From: Glycera tridactyla
Taxonomy: Eukaryota
Length of the DNA stretch: 64,000 nt
Assembly (NCBI GenBank): GCA_965644265.1
Contig: OZ286472.1
Location: 45,198,001 to 45,262,000, forward strand
Reading direction: 5' to 3'
Position numbers and translations under genes: made by a program. Under the pieces are notes generated by a model that did not search any database, was not told where the DNA came from, and saw only the letters and a program-made list of their open reading frames with translations. Below, piece by piece: positions 1 to 64,000 of the stretch (positions are counted from its first letter, which is position 1; each line of letters opens with the position of its first letter).

Positions 1-621
1 AATGCTAAAATCATTGGCCTGTTTCATTAACCATTCTTATATCGATAACCATGATGGATATGTAATCTATGATTTTAATTCCTCTTCATCATCAATGACA
101 TTACTGGGTGACCAGGGAAAAGCGTCAATTGATTCATGAAGCACCGGGAGGCCGTTCCATCATACAATCATACAATCAAGTTGGAATTATCAGTGTTCTT
201 CCATGCTACTCGCCCTAAGATCGCCGAACAAACACTTTTATATTTTGCCAGGACTGATCCCCACAAGAATCCAATTGTATCAAGCCTGTGTGGTGGACCC
301 AGTCACGAAACGGAAAAGTTCTATACGGGTATTGTAGGTTAGTTGACACATCTTTGCCAACTGAAGTATGATCACTCGGACAGTCTCTTGACTCAATATA
401 TGACACGACTCGATTGATCACAGTTCGGAAACACATTTGTGCTATAGAAAAAGCTTGAAATCAGTGCCCGTGTGATAACCAATCTCTCGCCAGAATTGTT
501 GGTGGTGGTAACAACAGGGACTATCGCCTGGATTACAAGCTACTCCTTGAAGTCAAATATAGATTGCAGTGATATGAGAACATCGAAAACTGAACAATTC
601 ATCCTCATCCTCCACCTACCA

Positions 622-625
<4 letters not shown>

Positions 626-692
<67 letters not shown>
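626..692. repeat. Compound microsatellite (CT)n-(AT)n
   Basis: Directly visible dinucleotide runs. Confidence 0.95.
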
Positions 693-694
<2 letters not shown>

Positions 695-1853
695 TGGTAA
701 CAGATTCCTGCTCTTTGTGTAGGTGAGAAATCCACACCTCCCCCGCTAGTGTCGGAGCCTCCGTGTGGTGGTGTCAGTGCTCCCTACTTGTTGTGTCTGC
801 AGAATCGTGTTGCTACAATCTGAAGTGGATGGAGATGTAAGCAGGCACGTGTGTTGTGTTCTCGGCCTGAAGTATAGCCCTGGGCCTGCGGATGGTCTCG
901 GCCTTGTTTGAGGAATGGCTTCAATACATCCTGATTGTTTCTCGACCTTCAACATGTAGGTTACGATAAATTACGAACTAGGATGTTACTGAATCGATAT
1001 TGTGGTGATTGCATCAACAGGATGACTACATATTCTGAAATACATTTCGCATACAATCATGGAAGTGGACTTATTCACGTGCCCCCCCCCCAAGTCATAG
1101 TATTATCGCATTGTGAGCCACTCATAATAGCGACCAGCTAAATAGAATATCCTGGTGCCGAATGACATGGACAGGTTTGATTCATGAATGAGTTGGTTCT
1201 TGGTGCAGCTCACAGATCGATCGTTGAATCAATCAATTATTCAATCAATCATTCAATCGACCAACCAATCATCCAGTCGGTTGGCCAGCCAATTTGCCTG
1301 GCAAGTGTGCATGCGTTTTTTAGAATCCCGCCCAGACGAAGTTTTGAAGTGGCTATATTGGAGTCACGCTGTTTGTCATTCGGTTGGTTGATCACTTGGT
1401 CGATTGGTCAGTTGGTCGGTCGGTCGGTCGATCTGCAAAATTGTGTCCTGTGTACTACTTCTCAAGCTATTGGATTGAAACTTGAAATGTGTCATCACCA
1501 TGCACTGTGGATTTGCAAGATAGACTTTTCATGCAGATTGACCCTCACATTCTAAAGTTGTTCGAGAAAAAGAAAAGCTTTTTGTTCTGTCTGTGGGTGT
1601 ATGCTTGTATATTCGAGTTTTATATTCTTTGAGAGAGCCAAAATCGATGAGGCTCATCAATTGTCTGTATTGTGTGAGGCCTCTCACACTCCCCTTGACC
1701 TTCCTTTTATTCACATGTAAGGTTCTCCGGTGATAGACATTCTTCTGATATTCTTCTATATGACTGTTGTTGATCCCGTTTATTTCTCTCCACAAGCACA
1801 TAGCACACGCTATTCCCTTCCCTCAACACACACACACACACATGCATGCACAA

Positions 1854-2034
1854 ACATGGTCAAACCTGCTCAAGTGACCACCTCTCTGTAGAGACCACCT
1901 GCCTAAAGATGTCACCCCGAGCTGCAACCTTGATACTATTTTCAACAGTGAATGACCTCTATAAAAAACCACCTGTCCATAAAGGCCAAATGTTGGTGCG
2001 GAAAGTGGTAGCCTTTATAGACAGATTGGCTGTA
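1854..2034. mobile_element. Degenerate Tc1/mariner-pogo-like MITE
   Basis: Left end ..GGTCAAACCTGCTCAAGTGACCACC; right end GTGGTAGCCTTTATAGACAGATTGGCTGTA (revcomp TACAGCCAATCTGTCTATAAAGGCTACCAC). Imperfect TIRs of TACAGT type; internal repeated ACCACCT motifs. Confidence 0.55.
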
Positions 2035-2157
2035 CCTTGACCATATTGCATACATTCTTGGTATCAAAGTGGTGGCAGGGCATTTTTCATCACTTCTTTG
2101 ACAAAGCTTTAGTTTGAAATCTCTGCCAGCGGCTGAAGATCTATTTGCTGTCAAAAG

Positions 2158-2300
2158 GCTTTTCGACCTACGAACGAACCGAATATAGGGGGCATACTGG
2201 ATTCAGTCTGTCCATCTGTCCATCCGTCTGTCCATTTGTCCCTATGTGGACTACTCATGGGGGTAGTTGTGGAAAGACATATCTTTTCTACCCTGCCACA
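2158..2300 (+). mobile_element. Helentron-associated (HINE/DINE-1-like) non-autonomous element remnant
   Basis: ..GAATATAGGGGGCATACTGGATTCAG followed by (GTCCATCT/GTCC)n microsatellite, the typical layout of HINE 5' regions; recognised by pattern only. Confidence 0.45.
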
Positions 2301-4000
2301 TCTGAGTATTGCAATTTGTTGGATTTTACATGCATTTTTTGACATTTTTTGAAACAGCCAAACTTCACCAGGTCCATCAACTCTGAATCGTGTGAGACCT
2401 ATCTGTAATGAATGACACTTCTCTTGGCTTTGCTTTCATTGCTATGTAAGATTCTCTAGTCATTGACAACCTCTGTTGTTCTTACCTATGTTATGTGACA
2501 CCTTTTAGGAAGGTACAACTATTCTGAAGTTCATTCATTATGAATGGCGTTGATTTGATCTTCTCCTTTGCTCTCTCCTCGGCCACGAGCACACATCGCA
2601 TTCTCTTCTCCATGTGTGTGTGTGGGGGGGGGGGGGGTGTATGTGTTTGTGTGGGTGCATGCAAGCTACATCGCTACCTGTGGGTATTCAATGGCCATCA
2701 ANNNNNNNNNNNNNNNNNNNNNNNNNNNNNNNNNNNNNNNNNNNNNNNNNNNNNNNNNNNNNNNNNNNNNNNNNNNNNNNNNNNNNNNNNNNNNNNNNNN
2801 NNNNNNNNNNNNNNNNNNNNNNNNNNNNNNNNNNNNNNNNNNNNNNNNNNNNNNNNNNNNNNNNNNNNNNNNNNNNNNNNNNNNNNNNNNNNNNNNNNNN
2901 NNNNNGCATGAAACTCACTGAAAGGCCCACTTGTACTCTTCATTTCCCCCAAACAAAAGAGGTGAACTGTGTAAGAAAGCCAAGACATCTTGTCAGCCAG
3001 ATCTTTCTCCGCAGAAAAATGCTCAGCGATACAAATTAGGTACCCTTGTTATTGTGGTTGTTCGGCGAATTGGACGGGGGCAAAATAGTTTATGAACGAG
3101 ACAGGATTGAATGGTTTTCTCTTGTTCGACAAACAGGTATACCTCGAGTAGAATGAAAACTGGCAGATGATGGATGGATGGTTTCCAGAAGCAACCAGCC
3201 TCGGTATTATGCTGAGGTCGCTTTCAGAATCATGCGGGGTATCCTGCGTTGTATATTTGTGTCAAGAAGCGCAGTGGCAAGGATAACTCATACTGGGTTC
3301 ACATTCCGAGATCAATTTCCATGGTGGCAAAAACATAGATCATTCTTGATTGTTTCAACTGCCGCCGATCGTTCACTTTCACCTTTCGGACAACTAGAAT
3401 CATCCCGATACAATGCAGGTTGCATGGTACTTTCAACCCCAAAGTTATAAAGAAAACTGACGAGATATTATCTTTCTCTGTTCTCATTGTGAGACGGAAC
3501 TACAAGGTAACCATAAAATGTTGGTCACTGCCAAAGACAACAGTGAGGATGCTGGGCTGAGCTCCGCATGAAGAATGGTAGGAGAATTGGCAGGGTCGGA
3601 TGGGCGTTGTTTCATTGTTTTGTCTATTTGAAAGCTCAGACAATTAATATTCGAGACAATACAATTGATGGAATGTCATACATTCGTGCAAATTCACATT
3701 TCTATATAAGTCGAAATTGTTCAGCAATATTTCTCCTCATAATCCGCATCCATCGTTTCAGAGCGAAAATAGAGAGATATCATCACTTATCTCGAATTTG
3801 ATCTAAAGTGTCATACATGTTTGTTTGCGATTCCAAAAAAAGCAATTTCTGGAATGGTGCCACCTCTCAGATGCGCTGGCTGATTCACTAGCATCAACGA
3901 AGATGACAGGCACCTGCTATGTTTCATCTTGACTACCCTGAAGAAATTAGCGTAAATATTTTATAACGTATAGGAGTCATACACTGCCTCCATTCCTGCT

Positions 4001-4038
4001 TCATCATCATGATCATCATGATCATCATGATCATCATG

Positions 4039-4099
<61 letters not shown>
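4001..4099. repeat. (ATC)n microsatellite
   Basis: Direct observation; source of spurious poly-M/poly-D ORFs. Confidence 0.95.
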
Positions 4100-4183
4100 C
4101 GACGTGGCAGACACAAACGCGGACATACACAAACGCAGCAGATTAATCCTCCAATACACACGCAGGCAGATAGGCAGATGGAC

Positions 4184-4186
<3 letters not shown>

Positions 4187-4272
<86 letters not shown>
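4187..4272. repeat. (GA)n microsatellite
   Basis: Direct observation. Confidence 0.95.
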
Positions 4273-4273
<1 letters not shown>

Positions 4274-6939
4274 GGATAGACATACACACAGTCAGACCAT
4301 CAGACAGTCTTCTCGCCCAGTCATGATCTTGCGCCGGACATGCCTATGGAAATGTTTGACATGACCCATCGCCTAATAAGTGAGCAGTTTCTTTTGTGCA
4401 ATTCACCTCGATCGTCAACTGAGGGAGTTTCCTTAAAAACATGCGGAATACACTCCTACGGTCTGAAGTGTCTATATTGTACAATGATATGTTAATATCT
4501 ATCCATGTATTTACATGGTGGTTTGCATGATGGCATCGGGTGAATGTCACTCGTGTTGTTTCATGGTGGGATACCTTTTTTGGAATGTACCGTAACACAC
4601 TACTTGAAATGCATTCGACGGAAGCCATTTCCTCAATCGTGGAATCATTTCTCTCCTCAACGATCAGAGGATCTTGAGCATCTTTACATATCCTGGCAAT
4701 TGAATGGCAGCTGTGTTCTATTTTGTTCGTGAAAAACCTGATTATGTTATGCACGGACAATAAAGGCATATCTCGTGTCAAAATAAGCCAACGTGTGAGT
4801 GGCTTGACTATAAAACAGATCAAGGTGAAGGGCAGGACGGTGATAATGGAGAATACGAAAACGTGTACTGGGATTGGTTTGGGGGTGTTGGGGTTCTATC
4901 TTGGTTTCCAGCAACAGGTGGATTTTGTTGAGATATTTTGCTATCTAGCGTATCAGCATGTGATAACTCCTCATGATCTGTACTTGACTGAATATGAATT
5001 AGGAGATATAGTGTTGTTTTCATGTTTTGATATTGTGATACTTGTATATCTATGTACGCCACTCAATCGAGGTGCGGGGCTTTTCAACACATCGACCATG
5101 TGGAAATAAAGATTATGACATGTCATCATGTCTATATGTGCCAATGTTCGTGGTAGCAGCTGCTTGCAACTGTTGCCAACAAGTCTTGACATAACAAATT
5201 AGCGAGATGTTTTGTAAATGCAAATACAGAAGTTTTATCAACTCGGCCACGGTTCTAGTATTCTTGAATGCCCGAATTTTTGTGGTGGCGATAAAGACTG
5301 TTTTTCGGAGTGGCTAATCTTACTGGGGACGCTCATCAATTTCAATTTGGTGAGTGGAAGAATATGTAACCAACACTAACGTGCTGTTTGAGAGGAGGGA
5401 TTGGTGGGTAGGTAGTTATATAACTGTTTGGAATTCAGTCTGGCTCATCTGGATTTTGTTGGGCTTTAACTCTGACTGGGTACAATCTTTTTGTTCATTC
5501 CTGGCCCTGGAAAAAGAGATACAAGGTAAAAAAAATGTATATCTCTAATAGCCCCTGTCTGAAGAAATCCCGTGATACCAACTCGTACAATATAAAATCA
5601 TCCAATATTTTAGCTTGTTTGTAGACGATTGGTATCATTACAGCATTGAGCAGTTGCCCGAGTTCCGAATAGGGTGGAGAAAACCGGCCCTGTTCTGAGG
5701 TTATGCGTGGGCTACTCCTCTTATAACTCAAGGAAGATGGGGTGAACAGCTGCCTGGCTTCAGTATAAAACAGCGGCTGTGTGGGCTGAAGGATATACTG
5801 TGTGTATATGTGTGTGCGTGTAATATACACTAGACAAAACATGTGCTTCTAATTATAATTAACGCCCTCAACTAACTCATCTAATCTTCACTATATAGAG
5901 GCTGATTTAATCTGTACAGAAACATCAACATGACCATTGCCTGCATACTATTATTCACACTTATCTCCTGTTTGAACATTTTTGCGAATCGAGGCGGAAA
6001 GGTATGAATACGACTGTAATCTTGGACCGACACCACCCAATTCATTTCGGGCTGGCACGAACACAACACTCATAGCGCATCAGATGTTTGAACTGAAACC
6101 AACATTATTCATGGTTTTTCAAGTATATGCATTGACATCAGAGATGCAACGATATTGGATTGGTCTTGCAGAAAAGCAAGTCTTACATTGGAAGCAATCC
6201 AGCATGCGATCTTCTGTTGTCTACCATTGAGGCATATCCTCATTCAATGATATTCGAGGAGATTAGCAAGCACCGTCATGTTTTTTCTTCTTTTTTTTTG
6301 TGTTTGTCCTACAAAGCATGTAAGATGATTTATCAATTGCTTTTCTGAATAAAGTTTCTTCAATTTCAATTTCTCATGTAAATACATCGGACCACCTAAT
6401 CAGGTTGCACCGTTGCAGATCCAGGCAAATTCTCTGCATCGGAAGTGAAAGAATCATGTTATATGAAAGTACAAGATATCGGATATGTTTCTAAGTGATT
6501 TCTGGATTCGAGCTTTTTTGAATCAGGCCCTGATTTGTCACTTAAATGTCCGTGAATATCAAGTACCTCGGCGAAACTTAGAGCTGATTCCAGGTAGCAA
6601 ACGCCCATCCAACCCCCAACCCTCGCTCATAAACGCACATGCTTTATTGTTGTTTATATGTTTCCAGGCGTGCTGCCAGGTGAAAACGGCCTTCTGATCA
6701 CCCATGCCCTCCTCTCCATGAGAGAAGAGTGTTCCAGGCCATATTCTACAGCTCCCATACACAGTCTCATCACAATGTGATGATGGAGATTGTTGACACA
6801 GCTCGAAAAAAATGCCGAATGTGGAGATTTCCACGTTTGTATGAAGCAAAGAAAGGGATGACACGTGGTTCAGACACGGGGTGACTGCTTCAAATGTGGA
6901 GATAATAGTTACGCGTTTCTGAAATGACAACTCGCGATG

Positions 6940-7660
6940 GTGATATCAGAGGTTGACTATGGTGCTTGAGCATGATGGTAGTGGAGGGGGACCATGGTGG
7001 TGGTGATGATTGTGGATCTTGCTGATGGTGGCGATAGTGGAACATGTTGGTGTGGTGGCGTTTTATGGTGATCGTGAAGGGGGGTGATGTGGACCGTTGG
7101 GTCCTGATCAAGGTGTATCATGGTAGTGGTGGTGGACTATGGTGGTGGTGGTGGTGGTAGTGGTGGTGGTGGTAGTGGTGGTGGTGGTGGTGGTGGTGGT
7201 GGTGGTGGTGGTGGTGGTGGTGGTGGTGGTGGTGGATCATGATATGGGTTGGGCGATGTGTGGTGGATCATGATGGTGATATCTGATGTTGATCACGGCG
7301 CTTGAGCATGAGGGGGTTTGAGGTGGACCATGGTGGGGGTGTTGGAGGTGGACCATGGTGGTGGCGCTGGATCACGGTGGATCATGGTGTTGGTGTTGAT
7401 GGCGGTGGTGGGGATGGTGGTGTACCAGGCTGGTGGTGGCGATGGTGGACCTTGTTGGTGTGGTGGGGGTTGACGGTGATCATGAAGGGGTGACGGTGTG
7501 CTGATGATGGACCATGGGGTACTGGTCAAGGTGTATCATGGTAGTGGTGGACAATGCTGGTGGTTGAGGCTGGAGGCGATCAACCATGATGGATGTGGTG
7601 AAGGATTTGCCATGATGTAGTGGGTGCATGACCATAGCGGTAGTGGTTTCGGTGGACCAT
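6940..7660. repeat. GGT-rich low-complexity region with a degenerate internal duplication
   Basis: (GGT)n run at ~7120-7235; motifs GCTTGAGCATGA and CAAGGTGTATCATGGTAGTGGTGG occur twice (~6960-7135 and ~7300-7550). Confidence 0.85.
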
Positions 7661-7844
7661 GATGGTCTCTTGACAGTCACGTGTATCTGATAAATCCACC
7701 CGTGGAGGCCATGTGAACATTGACACCTGCAGACCACACACCACATAGCGATATACAATCATTTTGGACCACAGCCTGATTTTGTATTCATTTTTTTTGT
7801 TTTTTGTTTTATAACATTATTTTTATTCGTTCAACTACAATTAG

Positions 7845-7870
7845 ATACAAAAAGTATGCTTTTTCAGTAT
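7845..7870 (-). other. 3' UTR stem-loop of the LINE, just upstream of AATAAA
   Basis: Minus strand AUAC-UG-AAAAAG-CAUA-CUUUUU-GUAU: 10 bp stem with 2-nt bulge and tetraloop, ~20 nt before the polyA signal. Confidence 0.55.
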
Positions 7871-8014
7871 GACAAAAACATATGTACATACAATCAAATA
7901 TGATTCAATGGTGATGAGGTGAACTATGTACAGATTGGCTGACATGCTGGTGAGATGGATGAAAATGGGATGATACAATGATGTGACCATTCCTCGCGTT
8001 ATTGGTGACATGTT

Positions 8015-9847
8015 TTACAATTCCAAATATCTCAGTTCCTTCAAAAATCTCTTAAAGGGGGCAGGGTCCATATTTTCTATTTCAGGCTGCTCTATAACAA
8101 ATTTATTCCATCCTTTTGAGGCACGTTGACGGAAACACTTATTACTTATTGTATATTTTACCTTTTCAACCTTTAACAGAGGCCGAGATGCTGCACGTGT
8201 GTTATGTCCATGTTCAATTGTATCATATTGACATATTGGTTTAGATGTGGTTTTACCATATAGTGAGTTTTTCACAAAAATCAGATCATGGTCATTTCTT
8301 CTATCTATAAGCCGCTGGACTTTTAATTCTTTATGGAGTAGTTCAGAACTACATCTTTTCGGTTTCTTTGAGATACATCTCAGTGCAGCATTTTGGGTTT
8401 TTTGAAGGGTGTCATTGTCACGCTGACATAGGTTGTTAAAGGTAATATCTCCATAATCAAACAATGGCAGTATGAGTGAGCGATATAACATTAATGCTGT
8501 TTCCGTTGTTATGATCGGTCTCAGTCTTGATAGAACCCCAATTCTGCCCATAGCCTTTGTTCTGACATATGCAACATGATTTTTGAAGCTGAGATATTTG
8601 TCGATCATGATCCCCAGGTATTTCATACATTCTACCTGTTCAATGACTCCATCATTAAATTCAAATTTTCCGTATTCAAACTTGTTGATTTTTGTTCTTA
8701 TACCTGCTATCATTACTTTTGTTTTTGCTGTGTTTAGGGACAATTTGTTTGATCTCATCCACTGTGAGACTAAATTTAAGATGTTATTTATATTTCTTTG
8801 CATGATAACCGGGGAGTCAGATCGAATACTAATGGCGGTGTCGTCGGCATATAAATATGTACTCATCAGTATATCACTCGAAGCAGATGGAGATATTGGT
8901 GATGAAGTTGTGGCATTCCTCAAGTAATATGCCAGATCATTTATATATATACAAAAAAGCAATGGACCTAGTATTGAGCCTTGAGGAACGCCACAAGATA
9001 CAGATAATTTGCTAGACGATACAGAATTCACCGATGTTTCGCACCATCTATCATGCGGGTAGCTGGAGAGGCAGTTGATGGATGAATTGTCAAGACCATA
9101 GTATGTCAATTTTCGTATGAGAAGCGCATGATCCACCGTGTCGAAAGCCTTCTTTAGGTCCAAAAAGACGGTTCCAGTGGAACACCCCTGCTCTATTCCT
9201 TCATAGATATTATCAAGGAACTCGAGCAGGCACGTTCCAGTGGAACGACCCTTTCTGAACCCTGACTGCTCCTGACACAGTAGGTTCATGCGCTCCACAT
9301 AGTCATACAACTGAGTATGGAGAACAAGCTCAAAGATTTTACTTGCTGACGATAATAAACTTATCGGTCTATAATTATTGGGATTAGTATGATCTCCATC
9401 CTTGTATAATGGAATAATAGTTGCCATCTTCCACAGTTTTGGAAAGCTACCCTTTGTTATACACATGTTCACAATGTGGGTTAGTAACGGTGCAATACAT
9501 TGTATACATTGTATTAAAACTCAAGAAGGGAGCCCGTCATCACGTCCTGCTTTGTCTGGTTTGATTTTTCGCATTATACTGGTCACTTCCTCTTCTGATA
9601 CTGTCTTAAATTCAAAAGTATCTTTATATTTAAAAGGAAAACTAGAGAGCGGATCAAGGTCAGTTTTTGAAATACCTTCAGAGAGCTTCTGACCAACATT
9701 TGCAAACTGTTCATTTAGCTTTTCTGATATCAGTTTAGGATCAGTGGAGTCATCAATCTTATTCATGACTGTCTTCTTTTTCCCTTTATTCCAAAATATT
9801 CTAATTGACTTCCACAGATTTTTTGGATCATTATTGTAGTTTATCAA
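8015..9847 (-). pseudogene. ORF2 C-terminal part: linker + reverse transcriptase, interrupted by one in-frame TGA at 9521-9523
   Basis: Motifs NYRPISLLS..KIFE, QSGFRKGRST, FLDLKKAFDTVDH, GVPQGSILGPLLFCIYINDL, YADD (8851-8840), KYLGIMID. ORFs 9521..9847 and 8015..9472 are in the same frame. Confidence 0.95.
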
Positions 9848-9851
9848 CTTT

Positions 9852-11045
9852 TCATCTAGGAAACCCTTTTTTTAGTTCCAATTTCAATTTTGCTACCTTT
9901 TCGACTAGGTCAATTTTCTTTTGGCGACTTTCCTCACATGGGTTCAATTTGTATTGATGACTAGCCCGTTCTCTATCCCTCACCAGATCAAGAAATTCCC
10001 CAGTTACCCATTCTGGGCAGTCTTCTCTTACTTTATATCTTTTTGATGGTATATTATTATTGATGATGGTATGCAGTTGCGTCGGAATACTCTCTGTTCC
10101 TTGATCTACATCTCCAATATTTAGGAGTGGAGTCCAGTCGTAAGTTTGAATTTCTTGTGCAATTTTCAAATAGTCCGCTTTTTCATAGTTTTTCAGAAAA
10201 GTATATGACAATTTACGTGATTGTCGGGCTCTCTTTCTCGTGTTATATATCAAACAGTGGTCGGACAACCCAGGATCGAAAGCACCTGCAACTTTATATT
10301 CTCGGGAGTTTGATATAAATATATGATCAATATTTGATTGTGACACATTTGTCACGCGAGTATTACATTGAATTAGTTGTTGCATGTCATTTTCTGAACA
10401 GAAGTCTTTGATCAGTCTTTTATTTGCTGGGTCTTTACTGATGTTAATATTATCATCTCCCAAGACCACAACGTCACAGGCTCCCTCAGTCCTTATATCC
10501 AGAATTTTGTTTTCTATTATTTCTAGTGCATTTCGAGGATTGCCTTTGGGCGGTCTATATATACCGCAGATATATGTGGGTTTTGTTCGTGGTAGAGATA
10601 ATTTTATCCATAAACATTCCAGGTCCTGATTACATAATGACCATTCTGGTATAGATTCCACAATTTGGTCTTCTCTGTAGTACAGTAATATGCCACCGCC
10701 TCCGCGTGCCCCTGATCCTCCGTCTTGGTCGTATCGAATTAGATTATAACCAGAAACTTGTAATTCATCAGAACATATTGAATTATTCAAAAATGTCTCA
10801 CCAAGTATTAGAATATTCAATTTGCTGTTCCACAATAAAAGTCTAATCTCATCCATTTTCCTGGTTACACTACGGATATTTAAGTATCCGATACTTACAC
10901 CTTTGAGTTTTTGCAATTCATTGGCACATGTGATTTTGACTTCTGGCGAAGGATCAACAGCAGTGGATGCAGTTTGATTCCACGTGGCGATTTGTATATT
11001 GCGAGGTTGGTCATGATTGATGATGAATGGATGAAATGAATTCAT
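9852..11045 (-). pseudogene. ORF2 N-terminal part: apurinic/apyrimidinic (EEP) endonuclease, frameshifted at ~9860-9875
   Basis: Motifs GYLNIRSV, LILGETFL, GGGILLY, GIYRPP, VLGDDNIN, IDHIF, SDHCLI. Frame shifts in the A7-G3-T3 run and resumes as FLDEKLINYNNDPKNLWKSI. Confidence 0.93.
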
Positions 11046-11130
11046 ACAATGACTAACTTTGTTAGCTTTACTTGACTATATTACAAATTTTAGAGAATTT
11101 AAATTTTAAGGTTTTGGCACAGCAGTCAAG

Positions 11131-11331
11131 TCAGTATCTTGCGATTTCAAGTATTCGATTTTCAATAGTAAATATGTATATACTAGGGTTGGGAGGATGG
11201 GGGTGGGGGGTGGTTTCTCTCAAGATGTCTAGTCTAGTTCTAAGGAATTTTTGTATTGATTTATAATATAGACAAGTATCCGTATCCGGGTATTCCAATT
11301 CGATAAATCTCACCTTGATGTGATTCACCAT
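11131..11331 (-). CDS. Small hypothetical ORF (66 aa) directly upstream of ORF2
   Basis: ATG at 11331, MVNHIKVRFIELEYPDTDTCLYYKSIQKFLRTRLDIL...; same strand as the element; no recognisable domain. Confidence 0.3.
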   Translation of the reverse strand: MVNHIKVRFIELEYPDTDTCLYYKSIQKFLRTRLDILRETTPHPHPPNPSIYIFTIENRILEIARY

Positions 11332-11495
11332 TTGTGATGATTTCAAGGCGTGTCAATTTCATACTTGTCACGCCTTGTCAGCATCCCTTCATCTCACATA
11401 AATTTCAGACGTCCTGTCCTCGTGACATATTATATAATTATATTTCGATATTTTAATGGATGAGACATAAAAGAGGTTCAACCCTGTATGTACTC

Positions 11496-11538
11496 TATGT
11501 GAATTCAGTCCCCTAAGGAGGTACTTTCTATTCACATA
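11496..11538 (-). ncRNA. Structured RNA motif, copy A (inter-ORF spacer)
   Basis: Perfect 9-bp outer stem UAUGUGAAU/AUUCACAUA enclosing AGAAAGUACCUC-CUUA-GGGGACUGA. Confidence 0.65.
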
Positions 11539-11953
11539 AGATTCCACAACATGGTGTCACCTACAGATTGTCCAGAGTCAACGACGGGACAGGCCATGGT
11601 CAGATGGTCCTTCATTCCGTCTATGACCCTCGATTATCTGTTTCAATTTGAAATATTTGCTTAAATTTCTTAATTTCACTTTACCTATTTTACATATATA
11701 ATTTGGGTTGTTTACTACTTTCGCAGTCTGCCAACACTGGTGTCAATGCTCCTGTAACATAAAATGCATTTGTGATTACACTGGCTGAAATACATATATG
11801 ATATTCATCAAGCACAAAACAAAAGTACCAATATGTCATGTGAGCTCGAGTCGGATTTCTCAAAGCAAATTATAGTGCGAAACCGAAATATATACCCAGA
11901 GGTATACGGCTTTAGTATCCAACATCGGATAGCCAGGCTCCTGCGGCATCAGT

Positions 11954-11994
11954 GGTCAAGTTCAGCCCCCGAATGAGGTACTTTCTACATGACC
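11954..11994 (-). ncRNA. Structured RNA motif, copy B (inter-ORF spacer)
   Basis: Outer stem GGUCAUGU/ACUUGACC (7 of 8 pairs) enclosing AGAAAGUACCUC-AUUC-GGGGGCUGA. Confidence 0.65.
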
Positions 11995-12134
11995 TCCAAT
12001 AGCCCAACCAGCATGGCCATCCCATGTTATATTGATACTATCTACCCAGAAGCAGGAATATCATTTTAATTCTTATATTTGTTACGATATGAATGACTTC
12101 ATTTTTCTTGACTTGAGCTTATGTGTGACTCCCT

Positions 12135-13073
12135 TCACTCATTTCGATCATATAGATCTCTGAGTCTGGTGCGTCTTGACTTAGTTTTAGTGATGCAGAA
12201 GTTGTGACGTTCTATCCAGTTGTCTAGTGGAGGACCTATCATGTCGATAGCCATGCCTTCATATCCCATAATGTTTAGATGGATATTGTCAAAAGCGATC
12301 ATTCCTGGAAGTACATGTCCGAAACTTCTGGTTTGTGACTTCTTTTTCTTTTTCTTCTTATAGGCTGGCAGCTCTAGCTTCTTTACATGCATTTTCTGGT
12401 ATGTATGATGTATGTGTATAAACTTAATGGTGAAGTGGACAGCATTGCATTGATTTTTGATGAAATTATCGATTGTGATTGCTAGCACTCTTGCCGCATC
12501 ATGCCAGGTATGTCGCCAAATTATGGGAATATGAAATAGTGTTGCCATTGGGCACAGACCCTGCAACATCCAGATAGAGTCTCTGATGTTCGGATATAGT
12601 TCAGACAAGAAGTTTTCCTGCAGATTTCGCACTCTCATGTTCCATGTGCGCGGGTCCCTATGATATACTGAATCAATCAACTTATTAAAATTGTCAGTGT
12701 CATTTGATCCTAATATAATGATCACGTAGTCAGGTTTCACATTTGCCTCCTCGATCTTGAGCCTGGTATTACCAAGTTTGAGTTTGCGTTCTATTTCATA
12801 TGGTGGAAAGATACCCTGGAATTCATTATAGAAATTTCTCCATTTTGCACCGCTCATACCAAAGAAGTTCCAATCGAGCATATAATACTTCAGTGGTTCA
12901 TTTACAAACTTCTTGATACTTTGACCCAATCGTACTGCGTGACTTGAGCCCAGCACTTGAACTGATGGTGTTGGTATCTGGTTTAGGGTCAGCCTTCGGT
13001 TGAAAATTGGGCAGTGTATCAATTCCACGCATGTTCTGTCTTTCGCTTCTAGAGCACAGTCGTTGGCATTCAT
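12135..13073 (-). CDS. SGNH/GDSL-type hydrolase (esterase) ORF inside the LINE
   Basis: All four SGNH blocks in order: VLGSSHA (I), FFGMSGA (II), IILGSNDTD (III), FDNIHLNIMGY (V, DxxH). First ATG at 13073; true start may lie further upstream in a decayed segment. Confidence 0.85.
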   Translation of the reverse strand: MNANDCALEAKDRTCVELIHCPIFNRRLTLNQIPTPSVQVLGSSHAVRLGQSIKKFVNEPLKYYMLDWNFFGMSGAKWRNFYNEFQGIFPPYEIERKLKLGNTRLKIEEANVKPDYVIIILGSNDTDNFNKLIDSVYHRDPRTWNMRVRNLQENFLSELYPNIRDSIWMLQGLCPMATLFHIPIIWRHTWHDAARVLAITIDNFIKNQCNAVHFTIKFIHIHHTYQKMHVKKLELPAYKKKKKKKSQTRSFGHVLPGMIAFDNIHLNIMGYEGMAIDMIGPPLDNWIERHNFCITKTKSRRTRLRDLYDRNE

Positions 13074-13407
13074 CTGTAGCAATCAAACATTTTCATATGA
13101 GCAAACAAATTCGCCTTCGCAGTATAGTTTGCGTGTATTTGCATTTCAATTGGACTATTTTCAAAAAGGTCATGTTGCTAGGTCATTCGTGATATATGTG
13201 GGTCTTGCGTGTTCATTGACCCGTGTCAATTCTACTATATTATACCTGCGCTTTGACCTATTTTGATTTGACGCGGTATCGAAGTTTTATCATTCAGTAA
13301 TATTTAGTTTAGACAATGTCTATCTTTACTAACCTTAATACGCTTTCCTGGTTCTCTGTTCCATTCGTGGAATTCATCTAGACTTCACTTCAGTTGGTCT
13401 ACGACAC

Positions 13408-15399
13408 TCATTTCGTTTCAATCTGACTCAATGTTTCGAACGTGTTTGCGAGCGTAATGTCAGCCGATTTGTCAACTGGCTTGTTCGGGAATACTCGTGT
13501 CGGTCTAATGAAACCGCCATCTACAGCTTCGTGCCTTTCAACTATCTCACTATACTTCTCGCCAGGTGGCCTCGATTTCGGCGAAACATCGCTTTCTGAG
13601 ACTATCGATTCATTATTTTGGGCTACTTTGTTCTTCTTCGCAAGTTCTAGCCATTTTCCTAGGAAAATTTTCTCTCTAGCGACTGGATCTGGATGTTTAT
13701 CAGATTTTGGAAATTTGGGGGAATTTTGTGACTTTTGATTATGTTTTTCTGCATTTTCTGTATTGACATCTTGTAATTTCTGTGTGTCTAGGGTGGATTT
13801 CGTGGTTTCTGAACTCTGATCATTTTTGCCTCCTCCTCTATTTCTACGTTGAGTAACTCGGTTTCTAAATTTCCTTTGCTGTTCCCCACTCGAGCTCACA
13901 TTTTCCCTTTCTCTATCAGTGTTTTCTACTGTATTGGAATCAAGCTGGTCTTTGCATATTTCCTGGAGTCTAGCCATAGAGAATAGTGCAAGTTTGTCTC
14001 GTTTTTTGTCCTTTGATGCAAAAACTTTGCCATCGCGTGTCCACACGCTGTCTAGAAGTCCATCTAATCTGGCTTCTCTAGCTTTACGAAAGATCGAGTT
14101 TTCCCTATCCGTGAGCTGTTCTCTAAAAAAAGTCTTCGATCCTTTCACATTTGCCTTCCTAATCAGGACTTCTTTTCTTATGTTAGCATGTGCAAATCTA
14201 ATTTTCACTGGGCGAGGTTTTTGATCGTTACTAGGAGGACCAAATCGAGTCACTTGCACTATATCATCTTTTCTCAGATCTAGTTTGGTTCTTTCATTAA
14301 TCAGTCCTAAGACTTGATCGATGAGAGTAGAATCACGTTTGAAGGGCAAGCCATCAACTATAAGTATGTTCAGTCTGTCATTTTTTTCTAACATATCAAT
14401 ATGACCCTCACTTGATGTCATTCTGGTCGATAAACCCATGACTGTCTTATTCAGTTGTGCAACACTGTTCAATAACTCAACCGAGATGTTACCATCATTC
14501 CTGTGTTTCAGCTCCTCTTCTATCTCCCCCATCCATTCCTTGATTTTCGTATCCGATTCGTTTTGTTTTTTCTCCTGTGCATCAATTTTGCGAGCCATTT
14601 CACTCACAATCTCGAGTATTTGATTGTGATTCTCTGTTTGGACTTGTCTAGCTGATTCGATGGAATCTTCTATGAGTATTTCCACTGCATTTTGCCAATC
14701 AGATTTGAACTTTTCGAGTTCCATCTGAACCAGTTCTGGTGCTTCTTCACTAAGGTATTCGTCGCATGTCTTGATCACTGCGGTTCCTAGTGTACGCTCC
14801 ATTGATATCATCTTACTGTCTATGTTATTTTTTATGGATACGTTACTGTCTTCTATCATCTTTGGTACGGTTTTAAGTAGATAGTCTTCGCAAATCTTCT
14901 CTGTCTCTTGAGCATCTGGTGCTCTTTTCGGCAAGGCAGATTCATCCAATTGCGTGTTGACAATTTCACCCACTGATTTTCTAAAATCTACTGATCTGAT
15001 AATCGCTGTAAGTTCATTTCTAACTAGCGCGCGGACATTGTCATTGTTATCTGCCAGTACATCTGTTTTCATTTCAATTCGACCATTGTCGATATCCTTG
15101 GATGTATTCGTTTCAACGCCTGCTAGTGTTACCTCCGACGGTTCTTCTGATTGTTTGGGTTGTTCAGCTATTGTTAATTTGAGTTCAGGGTCAGGGACCC
15201 GGGACGGTTGCTCTATTTGGGTCGATGTGTCTATTGGGGTCAGGTGGGGTTGTTCAGGTAATGGTGAGGGGTGAGTAACTTCCTCAGCTTGCTCACCTGT
15301 TGTGCACTGGGACATTTCACTATTTTGCTTGATTTCTGTCAGTGTACTGGTGGGCCTATCATCACCAATTTCTTGAGTATAGTTGGTGTTATACTGCAT
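13408..15399 (-). CDS. LINE ORF1 protein (acidic N-terminus, coiled coil, L1-ORF1-like RRM + CTD, basic tail)
   Basis: Heptad-rich region ending LEKNDRLNILIVDGLP, then PRPVKIRF..RKEVL, FFREQLT..IFRKAR, VWTRDGKVF, typical of L1/CR1-group ORF1 RRM-CTD; intact, first ATG at 15399. Confidence 0.88.
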   Translation of the reverse strand: MQYNTNYTQEIGDDRPTSTLTEIKQNSEMSQCTTGEQAEEVTHPSPLPEQPHLTPIDTSTQIEQPSRVPDPELKLTIAEQPKQSEEPSEVTLAGVETNTSKDIDNGRIEMKTDVLADNNDNVRALVRNELTAIIRSVDFRKSVGEIVNTQLDESALPKRAPDAQETEKICEDYLLKTVPKMIEDSNVSIKNNIDSKMISMERTLGTAVIKTCDEYLSEEAPELVQMELEKFKSDWQNAVEILIEDSIESARQVQTENHNQILEIVSEMARKIDAQEKKQNESDTKIKEWMGEIEEELKHRNDGNISVELLNSVAQLNKTVMGLSTRMTSSEGHIDMLEKNDRLNILIVDGLPFKRDSTLIDQVLGLINERTKLDLRKDDIVQVTRFGPPSNDQKPRPVKIRFAHANIRKEVLIRKANVKGSKTFFREQLTDRENSIFRKAREARLDGLLDSVWTRDGKVFASKDKKRDKLALFSMARLQEICKDQLDSNTVENTDRERENVSSSGEQQRKFRNRVTQRRNRGGGKNDQSSETTKSTLDTQKLQDVNTENAEKHNQKSQNSPKFPKSDKHPDPVAREKIFLGKWLELAKKNKVAQNNESIVSESDVSPKSRPPGEKYSEIVERHEAVDGGFIRPTRVFPNKPVDKSADITLANTFETLSQIETK

Positions 15400-18300
15400 G
15401 CGCACTAGCCCTGCCAATAGAAGAGAGCTGATCTCTCTTTACATTATATGATGATGGCAATTATGATGGTGATATCGCTATTGCTAAGGCCATTCCGTGG
15501 GTGATATATGATAATCACAGTGCCAATAGTAATTCGGACAATCAGACTAGTCAAACCACCACCATGGTCTGACAGAATCATCATCATCATGCACATGCAA
15601 TCGGGCCAGTTGTGGGAAGGAGTGGCCTACCGGCATTGTGACCTTCACAACCAGCATCATCAGATTTACCATCCTCTTGATGACACCGCCGACACACCAA
15701 TTTATCGATAGATTTATTGATTATTTGATTACTTCGTGCTACCAGGCTTGCATTCCAATGGACTCCCACCGTTTACCCCTATTCAGTATCATGATATCCT
15801 CTATGTATGACCTGGGTATATCTTGGCAGTGCCTAAAAGCCGACATCCCGGGGTGAGCTCGAGCATCAGAGAAGTTAGCGTGAGTAAACAAACGAGGTGC
15901 AAAGTCGAGATTACAATCGCAGCCTGTCTATCGGCCCAGTCGGGCTCACCTGCTGATATTTGGTAAGTCAAGCCACAGCTTGGGATATTGCTTGAACGCT
16001 GGGTTCCCTAATTGTATATCCCAACGAGATTGCTCCTACCTTCTCGTAAGTGCTGGGTATATATCCATATCACCCGATATCGATCATATATCATCTATCA
16101 TAGATGCAGCTGGGGATATCAATTTGGAATGTCACGATATGATTCATATATTTAATGATGCTGGGTTTTTAGGTGGACAGATCGATTAGGTTTCCCTCAG
16201 TGTGACATCATCTAATTTCTAAATATGCCACTTGTTATCATCTCCTCAGATGGCAGGCACCAGCGAGGCTAACAGCCCAACACTTTCACTCGCCGATATA
16301 TAATGTTGCCTGTGTCTGACATCACACCTTCGATTTTTCTCGTATAATTGTGATCCGGGGGTCCATTGAAAAGGTGTTATTGGATATCTTCAACATGAAG
16401 ACTGGATTTTTCTCATGGAAACGATGTACTCCGCATTTTCATATGGATTTTCAGGCATGATCATGGTTTCTGTCATTGCGGGACAGACAGGCAGGCACGT
16501 CAAAATAAGGCGGGACCGAAGTTGAGTCCTCTCTCTTTTCCTTGGGGTATTGTTTTGATATTCTACCGAAGCCATGGCCAGACTGACTCCACTACTATCA
16601 CCACCCCTCACCACTTCCCTTCACCTCCTAGCTTGGCTGGAAATGTCTACTACTAAACAATGCTTTCTTATGTGCTCATGAATTACTCGTTTCCTGCCGA
16701 ACGTCTGTTTACATTCTTCTAGCGAATATCCTCACAGGGAGGAGCCAAGCTTTCTCCGTTCCAGATGATATATAACGTCATATCTGACACCAACATCTTC
16801 CACTCGCACTGATGTCGACGCCTCGCTTGTGTGTGTTGTTGCTCAAGTGTTATTGTCTCTGGCAGTAGGCAATAACCGAGTATATCAAGCTCTCTGCACA
16901 TTCTTCTGTCCCCGGTACACCAAAAACAAAGTACGGCCCTTCTACCACATATACTACAGATGCATACACCACTGTGGCAGCCGTTTTTTAAGATGGATAC
17001 TCGGAATCTGGATAAAACGGCAATCCGCGTGAGAAACTTCTGCAAGTTCGGGTGGAAGAGGCATCCACCAGTAGAGCAGGTCAGTTGAGATAGTGGGTAT
17101 AGTGGTGACTGGGCCATGAGCTGCAACGTGAGTCTGTTACATGGCAAATCTGTATCTCAGCTGCAATTTTCTGCGATGCATTCAGCGATCAATATACACA
17201 ATAAAATGGCGGCTAAACTTATGATTTTTCACACCAATAACCGGACATAGAGGTCATCGGACATGATTTGTATCAGTTCGAAGAGAAGTAGAACGTATCA
17301 TGCTTGTATGTGGGTATCGAAAGTTTAAAAAATGTATATCAAGAGGGTCCCATGAATGTATCGTCAACGATGATGAGATACCATATTGTGAGGTCATTTC
17401 GAAGATCTACACGGGTGATTGGATGAAACCGTCAAAACATGGTGTGCAAATGACATTGCCACGCCTTTGACTATCAGACACCATCAACCTCCATCAGCAT
17501 ACGATCAAAATCGCATATTTCTGGACCGGAAGACAATGCGACAGAGTGTGGCGAGTGGGTCATGATTTTTTTCTGCACAAATGTGCTGAAATAAGTTTGA
17601 GTCGGTGTGCACTCGCGAAATGATAGTTTTGCAGGATCTTCCATGTCCATGTTCCCTCTGTGAGGCAGGCCTACTAGTACAGATATATGATCAGTAAATT
17701 TCGCTGCTCGTAAAGGTCGCCACTAGGCGTCATTTAGTTGAATACACATCAATTGGTGTCGAGATTGCTGCCACCGTTTATGAAGTACATCGGGCGGTGG
17801 TGGTAATGTGCAAGACATTACCGAAGAATATAAAACTTCGGCAGATGAGAATCGACTTGATCAGTGGCAGCTGTTTGGCTGCGTGCCCACGACCTCTACT
17901 GCTCCTTGACTGGCTTCTTGATGTACGCCGCTGATAAAAGAAACACACTGGTATACTCACATGCTCATGCAAATGCATACGCACAACGAAACTGTATATA
18001 TGAACCGGCTACCATACACCTATTGTGAGTCGACATCTGGTGTGTCTTTACACTTGAGTCATTGATTGATAGCAGACTCAGATAGGTGACTAAACTAGCG
18101 AGGATGGAATCTGGGAGATGCAACTTCGTATGTCATGACAAGACTTGTCGGTATCGAAATGCAATTATTTGCCTTTCCAAAAAAAACTTTGATAGCCAGT
18201 GGTTGCGTGATGAGGGAACGTCTCCCGCATTTCTTCACAACATAATCAATTTTTTGTATGTTTATGAATCGGTCGTGAATGAATGAATTTGTTAATATCT

Positions 18301-21002
18301 GCTAGAGTGGTACTCAACTATTAGTGGATTAACGACTGTACTGCAATCCAGTGCCCCGAGTCGACGTTTCAGTGGTGTAATTCTTCGAGGAATGGCGCGA
18401 AAATATGCTGCAGTGAATTCACTATGGTAACAGACGGGATTGACTGGTAAACGGGTCTACTTTCTGCTTCAGTATTTGCGAAACATAGAATAGAACACCA
18501 CAACACGCCAAACAGGAGTTCGTTAACTGGAGAATAAATGTTTTGTCGGGAGGTTGGACCCGTTTGATGGCATAGTGAATTATTTTCTCCAATATTTGGA
18601 TCACCAATATCCTCATCGAGGAAGTTCATGAATGTTTACATTCCGTTTGAGACCCAGGGAGAGACAATTTGAATGTCCACTGCATCGGTGTCTTGGTAAA
18701 ATGATGCGGGGGAAATCCAAGGATCAATCAATCAATTACTAGATGGCAATACATCATTCCTCTCACCCACTTATACCACAGGTTTGTTGCACTTTCTCAT
18801 CCATACCTCCATCATTTGAACTGACAGCTATCTCCACCTGACAACCTTTCAGGATCTCCAACATCTTGTGTTCAGGGTATGTGTAAGTGATGTCTACAGG
18901 AGACAGAACAACTAGCTTTCATTGACCAGGAACACATGGCATACACAATCCCTCAGGTTGATATATACCGTTGAACATCAATCAATCAATCAATCAAGCA
19001 ATCAAGCGATCAATCAAAACTACGTCAGAATATCATTTGTCTGGCTTTCAACGAGAAAGACACTGTGGGTCAGGTATCAGCAGCGCATCACATAATCCAA
19101 AGAGACATTGATTAGCTTGCTCTCACTTTCACGTCTGGTCTTTAGCATCAGTCAACTTATCAATGAGCAGCATTCGATCTTCCATCATAGCGGGGCCAAG
19201 ATTGATCAGCGGATGAACGATTCACTGACATTCGACACGAGTCATTGATATCACTTGCCATCTCATTCTAAACCTGGATGCAGATGTCCATATTCCATTG
19301 GGAATTCGGAGTTACGGAGTATGTTGGTCAGCAGATTACTGAGTGAAAGTGGCAGAATGTTCATACACACCTCCACCTACATTACTGACCAATGATGAGT
19401 TTTCGCTCGGCATACTTCACTATACGACTGGGTGGTAATGGATATTTCGATATTCGATCCTGAAGCCGACATTCACAGCATAATGCAGTACTTGTAACTA
19501 GGAAAAAACGACAGGAGCTCAAGAAATGCAATGGGGGAGGGGTATTTGTAACAAACTATGGGAGCCAATATGCAGGAGAGACCTCCCTACGTTTTTCTTT
19601 CTTTTCAGCCTGTAAACTGATAGGTGTTGAGGATTACAGGACAGCGAACACCAGCTGACTCAGATGGAATGCTGCTTACCTGTTCGCGCTACTCGTCAAA
19701 AAGCTGACAGGAGATAGGTGGTCAAGTGATATGTTCGAGCTGAACCTTCCTGTTGTCATACTGCTCTATGGTTCGTTATTATATCCACAGGTACGTTATG
19801 GGCGTCTTCAATGAGGTGAAATCTATTATTGGTCATACTCCTGAGTTCAATGCATGAGTTTGATTCTGTATTTATTACACGTGCGGCTACCGTTGAGAAG
19901 ATAGCAAATGATTCCAGTGATTCCAGAACGTTACTGAATGATGGGCTAAAACTTACTTGTCAATTCCCCGAAAGACACTCAGCACTGTCTCCTCATTCAC
20001 GAAGTATCTTGTTTCTGCGAACAATATGTGTGCCGGGAGACATTTTCTTCTCCACTATGGCATCAGGGGTCAAGATCACAATACATAGCCCGTCTTGTGA
20101 AAGGAAGATTTGGACATGATACACTAAGATAGTAAGTCGAAAGAGCGAATGAGGTCAGATAAATTGAAATGGATTACCAAGGTCACCATTGCACCCGGAA
20201 CGTGCCTGTGTTCCAATCAAGATCAGACCGTCCCCTAACCACAATATGCAATACATATGAAATGTCACAATCTGGTGATCTGGTGATAGTTTAGCATTGC
20301 ATCAAACGAATACGGGTTACATATGAAATGTGTAAAATACATGGAAGACTTCCGTAGAGGAATTTCTTTATTGGCAGGGGTACGTGTGAAATATCGGCAT
20401 TTTCCATTAAACAGGAGCATGGGTAAATCGCAGAACAGGCCACAGAAATAATTACAGTCATTCCCCTCTCCATATCCAAGAGGATCCGCGTGGTCGACAA
20501 AGGTTTTCAATTTTACTGGTTCGTCATGAATAGAATCAGACTTATTGGCGTAGATAAGTTTGACTTGAGAAAGGACAACGAGGCAGCTTAGACAATAGCC
20601 TGGCACAGACATTTCTCTGACTCTGTGGGCTGATGAGTTTAGCTAGTTCACCGAGGGCGGCGGCTAAAGATATTTTGTTTATTGTGCTGACTTCAGCTGT
20701 TACCTCTGAAAGCAAGCAATTCAAGAAGAGCTGTGATCAGGGTGGTAAGGTCTTCTGTAGAAATCAAGAAATCAACAAGCGACAGGTAAACGAAGTTGAC
20801 TTTCGGTTAGTTCGGCATGGATACACCCACACAGACGTACACTGGCCATTAACCCCCCCCCCCCCCCCCTCCACACACACACGCACACACACACACACAA
20901 ACACACTCACACCCACATACAAAAGTATTGACACCCCGCATCACACACACATGCACATTCACGCGCTCATGTATTATCCCCAACCGCATAGAGACTAACT
21001 GC

Positions 21003-21065
21003 TACAGTCGAACTTGTTCCATCGTCCACCTCTATAAAAGCCACCCTGACCAAAGGAGGCCTTTA
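21003..21065 (+). mobile_element. Fragment of the same pogo-like MITE family as 1854-2034
   Basis: TACAGTCGAACTTG start and shared CCTCTATAAAA..CCACC motif. Confidence 0.45.
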
Positions 21066-22179
21066 AAGATGGGTTCGACCGTACCATCGAGTATCAAGAG
21101 AAAGGCTCTGACTATCACTTATCTGCGTTGTCAAAATTCCCAGTTCGAAGCGAATGAGTTGAAATATTTCAAGAGCTGATTGACCACCTTCCTATTCGAC
21201 CCTCCATCTCTGCAATGTCCAACATCCATCCGTACGGATGTAACAGTCATTAAATGTGAGAGTTTTCAATATACATCACCAGCGTTTCCGCCGTCTTCAA
21301 TATCGCGTCCATTGGTTGCAATTAGGACAATGAATCGCTATGAAGGACTGGCAGTGCTTGTTGAAGTCATGGATTGTACATACGCAATGAAGCTGACCTG
21401 AATTAGTTTCTAGCGTGTCTTGTGGGCCATACCACGTGCCGCTGTTCCATCTACGTCCCATTATGCGTTCATAACGAGTACGAGTCACGGGATCCAATTT
21501 CCTATTATGCTGTTCATTGCGCCGTTAATCTTGGCTTAAGTGGTGCGTTATAAACCCTTCACTCTCAGACCCGAGTAGGTCTATCCAAAAATTCACATTC
21601 ATGTGATCCAGAAGAGACAAACAACCCACTTTCGTGATAGAAAGAGATTTCGGTGCAGACAGCAATCCCAGCAACCCTCGAGTGTATAGATTTTGGTAAT
21701 AGTACCAATTGTAATTTTTGTATCCGAGTCTCGGCTGTAGCCTCAGCTTGGATAATGTCAGTGCCAGGTGCAANNNNNNNNNNNNNNNNNNNNNNNNNNN
21801 NNNNNNNNNNNNNNNNNNNNNNNNNNNNNNNNNNNNNNNNNNNNNNNNNNNNNNNNNNNNNNNNNNNNNNNNNNNNNNNNNNNNNNNNNNNNNNNNNNNN
21901 NNNNNNNNNNNNNNNNTTATCATCGATGTTGATTTGGTTGTAGCTTTGATTATACTTGTAGTAGTTGTAGTGCGCCACCAAAGCGGTGGCGGCAATCGTG
22001 CTGGTGGTGATGGTTATGATAATGTTTTAACTGTTGAAATAAATGGCTGCCTGTCAGTCTACAAATCGCTGCTCCGCCCTCCTACTTCGCCCATGCTGCG
22101 AAAATATGACAGTCCGTGAAAGATCTGGTTGCGGTAGGTAACAAATACCTTCATATCATTGAATATCCGTGTCAATATG

Positions 22180-22530
22180 TGTCTGATAGAAAAGAGTGTG
22201 TGTGTGCGCGTGTGCATGTGTGCACGCGTCTGTCCGTCTGTCTGCCCTTCCATCTGTCCGTCTGTCCATCTGCCTGAGTTCCTGTTTGTCGACATGCCTG
22301 TCTGTCTGTCCATCTATCTATCCATCCATCCATCCATCCATCCACTCACTCAATCTGTCCATCCGTCCAACCATTTTCTGTATGTCTGTTGGCCCGTTGG
22401 TCAGTCAGTCAGTCAGACGTCCAGCCGGTCGGACAGTCAGACGGCCAGTCGGTCAGTCAGTAAGTCAATTCCATGGGATGACTTTCAACAACCGAACTTG
22501 TTCCACTGAATGGGCCGAGATTTTCATGCA
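22180..22530 (+). repeat. (GTCT/GTCC/CATC/GTCA)n microsatellite block, possibly a Helentron-like element remnant
   Basis: Mixed tetranucleotide arrays followed by ..CCACTGAATGGGCCGAGATTTTCATG. Confidence 0.5.
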
Positions 22531-25500
22531 CTGAATAAGATAATGCTCAGTCTCTGTTTGACATGTCCCAGGTAATGTCCGTGAATGTTTCGTGCCGGCA
22601 CTGGGGCACGTGAATGCATGTTGCCAGGTGAGCATGGTCTGCAACACATGTGCCGACTACAACTTCATGACGGAAGGCCACAGGTGGCGACCATGACTCA
22701 ACGTATGCCTTTATAGCGTCGAGCCCNNNNNNNNNNNNNNNNNNNNNNNNNNNNNNNNNNNNNNNNNNNNNNNNNNNNNNNNNNNNNNNNNNNNNNNNNN
22801 NNNNNNNNNNNNNNNNNNNNNNNNNNNNNNNNNNNNNNNNNNNNNNNNNNNNNNNNNNNNNNNNNNNNNNNNNNNNNNNNNNNNNNNNNNNNNNNNNNNN
22901 NNNNNNNNNNNNNNNNNNNNNNNNNCATCATATTCATCATATTCTTCATATTCATCTTCGTCTTCGGTATCGCCGTCTTCGTTCTCGTTACCGCCACCGA
23001 CACCTCGTCGAAAAAGGGGACCACCACCAATCATGTGTGCTGTAATATATTTGATCTATAGGTGGGGTCTGGTTCTGATATACTGATGCTTGTCTATGTA
23101 TCATACGTAAGAAGGTTCACCGCGTACACTTACGCCAGCCATCCCATCAATACAACTAGCCCTTGTTTATGAACCCCATCTCCTTCCCTAATAGAATGCC
23201 TGCCTTCTCATATTATTGCCTACTGGATTGGGCGCCATGCTCAGCCCTCTATAAACAAACAAGAACTCCATCCCCCATCCGCCATACCCATTGGTGCTGA
23301 ATGATCGCCAAGATAACTAAGGTGATGTTTCACCAAAGTTCACTCGATAACTCAAGTTTATACACAAGATATTCTGCAATGGATTCAGTTATTGGTGGAC
23401 CTAAATTTCGGTAAGGTATTCCGGTAGTCGCAGCAGTGGCAGTACCAGCGTCGGTGGAAATATTTCATCTTCCATTCATCCAAAGACTAGTCATAAAATC
23501 ACCCGTGATGCCTTAAAAGTTGCTGTGACTAAACTTCTGTATGATCATTTCGTAAGTGAGTTTTGAAGACGCAAATAATGATTATGGTTGTAATAGGAGG
23601 GGAACAAGACGGGAAGGATGACAAGGACAAGGAGGACAAGGGCAAGGGCAAAGAACATGAAGAATGCTGTGCATTGCTAGATCAAAGGGGACCCGACATA
23701 AACGAGTGGCGGTTCATCTATTTGTATACATGATCTATTTATTTATACACAGCGGTCGACATCTGTACCTCGATGTGTACCACAGTGGTGAAGCTGTATT
23801 ATCCAGAAAGATAACAAATCATCTACAATGATCTGCTTGTGCCTGAAAATGACTCAACAGTCATCTCAGTACCCTAAATTGAAAGAATATTCCTATTTGA
23901 CTCACTCCTGCTTACCATCAAGGAAATGTGACGGAGTTGTGACATAGTTCACCTCTCGTCTGTTTATCGCGTGGAGCCATAGGCCGGAGTCATAGTATAT
24001 TGGGTGACAAACGGGAGATTTTCTTCCATGTGATAAGATTCGACTTTCTGTCCGATTTAAGAGTATGTCAAGAACGTCCAAACAGCTGCATTCACTGTAG
24101 CGCCCCCTGGGAAGTTAGTTCTCAATCGTCTTTCAACATTCTTGAGCATTTGCTGCCACGATCTAAATCATATCACAATACGCAAACACTGGGGAAGCAT
24201 GGATCATTTTTTGTACAGTTATCAGACATGGTTCATTCACTGTAGCTTTCTTGGTAAAATTCTTCGATTTTTTTAACTCGACGGAAATATCTGGACATCT
24301 GGTATGTCACATGGTGTTCATTGAGTTCTGAAAATCCCGCATCAAAACATGGATTGGACATCGAGCAAATACCGATGGTACCTTCAATATTTTCAGGGAG
24401 TAGTTAGCAAATCCGTTGGCGGTAAATTGCACAGACTACGGCAACTCCGTAACACGTGGATAATACCCGAAGGTATGCTAAAAATATTACGCAAACCATG
24501 CACATGCCGACTGTCTGGAGCACAGACAAGATCTATTTCAAGGTAAATCAACACTCACTATCAGATCTTTTCGCGTCATCTTGTCTGGTAATTCCACGTT
24601 GGTCGCAGAAAAGGACGACGACATAGGTGTACTCCTGATGGGAGGCGGATCAGCTACAGAAGCTGGCTGGATGGAGGGATTAGCGGGGCCGAAGCCGGGC
24701 CCGGGTCCACACAGGGATGATCCAGTTGGATGGGTCCCCCTGAATTGTTTTAGCGCCGGTCTAACCTCTCATCGGCTACCCCGATGGCTGGAGAAGTTTT
24801 GTGGAGCGGTGCAAGATCGGGTGCCAGGCGTTGCTTAGTTGCCTCCTTGCCGGCTGCCGACATAAATTGTTGCCTCCTGCCCACCTCTCTCGCACGGCTT
24901 TGCGTACCTTGTTGACTTGTTGAAGGTTCGGCGCAAGCCAACGTGTGCTGAACAAAAATAGAGAGAACAGGGAATTGCTGAGTCGCCGACATCCTCCAGT
25001 CTGCGGCCCGCCACACTCAACTTCAGGCGTACCAATCTTCCACGGAGATGTGCTCTCAGGGGCTTGGATATCCCACTATTCAGACTAGGAATACTTGTGA
25101 TGAATTGGACAGCTCCTAGACTACACTGAAGCAACCACCCTGCTTGTTGAAGGAAGGGTAGTTTGGCACACACCCCAACCTCGCCGCCTACCTGCTCAAG
25201 GGGAAATTCATCTTTCGACCTTTCCAAAGTACATCAAATGAAATTACACCGCTTTCTTCACTTCATCACTGAGAGCTGGGACATAGTTCACCACTGACTG
25301 GTTGCTGATATATAGTCAAAGTGGTTATACCCATTATCAGCATGTGATCGTGTATCAAACCGAATGACCAATACACTTCAAATACAGACTAAAATCGTGG
25401 TGATAATAAAGGTGGNNNNNNNNNNNNNNNNNNNNNNNNNNNNNNNNNNNNNNNNNNNNNNNNNNNNNNNNNNNNNNNNNNNNNNNNNNNNNNNNNNNNN

Positions 25501-28324
25501 NNNNNNNNNNNNNNNNNNNNNNNNNNNNNNNNNNNNNNNNNNNNNNNNNNNNNNNNNNNNNNNNNNNNNNNNNNNNNNNNNNNNNNNNNNNNNNNNNNNN
25601 NNNNNNNNNNNNNNNNNNNNNNNNNNNNNNNNNNNNNNNNNNATTATTATTATTATTATAATCATTATTATNNNNNNNNNNNNNNNNNNNNNNNNNNNNN
25701 NNNNNNNNNNNNNNNNNNNNNNNNNNNNNNNNNNNNNNNNNNNNNNNNNNNNNNNNNNNNNNNNNNNNNNNNNNNNNNNNNNNNNNNNNNNNNNNNNNNN
25801 NNNNNNNNNNNNNNNNNNNNNNNNNNTCACCATTATCATTCGTAGTAGTAGTACAGTTATCATTTTCATTTTTATCTTCTTTGATGAGAATTACATCAAT
25901 TATAATGATCAATGGGAGGATTGAGGATGAACAAGGGCTGAAGTGGCATTAAGTCTCAGTTTGCCATTGGAGAAGCTACGAAATTACTCGGTATGGTTCA
26001 AAGAGGAACTCGAATTCCGGAAGTTAACCCTGCCAACCCAAAGCTGCATCAAGAATACATCAGCAATCCCGAGACCCAATATAGTAAGCCATCACTAGGG
26101 TGTTTCATACTTTCACTTTTTCTTTGGATCAATAAGCTGAGTCACAATGGCGAGCGGCTAGGGGTCCTTAGCACACATATAAGATTTCAAAAATAAAAAA
26201 TGAAGTTAACATGGTGAGCCTGGCCCACCAATAATTGACACATATTATATGACAAAATCCTTATATGAAAAAAATCTATTTTCACTTACAGGCAGGTTTG
26301 ATGGCTCATTTTGTGGGGATTATTGTGCTGAACAAGAATAATATAACAATATATAACCTAAAATCAATATTTTGTATTCAAATTTGGCTATTGACGAAAA
26401 TACAATGGGTAGATTTTTCAATGTCAATATTCAATAAAAGATGAAGAAATTCTAGGACACCTCATCTTATCAAGTTGAAATGTTTTGCAATATGACTAAA
26501 ATCACCGTAGGAATCTTCATTATCATATACTAGCCAACTCCTACTTTGTCATATGGTGAAAGTCAACTAATTCATGGTGGCTATTGCCCACTTTGATCAC
26601 ATTATCTCTCCTGGCAGCATCCTGAGAAGAGTTTCATGCAAGCAACTTGGTATGTTACGTTGGAAATTTTCTAAATGTCATGATATTGGCAGGTGATATT
26701 GGGAGCCTTGGCCTAACAGATGTGTATTCTGCCAGTCATCATGATAGACACCAGTCCTGAATAGGGTGTACCAACTGAGGCCAGAGCACGTGATCGCTGT
26801 AATTTGTCCATGTTGTCCATGACTGACTAGATCGAGATCAATATTTGTTCATCAGTGTGCCTTCCCTGAAAAAAAGAACACTGTCTACTGCAAAGAGACT
26901 GGTGGAATCAAATGAATAGTATTATTCGGTACAGAGTATTGTTTATATTCCCAGAGGGATATATGATGATGGCCTATGGGAATTAGTGAAATGGTGACTC
27001 AGAAAACCCACATGAGTAAATGTTGGACACTGGCGTGCCGATTGATATAGGTAGGCCCGACATGTGCAATCACAGGGAGCATTTAGTTTACCTAGCATTT
27101 CAATAAAGCAGTGTTCATGTCGGTCAATTTGTCTGCAGACTCGAACACATCAAAAACAACTGATACCAATTCATGTTGATTGGACGGTTTCAATTGGCGG
27201 GTGGGTTTGGTAAAATGCCAACAAGTTTGAAGTGACAAATCATGTTTTCCGGCGACGGACATCTTCCAACTTCATACCTACATATCCTACACAGATTTCC
27301 CTCAATCCCTTCTCTGTCTATACCCGAATTTCAACAGAAATGTAGTAATCTGGTGACTGCGAGCACATATCTAGCATACTACCTCATTGATGTACGTTGA
27401 TACAAGAGATGTGCGATGAGGCAACCTTGTGTGCCAGGGGCCAACATTTAAGGTTCGCAGCCATGGTTTTTCGGGTCATAGATCTGTTAAGGTGTGTCAA
27501 GCAATGTCTTGGATGGATATTTGAACATCTGCAGCGGAATATATCACTTCGGGGTGAGGCTCTAGAGCACAATATCCATGCTGGTGAGACCCTACGCTTT
27601 GACGCTGTACACGGTCAATAGCTAATATCGAGTCACCAATGATGCTATGAAGATGGTGTGAAAAATGCGCTAGCTTGAGTTATGGGCTCCAGCCCACGAA
27701 CTCAACATACATATGAAGACAATCACACCTTCGAAGGCCTTTTTGGACCTTGATAAAAATATGTCACTGAAATCCAGCTCTAGGCATCCCCAATATGTAT
27801 GGTATGCACAGTGCCCCTTGCCTTCAGTACTTTGAGTAATGTCGTGCTTGGCCCGTGGTGGAACAAAATAGACAAGCGACTATATGGTCAGCGTACACTG
27901 GTAGTTTTGTTGACATTTTCATGTTGAGTGAAACATTGCTGTGGATAGAGAAATTGTAACACAGATTTCCACAAGACTATCCATTATGTCATATACTAAC
28001 AGATGATATAACAGCTCTCGGCGTGTCAATCCGATATTTTGCTGTGCGGCATGGTGTGAACCGTCACCAGATTTATCTAACCCTTGGTCTATATGTAGTA
28101 GCAGTTCAGTTGCAGATCCGGAATGGAAATCGTATTCGCAATGACAACTCGTATATGTTTCTCGAGGTTCATGGGTGAACTTTGCAGCCTGATGTGGATT
28201 GGGTTCCAATTGCATTCATATTTACTCCGGAGATATCAAATTAAAGGGGCTTCTGTGTTCCAAGATAAGAAAGAAGGATGCCATGATAATAAGAGAGATG
28301 ACGAAGAGTAACTAATGTGTCAGA

Positions 28325-28460
28325 TAGCTGGATGGATGGATGGATGGATGGATAGATGGATGGACGGAGAGTAATGAAGAGAAATAGATAGACAGAGAGA
28401 CAGACAAACAGACAGACTGATGGATAGACGGACAGACATACAGACAGACGGACAAACAGA
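28325..28460. repeat. (GATG)n/(GACA)n microsatellites
   Basis: Direct observation. Confidence 0.9.
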
Positions 28461-28576
28461 ATGACTGGGGAATCAGTTATGGTGAGGTGAACGATGAAAA
28501 AAGCATGGATGAAAAGCAGACATCAAAGCGAAAATGATGAAATAAGGGGAAAAGCATTCCAATTTTCAACAGCGGT

Positions 28577-28582
28577 TTTATT
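28577..28582 (-). promoter_or_regulatory. Candidate polyadenylation signal for the large minus-strand gene (3' UTR ~2.2 kb)
   Basis: AATAAA on the minus strand downstream of an AT-rich UTR-like tract; other sites possible. Confidence 0.3.
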
Positions 28583-30803
28583 ATCGCATCAGGGTAAATT
28601 ATCATCAGCTCTTTATGTATATACATACTTCTCATTTCTCGACACATCGTACAGATATATCTAAATACCTTGCTATAAGAGAACTAACATGTACAAACTC
28701 GTATGACTGAATACATCAAAGTATATAAAAGCACCATACAAATCAATGCATACCACACAACCAAAAAAGGTTGCTTTTGTAATTCCACCTCAGAATGGAA
28801 TGAAATATACGATCGAATCCCCGCGAAAGACGATTTCGGAAAAGCACTTACAACTAAAGATGGGCTGTGATGATCGATCATAATCGCTGATTGGTTGTAA
28901 TGAACCAAGTGACGAATCATCAACTGCAAGTCATCTAGAACTACCTGCATCGTGACCAGAATGCAACATCTTGCTATTTTGGTAGCACTATGTGTGGAAA
29001 GAATTTTAAAACTGGGACGTGCCACTCAAGAACACTACCGTACCACTTTCTGGTACACAGACAATAACTGATAGTAATCAACCATCACTCAATTTGGCTT
29101 AACTGATCACCAACGGTGAAACAACCAGTCACAGCCCTATTCGCAGCGGGTCAGATGCCGATTCAAACTCGTTCCCCAATGAATATGATTGCATTGTCAC
29201 TGAACAATCGGAAACCAACATAGAGTTGAATTCCAGTGAGCGACAGTGGGCCAGACACGATGTGACAAAATGTTGGATGAATTTGAGATAATTGCGTCCT
29301 CTGACTGTTCGGGTTCACCATTTCTGATAATTCACTCTCTAAAAAACTGCACTACATTGGTATTCGAAATATATACATTACCCTTCTATAATCTGACTTG
29401 ATTTGATATACGTTCAAGCTTTACAACTCTGAAGAATTACATGATATATATTATGATTATAAACGCCCTGCCTTCCTCATCCATTGAACCCGCTTCGGAA
29501 ACACAGGAGCTGATCTTGCAAAGTGGGGACAGCGATGAAGGTGATAGCTCTACCCTGTACCTTTTCATGGCGTTCAAAGAAATATGCCATGAAATGCTAC
29601 CCATTAATATTTCTACAAGTTCAGCAACTGACGTTCACGTGGACGACCACCAGGAATCTGACCGAATGCCCGTCATATCTGTAAGACAGGTAACATCCGA
29701 TCACAAACACAATACACAATCATTAGCTAAACAGGGGTTACAGCTGCAGAGCCTAGATGAATAAAAAAAATCTGCGCATGCCTATACCTAATAAATTAGA
29801 ACCAAAACTCCAAATTTGTCTATGCAAGATAATATTAACCATTCTAAGCAAATATGCGAATGAAGCTGAGTGTCACCAACACTCAGGCAGAACAAATAAA
29901 ATGCGAACGCGCGAGGCACTTGGGGAAAAGCACAATACAGCCTTGTATAAAAGCAACGGTTGCAGTCTGGGATGGACCTTCCTTTTAAGCATCATCATTG
30001 AGCGGCTGGTTGAGATAAAGATGCCTTAGATCGGTATTCCATCCAACACTTCCTAATGGCTAATTCTCTAATGGGATCAACATGATGCGCAGTTCGAGGG
30101 CAACGTACTATCTTTGTGTAAACCGATATAAGAATAAGCAAATATTCTGTAACGACAAATACATTGCGATCTCCATAAGAAATGGATATCAATGTGATGG
30201 ACGGTTCCACTAAATATTTTTTGCTATAATCGATGATAGTTCCACAGACAGGAAACATCATCTTAGCACTTTTATTGCAACATGTTCTACTCGAAAAAGA
30301 TGATTTGACGAGATTTGAAAAAATGGTCTCGTTAAGATCTTCTTCAAACAATCGCTCATAATATTTCCCTAAAAACAATAAAAGAATGCTTTCTGAATTT
30401 GCATACGGTTTTGAATATTCAAAGCAACAAAATGGAGTCAATCATAGAGAGATGAGGCAGACATTGAATAAGCCCTTCCCAATTCACTGCATAGGACAGG
30501 TGATAAGGCACACTTCCTAGCAGAGTAGATGAAAGCTGACTGGGGATTAAGACAGAATAAAGACATACATTTGCGCATTCAAATTTTGCATGTTGGATTC
30601 GATCCGATTCAGTAGTTTTTCATGATAGCTCGGGGTTTTGTGAAAATGACAAATATCACCCATAATAATCTTTTATCCAGGAACAGAAGAGACTTAGTGG
30701 TAGGCCCTTGCGAAGTGATACCGGCAATTATTGTTGTCAATGATTTCTTGATTGTTATTGATTGTTCAGGATCCAATATAAGGGTGGGCGAGTAGATGGT
30801 GGT

Positions 30804-31040
30804 CTATTTCTTGAAGCCCTGTGCGGCCTGTGCAGCTCGCCGGAAGGCACTGATGACACCTAGTGGCTGGAGGAGACGTTTGCGGAGCTTCTCTGTTTTG
30901 TCAATCACCATCTTGTTGGCCGGATCGACATCAAGAGAATGTTTCGCCTCGATTTTACGAGCTTTGAGGAAGCCCTTAGCGATAGCATCCCCTACATACA
31001 TCGTCTCACCCGTCCTCGTGTTCTTGAATGCACCATTTTC
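30804..31040 (-). CDS. Terminal coding exon of giant plectin/plakin-repeat protein
   Basis: Acceptor ttttctgcag, phase 0; ENGAFKNTRTGETMYVGDAIAKGFLKARK...FRRAAQAAQGFKK*. Confidence 0.9.
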   Translation of the reverse strand, partial: ENGAFKNTRTGETMYVGDAIAKGFLKARKIEAKHSLDVDPANKMVIDKTEKLRKRLLQPLGVISAFRRAAQAAQGFKK

Positions 31041-31526
31041 CTGCAGAAAACGAACGGACACATAGTAAGCAATTTATTTCTTCTACCGTCATGTGACGCA
31101 CCAATGAAATACTGAAGGTTTGGTTAGGCATGCAAGTCATGAGGGGCAATCCTTGTTATGAATATTCGCAATTCCCGATGTTATAGAGATAGTGATATGC
31201 GACATATGATTTCACCAGCTGCATTTACAACTGGGGAATATCACCTAGCATACCTTGTCACCATAGTTTAGAGTAGACTTCAGCATCTATTTCGTCAGTT
31301 CACTCATTCTATTAATTCATCTATCTATGCAATCACTTGTTTCATCCACGTTAACTCATCAACCCATCCAGTAATTCATGCATGGATTCCCCCACTCGCA
31401 TTCCTTCCTGTGCTGCATTCATTGTGGATTCTAGTTCCCATTATTTCCAGTTATTTGTTTTCCATCCTTTCTCTGATATCCATTGATCTCTTTGTTCAAT
31501 CATTGTCGTTCTGATTGTTTGCCTAC

Positions 31527-31700
31527 CTTATCAATGATTCCACGCTTGACAGCCTGGGCAAAAGTGATTTGTTTCTTCTGTCCCAGGTCAACCACAGCAC
31601 GCACGGCATACGTGGTGGAGATGACTTCCGGCTCTTGTTCTCCGCCGGCTAACTCCGCATCCACCAAACCTTTCTCTATAGCATCGGCGATCAGCATCTC
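31527..31700 (-). CDS. Plectin-repeat exon
   Basis: cctgcag|EMLIADAIEKGLV...VRAVVDLGQKKQITFAQAVKRGIIDK|gtaggc; 174 nt, phase 0-0. Confidence 0.9.
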
Positions 31701-32185
31701 CTGCAGGTACATCAATCACCACCACCATCAACATCACCATCATCAGCAACAACAACAACAACAATAATGACTACACCACAAACAATGTAGCAACTGCGAC
31801 AGAAACAGCTGTGCTATCCGCCGATTTGCGCTATTTCCACATGAAGGATTCTCTATACCCTTATTGTATCTGGATATTGATTTAGATTTTATACCCTCTA
31901 ATACAGGCTTGTGTGTCAAGAGACATATCGAGGGTAATGGCCTCAGGCAATAACATGTTTCATCGTGGCGAAAATGATGTTTCAGAGGAGATCGAGACTC
32001 GAACATGAGACACATGCAAATTATGATATTACAATCACTCTTCTTGGTTCATCTGTCGACTAACTTTTCAAGAAGACCCATATCTTCAAGAAGACCCATA
32101 TCTTCGGCGGCCATATCTTCAAGAAGACCACAGCCAGTTATAGGTGGGGCCTACGTAATGGACTGTCGAGGAACGAGATACTCAC

Positions 32186-32346
32186 TCTGCGTGACTGTCT
32201 GTCAGTGAAGATTCCATGTTGACTGTCCAGGATGCCTCTACTTTCCGCATCTTTCTGTGGGAGCTTCTCTCCTGTCAGCGTATCGGTGACCGTCTTGACG
32301 TCATAGTCGCGAGCGGCGTGTCGGATTGTCTTCACAGTGATTATAC
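32186..32346 (-). CDS. Plectin-repeat exon
   Basis: ttacag|(G)IITVKT...VTDTLTGEKLPQKDAESRGILDSQHGIFTDRQSRR|gtgagt; 161 nt, phase 1-0. Confidence 0.9.
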
Positions 32347-32356
32347 CTGTAATAAA

Positions 32357-32563
32357 GTGGGTGGAGTGAGTGATTGAGTGAGTGAATGGGTGAGTGAGTG
32401 AGTGAGTGAGTGAGTGATTAAGTGAGTGAGTGAGCGAGTGAGCGAGTGAGTTGATGAGTGATTGGGTGAGTGGGTTAGTGAGTAAGTGAGTGTGTGAACG
32501 GGTGAGTGGGTGAGGAAGTGAGCGGGTGGGTGAGTGGGTGGGTGGGTGAGTGAGTACGTAAGT
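32357..32563. repeat. (GAGT/GGGT)n intronic microsatellite running into an assembly gap
   Basis: Direct observation. Confidence 0.95.
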
Positions 32564-32806
32564 NNNNNNNNNNNNNNNNNNNNNNNNNNNNNNNNNNNNN
32601 NNNNNNNNNNNNNNNNNNNNNNNNNNNNNNNNNNNNNNNNNNNNNNNNNNNNNNNNNNNNNNNNNNNNNNNNNNNNNNNNNNNNNNNNNNNNNNNNNNNN
32701 NNNNNNNNNNNNNNNNNNNNNNNNNNNNNNNNNNNNNNNNNNNNNNNNNNNNNNNNNNNNNNNNNNNNNNNNNNNNNNNNNNNNNNNNNNNNNNNNNNNN
32801 NNNNNN

Positions 32807-32945
32807 ACTTCTCCTCTCGGGATCTCTGCGTTCTTTTGAATCCCATCTTGATAAGACCCTGTGTCATGGCCGCGGATATTGGTATAGTCTCTCCAGAGTC
32901 AGGATTCACGTACATGCCTTCACCCAAATTAAGTATACCCACGGC
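32807..32945 (-). CDS. Plectin-repeat exon, 3' end lost in N gap
   Basis: gtctgcag|AVGILNLGEGMYVNPDSGETIPISAAMTQGLIKMGFKRTQRSREEK.., phase 0 start. Confidence 0.88.
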
Positions 32946-33620
32946 CTGCAGACAAAAAATAGGCAAATACATTGTCTTGTCAGTTCGTTTTTCAAAAGGA
33001 TTCGCCTGCACATAATTCTGTTCCTGGCATGATCTTCTACTCACAGTATGCCTCATAGGTGATGCCATGAATGGCGTTCACTGCGATCAATTGCACATTG
33101 TTTCGTCCTGCATGCGGCAATTCTGATCTCTTCATGGAAAACCAATGCCCGATGAACTGCACATGGCATAGATCGTTTCTTCACTTCGCTAGCGGAATGA
33201 TGTGAGCTCAGGAGTCATTGGCTCAAAATGTAGCGTTTCTGGACATGAAGCTTCTAGGAGAACTTTATATATATGATGAGTACGTCCATGATGTACATAA
33301 CTTTCTCCACTGCAGGTCCTAGTGCAGGCTTCACTGCATCGCTCCACCCCGACAGTTCCTCTGACATGTCATGCAAAATATATGTGACATGCCTAAGAAG
33401 CGATGTGGAGACCAGGATCTGAATGCTGGCTCCATCCTTTGATCATTCAGGTTTCAAAATGCCTTTCTCTTTATGGCAATTTAAAATCATGGAAATAAAA
33501 TTAGACAGATGACGTGTTTTGTGAAGGACTATCTTACTGACGATCCTGTGCGAGACAGGACGGAAGCTGAGATGAGGATGAAAGATATGAGCCCCAGAGA
33601 TGGGTTGCTTCATCACTCAC

Positions 33621-33814
33621 CTTGGCATCATCGAAGGAGATGTCGCTATCATCTCTCGGATCTCGGACAGAAAGGATCTGAATGAATTGGGTCTCTTCCC
33701 GAGACGCTTTCTCTAGTGACTCTGTCTCGGCGACTCGTAACTCATGAGCCACTCCAAACTCACCACCTTCTGAGCTGAGCTGAGCCCGGAACTCTGGATG
33801 GGCACCTACTTGAC
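33621..33814 (-). CDS. Exon starting the plectin-repeat region
   Basis: ctgcag|(G)QVGAHPEF...IQILSVRDPRDDSDISFDDAK|gtgagt; 194 nt, phase 1-0. Confidence 0.88.
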
Positions 33815-34626
33815 CTGCAGATAGAGGATGTTAGCTTAAGATACAGACATTTTCAAAATGGTATTTCACTGTATTGACACATCGTATATGTCTGAAGAAG
33901 TGCACAAATTCCACCATACACTTGATATGAATGAACCAAAGCTAGTGCAAAGTCAGCTATCTAATCCTTTGATTCACTGAGGAATCATCATCCTGGCTTA
34001 TGAATTATGCCTTAAAGCAATGGAAAAACCACCAGTATGAAAGACCTATCTGTATCATGGATTTTGATTGACTTTTTTAACATCCATCAAGTGAAGGAAG
34101 AGGAACAATCTTCTTCGGTGGTTGCTCATACGTGTCACTCTAATCAGTAGGTACTTCACTTAATTGCTAGTAATGTCGATCTGGGGGATGTCAATACATG
34201 CGAACATCACATATTGTTTGGTGGTGAAGATGTAAGTTCCGGGCTTGGACGATGACAGGTCATGTCATTTGTAATTTTGTAATAACAATGAGTCCTCCAC
34301 CACACCCTGTCCTAAATATAGATAAAGTGTTTTAGAAACTATCTGATCCCCTTCTGCTTTCTTGACAGTAAAAGTGGCTCACGAAACTTACAGTGTTGTT
34401 TATCTATGGATGGATTTCTCCCTGAATATAATGACCACAAAGCGTTGTTTTCACACATGACAGGTGTTGTACAAACCATCCATCTTTCGGGTCTGCGAGA
34501 GTGGTGCATATCGACGAAAGGGTATCACCCCTAGTGGATTTTGATAGCATATTCCAACGTAGCACGTCGATGTCATCGACATAAGGGAGGGCAAAGTATA
34601 CAGAACGAACAAAATTGAAGCAATAC

Positions 34627-34770
34627 CTTCAGATATGGATTCGATTTGTTCCTCGATGAAGCCCTCTCCATGCATACCGGCGCCGCCGGCGTAACGGAAG
34701 CCCCCCGAACCCCCAGCACCGCTCACGTTCGCCGATCCCAGCGCCCCCGATCTCACCATCGTCACCTCAT
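34627..34770 (-). CDS. Gly-rich symmetric exon
   Basis: catatag|(D)EVTMVRSGALGSANVSGAGGSGGFRYAGGAGMHGEGFIEEQIESISE|gtattg; 144 nt, phase 1-1. Confidence 0.75.
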
Positions 34771-37700
34771 CTATATGGGCAGCAAACACAGCATTATTCT
34801 CAGCGATTGACTGCATCTCCATCATCAAAACAACATCAACAACTACTTCAGATACTTTATGTGAAATTTGTGAGAAAGTATGAATCAGCATTCAATTGGA
34901 ATGACGGCGTGTGGTTATGTCATCAAATTGAAGTTTTTTTATTGTGTTGAAACAATTGGACCAGAGCTTCACATGTGAGTTGGGCCCAGGCCCATGGTCG
35001 ATACTTTTTGGGGTTTTATCATCCACTGAAAAGATATTGGTGCAAGCCCTATGCTAATATTGATCACATTCAATCAATGATGGCCCATGATGAAGAGTAT
35101 TGATCCATCATAGTTGCAGTTATAGAATGATGTGGGCCCGTGGGCGTCCGAGAGAATCTGTTGGAGCCTTGATTCCCGAAAAAGGAGTAGTATCATTTCT
35201 TCCCAAACCTCATCTTCTCAAGGTGCATCAACTGAGGATCATACACAGGACTAAACATATCACTCTTCTGCATGGAAGATTTATCAAATCAGTTGCCACA
35301 TTCAAAAGCATGAGTTCCTTGTCATACAGTGTTCCAAGGTTTTTTTCTGTACACTCAACTGCTGACTTTCCGGTAGGAAAATCATGTCATTACTTCTTTG
35401 TTGATCAGTGATCAGTCTTCACGGCTCAGATAAGGACATCGGGCCTAATTTGATGGATTCATCAGAAAGAAAAACAGTTGAATTCGTCTACCTGGACCTG
35501 ATCTGGAATTACTCCCCCCAGATCTGTCCTCAACCACAAGACTGGTCATGAAATTTAGGTCAGTGATTACAGGGCTTTTTTTTTATCTACGATGACTGTC
35601 TACGATGGCTATCATAGGACATATCTGATGATGTCGTGAATTCATCAGCATTAGGTTCTACATATCTGATCCAATCTCACAAACAGTGCATCTAACAGTA
35701 CATTGGAAATATACATCACCTGTATGACTAGTCTTGTATGTCTCGGTACATAATGAATGGCATGAAATGTTAGTCACATGATGCATATATGAGCTACTGG
35801 CTAGTAGACCAAGCTACATCTATACCAATGCATTCCGAACATGCAGGATGCTGACAGCGACTAAGACAGATACAATCTTTAGCATCCTCGGCTTATGTCC
35901 TATCGGCTTTAGTATTCTTGGCTCATGTCCCTGCTGCTCAACCACAAGTCACTGTATTTCCAGATGATCGCAGAATCAGACAGAGGTGACAACAGCTAGT
36001 GGCAAGTCAGGAAATAGTCGAATAATTTGGCTCATAATGATTGAGAGCCGGCATAATAAGATACTGAAACAATGGTCTATGAGCCTATTCCCTCAACTAT
36101 GTGGAATCGTCGGTGAACACTATGTTGGCACTACTTTTTCACTTATATCCATGAGTTTGTCACAGCGTGACGGAAGTTCGGTGAGTGGGTGCTCGGCCAC
36201 CTTAATGCCGATATTCGATATGTATATCTATATCAATATTGAATGAGATCAATTAATAAGGTTGTTGAGTGCTTCTGGCGAGCACATGGACTACGCACTA
36301 ATTCATAGCCCTTATTCATTCTTTGAGGTCTCTCGTGCGCGCTGATAAAGTTGAAAATCCAGAGTAATTGAAGGTGCCTCAGAATATATAGGGGTTATTA
36401 GTGGAGTGTTCCCACTGTTATTCGTTATTTCTGTTACGTGTGTTATGTTTCCCATGTTAGTATGCAGTTAGTGTGTACCACAACGAAATTTCCTAATATC
36501 CCAAGTGCCCATGCACGAATTCGGGCACATGTAAAGACAGGAAATGAAAACATCTTCAAATTCCCCATACTGAGTGGGGTGCGATGTGGGGTGAGGTTCA
36601 GCGCAGATTCCTAGTAGTTGAATTGATAAAAAAATTGTTTAATGTGCAATCTCTCTCCTCTTCAAATGGTATGGCATATTCAGCAACCAGAGAGAGGACT
36701 TTAGAATATCTTTTGAAGTTTTCCGATGATCACGTCAACAAAATACAATCATAACAAACACAAAAGATGAAAGAGAAATTAGAGTCACGTATTTGCTAGT
36801 AAGACATTCTATGACTGTTGAAAAAAATTGTATCCTGAAAGAACGTGATTATACAGTTAGTTAGTTGTCAGTACAATGCGGAAAGTAACTCCAAAAATAA
36901 AACAAGCAGGGGTGATCATATTTGTGGGAAATCGAATACAGGTGTATCAAACGTCTGTAAATAAGAAAATGGGTATATTAACAAGTTGGTGGATTGAGAA
37001 GCACAACGAGCGTGAACAAAAATCACAAATAAAGCCATAAAAATGTCCGATGTGGTAAATACTCCCTGGAGGGTAATAATTGAATGATAAATGAAAATTT
37101 TATCCGTTCATGATAGGGATGAATAGGGTGAGATCTACATGCGTCGCGCGCATCATGATGTCAGGTTGACATCAATATCTTCTTGCTTTATCACAACCTG
37201 GCGTATGATACGTATGAATATAGGACGCATCTCATAGTCCATCCCACGTTGATCTATCTAATCATGGTCATCAGTGAGTATGAATATCTTCGTTAATGTA
37301 TATCTAAATTGTCGCTACTATAGAAGTAATCTCGTGGAATATAGTCGAGTTCTCTAAACTAAGTCATCTATACTCCGGCGTTCGGTTATGGATTTGACAG
37401 ATATATCCCCTGAGACTGATATCTTCCCAATATTCACACTGATGCCGAACACCTCTTTTGAGTGGAAACACTTTCAGAATTCCTCATCCTATGGCAAGAT
37501 ACTGGACGTATTGTCAATTTGATATATACGACCGTAAACTACTACTTTCAAGATGAGCGGAATGGTGACTCTAACGCCAGTTTTTGTATGACCTTTCTCG
37601 TTCCTGATAATGGTTACCTCTGATTAAAATGCCCAGGTGAACATCACTGCCAATGTCAGAAACGCGCTGGTGTCCAGTTTACTACAGCCCTTGGAAGGGA

Positions 37701-38523
37701 AAATTGCATTTCCTATTGATTCTGCACGTTTTCCTGCAATCTGGACTAAATACAACTGCATGTGCCGCACTAGCCTAACCGAAACAATAAAAAAATACTA
37801 CTTATATTAAAAGGCCATTCGATTTCGTCCATGCTTCGCGAACACGAATGGGCATTGCTCTCGAAGAATCACTACCTGAGGTGGATGCAATACCAGACAA
37901 ATGAATGCAAAAAACTACGGAAAGGTTACGTAGGTTTGATATCACAATGATCATGCATGAATATACAAGCACACCGAAGTTACTGAATAATGTCGATAAA
38001 TGTCACTAATGGCACAGAATACCACGTTGCGTATCAAACAAGCACTGTCTAATGCGACATAAGACGACACACAAGAAGTTGAACCTCTGACACGAGGTCC
38101 ATGTTACATCACAATATGGAGGTTTTCCCAGACCTCCGAAGCAGGATTATGAGCATATTCCAGGTGGGTAGTGTGAGTAGTAGGAACAATTAAATGATAT
38201 AAATGCATTCAACCCACATCACATACACATATGATGATTAGAGTGGTATCCTTGATGAGCAAGCGCAATTCTGCAGATTCATAAAATGTCATGGTAAGAA
38301 GCCAATCTAGGAGTATCTGATAGATCACCCTTGAAAGGACGCACAAAAGCGAGGGTGTATTCGTTCGTGGAAGGCTGGCGTCAAAGAAATAGATAGATGA
38401 AATGGAGATATGAAGCGTAAGAGAAAGAGGGGGTTTAAAGAGGGATGTCATGTTATAGTCGGTCACTTTGTAGCAGAGTAGAAGCGGTAGAGGTCACAGC
38501 CAAAAGATATGTGATGAGTGTAC

Positions 38524-39207
38524 CCTGGCGGATCCGGGAGTAATCAACACCTTCGCCCATCGTCTCGATGCCTTCTTGGCCGGGCAAGACTCCGGTGCCT
38601 GCAGTTTGAAGGTTACCACGCGTCCGACCACCCCTCCTTGTGACAATCTCTTGAATGTGTGGGCCCTCACTTCCATAACCAGTCGTGCGTGTTGTTTCAG
38701 TCACCATTCGGCGAACATTCATACCCTCACCACCAGAGCCGAATGTTTCTGTCTCCTCGCCGGCACCGGGACCAGAATGCATTGTCCTTGTTACAGTTCT
38801 CTCTGAGACCAGTCCTCGATCTCCTCCGCCATCACCATAGCCAGCTGTACCATAGCCATCTCTCAAACCAGGACCATCTGCTCCATATCCGGTTTGTCTT
38901 GTAGTCACCCTCTGAGTGAATGAACTGCCACCCGCAGTTGTCATATCACCAGGTCCCCCACTCATGTACTGGTCAGGTCGTGCTTGATACACATTTGTGG
39001 TTTCTTCAGCTCGTACGAGGTCATCTCTTGGTTGGAACCCTGTACGTGTGGTTGTGGTAGTGGTGGTTGTCATTCTGTGAATACCAGTCGCATCTGGTCC
39101 TTCTTCCTGCCCAGGGGTGGTTGTTATTGACATGTCGCTATGGAAACCGCCATCACTGCTTGGGGACCTTCTGGCTGTCATTGTCTGTGTGACTGTTGTT
39201 GTCCCAT
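38524..39207 (-). CDS. Gly/Thr-rich symmetric exon
   Basis: atttcag|(D)GTTTVTQTMT...YSRIRQ|gtacac; 684 nt, phase 1-1; donor weak. Confidence 0.8.
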
Positions 39208-42200
39208 CTGAAATATGACAAGCACAACTTCCCTTTGTGAGAGTACTGTTTGTTCTGGAACCACTACTGGGTGATGTTTGACGTGCATGGGTATGTATGC
39301 GTGTGCTGCAGGGGTAGGTCACGACTTCATTCTTGACCGAGTGATTATGTTACAAGAAAGACCTGATTATGTCATGTTTTGTCCAGATGTATTATAGCAA
39401 CACATAGCGCATTTATGCAATATAAAATGAGGGGCCAATACGATCTTTGTCACCAGAAAGAGTATTATCTAGATAATATCATTCTTGGTTGTCTCATGCC
39501 TTGTGTTCTGGTATCGTTCCTGATTTTACTATGCAACACAGAACCAGCATTATTGTGAAACATTATAAGAGATCACTAATAGTGACATGTAACATGTATC
39601 ACGGTTACTTTCAAACATATGGCCTACCACATGATTTCAACCATTGCGGTCATGACGAACTGTCGGGATTGATCATTCTCGATAATTGAATGTCGAGATC
39701 GGCCCCATTGCATCAAATTCATCAACAGATGAGGCAGGAATAGGTAGTGAAAAGCAGAAAAATTGAACCCAATATATGACCAAATTTATGGTATCTACAG
39801 AGCAATCATTAAACCCTGAGCAGCAGCTCCTACATTCAGTGCGACTGAAAAAGTGATACAGTTGAAATAAGTATATGGGGGGCCACTTTGGAAATATCCA
39901 GATATTCAGATCTTATTCAATATACATGGTCAATTGAGAGTTCCTGATTTAGACATAGAGACCAGTGTACAACAAGACTGCAGATGCCATTTAAACGTTA
40001 TACACAACTCGTGCATCCCTCTGAATACAAACTTGTACATATTTGCATTATAAATACTGCTTCTCTCGTCAATCGAGAATGGAAAATACACATTTGCTCA
40101 GGAACTCGCCTGGGCTCCAATGTTTGGGCTGTTTTTCATGATATATTCCAAGTTAAGTTGTCTTTATTTGATATTTCAGTCGAAAATATGCACAAATATA
40201 CATACCCCCCCCCCCCCCCCCCCGCAACACGTGCTCACGGGTACCTAGGTATCTACGTCCATTCGAAAGCTTTTGCAACAAGGACTTATTAGTTCGAACT
40301 TTACCAAGTGAAATTTGCAATGGTATGGGTGTTCTATATTTCCATGCATGAACTAAAAAGCATTCTTGAATAAGAATAATATAAAAATTAATACCCCTAG
40401 GACTGTCAGTGTTATTGAAATAACCACCATGACCACCAGGATATCTTCCGTGCTGTGGTAAAAATCCTCTCCTATCATCCGGTTGGCCATCTGATAGAAA
40501 TCAATGAAACAAATATAAAGAGATACAAAAAATATACTATCACATCAGGATTCGTATTTTCTCTCTTCCAAATGATCTTCCATTTTATTTTGCTGGAAAC
40601 GCTATTCAGCTACACTTCTTCCAGTTATTCGATGTGGGAATGGTGCTGTTTTGATCATGTTTGGAGATTCCGGCTAATTTGGAAATATAAAGAAACCTGT
40701 CGAATCGAATTGACGCTCCGTTACGATCTAAGCTTCAGAAAGGGACATAGTATAAATTGATACCAAAAAAAGATTTGAGGTTTCTTATTTCGTGAAGTGG
40801 GCTGGCCTAGGTGACTTGAATTCAGATTTCCATATACTGGCGGATAAACACATTGAGATCTGGATTGGCTATTTGATATTTTCCACCATTGAAATCAGTA
40901 GTGACCGGATGGCACTGTTATTATTCGTTCGGTTGGCTGCAAAAAAGTCTGAACAATATGGTAGTCGGTGCCTATGTGAGTATGAGCGTTGTTATGCCAG
41001 ACCAGGATCGATCGAATTTATACCCTGATTCCCCGATGTTGATCTTTATTTAAATACTTGTCAGCTGCGGGATGTACACAAGTTCTCTTTGTAGAGGCCC
41101 AAAGCATGATGTCTTAGCACTGCGCCCTTTGGATGTTGATACACTGAGCAAGGACTGATGCATATCTACAGCAATAAATTGTTTCTTGTCATAAGGGAAA
41201 AATGTCTTGGTCATATGATGACTGACAGATTGAAGGCAATCGGATCGATGAAACCATGATCAAATTTCTTTGAAGTATCTTATGCAGCTTGTGCAGTGTC
41301 CTGACTGTCCACAATAGTAGAGATTGCAGCTGAGTACAAGGAGGTGATGCTTACCTTCCAAGGATGATACGGGACAAGTATATAGTCAGTTATGACAAGC
41401 AATGTGCATGAACAAGATGTACACAATACGGATCGATACGGATCGTGCGATTACATTTGTGATGAAGTGCAATTGGATTAAATTGTTCAGTAGTATATAC
41501 AAACAGATTCATATGTTCCTAAAATCATTTAGGAAGTGAGTACTCCCCTGTGCATGCCAGTGTCTCTCATTTAGTACGATTGTAGAATATCAAATCAATG
41601 CAATATTTCCGGGTATGGAGATACCATGCGAACTACTGCCTTAGCTGGTTCACTGGAACCTTCAGATAGGGAATGTGATTTCGCAAGGTCTCCACAGTGG
41701 AAGATACCAAATGAGTGAGAGCAATGCAGGGAAGGACCCATTATATACCATTGTATCTGGTATTTCCCACTCATGAAGTGATGGGAAAACGAGTAGGAAA
41801 GAGATAGAATATGCAGAATTCATGGCCTATATCAAGCAAGAGAATTGAAATTGATTCCTTGAAAAAAATGACCACCATGACTGACAATAATATGATGAGA
41901 AAACAAAACACACCGTCTGCAAAAAAAATATTCCAGATAGAATTAACGAACAAAATGTGATTCACCCGAATAATATGGGCATTCATTGAAAAAAAGATGA
42001 TGGTAAAACACTGTAATGAGAAAGGGCAAAGTGCAGCAGTTATTATGTGTGCCTGGTTTAGCTATTTTGATTGGATTAGTAGAAATACCCAAATAACGAC
42101 ATTCGACTGCTATTTTGTCCATTCTACGATGTTGCACAGTGGATTGACGAGATAGGAGAATGACAAAGAATAACAGATTGCACCTGTCAGATACATCATG

Positions 42201-42644
42201 AGTCTGATATTCCTTTTCTGATAACCAATATGATTTGTATAACATATGAGAATCGGTAAGTCTTCCTTCTCGCAGACTTTCATTTATCCTTCTTCATTTT
42301 GGGGCATTGGCGTATGTCAAAATGTGAAGGAAACAGAAATATTCAACTCATGCCCGCAATGCACTGTGCAAGATCGTGAATGACATCAACACTGTGCTTC
42401 TAGGTACAACTGGTGAACGACGTGTTATATGATAATATTGGAGTGCACCGTGAGACATTAAAAAACTATAACCTTCGTTAGTGGCCATTCCATTAAATTC
42501 TGGCTACACTCGAAATAAAATCAGGTAGCTTCAATTTCCATGTTTCTCTCGAAAAAAAACTGGGATCACTGAAGTCACCTATTTCAGTTCGAGATGCCAC
42601 GATTTCATTAAACTATGCCAAAGTGTAGACATCAGCGCTAGTAC

Positions 42645-42923
42645 CGATTATCTGACCATCAGAGCCGATGGTTGCAAAGTCTTCAGTCGACATTCCCTGA
42701 CTTCCCTGGGAGGCAAACGAGAATCCGTCAGTACTTCCACGCCCGCTTCCATCAAGCCCACCCTGATTAGGGCCTCCGTGACCCCTCCCGTCGGCACCCT
42801 CGCCGTTGATGAAACTCCCGTCGGCATTTCTGCCGCCATAAGCCAAGCTCCCGTCAGCATTCCTCTGGCCATCCTGACCGGCGCCATCAGCTCCAGGCCC
42901 AGAAGCACCGCCGCGTACGCCAC
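42645..42923 (-). CDS. Gly-rich symmetric exon with NADGS/GADG repeats
   Basis: caatgtag|(G)GVRGGASGPGADG...; phase-1 donor candidates end the exon at 42657 or 42645. Confidence 0.75.
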
Positions 42924-45900
42924 CTACATTGATTGGAGGAGCCAATATTTGGGATTTATTCATGGGGTTGGATAAATGACCGAAAACGTACCTTGCATCA
43001 CAAGTCCCTCGCTATATACAATGGATAAGTGATAATACGAATTCTGCTGTTGTCCTTGCTTCCGATGATTTTTTAGCTGCTGCTATGGATGGCTTCAGTA
43101 GTGATATTTGTGTTTGTTTGTTTGTTTGTTTGTTTAGGTGAGTTGCATGGTGGTTGTGATGGAGATTTAGGGAATTGTGCTGGGGACATCGCCTGCACGT
43201 TGGATGGGTTCTGATCATGATATGACACGAGGTGACTGCCGTAACAACATCGTCTTAACATCAGTTATGGATGTAGAAATGATAACGGCATTAGCGATGT
43301 CAGTGTTGTTGTTCGGGATGGTGATGATGATGGCGGTGGTGCTGGTGGTGAACTTTGTCTGGAGTCTATTCTATATCGGGCACTAACGAATGTGCAAGAA
43401 GAATCCCTTTGTCGTGATAATGACGGTCATAGATACAAATATAGCCGAAACAGAATTTGCTCATCCTCATGACTAAGTCGAACATACAATGTGATATAAA
43501 TCGCATGACGGGTAATAGTTTCAAAGAATGAGTAATTGTGGGATAGTGCGAACATCAAAAGATAGCATCCCGGATAGGTCAGAGAATTCGTACTCAATTT
43601 CATGTTTGATCTCTTGGCACTACGAGAATGGCCGGTTTAGATTTGCTATCAAAGTAATGTGGAACAGGCCAAATTTGAAGACAGGATTCCCTGGACCATC
43701 GCATACATGAAATTCGACATGTCACAGAACTGGGGTGGCATCAATTCCCAAATTAATCTACAGATCGAAGAATGTAATTCACAAAAATCATCGATCAGCC
43801 TCCAATTTCATTTCATGATGAGGAAAAAGGTGATCTGGAACAAGGTGAATTCTGAAGAAAAACAATAAATCAATAGCAAAAGGTATGTATTTGCACAGGA
43901 TACAGAGCATCAGTTGACTCTGTTACAAAGCAATCTGCTACAATGCAAAAAGATCATAGGGGATCACTATTCTCGATGCTGGGGAAAACATACGAAAATG
44001 GCTATTAGTATTTGTTGATAGATAGTATCAATGTCATGATAGTGTATCCCATTCCGTGTACTGTACCGAATCAGGGGGGTACTGGGACTCCTCAGATATT
44101 CTACAAGACCTATTATGCAGGGATGCAGTCGGCCACCCCCTCCCCAGTTCAGTACACTCATACCCTGGTGAAATAGGGATTTTCCGCGGACGGATTTGTA
44201 TCGATGGTGTCTTTTAATAATATTCTTTACTTGTTACAGGGAGATGTTCAACGTGAATGATCAACATCATTCTATTTTCAGGCACATATGTTGATTCAAT
44301 GTTCATCAAACGGCTTTCTGGAAAATATCAAGTGCTTCATACCTGGTATGGTGAAATTAGGATATCGTTCGGTGATATTCGAACTACATGCACAAAGCTT
44401 TAGGGACATAAGCATCATGGCTTTGAAATCTCACAGGATGGTGAACGTGTCATAGATCACGAGACGTCACTATAAATCATGCCATGAGAGTACTGCCAGC
44501 AAGCAAATACATTCTGGCAGACATCCATCCTACATCGTCATTATTTTCCAAGGCAAATCTGATGATGCAATGCCAAAAAAATGATTCTAAGATATGCTCG
44601 AAAGTTTTTGCACACCTAATTGCCTGGTCGAAAAGGCGATGCGACTGATCATGTCTCTTGACTTGTTATAGATTTTGAGTTCCCCTGCGCCATGATATAA
44701 TTACAATTTCTCCTCGGATAGGAGATCCACATTTGTGAACGATATACAATCCTCAGTTGCATGCTCTTCATTCGAAACAATGATTGAAATATCATACATA
44801 CATTACGCATCGACTATAGGGATCAGATATGATTGTTTGACTCCTGAATTTCTAACTTGCAATAGAAAAGAGTCCTGTGCAATCTGTCCTCCAGTAAAAA
44901 AATGTCATATCGCCAGATGGATATCATTTATAGTCCATATACCTTCTGTATCGATTCAAAGGCTGCATCTGACTCCTATGATCTGTGAACGAAATAACAT
45001 ACCAGTCCACGAGGAAGAAAGAAGCTCGAAATGGTCACGGATACATTTTGTATGTGAGTAATTACAGTGATATTCATGGTCATGATCGAGGCTTCACAGA
45101 AAATTGTGAATGCCCAAAGCAATGCCCGTGATCCAGGACGAAGTTCAGATTATCGCAATATCAGCCTAATAACATTCTTCTATGATTAAATCACCCTGAA
45201 CACGTCTATCAACGAACCATGGCACATCTGTAGCATCTTCTGATTATTCATTGTATCTCTAATCTACCCTGCCATGTCCATCATTCTTTATCACCATCTG
45301 TACATCCTACTAAACCTATCGGAGCTAGTTCTTTCACAATTCTTATCAGTCAACATACAGTCAACATATATCTTCGTCTAAGGTATATCAATAAGCCTAG
45401 TTGCTAGGATACGTGATATTAAATTGCACATGATAGAATCGGCCCTTTCTCTTCATAATAGGTCCTCACAAAACACGTGAGGTTGGAGCAGTAGAGCGCA
45501 AAACTTCATACCTCTCCATGATGAAAGCCCTCCCAAACTTTACTGTCACTCCTCAACAGTCATCGCTGTGTACCTTGATATCAGTGTGATCCCCAAACCA
45601 GTAATACAGATTTTTGTCACCAAGCATATCCAGTTTTTTTTTTCACTCTCACCTCTCCAGAGAGTACAGTTTTCCTGTATGCTGTATAGCCTGAACGCGG
45701 ACCTATCTGACAGTTTTGCCCCCCTTTCCTCAGTGCTGAGCTCAACACACATAAACAGGCATGTGTCACACATCGCCAGGGCTGGTTGATGGTGTAAGTA
45801 CCTGGTGGATTAAGCAGGCGCTATAACAAGTAACCACAAACAAGTCACAAAGATGTCTCCTAGGCATATACACGTGTGGGTGCAAGCACAAGAGTGAAAG

Positions 45901-47194
45901 GTTTTAAATTCAATTACTGAAAGTGGTGAGAACCTTATCGTAAGATAGATATACAAGCGGCAGCGGGGAAGATCAGTACTTTGCAGGCTCCGACAATTTT
46001 ACTTGACTGAAATGATATCCATCAGTCAATATATAGTTAGGTACAGGCTCCAGCATATGAGTTTTGACAGTGGCATCATGTTCCAATGAGCAGCCCCCAA
46101 TTAAGCAACAATTCTGCTGGCCTCATTGAGCTTAGCATGATTTGAGGTTCTCCGAATGTAGCTATATACAAAAGTTCATATTTTTGACACCACATCGGAA
46201 TCGACTGCAGATTGTACCTTCGATAACCAATGTTTGTATTGTATGATGTCTTATAATTTCCGATTAAAATTGTGTTCCATGGCTTTAACAAATTGCGTTG
46301 TTCTCGCATCCCATGAGATGAGTAAAAGTGGTGTAAGGTTATCGCATTCACCATGTCTGTGATCTGCACAGAGGCCCTCAATGTTAGGAGTGAATACAGA
46401 TGATTGGTCATACATGTGTGTTATTCATATAAAATCGTCAATTATTAACCAACAAGAAGCAGAAAATACGCGGATAATATATCTGCCACAAAGGCATTTC
46501 AAATGATCATTTGATCATCAGTGCTTTGGTACAAACGAATAGCGTGACCTTGATATGTCCTTGAGCTAGACACAAAATCTAGATGGTCTGTGCGACTATT
46601 CGTCGCTTATTCAGAAATACTTTTGTCACCAATGAAAGCCATGGTTAAACCAAAACCGAATTGGACGATATTTGGTAAAAGGACATCTTGAATGTAACTG
46701 ACAGTCATGTCTCTTTTTCTTCCTACAGTGATTTGACGGATGAACTACATCATACTTGGGATTACCAGCCATTGACGGAGATGCTGTATACTGTTCACCG
46801 AATTCGAATGTGAGCACATCCATGGGCTGCAATACTGACCATGCATCTTCATTTCCCTCCTTAAGCATATATGTGCACCGGGCATTCCAGCCTTGAGGAT
46901 TACAGTAACAAGTGAAATGTGGAGTGTACCAAAGATGCATGATACAGAGAAAGTATATGTAGCCATCATCTTTGGACTCATCTCCTTTCACATTCATTGC
47001 CAGATGCGAGCTTTCTGTCCGCCCTGGGTATCTACGAATTACTTTCTCAGAATGTGACTTTTCTGTCCCTGAACCTAAAATACTTCTTCGCTCACTATGT
47101 CCCTCCGACCCTCTAATGGAGACGTCCTTTGAATGTTGCCTGTTTGCAGTACCCACCGAAGCAGAAGCATGACCTTCATTCAACATATACTCAC

Positions 47195-50100
47195 CCCCAC
47201 CGATTGCGCCAGCAGAATCTGCTGGGGATTCGCTTGAAATCATTTCACCAGATGTGCCCTCCGGGTGAATTTCACTGTCTTTCCACTCTGAATATTCACT
47301 CCGACTTACTGAAGTGTGCGTTACTGTCATATTATCGTCTGAATATGGTTGTCTTAGCTTTACCAGTGCATCTGATGGATCGACCACCGCAATAGTTTTG
47401 CCGTCAGCTGCTAAATCTCCAGCTGCGAATTGAGCTTTCGTTGGGGATTTTGAACTGATACCTGTGATTAGGGAGCCAGGATCCATGACCGTGATGAGGC
47501 TAGGTTGTAATGAACCACCAGCGATAGTGGCATTAGGTGAGATATTGTCTGAACCGTGGTCGATTGGTTTCCCGAAAATAGGTGAATCGATGCGACAGGT
47601 GGAATCATCTAAACTCATATCCGACACATTTTCACTGATTGCGGTTTCAGGATGGCCACTGAATGAAAGTATGGTGCCGTTTGTTTCTTTGTCTTTCGAA
47701 GCAATTGAATGGGACTCATGTAACATGCCAGCTGGAGGGACTTGCTCCTTCGCCTTGCCAATGTCCATTGTGTCCTCTGTTGACAGAGCAGAGTGCTTGG
47801 TGTTTCCATCACCTTCACCTTCACTCGCAGATGGTAGGGAGAATGTAGAGTGGGGTAGTTCAGCAGTTACCGAAGTTTTCTTGTCATACGGATCTCTTTT
47901 TGAGACTGATTTGGATCTGCCATGTTCTAATACGTCTGCTACCTCATCGACTCCTGAAGCTGGATCCAGTCGTATCCCTTCTTCAACACTGGCAACCGTA
48001 GTTCGCATGGTGACATCAGGTATATCACTTACAACCGTATCTGTGGTCCTTTTAGCCATCAATCTGTTCGATGTTTCAGTGCCAACATAGTCAGTTTTTA
48101 GTTCATGTGGATATGTGATCTCAGTGCAGGTTACTGACGAGGTCTTCGAGGGCGTTTCGAACATATCATCTGAGAGGGACGGTATGGTTGAGATCTGTGT
48201 ATTAGGCCTCATTCTATGGAGTGGAGCGGTGTCTACTATCAAATTTTCTGATTCAAATGCTGCAGTTGCTTCTCTCTTTCCCATGATTGACTCGGGGTCA
48301 TTTTTAGTTTGAACTGACCCTCCTGGCCACGATACCTGTGGCTGTGCCGCTATACAAACTCCTGATTCTGAATCTAGTCCTTTATCAATTGGTGCCCCAG
48401 GAAGTGTATCCCTATCGGATACTGCCATAGTTTCTCCATGATCATCATGTGATGTTTCTCTGAGTTCCTCACTTTTGACAACCATCTCTACATTCATTTC
48501 CACATCATCTGTCGTCCCTATTTCTTCAACTGGCTGACTTGAAGTCCCTATTACACCTTTCTGTGTTACCCCTACCTCCGCCAATTCTCCGATGGGTTCT
48601 CCCTCAATAGATCTATCTTTAGATTCAAGTACTGTTATTACATCGATGACATCTGTCTCTATCATATCTTCTGGTATAACTTCCATCTTGACCGGCGTTT
48701 GCTTTGTCGTCGCATTCCTACCACACGTGGTTTGTGTTTTCTCTGCTGCTTCCGCAGTCACTACTGACTCATCTGCGGTAGGGGTTACAATGGCAGGTGA
48801 TGATGGCCTGATTTCAATAATTGCTGAGTCTGTTGATTGTTTTGAATCGAGGTCGGTCTCCATCGTCGTGTGTTTCACATGAGACATCACATGCTCCTCG
48901 CCTGGTGCAGTAGAAGTCCCTATTGATACGTCCTCTTCTTCAATGGACGATCCCTCTACAGCTGGGACTGATTCAACTTCGATCTTAGTGATTGTTTTGT
49001 CCATCATTGTTATCGATTCTGGTCTGGGCTCAGTCAGAGTTCGCTCAAATCCAGCAATCTCACCCTCGATCGGTGGCAGTAAAATCGATGAAGATGCATC
49101 TCCCGTTTCAGAGAGCATTTTCTCCATGTTTGGGGGTGAATTGACTCTGCTTGCAGTGACTACTGTCATTTGAACTGATTCAAATTGTGGATTGATTGTT
49201 GTTTGTCTATTGTCTGTATCAGGCATTTGAACTGGTTCTGGTATCGGTTTCAAGCTTGTTTTTCTTGTGTCTGAATTCTCATCAATAACTGGTGTGACTG
49301 GTGCATCTTTGATCTCATTTGACGACTTTTCCAAAGTCGGCATGGTTTCCACACCGATTTGGATATCTGTTAGGTCCTTCTCAACCAATGTTCGCCCTGA
49401 ACCAGGCTTCGTATCATCGACTGATGATACTGAAATTGAAGTTGATCCATCATTTCTATTTGGCACTTTCTCCATGATTGGTGTCGATTTAACTTTGATT
49501 TCAGTAACCACTGTGTCTGAGTCCAGCTGTTGTGGCACTTTTGTTTGTCTACCTACGGTATCCGACATCTGAACCGATTCCGGTTTTGATTCAATATCAG
49601 ATTTCACATGCATAACTGGTGGGACTGGAGCTGATAATGATATATTCTTGGTTGAATGAGGCAAATCCTGTACAGTCGGCGTATATTCCGCTTTACTTTC
49701 TGCATTTGCGATGTTCATTTCTGGTACTGCTTCCAGTTTTGCCTCTATTTGTTTCACATCAGACTTCCATCTCAGGGTTGATGGATTAGATGTTGCTTTC
49801 AATGGATCCTCTTTTTCATCGGTCATTTCCTCTGCAGCTGTCTCTGCTTCAACTATGGTTTCAGTAACTGTCATATCTCTCCTCTTTCTTGATTTTTCTT
49901 TGGGCTCAATCGATGATCGTTCAAGAGAATACCTGAGATCCAGCACTGGTGACACTGAAATTGCTGGTGATGTATTCTTAGTTTCATTGAATATTTCCTC
50001 TATACTTGGCACTAATTCATCATCGATTTCAGTGCTTGCTGCTTCGGTGATTTGTAATGATCCCTGCTCCTGCCCCCTCAGGGTTTGTCCATTTGTCACA

Positions 50101-53100
50101 CCTGCCATTTGTACTGATCTTGGTTTTGATTCATCGGCTTCATGTTTTGTGTCCAGCTTCACGTCAATACTTGGTCGTACTGAATTTGGTGATGGTGCAT
50201 TCTTGATTTCACCAGGCAAACTTAACATGGATTCAGTTTTGATTTCAGTGATTACCGTGCCCATCTCTTGCGTCGATTTGTTTTCAGGCTCTTCTGTTTT
50301 CAGTTTCCTGTCAGTATCTCTCATCTGCATGGAATCTTGTACTGGCTCCATTCTTTCATTCTCCATATCTATCATTTTGATTGATTCAAGTCCTGTCTCC
50401 GCCAATGTTCGCTCCATGCCAAATTCCATATCAACAATTGAAGAGGCTGAAGTCGGTGATGATGTTTCCTCGATCCCACTGGGCATGTCTTCTACAGTCG
50501 GTGTAGATTCAACTTTTATTTCTGATACTGCTTTATCCATCTTCGGTAACGATTCTTGTTTAGGCTCCATTCCAATTCCTTCCTGACCAGACTTCACAGC
50601 CTTAACTCCTGGACCTGGGATCACTATTGATGCTTCAGCCTCTTCACTGGTCAATTTGACCATAGCTGGAGCTGATTCAATTTCCATAGTCAGTGTGCTT
50701 GTCAATTTCATCGATCCTGAATTGGATTCAATTATAGTTTGCTCAGAACTATGATTAGCCTCATGAATGGGTGATTCTCCGAGTATTTCCTCCATATTTG
50801 GCACCTTGTCGACACTACTTTCAATGACTGCTGTGTCAATGATACGCATTGATTCTTGCTGTAGCTGTGGTGGGACGGAAGTAGATACTGATGCATCCTC
50901 GGTTTCATTGAGCATGTCTTTCACAGTCGACATGGATTCAAGTCTGTTTACTGGTCTGTCTCTCTGTTCGAGCTCCATTGTTTTTTGCTCCAGATCTGAC
51001 TTCAAATCCTTGACTGAGGGAATGGTAGCATTCTCAAATTGATTATATGATTCTTCCATAGTTCCCAAATTCACTTCAATTTCAGTAACTGATGTGTCTG
51101 TCATCTGTAAAGATTTTGGTTGTGACTTCCTCATTGTATTTTCATTCTTCATTTCCAATGAATCTGACTGTGGCTTCACCAGTGTTTGTTCCGTTTGTGA
51201 CTTGATAGTAGGTGAGACTGACATTGGTGAGGATATATCCTTGTTCTCTTTGGACAGGTTTTCCATGGTTGGCACGGAATCAACTTTGAGTTCAGTGACT
51301 ACTTTGTCCATCTCTTGTATTGGTTTTTGTTCGGGCTCCAATTCGATTTTTTTCACATCAGACTCTACAACCTCGACTAGTGGTGGTGAACTTGGTACTA
51401 CTGTTTCACTGGTCAATCCTTCCATAGCTGGAAATGATTCGACTCTGATTTCTGTGATCTTCGTGTCAGTCATTTGTATTGATTCTGATTTCGGCTCGTT
51501 CAAAGTTTGCTCAGAATCAAACTTGGTATCATCGGCAGGAGACACTGCTATTGGTTTTGATGCATCCAAGGTTTCATTAAGCATCTGCTCCATCGTTGGT
51601 ACCGATTCAATTTTGCCTGTGAGCGACAATGGTCCCTGGTGTGACTCAGTAGGTGTTCCCTCAATCACTTTATCAGTCGAATGCAACTCTCCCATGGTTC
51701 TTCCCAATTTTACGACGTCAATTCCAGTAACTGATCCGTCGGTCTTCTGTGAAGATTCTGGTTGTGACTTCATTGTTGTTTGTACGATTGCTTTCTGCCC
51801 TATTCCTGATAAATCTGACTGTGGCTGCACCCCTGCTTGATCCATTTGTGACTTCACATCGATAATTGGTGAGACTGACATTGGTGCGGATATATCCTTG
51901 TTTTTATTTAGCAGGTTTTCCATGGTTGGCACAGAACCAACATCGATTTCGGTGACGGCTTTTTCCATATCTTGTGATGGTTTTTGTTTGGGCTCCGTCC
52001 TGATTTCATTCACATCAGTCTCCACAACCTCGACTAGTGGGGTTGAACTTGCTACTGCTGTTCCACTGGTCAATTCTGCTATAGGTGGATATGATTCCAC
52101 TGTAATCTTCGTGTCTGTCATTTGTATTGATTCTGATTTGGGCTCATTCAGAGTTTGCTCAAAATCATCGGTAGGAGACACTATTATTGGTTTTGATGCA
52201 TCCATGGTTTCATTAAGCATCTGCTCCCTCGTTGGTACCGATTCAAGTTTGTTGTCGGTATCTAATTTGTCTGCGAATGAAAATGGTCCCTGGTGTGACT
52301 CAGTAGGTGTTCCTTCAATCACATTATCTGTCAAATGCGACGCTCTCATAGTTGTTCCCAATTTCACGTCAATTTCAGTATCTGATTTGTCGGTCTTCTG
52401 TAAAGATTCCGGTTGTGACTTCATTGTTGTTTGTTCAATTGCTTTCTGTCCTATTCCTAATGAATCTGACTGTGGCTTCACCCCTGTTTGTTCCATTCGT
52501 GACTTCACATCGATAATTGGTGAGACTGACATTGGTGCGGATATATCCCTGTTCTCATTTGGCAGGATTTCCATGGTTGGCACAGAACCAACTTTGCTTT
52601 CAGTGATGGTCTTCTCCATCTCCCGCATTGTTTTTCGTTTGGGCTCCATTCTGATTTCCTTCACAACCTCGACTTGTGAAGCTGAACTCGCTACTGCTGT
52701 TCCACTGGTGAATCCTTCTATAGCTGGAGCTGATTCCACCTTGATTTCTGTAATCTTCGTGTCTGTCACCCATATTGCTTCTGGTTTGGACTGACTCCCA
52801 GTCTGCTCAAAACAAGACTCAGCATCATCAGCGGATGACACTACTATTGATCTTGATGCATCTGTGGTTCCATTGAGTGACCGTTCCATCGTTGGTACAG
52901 ATTCAGGTTTTATTTCAGTATCTGTCGTGTCTGTGATTGAAAATGGTCCAAGTGGCTCAATAGCTGTTCCTTCAATTGCCTTATCCGTCATATGCGATAA
53001 TCCACTACTTGTTCCCAATTTCACATCAATTTCAGTAACTGACGTGACTGTTATCGGTGAGGGTTCTGTCTGTGACTTCATTACTGTTTGTTCAATTGCC

Positions 53101-56100
53101 TTCTCCTTCACTTTCACTGAATCTGGCTGTGGGTTCACCACTGTTCGTTCCATTTGTGACTTGACATCGATGACTGGTGAGACTGAAATCGGTGAGGACG
53201 TGTCTTTGCTTTCATTGGGCCGGTCTTTCATAGTTGGTACAGAATCAACTTTGATCTCGGTGACTGTGTTGTTCATCTCCTGTATGGGTTTCCGTATAGG
53301 CTCTATCCTAATTTCCTCCACATCAGACTTCACCACCTCGACTTGTTGGGCTGGACTCGTCACCGATGTTTCAATGGTCAATCCTCCTGTAGCTGAAGCT
53401 GATTCCACTCTGATTTCTGGAATCCTTGTGTTTGTCAAATGTATCGATTCTGTTCTGGGCTCGTTCAAAGTTTGCTCAAAATCTGATTCAACATTATCGG
53501 TGGGTGACACTGCTATTGTTTTTGATCCATCTATAGTGTCATTGGGCATTTGCTCTATCATTGGCACTGATTCAGGTTCGATGTTGGTATCTATTGTGTC
53601 TGTGATTGGCAATGATCCCGGGTGTGCCTCAAAAGTTGTCTCATCAATTGCTCTATTTGCTGATTTTATCTCCTGTTCAAGCTTCGTTTTCCTCAAACCA
53701 AGCTTTAAATATCGTAATGGCGGGGCTGATGCATTTTCAAATTCCTTTTGTGATTCTCCTGTAGTTGGTACCGATATACCTTTGATTTCAGTACCTGATT
53801 CATCTCTCACCTGTGAAAATTCAGGTGCAGATTGGTCGATTGGCTTATCTGTCATATGTACTGCTTCTGATTGTGTCACCGTTAATACTTGTTCCGTGTC
53901 AGACTTCGCATCCAACCTTGAAGAGGATGAAATGGGTAGTGATGTATCCATGGTTTCATTGGGCATGTATTTTGAGGTATCCTCGGATTCGGTTTCGACA
54001 TCAGTTACTGATCCGCCCGTCGTTTGCAATGATCCCTGCCTGAGCTCCATTGTTTCCTCCAAACCAGACTTGAAATGTTTGACTGATGGGACTGTTGCCC
54101 CCTTGAATCGATCTTGCAATTCTTCAACAGTTGGCATTGATTCCACTTTGATTTCAGTCACCAATGTATCTGTCATCTGTGGCGAATCCAGTTGTGACTT
54201 TATTGGTGTTTGATCAATTGCAACACCCTTCATTGCCGCTGAAACTGGCTGTGGCTCTACAGGTGTTTGTCCCATTCGTGATTTGACATCAATAGTTGGT
54301 GAGACTGAAATTAGTGATGACGCATCCTCGGTCTCATTGGGCATGTCTTTGACAGTAGGTATTGATTCAACATTGATATCAGAAACTGTTACGTCCATCT
54401 CTTGCATTGATTCTCCTTTGGGCTGCATTTCAACATTTTTTGACTCAGACTTCACAACCTGGACTTGTGGTCCTGATATGGAAATCGATGTATTTGCTGT
54501 TTCACTAGTCATCCCCTTTATAGCTGGTGCTGATACAACATCGAATTCAGTAATTGTAGTGTCTGTCATTTTTATTGATTCGGTTGTGATATCAGTTGAT
54601 ACCACAACTTGCTTTTTTGATGATTCCTCCCTGGGCTCCAGTGTTTTCTTCAAATCGGACTCGAAATGCTGGAGTGATGGGACTGTTGCGCTATCGAATC
54701 GATCTTGCAATTCTTCAACAGTTGGGATCGATTCAACTTCGATTTCAGTCACCGATGTATCTGTCATCTGTGGCGAATCCAGTTGTGACTTTATTGGTGT
54801 TTGTTCAATTGCAACACCCTTCATTGCCGCTGAAACTGGCTGTGGCTCTACAGGTGTTTGTCCCATTCGTGATTTGACATCAATAGTTCGTGAGACTGAA
54901 ATTAGTGATGACGCATCCTCAGTCTCATTGGGCATGTCTTTGACAGTAGGTATTGATTCAACATTGATATCAGAAACTGTTACGTCCATCTCTTGCATTG
55001 ATTCTCCTTTGGGCTCCATTCTAACTTCTTTCGCATCAGACTTCACAACCTGGACTTGTGGTACTGGTATAGATATCGATGTATTTGCTGTTTCACTAGT
55101 CAGCCCCTCAACCGCTGGTGCTGATCCAAGATTGATTTCAGTGATTGTAGTGTCTGTCATCCTCATCGATTCTGATTTGGGCTCAATTAACGTTTGCTCA
55201 AAACCAGGATAAACATCCCGGGTGGATGATACCGAAGTAGATGTAGATGCATCCAAGGCACCACCGGGTATTCTCTCCTTAGTTGGTACAGCTGTCATGT
55301 CAGTGACTGCGTTGTCTGTGATTGGCAACGATCCCAGGTGTGACTCCATAGCTGTGTGTTCGATGGCTGAAACTGTTTTATGTACTGTCTCAGTATTTCG
55401 ATCCATGTCTATTTTTTCCATGTCAGACTTCGCATACAGTACATTTGAGGTTGATATTGGTAGTGATGCATCCTCGGATTTGCTAGGCATTTTTTTCACC
55501 TTTGGCATAGATCTAGTTTCGATTCCAGTATCCGATATTGATATTGGTACATCTTCACATTCATCGAACATTTTCTCCATATTTGATACCGAGTCCACTT
55601 TGATCTCAGTGACTGCCGTGTCAGTGACATGAATTGCTTCATGCTGTGGCTTTGGTGAGACTGATACAGAAAACTGTGATGATACATCTTTGGTTTCATC
55701 GGCCATGTCTTTTACAGTCGGTATGGATTCAGCTTCGTTTTCACTGTCTGATCTTTGCACTGATTTCTGTCCAGTCTCCATTGTTCTTTGCTCTGAACCA
55801 GCCTTCAAATCCCGAACTGACAGTACTGTTGCATCCTCGAATTGATTTCGCGATTTTTCCTCAGTCATTGCTGATTCCACTCCTGTTTCAGTAAGTGAAG
55901 TATCTGTTTTCTGTAAGGTTTCAAATTTGGACCTCACTACTGTTTGTCCAATTGCTGCATCCTCAATTGCCATTGAATCTGACAGTGGCTTCATCAAATT
56001 TTGTTCCGTTGATGCCTCCATATGCATAACTGGTGAGGATGCGTCCTGGCTTTCATTGGGCATATCTCCAACAGTCGGCATTGCTTGAACTTCGATATCA

Positions 56101-59100
56101 TCAATCACTATGTCGATTTCTTGTGATTTTCGCATGGGCTTCATATCAGAGCTCAGAACCTTGACTGGTCGAGCAAAAATTGCTATTGGTGCATCAATGG
56201 TTCCCTCTATGGCTGGAGCTGATTCGACTTTGATTTCAGTAGTTGTCGTGTCCGTCATTTGGACTGGTTCTGTCCTGGGGTCAATCAGAGTTTGCTGCTT
56301 TACTGGTGAGGAAGAAATAGATGTTGATGCATCTGTGACTTCATGGAAAGTTGGTTCTGATTCAACTTTGACTGTAGTGACTGACGAGTCGGTGATTTGC
56401 GGTAAACCCACTTGTGGCTCCTTTGTATTCTTCATATTCACTGACCCTTGATCTTGTCCAAGGTTTGTTTGTACCATGCCAGACTCTTTATCCGTGAGAG
56501 ATGCGACTGAGATTGGTAATGATGCGTCATTGATTGCAATAGTGGAGCCTGGCACGGTCTGCGTACATTCAGCTCTGATTCCAGTATTTGATCGTTGTTT
56601 CGGCTCCGTTGCTGTATGTTTCATATCAGTCTTCACAACCTCCACAGATGGAGCATAAATCCCTATTGATGTATCCTTCATTCCACTAGTCAATTCTTCC
56701 GTTGCTGGGACTCTGAATTCACCAACTGATGATTCTGAAATTGAAATTGATGTTGGAGCATCCATAGTTTCATTGAGCGATTTCTCCATATTTGGTACCG
56801 ATTCAACTTTGATTTCAGTGACTGCTGTGTCTGTGATTTGCGTTGATTTCTGCTGCTGCGTGTCTGTTATTTTCAATAATTCTGGTTTATGATCGAACAA
56901 ACTTTGCCCCAAACTAGACTTTGCATTCTTGATTGGGGGCACGGAGACTGATGTTGACGCATCCTCTGTATCCTCATTGAGCACATTCCCCGTGTTTGAT
57001 ACCAATTCATCCTTGTTTTCAGTGACTACTGTGTCTGTATTTTTCACTAATGTGTGATGTGGCTCTACTGCTCTTAGTACATCTTCCGCATCTGTCGTTT
57101 GTACTGATTCTGGACATGGTTTCAAGGTTACCTCCACATCAATACCTGATGGGTCTGAGACCGGTATCAATTTATCCCTGGTTTCATCGAGCACGTTCTG
57201 CACGAATGGCGTGGATTCAACTTTGATCTCAATATCTGCTAAGTTCATCTCAGACTCGATATCTTTGACTGAAGCATCTACTGATTCCTTTTCTCGTACT
57301 CCTTCTGTTTTCTGTTGCATGGCTGTTAATGGTGTTGATTCTGAATTAAATTTGGATTCGGTAACTTTAGATTTTGGTGCCTGGTTGTTTTTTAATCCAG
57401 TTGGTTCCATCTCCGGAAGTAGTTGATCAATAACAGCTGCATCAACTTCTCTGACTCTCAGCGGGTTGAACTGAGCTGGCATGGAATTCACAGGTTCACT
57501 CTCATTCATAGAAATTTCTGAAACTCTATCCTTTTTCGTCAGATTGTCCGATATTATTCTCTCTGTCTGAGCCACACTCCTGTTCATTTCCTGCTCGGGT
57601 TGAACTCTTTGAGCTGCAGGCGTCGATGCAACTGCGACTGGGGTCTCTATTGCATCTATTGCTCCAACATGTTCTGAGCTGGGATCTTCCCGCAAGTCAA
57701 TCACAATATAATCATCCATTTTGTCATTCGCATTGGGACCCTGGCTACTCGTGAAATGGAATAGTCTTTTGCTAATGTCGTCCTCACCGCCAGAATCTTC
57801 TGTTTCGTGTGGAAGTCGACTGACTCCATGTGAGGTCATATTTGAGGCACCTGGTATCTCTGCCTTATTGAACCCTGCATTAATATCATCGGTAATTCGA
57901 AGTGATCGAGACTGAGTAGTGGTTTCTTCATTTCCTGTGTTATGTTTGGGATCTACGTTGTCTTTGACGATATGCTTCGGTTGATACTGAGCTACAGTTT
58001 GTACCCTGCCATCCATATCCTCGAATTCCTTCAAAGATTTGCTCTTGATTACATCTTGAGAAGCGTAACTGTTAGATGTGCTCGGTGGTACCTCATTGGG
58101 GCCTATCACATTGGGATCACCTGTTACAGAATATGCAGAACTAGCACGGCTCAGAGTTTTACTGGCACTGTCAGCATCTGTGTTAGCACTCTTCCTATCC
58201 CTTGTATCGGTACTCGAGTTGACCGATATCTGCCTGACTATGACACTGTCATTGTGACTTATCGATACCGTAGTGCTATGCTCATTGTCTTCACAAGGAA
58301 TCACATTCTGAGCTTCATCAACAAGGAAGTCTATCACTAAATACCCACTACTACCACTGTCACTACCCACAGCTAGATCGTGCTTGTGTGATGAGCCGGG
58401 AAGGACAGGGCCTTTCTCCACCCGGGGACCTATCAAAGGAAGATCGTCACTTCTGAAACTTGGTACTGAACTTTCGCCGGGTTCTACCAACTCTACTTTG
58501 TCTTTCGAGTACCTACTTGGTTCATCCATAGCCGACCAAGAGGTTGGGAAACTCCGAGTTACAGATGCACCCATAGTATCTGCATGCTCGTTTTCTACTG
58601 TACTACCAACTTCCCTAGTGGCTATAGCCATCACTGGCCCACCCCCTGGATCTGATATCATTATATCCGTGCCCTCTAGAGCAGTCTTCCCTGTACCTTT
58701 GCTCGCTACTGTACCTACATTTGGTCCCTCCCTTTTCCCTATCTGTGCTTTTCGAAAGCTTTCTGTGAGTATATTGCCATATACAGCTGAGTAACCGTTC
58801 CCTGGTATCACTATTACGGGGATCTTTTCTAACACGATGTGAGTTTCAACGTGTTCTGTGGCTACATCAGTGGCAACATATGCTGACCAGAGCTGCAGAG
58901 TAGTATCCCCATGGATGTGCTCAGGCATCAGAACATCCGGTGAGCCAGAGATTGTTTTTCCCCCACCGAAAAACATGGCTTTCAATTTCTTCTTTATTTT
59001 AGCACCGATCCCTATGTCTTCATCAGCCTTTCTAGGGTCTGATGCCTGACTGTCATTGCTCGATCCCTTACTCAATCGAATAGACACATTACTTTCTGAG

Positions 59101-59674
59101 GGGCTATCCAAATGGGCCTCACTGCCTACTTCCACTGATACATCAACAGCACTGAATTGTGACTCAACACCAATATGTTCCGATATGTTTGTATCATGTA
59201 GCTGCGAGTCAGATTCGGGTATTATATCACTACTACTCCTCGGAAACTTTGGTGGTTCCTGGGTCTCTGATCCAGTACTCCGTGTAGCTCCCTCTACCGT
59301 ATCCTTCTGTATGTGTCCAGTACTCACAGGTCGATAAACTGTTCCATCAGACCTTACTGTATTCTCTTCCACTGGTATGTCACATATAATACTCCTATCT
59401 CCACCCGTGGCCACATCCCACTTCCGTTTTCTGGTTAATCCATGATCACCCATCGTGTTACCCACTGCACCATATTGTTCACTTTGTCCAAGTGATATTG
59501 ACTGTGAAATGTTAGTATAAGGAATATTTCCGGCAGATGTTTTTTCCTCTCTGGTGAGAGTATTGTCCTCCCGAAAGTCTTGCAGCATGGTCGCACTTCC
59601 GTAGTAGGCACTGCTTCCGGCACTGGCATTGCTCTGCATGAGTGAGGCCGGTCTTCCTGTAGCTCTCCTAGCAC
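47195..59674 (-). CDS. Giant (~12.5 kb, ~4160 codons) repetitive acidic S/T/E/P-rich exon
   Basis: Uninterrupted ORF 46626..59639; acceptor ggtccag at 59675 in phase 1 matches the upstream exon. Best donor G|gtgagt ends the exon at 47195 (length 12480, symmetric); alternative phase-1 donor at 46766, or read-through to the stop at 46626. Confidence 0.85.
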
Positions 59675-61053
59675 CTGGACCATATAGAACGTTAAATCAA
59701 GCGTCCATTCAATTGAATATGATTTTCTTTTCATACATTAAACTACGTAGGAAGGATTTCCGTGAACTGACTGCATGGACAAGGCACCTCCCATCTTTAG
59801 TGCACATGGACAATGACAAAATAGTCCTAAAACTGTGAAACATACCGACATTTCTTTGATTCATCCTTATAATGGTATAGTGCATAAAGAACATCTTTAT
59901 CAATAATAGAGTCAGATCGCCCCAATCTGGAGAGATTGAACCAAAGAGCACGATCCATGTCAAATAGAATGATCAATGGGCACCGTGACATTGTGTGTGA
60001 TGGTTATCAACATGTGCTTCTTGTTTCGGGTCTATCCGACAAATGAGAGGCCAAGGGTAGACTGAAAGATTCCCCAGAGTATCATTTTGTATTATTTGTG
60101 AATTGTTAGGTTATTTGGGATCAATGTATTGGCATGGGGCACCTAGACGAAAGCCTAACATATTCTTCCACCCCCCCNNNNNNNNNNNNNNNNNNNNNNN
60201 NNNNNNNNNNNNNNNNNNNNNNNNNNNNNNNNNNNNNNNNNNNNNNNNNNNNNNNNNNNNNNNNNNNNNNNNNNNNNNNNNNNNNNNNNNNNNNNNNNNN
60301 NNNNNNNNNNNNNNNNNNNNNNNNTTTCACGCTTTCTCCCAAGTATTGGGAACTCAGAAACTTCACAGAAACTAGACGAGGTGTTCAGGCCGAAAATATG
60401 ATGCAAAATGGGAAACAATCCTGATAGGCGGAGAGAGCTTGTCTAGGTGGATGGAAGTCGCATTACCATGACTCTGTATGAGGTTTGTTGTACACACGTG
60501 AAATCGAGGGGATTTACTGTGCTATTCATTGATTATGGATGTCGTATCTCCCTGTTTCAAAGAGGAAAATGAGCACAGTGGACCTGACCGGAATTAGGAG
60601 AAAGAAAAGATGAGAAAACCATTGTCTTGCAATTAACCAGTGCTAGAAAAGAATTGAATTTGTAAGAAGCATGCACATTCTATTCATATATATCATGCAA
60701 GTATTTCTGCTGAAAGAGAAAAGGGGCTATGATAAATCGATGACATTTTGAATCTTTCACAACTCAAGAGAGCAGCGTTAGGAGATGTCTGCACTGATGT
60801 GTGTGTGCTGGAAGAGAGAGAAAAGAATGGAGTTAAACAATGTGGATCTCTACCTTAATACAGCAGCAAAAATGGTATTGAGTCTCCATTGAAGTGGCGA
60901 TTCCCAGTATAGGCTCAATACTAGTGAGACAACATATTTTGCCAGGTTGTTTCTTAGAGGAAATTGTCGATACAAACAGAATGAGTCCCAATTCTTGTTT
61001 TTTGTACAGGAACTCTAATTGGGCGGAATGGATCTTGAATATGGTTGACTCAC

Positions 61054-61262
61054 CTACTGTCACGGCCTGGCTATCGACATCGCCGGTGATGGTCTTGCGT
61101 ACCTGAACGCCATCTACCGTTTCCCACATGGAATCATCCATACTCGAGTCACCGTAGGACATCTCGAAAGAGCCATCTACCGCGCTGGACTCCGACACGG
61201 ATGACTGACCAGCTGGTCGCCGCTGCGCTCCTTCCTCAGCGTCCAGCTCCATCTGCCAGTAC
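61054..61262 (-). CDS. Coding exon of the giant gene
   Basis: cttacag|(K)YWQMELDAEEG...DSQAVTV|gtgagt; 209 nt, phase 2-1. Confidence 0.88.
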
Positions 61263-61858
61263 CTGTAAGTCAGTCCGTGGATATAACACTATTGTGGGGA
61301 TTTGATTCAATATGAGGGTGAATCTGTATGGATACTAATGTGTTGAGATGAAGATCCTGGATACAGGTTCATCGCTGGTTGCAATCTCTTCCGCTGAGAA
61401 TGAATAAAGTTTATCTAATCTTANNNNNNNNNNNNNNNNNNNNNNNNNNNNNNNNNNNNNNNNNNNNNNNNNNNNNNNNNNNNNNNNNNNNNNNNNNNNN
61501 NNNNNNNNNNNNNNNNNNNNNNNNNNNNNNNNNNNNNNNNNNNNNNNNNNNNNNNNNNNNNNNNNNNNNNGAAATTCAGAGACAGTATGTGCTATCAGAA
61601 CAACACGGATCATCTTGAAAACTAGTTGTCGATATTCCGGTCCAACACGTGAGGCTATTGAAATTGAATCGGCCTCTCCTGCACTGGAGAATCAATTCAT
61701 TGCAATTTATTCAGCTAGCTATTTAGCTTTTTGGGGTTGGTGAGAGTCATCTCGACCATCATCGACCCACAGCAAGTGTCAGTGGTGAAGCTTAGCGTTG
61801 ATGACATACAGATGAATGAAAATATTGTGGGAATGAGGGAATTTCGGTGCTGACTTAC

Positions 61859-61980
61859 TTAGTGAAGTATTCCTTATTCACGAACTTGAGTTGTTCCCAC
61901 TTATCGACGATCAGCATCAACTCGGGCGAATTGGAGGACTCCACCACACACTTGAACATCTCCCAGTCAGCCCACATATC
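61859..61980 (-). CDS. Coding exon of the giant gene
   Basis: tctag|DMWADWEMFKCVVESSNSPELMLIVDKWEQLKFVNKEYFT|gtaagt; 122 nt, phase 0-2; not in the ORF track. Confidence 0.85.
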
Positions 61981-62239
61981 CTAGACACGGTGAGAGAACG
62001 ATGAGTATTAGATCATAATCAAAGTTGTGATCGTGAACTTAATGAGTATAGCCTGTTGTGTCGGGGCAGGTGTGGTTATGTGGGTGTTGCTGTGCTCCTG
62101 TTTGCAAGAGTGGGAATGTCGATATTCTTTTATAGTTTTGTCGTAGATGAAATGTTTTTAGTTTTTGTGGTGGTTGTGGTCGTTGATCTTTTCCAGAATG
62201 GTAGAGACTTCTATCGAACTTAGAGGTAATTCCACGGTG

Positions 62240-62475
62240 GTGTTGCTGATTGTGGTGGTGGTGGTGGTGGTTGGATAATTATGCTGTCAGCAATAGTGGT
62301 GGTGGCAGTGGTGGTGGTTCGGCGACCAAAGTGGTTGTATTGTTGGCGGTATATGTAGGAGCGGTGGTGGTAGCAGAGGTGGTTGGGGTCATTGATGGCG
62401 ATGATATTTGTGGAGGTGGCCATAGCAGGGTGATGGTGGTGGTGTTGTAGGTGTTGGCGTGGTGGTGGTGGTACA
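62240..62475. repeat. GGT-rich intronic low-complexity tract
   Basis: Direct observation. Confidence 0.85.
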
Positions 62476-62564
62476 ATCAAATTCCGTTTGTAGTATATAT
62501 TCTTCATTTCCATCTTCATCACTCGGATAATCGAAATATACTTCAGACGGTAAAATCATCCTAC

Positions 62565-62623
62565 CTGATTCGTGATGAACGAGCCATTTTCAGTGGGTAC
62601 AGGGAACAACCGGAAGATGGCAT
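62565..62623 (-). CDS. Most 5' exon recognised in the window (gene continues upstream)
   Basis: ttcacag|(D)AIFRLFPVPTENGSFITNQ|gtagga; 59 nt, phase 1-0, matches the next exon. Confidence 0.8.
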
Positions 62624-64000
62624 CTGTGAAGGTTAGTGAAAAGCACTACTGGCGGCAGACAAAGGAACAAATGGCGTCTTATAACGTTAGTAAGCAGCAG
62701 CAGTAGCGATGGTCATATCAGCATCATCTTCACTAGGCTAATCATTGATGGAGATGCAGAGCGATGACATTCAGCAGCCTGGTATCTGGAGAGCAGGCCG
62801 GTATATGATGCTATGAGTAGTCACCAGCGCGGCTGCGCAGAATGTGTGTACAGTGTTTGGATGTCACACCCACGAGTGCCAGGTGCACCCATTCACTACC
62901 AAACATACACAGCCTGGGGATTTCCGTGTTCCTACCTTACCCCAAAGTCAAATAATGAATCCAAAATACAGATTCCAAATCACAGCGAAGTCAGGAGATT
63001 GAATGATTCATTTCTCTACGAAATATTGGACATGTCACACATGATGAAATAGGAATACGGGAATTTGCAGATATGTTCACAAACTTGTGCGATGTGAATA
63101 CCATGCATGTCCTATACTAAAGCGCTTAGCAGCAGTTATAGCAATAAAAATCAGGGCGTCAACACAGTGAGTCAATAATATTGGTGGATGGCCCTAAAAT
63201 GACTGAATAGATGTTTGAGTGGATGGAGTCAGGCGATGTTGTCGTACTTTGAGGTGAAACTAAACCCATCACATAAATTGATTGGGCTTGGTACGGAAAA
63301 AGTACAATTTCGGGGAAAACACACGACAAGTCGCGTTTTGTTCACAATGCCATTGAAATGCACACGATTCTACATCAAGTGACAGTACAAACATTCCTTG
63401 GTCTTGGCGTGAAGAATCACCATCAGCTTGGGATGGGTAGAGCTTCTATTTTCCAAAACGGTCGTAGGAACGAATTGGATGATTTTTCAGTTTCCACGGG
63501 CGGGAGCATGGTATTTGATGTCTGAGATGTTTTTACTTAGTATTTCATGGAGTGTAGTGTAAATATGAAGAGAACACGTGATGGGTGACCTTCCATTGGA
63601 CGGGTGGTGAATGATAACGGTGTGGCTGAATAGAACCTGAATTAAGTATCTCGGCTTCTCATGATCATGAAAATGGGAACATTCTGCATATATCACCCTA
63701 CAAAAATCTCCCTGATATTCATATACTATGTTATCAGGCACCATATGAATGCAAAATACGACCTCCATTATGTTTCAGCTGTCATACAGGAATTGGAGAC
63801 CGAGAGACTGGGTAGCACCACCATGGAGGGATTCCCCTGCCAATGTCCAGAAAACATTCTTTACCACTCTCGAACTGTTTTCCATTTATTTTTTTTGCTA
63901 TAATCCTGTCACTCTTTTGGAATGCCGAAATGTCAGCATCTCTAATCGAGAAGAAAAATTCAAGCATTTTATCGTTGAGAATCATTCATGTGTGTTTTGT

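What the first reader, a model, noticed from the sequence alone, without database searches (positions are those of the whole stretch)
47195..59674. Giant 12.5-kb symmetric exon in a plectin-repeat gene
Seen: more than 4100 uninterrupted codons rich in S, T, E, D, P, V, M and nearly devoid of W, C, F, Y in the repeat core, with a phase-1 acceptor and a phase-1 candidate donor. The flanking exons also join in frame without it (61054 phase 1 to 42923 phase 1). Established analogues: giant alternatively spliced exons in Drosophila shot, giant ankyrins and titin PEVK. Inference: a skippable disordered spacer or spring switching the protein between ~800+ aa and ~5000+ aa isoforms, with a repeat family I do not recognise.
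Basis: partly seen in the sequence, partly recalled or inferred. Interest (0 to 1): 0.7.

Follow-up and report, generated by a model that had tools for sequence, protein, structure and literature searches.

The report
Giant orphan disordered-repeat terminal exon
A real 13-kb stop-free coding exon encodes about 4,350 residues of acidic, unstructured protein with a new 112-residue repeat and no detectable relatives, but public-run contigs show it running on to its own stop codon, not splicing into the neighbouring plectin-repeat exons.

Summary
The open frame is real. On the minus strand, 4,356 codons run stop-to-stop (59696-46629), and the locus is single-copy in a 2.04-Gb invertebrate genome. 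It has three parts: a unique N-terminal region (about 770 aa), about 34 copies of a 112-aa unit made of two ~56-aa halves (residues 774-3678), and a unique C-terminal region. It is acidic (net charge -312), has no transmembrane segment, and AlphaFold gives no fold (pLDDT 53). No relatives turned up in Pfam, PDB, three word searches, a 1.84-billion-protein HMMER search or the ESM Atlas.

- Contigs of four public runs from two studies (probably RNA) pass straight through the proposed donor at 47195. None shows a 47195->42923 junction.
- The frame stays open for 189 codons beyond that donor, where the other two frames have 6 and 18 stops.
- Depth falls in steps after the stop codon (46626-46628), near poly(A)-signal-like hexamers.
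- One run has zero cover between 43400 and 45799, which separates this unit from the downstream exons.

Best reading: a giant 3'-terminal coding exon of an orphan gene, probably joined to a small upstream exon (61252-61054). The 5' junction and the skip could not be tested. The scan has noted other giant disordered exons elsewhere in this genome.

The parts
61054..61252 (-). Candidate upstream coding exon: ATG at 61252, 66 codons plus 1 base, donor GTAG|gtgagt after 61054, phase 1
   Evidence: Sequence and translation. Codon-use log-odds are +0.34 in frame against -0.79 and -1.09 in the other frames, -1.63 just before the ATG and -0.37 after the donor. No Pfam hit. No relatives in the word search. 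The join to the giant exon is inferred, not shown.
59675..61053 (-). Inferred 1.38-kb intron, which holds a masked N run at 60178-60324 that was left untouched
   Evidence: gtgagt at its 5' end and ccag at its 3' end. Not tested with reads.
57378..59674 (-). Giant exon, unique N-terminal part (residues 8-773 of the 4,356-codon frame)
   Evidence: No internal repeats. Single copy in the genome. No hit in 1.84 billion representative proteins or in the Atlas.
48663..57377 (-). Repeat core (residues 774-3678): about 34 whole or partial copies of a 112-aa unit made of two ~56-aa halves, with motif TDTxVTEIKVESxPTVE..NETxDAS..ISVSP..DVKS..EQT..EPK. DNA super-repeat of about 650 nt.
   Evidence: Self-comparison and iterated HMM. 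Alignment A1. DNA copies 80, 74, 72 and 70 % identical with growing distance. dN/dS between copies 0.36-1.16. AlphaFold pLDDT 53, no secondary structure.
46629..48662 (-).
   Evidence: No repeats. Single copy. No relatives. The tail has 0 stops in frame against 6 and 18 in the other frames. Contigs of four runs are colinear across it.
47193..47195 (-).
   Evidence: No joint at this place in runs X1, X2, X5 or X6, and the contigs cross it. It is the second-best of 635 GT sites in the frame.
46626..46628 (-). Stop codon TGA of the giant frame
45950..46625 (-). Proximal 3' untranslated region (~0.65 kb), with AGTAAA at 46003-45998
   Evidence: Cover in X5 runs from the frame down to about 45954 and is then zero until 43400. 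Depth in X2 and X6 steps down here. Hexamer found. Frame-breaking indels (-2 at 46477, -1 at 45964) occur here but not inside the frame.
43900..45949 (-). Distal 3' extension seen in three of the four runs, with ATTAAA at 44218-44213 and AGTAAA at 44231-44226
   Evidence: In X1, X2 and X6, contigs continue at similar depth and then drop 3- to 6-fold near 43,950. Hexamers found. The stretch is single-copy DNA.
42616..42963 (-). Downstream G/D/S-rich open frame with its own ATG at 42963.
   Evidence: Translation. One X5 contig covers about 41979-43130 across the acceptor without a break. No Pfam hit.
30849..32954 (-). Plectin/plakin-repeat exons of the downstream gene (32954-32811, 32563-32222, 31715-31503, 31088-30849)
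   Evidence: Pfam Plectin at E 5.4e-06 and 0.0019. tblastn with this genome's own plakin repeats, 43-47 % identical to a paralogue on the same contig.

Best explanation
The 13-kb open frame is the 3'-terminal coding exon of a lineage-restricted gene, not a cassette exon. A small first coding exon (ATG 61252, donor 61054) probably splices in phase 1 to 59674. The frame then runs 4,349 codons to its own stop at 46626-46628, for a predicted 4,415 aa in all. A 3' UTR follows, ending either near 45,950 (after AGTAAA) or near 43,900-44,200 (after ATTAAA/AGTAAA). The product is a cytoplasmic or nuclear protein that is strongly acidic (net charge -312) and intrinsically disordered. Its centre grew by tandem duplication of a 336-nt unit and a ~650-nt super-unit. 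Selection acts mainly to keep the frame open and the composition constant. Inferred, not shown: it works as a long flexible polyanionic spacer or scaffold, perhaps phosphorylated at its many S/T-x-x-D/E sites. This resembles the unstructured tails that giant 3'-terminal exons add to Drosophila giant ankyrins. The plectin-repeat exons 13-16 kb downstream most likely belong to a separate transcription unit.
For: The frame and its three-part build are. Disorder: AlphaFold pLDDT 53, pTM 0.14, no secondary structure; F/W/Y/C 1.7 % and no hydrophobic stretch above Kyte-Doolittle 1.23. X1 has a 7.6-kb contig colinear with 44439-48599 that runs on about 3.4 kb beyond that. Contigs in X2, X5 and X6 also cross 47195. 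No 47195->42923 joint appears in any run. X5 has zero depth over 43400-45799. In X1, X2 and X6 depth drops 3- to 6-fold near 43,950. The runs hold 47-67 % of the sampled words of 10 kb of the exon, about what 1-1.5 % divergence would leave. The runs are probably RNA. Their contigs total 46-88 Mb against a 2,038-Mb genome, and depth varies 12-fold across single-copy DNA. The tail after the donor has 0 stops in 189 codons, against 6 and 18 in the other frames and 5-18 in downstream windows. The only indel listed inside the frame is 72 nt, which keeps the frame. All listed indels after the stop break it. Poly(A)-signal-like hexamers sit where cover ends. Exon 1 is coding-like, with the same acidic S/E/D composition. 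No relatives anywhere. Single copy.
Against: No run is on record as RNA, and the tool marks that label as a guess. Contigs cannot show strand or true ends, and they drop rare variants, so a minor spliced isoform is not excluded. Three of the four runs also cover the supposed intron downstream, which could be unspliced precursor. The last 112 codons are 25 % F/W/Y/C and have non-coding-like codon use in two patches, as if read from former intron. The 47195 donor is a good consensus site and its phase matches 42923. The 5' junction is untested. The proposed function is inference from composition only.
Confidence: 0.58

Rival explanations
1. Independent single-exon gene. Translation starts at the first ATG of the frame (59639, 4,337 aa). 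The gene has its own promoter just upstream, sits beside or inside the first intron of the plectin-repeat gene, and exon 61252-61054 belongs to that other gene or to none.
For: An in-frame ATG lies at 59639, 57 nt after the upstream stop. The frame has its own stop and 3' end. Exon 61054 also joins 42923 in frame. The 59674 acceptor has a weak pyrimidine tract.
Against: Exon 61252-61054 has the same acidic S/E/D composition and codon use as the giant frame, and it ends in a strong donor whose phase fits 59674. X5 covers 42924-43130 contiguously with the G-rich frame, which argues against 42923 being used as an acceptor there.
Confidence: 0.2
2. One reading: a symmetric phase-1 cassette exon (59674-47195) of the plectin-repeat gene. 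It would be included to give a protein of 5,000+ aa and skipped to give one of ~800 aa.
For: Consensus sites and matching phases at all three joins. The last 112 codons of the frame look non-coding in composition. Plectin repeats lie downstream on the same strand. Known analogues exist (shot's 10,497-nt exon, PMC2173965; vertebrate giant ankyrins, PMC7401806).
Against: There is no 47195->42923 joint, and no contig break at 47195, in four runs from two studies. X5 has zero depth between the units. The frame is open for 189 codons beyond the donor, and the first 77 of them are coding-like. The donor is within chance expectation. The paralogous plakin-repeat locus has no such exon.
Confidence: 0.1
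3. Alternative last exon of a shared locus. Exon 61252-61054 splices either to the giant exon, which ends the transcript at its own poly(A) sites, or past it to 42923 and the plectin-repeat exons. This would give two proteins with the same 66-residue head and mutually exclusive bodies.
For: Both joins are in frame. The giant exon behaves as a terminal exon. This is how Drosophila giant ankyrin exons are arranged, at the 3' ends of transcripts (PMC7401806).
Against: The X5 contig crosses 42923 unspliced, and the G-rich frame has its own ATG at 42963. There is no direct evidence for the skip.
Confidence: 0.12

Closest known systems
Drosophila giant ankyrin (Ank2-L/XL) 3'-terminal giant exons
   Same: Very large exons at the 3' end of the transcript. 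They encode repeat-rich, predicted unstructured, extended polypeptide (PMC7401806).
   Different: No sequence similarity and no ankyrin, ZU5 or death domains found upstream. The repeats here are acidic. No microtubule-binding type motif was identified.
Vertebrate giant ankyrin-B/G neurospecific exon and the Drosophila shot 10,497-nt plakin-repeat exon (internal, alternatively included giant exons)
   Same: A single exon longer than 10 kb that carries tandem repeats (PMC7401806; PMC2173965). Plakin repeats are also present at this locus.
   Different: Those exons are internal and spliced on both sides. Here no 3' splice was seen and the frame ends in its own stop. The shot exon encodes plakin repeats, whereas this one has none.
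AHNAK and Futsch/MAP1B-type proteins (from my own knowledge, not checked here)
   Same: Small 5' exons followed by one giant exon, which encodes a central array of ~100-130-aa tandem repeats in a cytoplasmic scaffold protein of roughly 5,000 aa.
   Different: No sequence relationship was detected by Pfam or PDB searches. No PDZ or MAP1 domains.
Mucin PTS exons and titin PEVK
   Same: Low-complexity repeats, poor in aromatic residues, encoded without interruption.
   Different: S+T+P is only 29.9 % and P+E+V+K 33.5 % in the core. There is no signal peptide, no Cys-rich flanks and no Pfam domain.

Membership tests
Plakin / plectin-repeat proteins | Plectin repeats (PF00681) within the same polypeptide | tested here: inconclusive
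   None in the 4,356-aa frame. Repeats occur 13-16 kb downstream on the same strand. No contig links the two, and X5 has a gap in cover between them.
Alternatively spliced (cassette) giant exon | Same phase at acceptor and donor, so that skipping keeps the frame | tested here: met
   Both ends are phase 1, the exon is 12,480 nt, and every join gives GGT. On its own this is expected by chance about 1 time in 3.
Alternatively spliced (cassette) giant exon | Transcripts spliced from the exon's donor to the next exon | tested here: not met
   No 47195->42923 joint in X1, X2, X5 or X6, and the contigs run through the donor. Contigs can miss rare forms.
Alternatively spliced (cassette) giant exon | Transcripts that skip the exon (61054->42923) and transcripts that enter it (61054->59674) | not testable with these tools
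No protein from this locus is in the searched collections.
Giant-exon-encoded disordered repeat scaffolds (a functional kind, not a homology family) | One exon over 10 kb encoding tandem repeats predicted to be unstructured | tested here: met
   13,046 coding nt in one exon, about 34 units of 112 aa, pLDDT 53 with no secondary structure.
Mucin-type PTS domain | S+T+P well above 40 %, a signal peptide, Cys-rich flanking domains | tested here: not met
   S+T+P is 29.9 %, D+E 17.5 %, no hydrophobic N-terminus, no Pfam domains.
Titin PEVK | P, E, V and K make up about 70 % of residues, in ~28-aa repeats | tested here: not met
   P+E+V+K is 33.5 % and the unit is 56/112 aa.

The most novel reading that the evidence does not exclude
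One short 66-residue head exon (61252-61054) is shared by two mutually exclusive bodies. One is a 4,350-residue acidic disordered chain that ends the transcript early. The other is a plectin-repeat cytolinker reached by skipping 18 kb. Choice of poly(A) site or splice site would then switch the locus between two unrelated proteins.
Probability: 0.2. Interest if true: 0.6.

Novelty: new member of a known kind. Interest (0 to 1): 0.4.

Why it matters
It adds a well-delimited case of a very large, expressed, taxonomically restricted disordered protein built on a repeat found in no other protein searched. Earlier notes of this scan report other giant disordered exons in the same genome, in a filamin gene, in RIM and in an orphan MYND protein. 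I did not check those notes. If they hold, the genome may be a good place to study how multi-kilobase disordered coding exons arise by tandem duplication and are kept open with little sequence constraint. For annotation, the frame should not be merged into the plectin-repeat gene on phase compatibility alone.

Tried and rejected
- **Pfam:** a scan of the whole frame gave only sub-threshold noise.
- **Word searches:** nothing for the whole frame against proteins of 2,400-7,600 aa, for the exon-1 ORF, or for the C-terminal 677 aa.
- **HMMER search:** the N-terminal 1,200 aa against 1.84 billion representatives gave 0 hits. No transcript-derived proteins were therefore available for the look-up of encoding contigs.
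- **Other libraries:** ESM Atlas on the N- and C-terminal parts gave no usable hit. PDB with the frame and with the repeat profile gave nothing below E 0.2. Rfam on 40-64 kb gave nothing.
- **Paralogues:** none in the own genome. The nearby plakin-repeat paralogue shares only the plakin exons.
- **Upstream flank:** 40 kb upstream showed only simple repeats and an LTR retroelement, and no cytoskeletal domain ORFs of 110 aa or more.
- **Loose end at 43054:** first taken for a splice junction, then rejected. It is an allelic indel variant of the local sequence. The contig breaks at 42914-42943 fit diverged haplotypes, not the 42923 acceptor.
- **Tandem Repeats Finder:** it misses the array, because the copies are too diverged.
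- **Charge-hydropathy plot:** borderline and uninformative.
- **Codon-use log-odds for the tail:** dominated by amino-acid composition, so inconclusive for the last 112 codons.
- **Dispersed repeat as the cause of the depth peak at 44002-44523:** rejected, because the stretch is single copy.
- **Operators' rules:** N runs were left as they are.
Full report
**Observation.**
On the minus strand the window holds an open frame of 4,356 codons between stops, from 59696 to 46629. The stop is TGA at 46626-46628 and the first ATG is at 59639. Stop-codon odds here are about 0.058 per codon, so chance is excluded. About 770 N-terminal and 680 C-terminal residues are non-repetitive and equally open, so this is not merely a stop-free satellite.

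F+W+Y+C make up 1.7 % of the repeat core. The proposed acceptor (ccag|GTGC, first base 59674) and donor (GGG|gtgagt, last base 47195) exist and are both phase 1. The exon is 12,480 nt. The joins 61054/59674, 47195/42923 and 61054/42923 all give a GGT codon.

**Anatomy.**
The window is G000:C34:45198001-45262000 of a 2.04-Gb animal genome. The genome is rich in simple repeats, LINEs and an LTR element with a Baculo_F-type env, which points to an invertebrate.

Self-comparison and an iterated HMM show about 34 whole or partial copies of a 112-aa unit between residues 774 and 3678. Each unit consists of two related ~56-aa halves, with consensus TDTxVTEIKVESxPTVE..NETxDAS..ISVSP..DVKS..EQT..EPK (alignment A1).

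At the DNA level, neighbouring ~650-nt super-units are 80 % identical. Identity falls to 74, 72 and 70 % with distance, the signature of tandem duplication. dN/dS between copies is 0.36-0.5 for old pairs and about 0.8-1.2 for young ones. Constraint on the sequence is therefore weak, while the frame itself is strictly kept.

The protein is acidic (D+E 16.7 %, K+R 9.5 %, net charge -312). It has no hydrophobic segment above a Kyte-Doolittle mean of 1.23 and no signal-peptide-like start. S/T-x-x-D/E sites are slightly enriched: 138 against 117 +/- 9 in shuffles. AlphaFold2 on one unit with the 25-row repeat alignment gives pLDDT 53, pTM 0.14 and no secondary structure. The charge-hydropathy plot is borderline. 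I read the chain as intrinsically disordered, with the caveat that the alignment is shallow.

**Relatives.**
None were found:
- Pfam.
- PDB, with the whole frame and with the repeat profile.
- Word searches with the whole frame, the exon-1 ORF and the C-terminal 677 aa.
- HMMER with the N-terminal 1,200 aa against 1.84 billion representatives, 0 hits.
- ESM Atlas for both unique ends.
- The genome itself, where the locus is single copy.

**Is it a cassette exon of the plectin-repeat gene?**
Plectin repeats are real downstream on the same strand, at 32954-30849. The evidence is Pfam (E 5.4e-06 and 0.0019) and tblastn with this genome's own plakin repeats. A paralogue 195 kb away has them in one 247-aa ORF and has no giant exon nearby.

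To test the link I laid contigs of four public runs on 42600-48599, the only read-laying run allowed. The runs come from two studies and two organism labels. They hold 47-67 % of the sampled words of 10 kb of the exon, about what 1-1.5 % divergence would leave.

None is on record as RNA. I take them for RNA for two reasons. Their contigs total only 46-88 Mb against a 2,038-Mb genome. Depth also varies up to 12-fold over DNA that is single copy in the genome.

The results were:
- No joint 47195->42923 in any run.
- X1 has one 7.6-kb contig colinear with 44439-48599 that runs on about 3.4 kb further into the exon. Contigs of X2, X5 and X6 also cross 47195 and the stop codon.
- In X5, cover runs from the exon down to about 45954 and is then zero until 43400. 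An AGTAAA lies at 46003.
- In X1, X2 and X6, depth stays similar to about 43,950-44,400 and then drops 3- to 6-fold. ATTAAA and AGTAAA lie at 44218 and 44231.
- X5 has a separate 1,152-nt contig over about 41979-43130.
- The G-rich frame at that acceptor has its own in-frame ATG at 42963.

The sequence points the same way:
- The frame has no stop in the 189 codons after the donor. The other two frames have 6 and 18, and downstream windows have 5-18.
- The first 77 of those codons look coding.
- The donor is within chance expectation: 4 GTRAGT sites against about 6 expected, and second-best of 635 GT sites.
- The one indel listed inside the frame is 72 nt, present in X2, X5 and X6 and absent in X1 and the window. 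Every indel listed after the stop breaks the frame.

The major transcript form therefore treats the giant frame as a terminal exon with its own stop and alternative 3' ends.

**What weakens this.**
- The RNA nature of the runs is inferred, not recorded.
- Contigs drop rare variants and cannot show strand or true ends.
- Three runs also cover the downstream 'intron', which may be precursor RNA.
- The last 112 codons are 25 % F/W/Y/C with non-coding-like codon use in two patches, as if the tail were young or read from former intron.

**The 5' side.**
Exon 61252-61054 (MELDAEEG...) is coding-like in one frame only. Log-odds are +0.34 against -0.79 and -1.09, with -1.63 before the ATG and -0.37 after the donor. 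It shares the acidic S/E/D composition of the giant frame. It ends in a strong donor whose phase fits 59674. I therefore favour exon 1 plus the giant exon, 13,245 coding nt or 4,415 aa. No reads were available to test this, and a start at the internal ATG 59639 remains possible. No further domain-bearing ORFs of 110 aa or more were seen within 40 kb upstream.

**Mechanism.**
Shown: an expressed, single-copy, 13-kb uninterrupted coding exon with a new tandem repeat.

Inferred: a long polyanionic, flexible cytoplasmic or nuclear chain that acts as a spacer or scaffold and may be phosphorylated on acid-directed sites. It grew by unequal crossing-over and is selected for frame and composition, not for sequence.

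**Comparison.**
In function and gene layout it is closest to giant exons at the 3' ends of transcripts, such as those of Drosophila giant ankyrins. Those exons encode unstructured, extended polypeptide (PMC7401806). From my own knowledge, AHNAK and Futsch-type genes are also close.

It differs from the internal giant exons of vertebrate ankyrins and of shot (10,497 nt, encoding plakin repeats; PMC2173965). No 3' splice is seen here and no plakin repeat is encoded. It is not mucin-like (S+T+P 29.9 %) and not PEVK-like (33.5 %).

**Context from the scan.**
Earlier notes report other giant disordered exons in this genome, namely s1-302912 (filamin) and s1-340436 (MYND orphan). They also report giant plectin-repeat exons (s1-345420). 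I confirmed only the last in part, as open frames of 3,890 and 14,946 aa on C1. The other notes are unchecked leads.

N runs were left untouched. The retroelement upstream was only observed.

**Verdict.**
The disorder and the unknown repeat family are supported. The skippable-cassette link to the plectin-repeat gene is not supported by the data available, though it is not excluded.

Noticed in passing
window 47369-47370: Contigs of X2, X5 and X6 carry 72 extra nucleotides (24 codons, in frame) here. X1 and the window do not, so this is a segregating in-frame indel inside the giant frame.
   Followed up: partly
G000:C1:136386840-136441753 (+): Two adjacent open frames of 3,890 and 14,946 aa are packed with Plectin repeats at a 300-nt period.
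   Followed up: partly
L012 / G000:C34:45003547-45003915 (-): A small plakin-repeat paralogue sits in one 247-aa ORF. It is 43-47 % identical to the split exons at window 32954-30849. No other exon of the window matches near it.
   Followed up: partly
window 41979-43130: In X5, the only run with a clean gap upstream, one 1,152-nt contig covers this block. It crosses the predicted acceptor 42923 and passes the stop of the G-rich frame at 42613-42615. Haplotypes here differ by 3.5-5 %. It is unclear whether this is a first exon, a retained intron or a transcript of the other strand.
   Followed up: no
window 44002-44523: Contig depth is 2-4 times that of the flanks in X1 (125 against 30) and X6, although the stretch is single copy in the genome. 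It could be 3'-end bias at a distal poly(A) site or a separate small transcript.
   Followed up: partly
window 46629-46964: The last 112 codons of the giant frame are 25 % F/W/Y/C, unlike the other 4,200, yet they are stop-free and single copy.
   Followed up: partly
window 49660-55209 (+): The strand opposite the repeat core carries open frames of 265-472 codons. This is probably a by-product of the biased codon use of the sense strand.
   Followed up: no
L022:6892-9225 (-) and L023:816-7854 (-), 27-40 kb beyond the window's right end: An LTR retroelement with long gag-pol-like ORFs and a 778-aa ORF that matches Baculo_F (E 2.7e-14). It was observed only.
   Followed up: no
window 8018-15438 (-): LINE ORFs lie here: a 501-aa ORF, a 676-aa ORF and a 315-aa ORF with a GDSL-lipase/esterase match (E 8.3e-07).
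   Followed up: no
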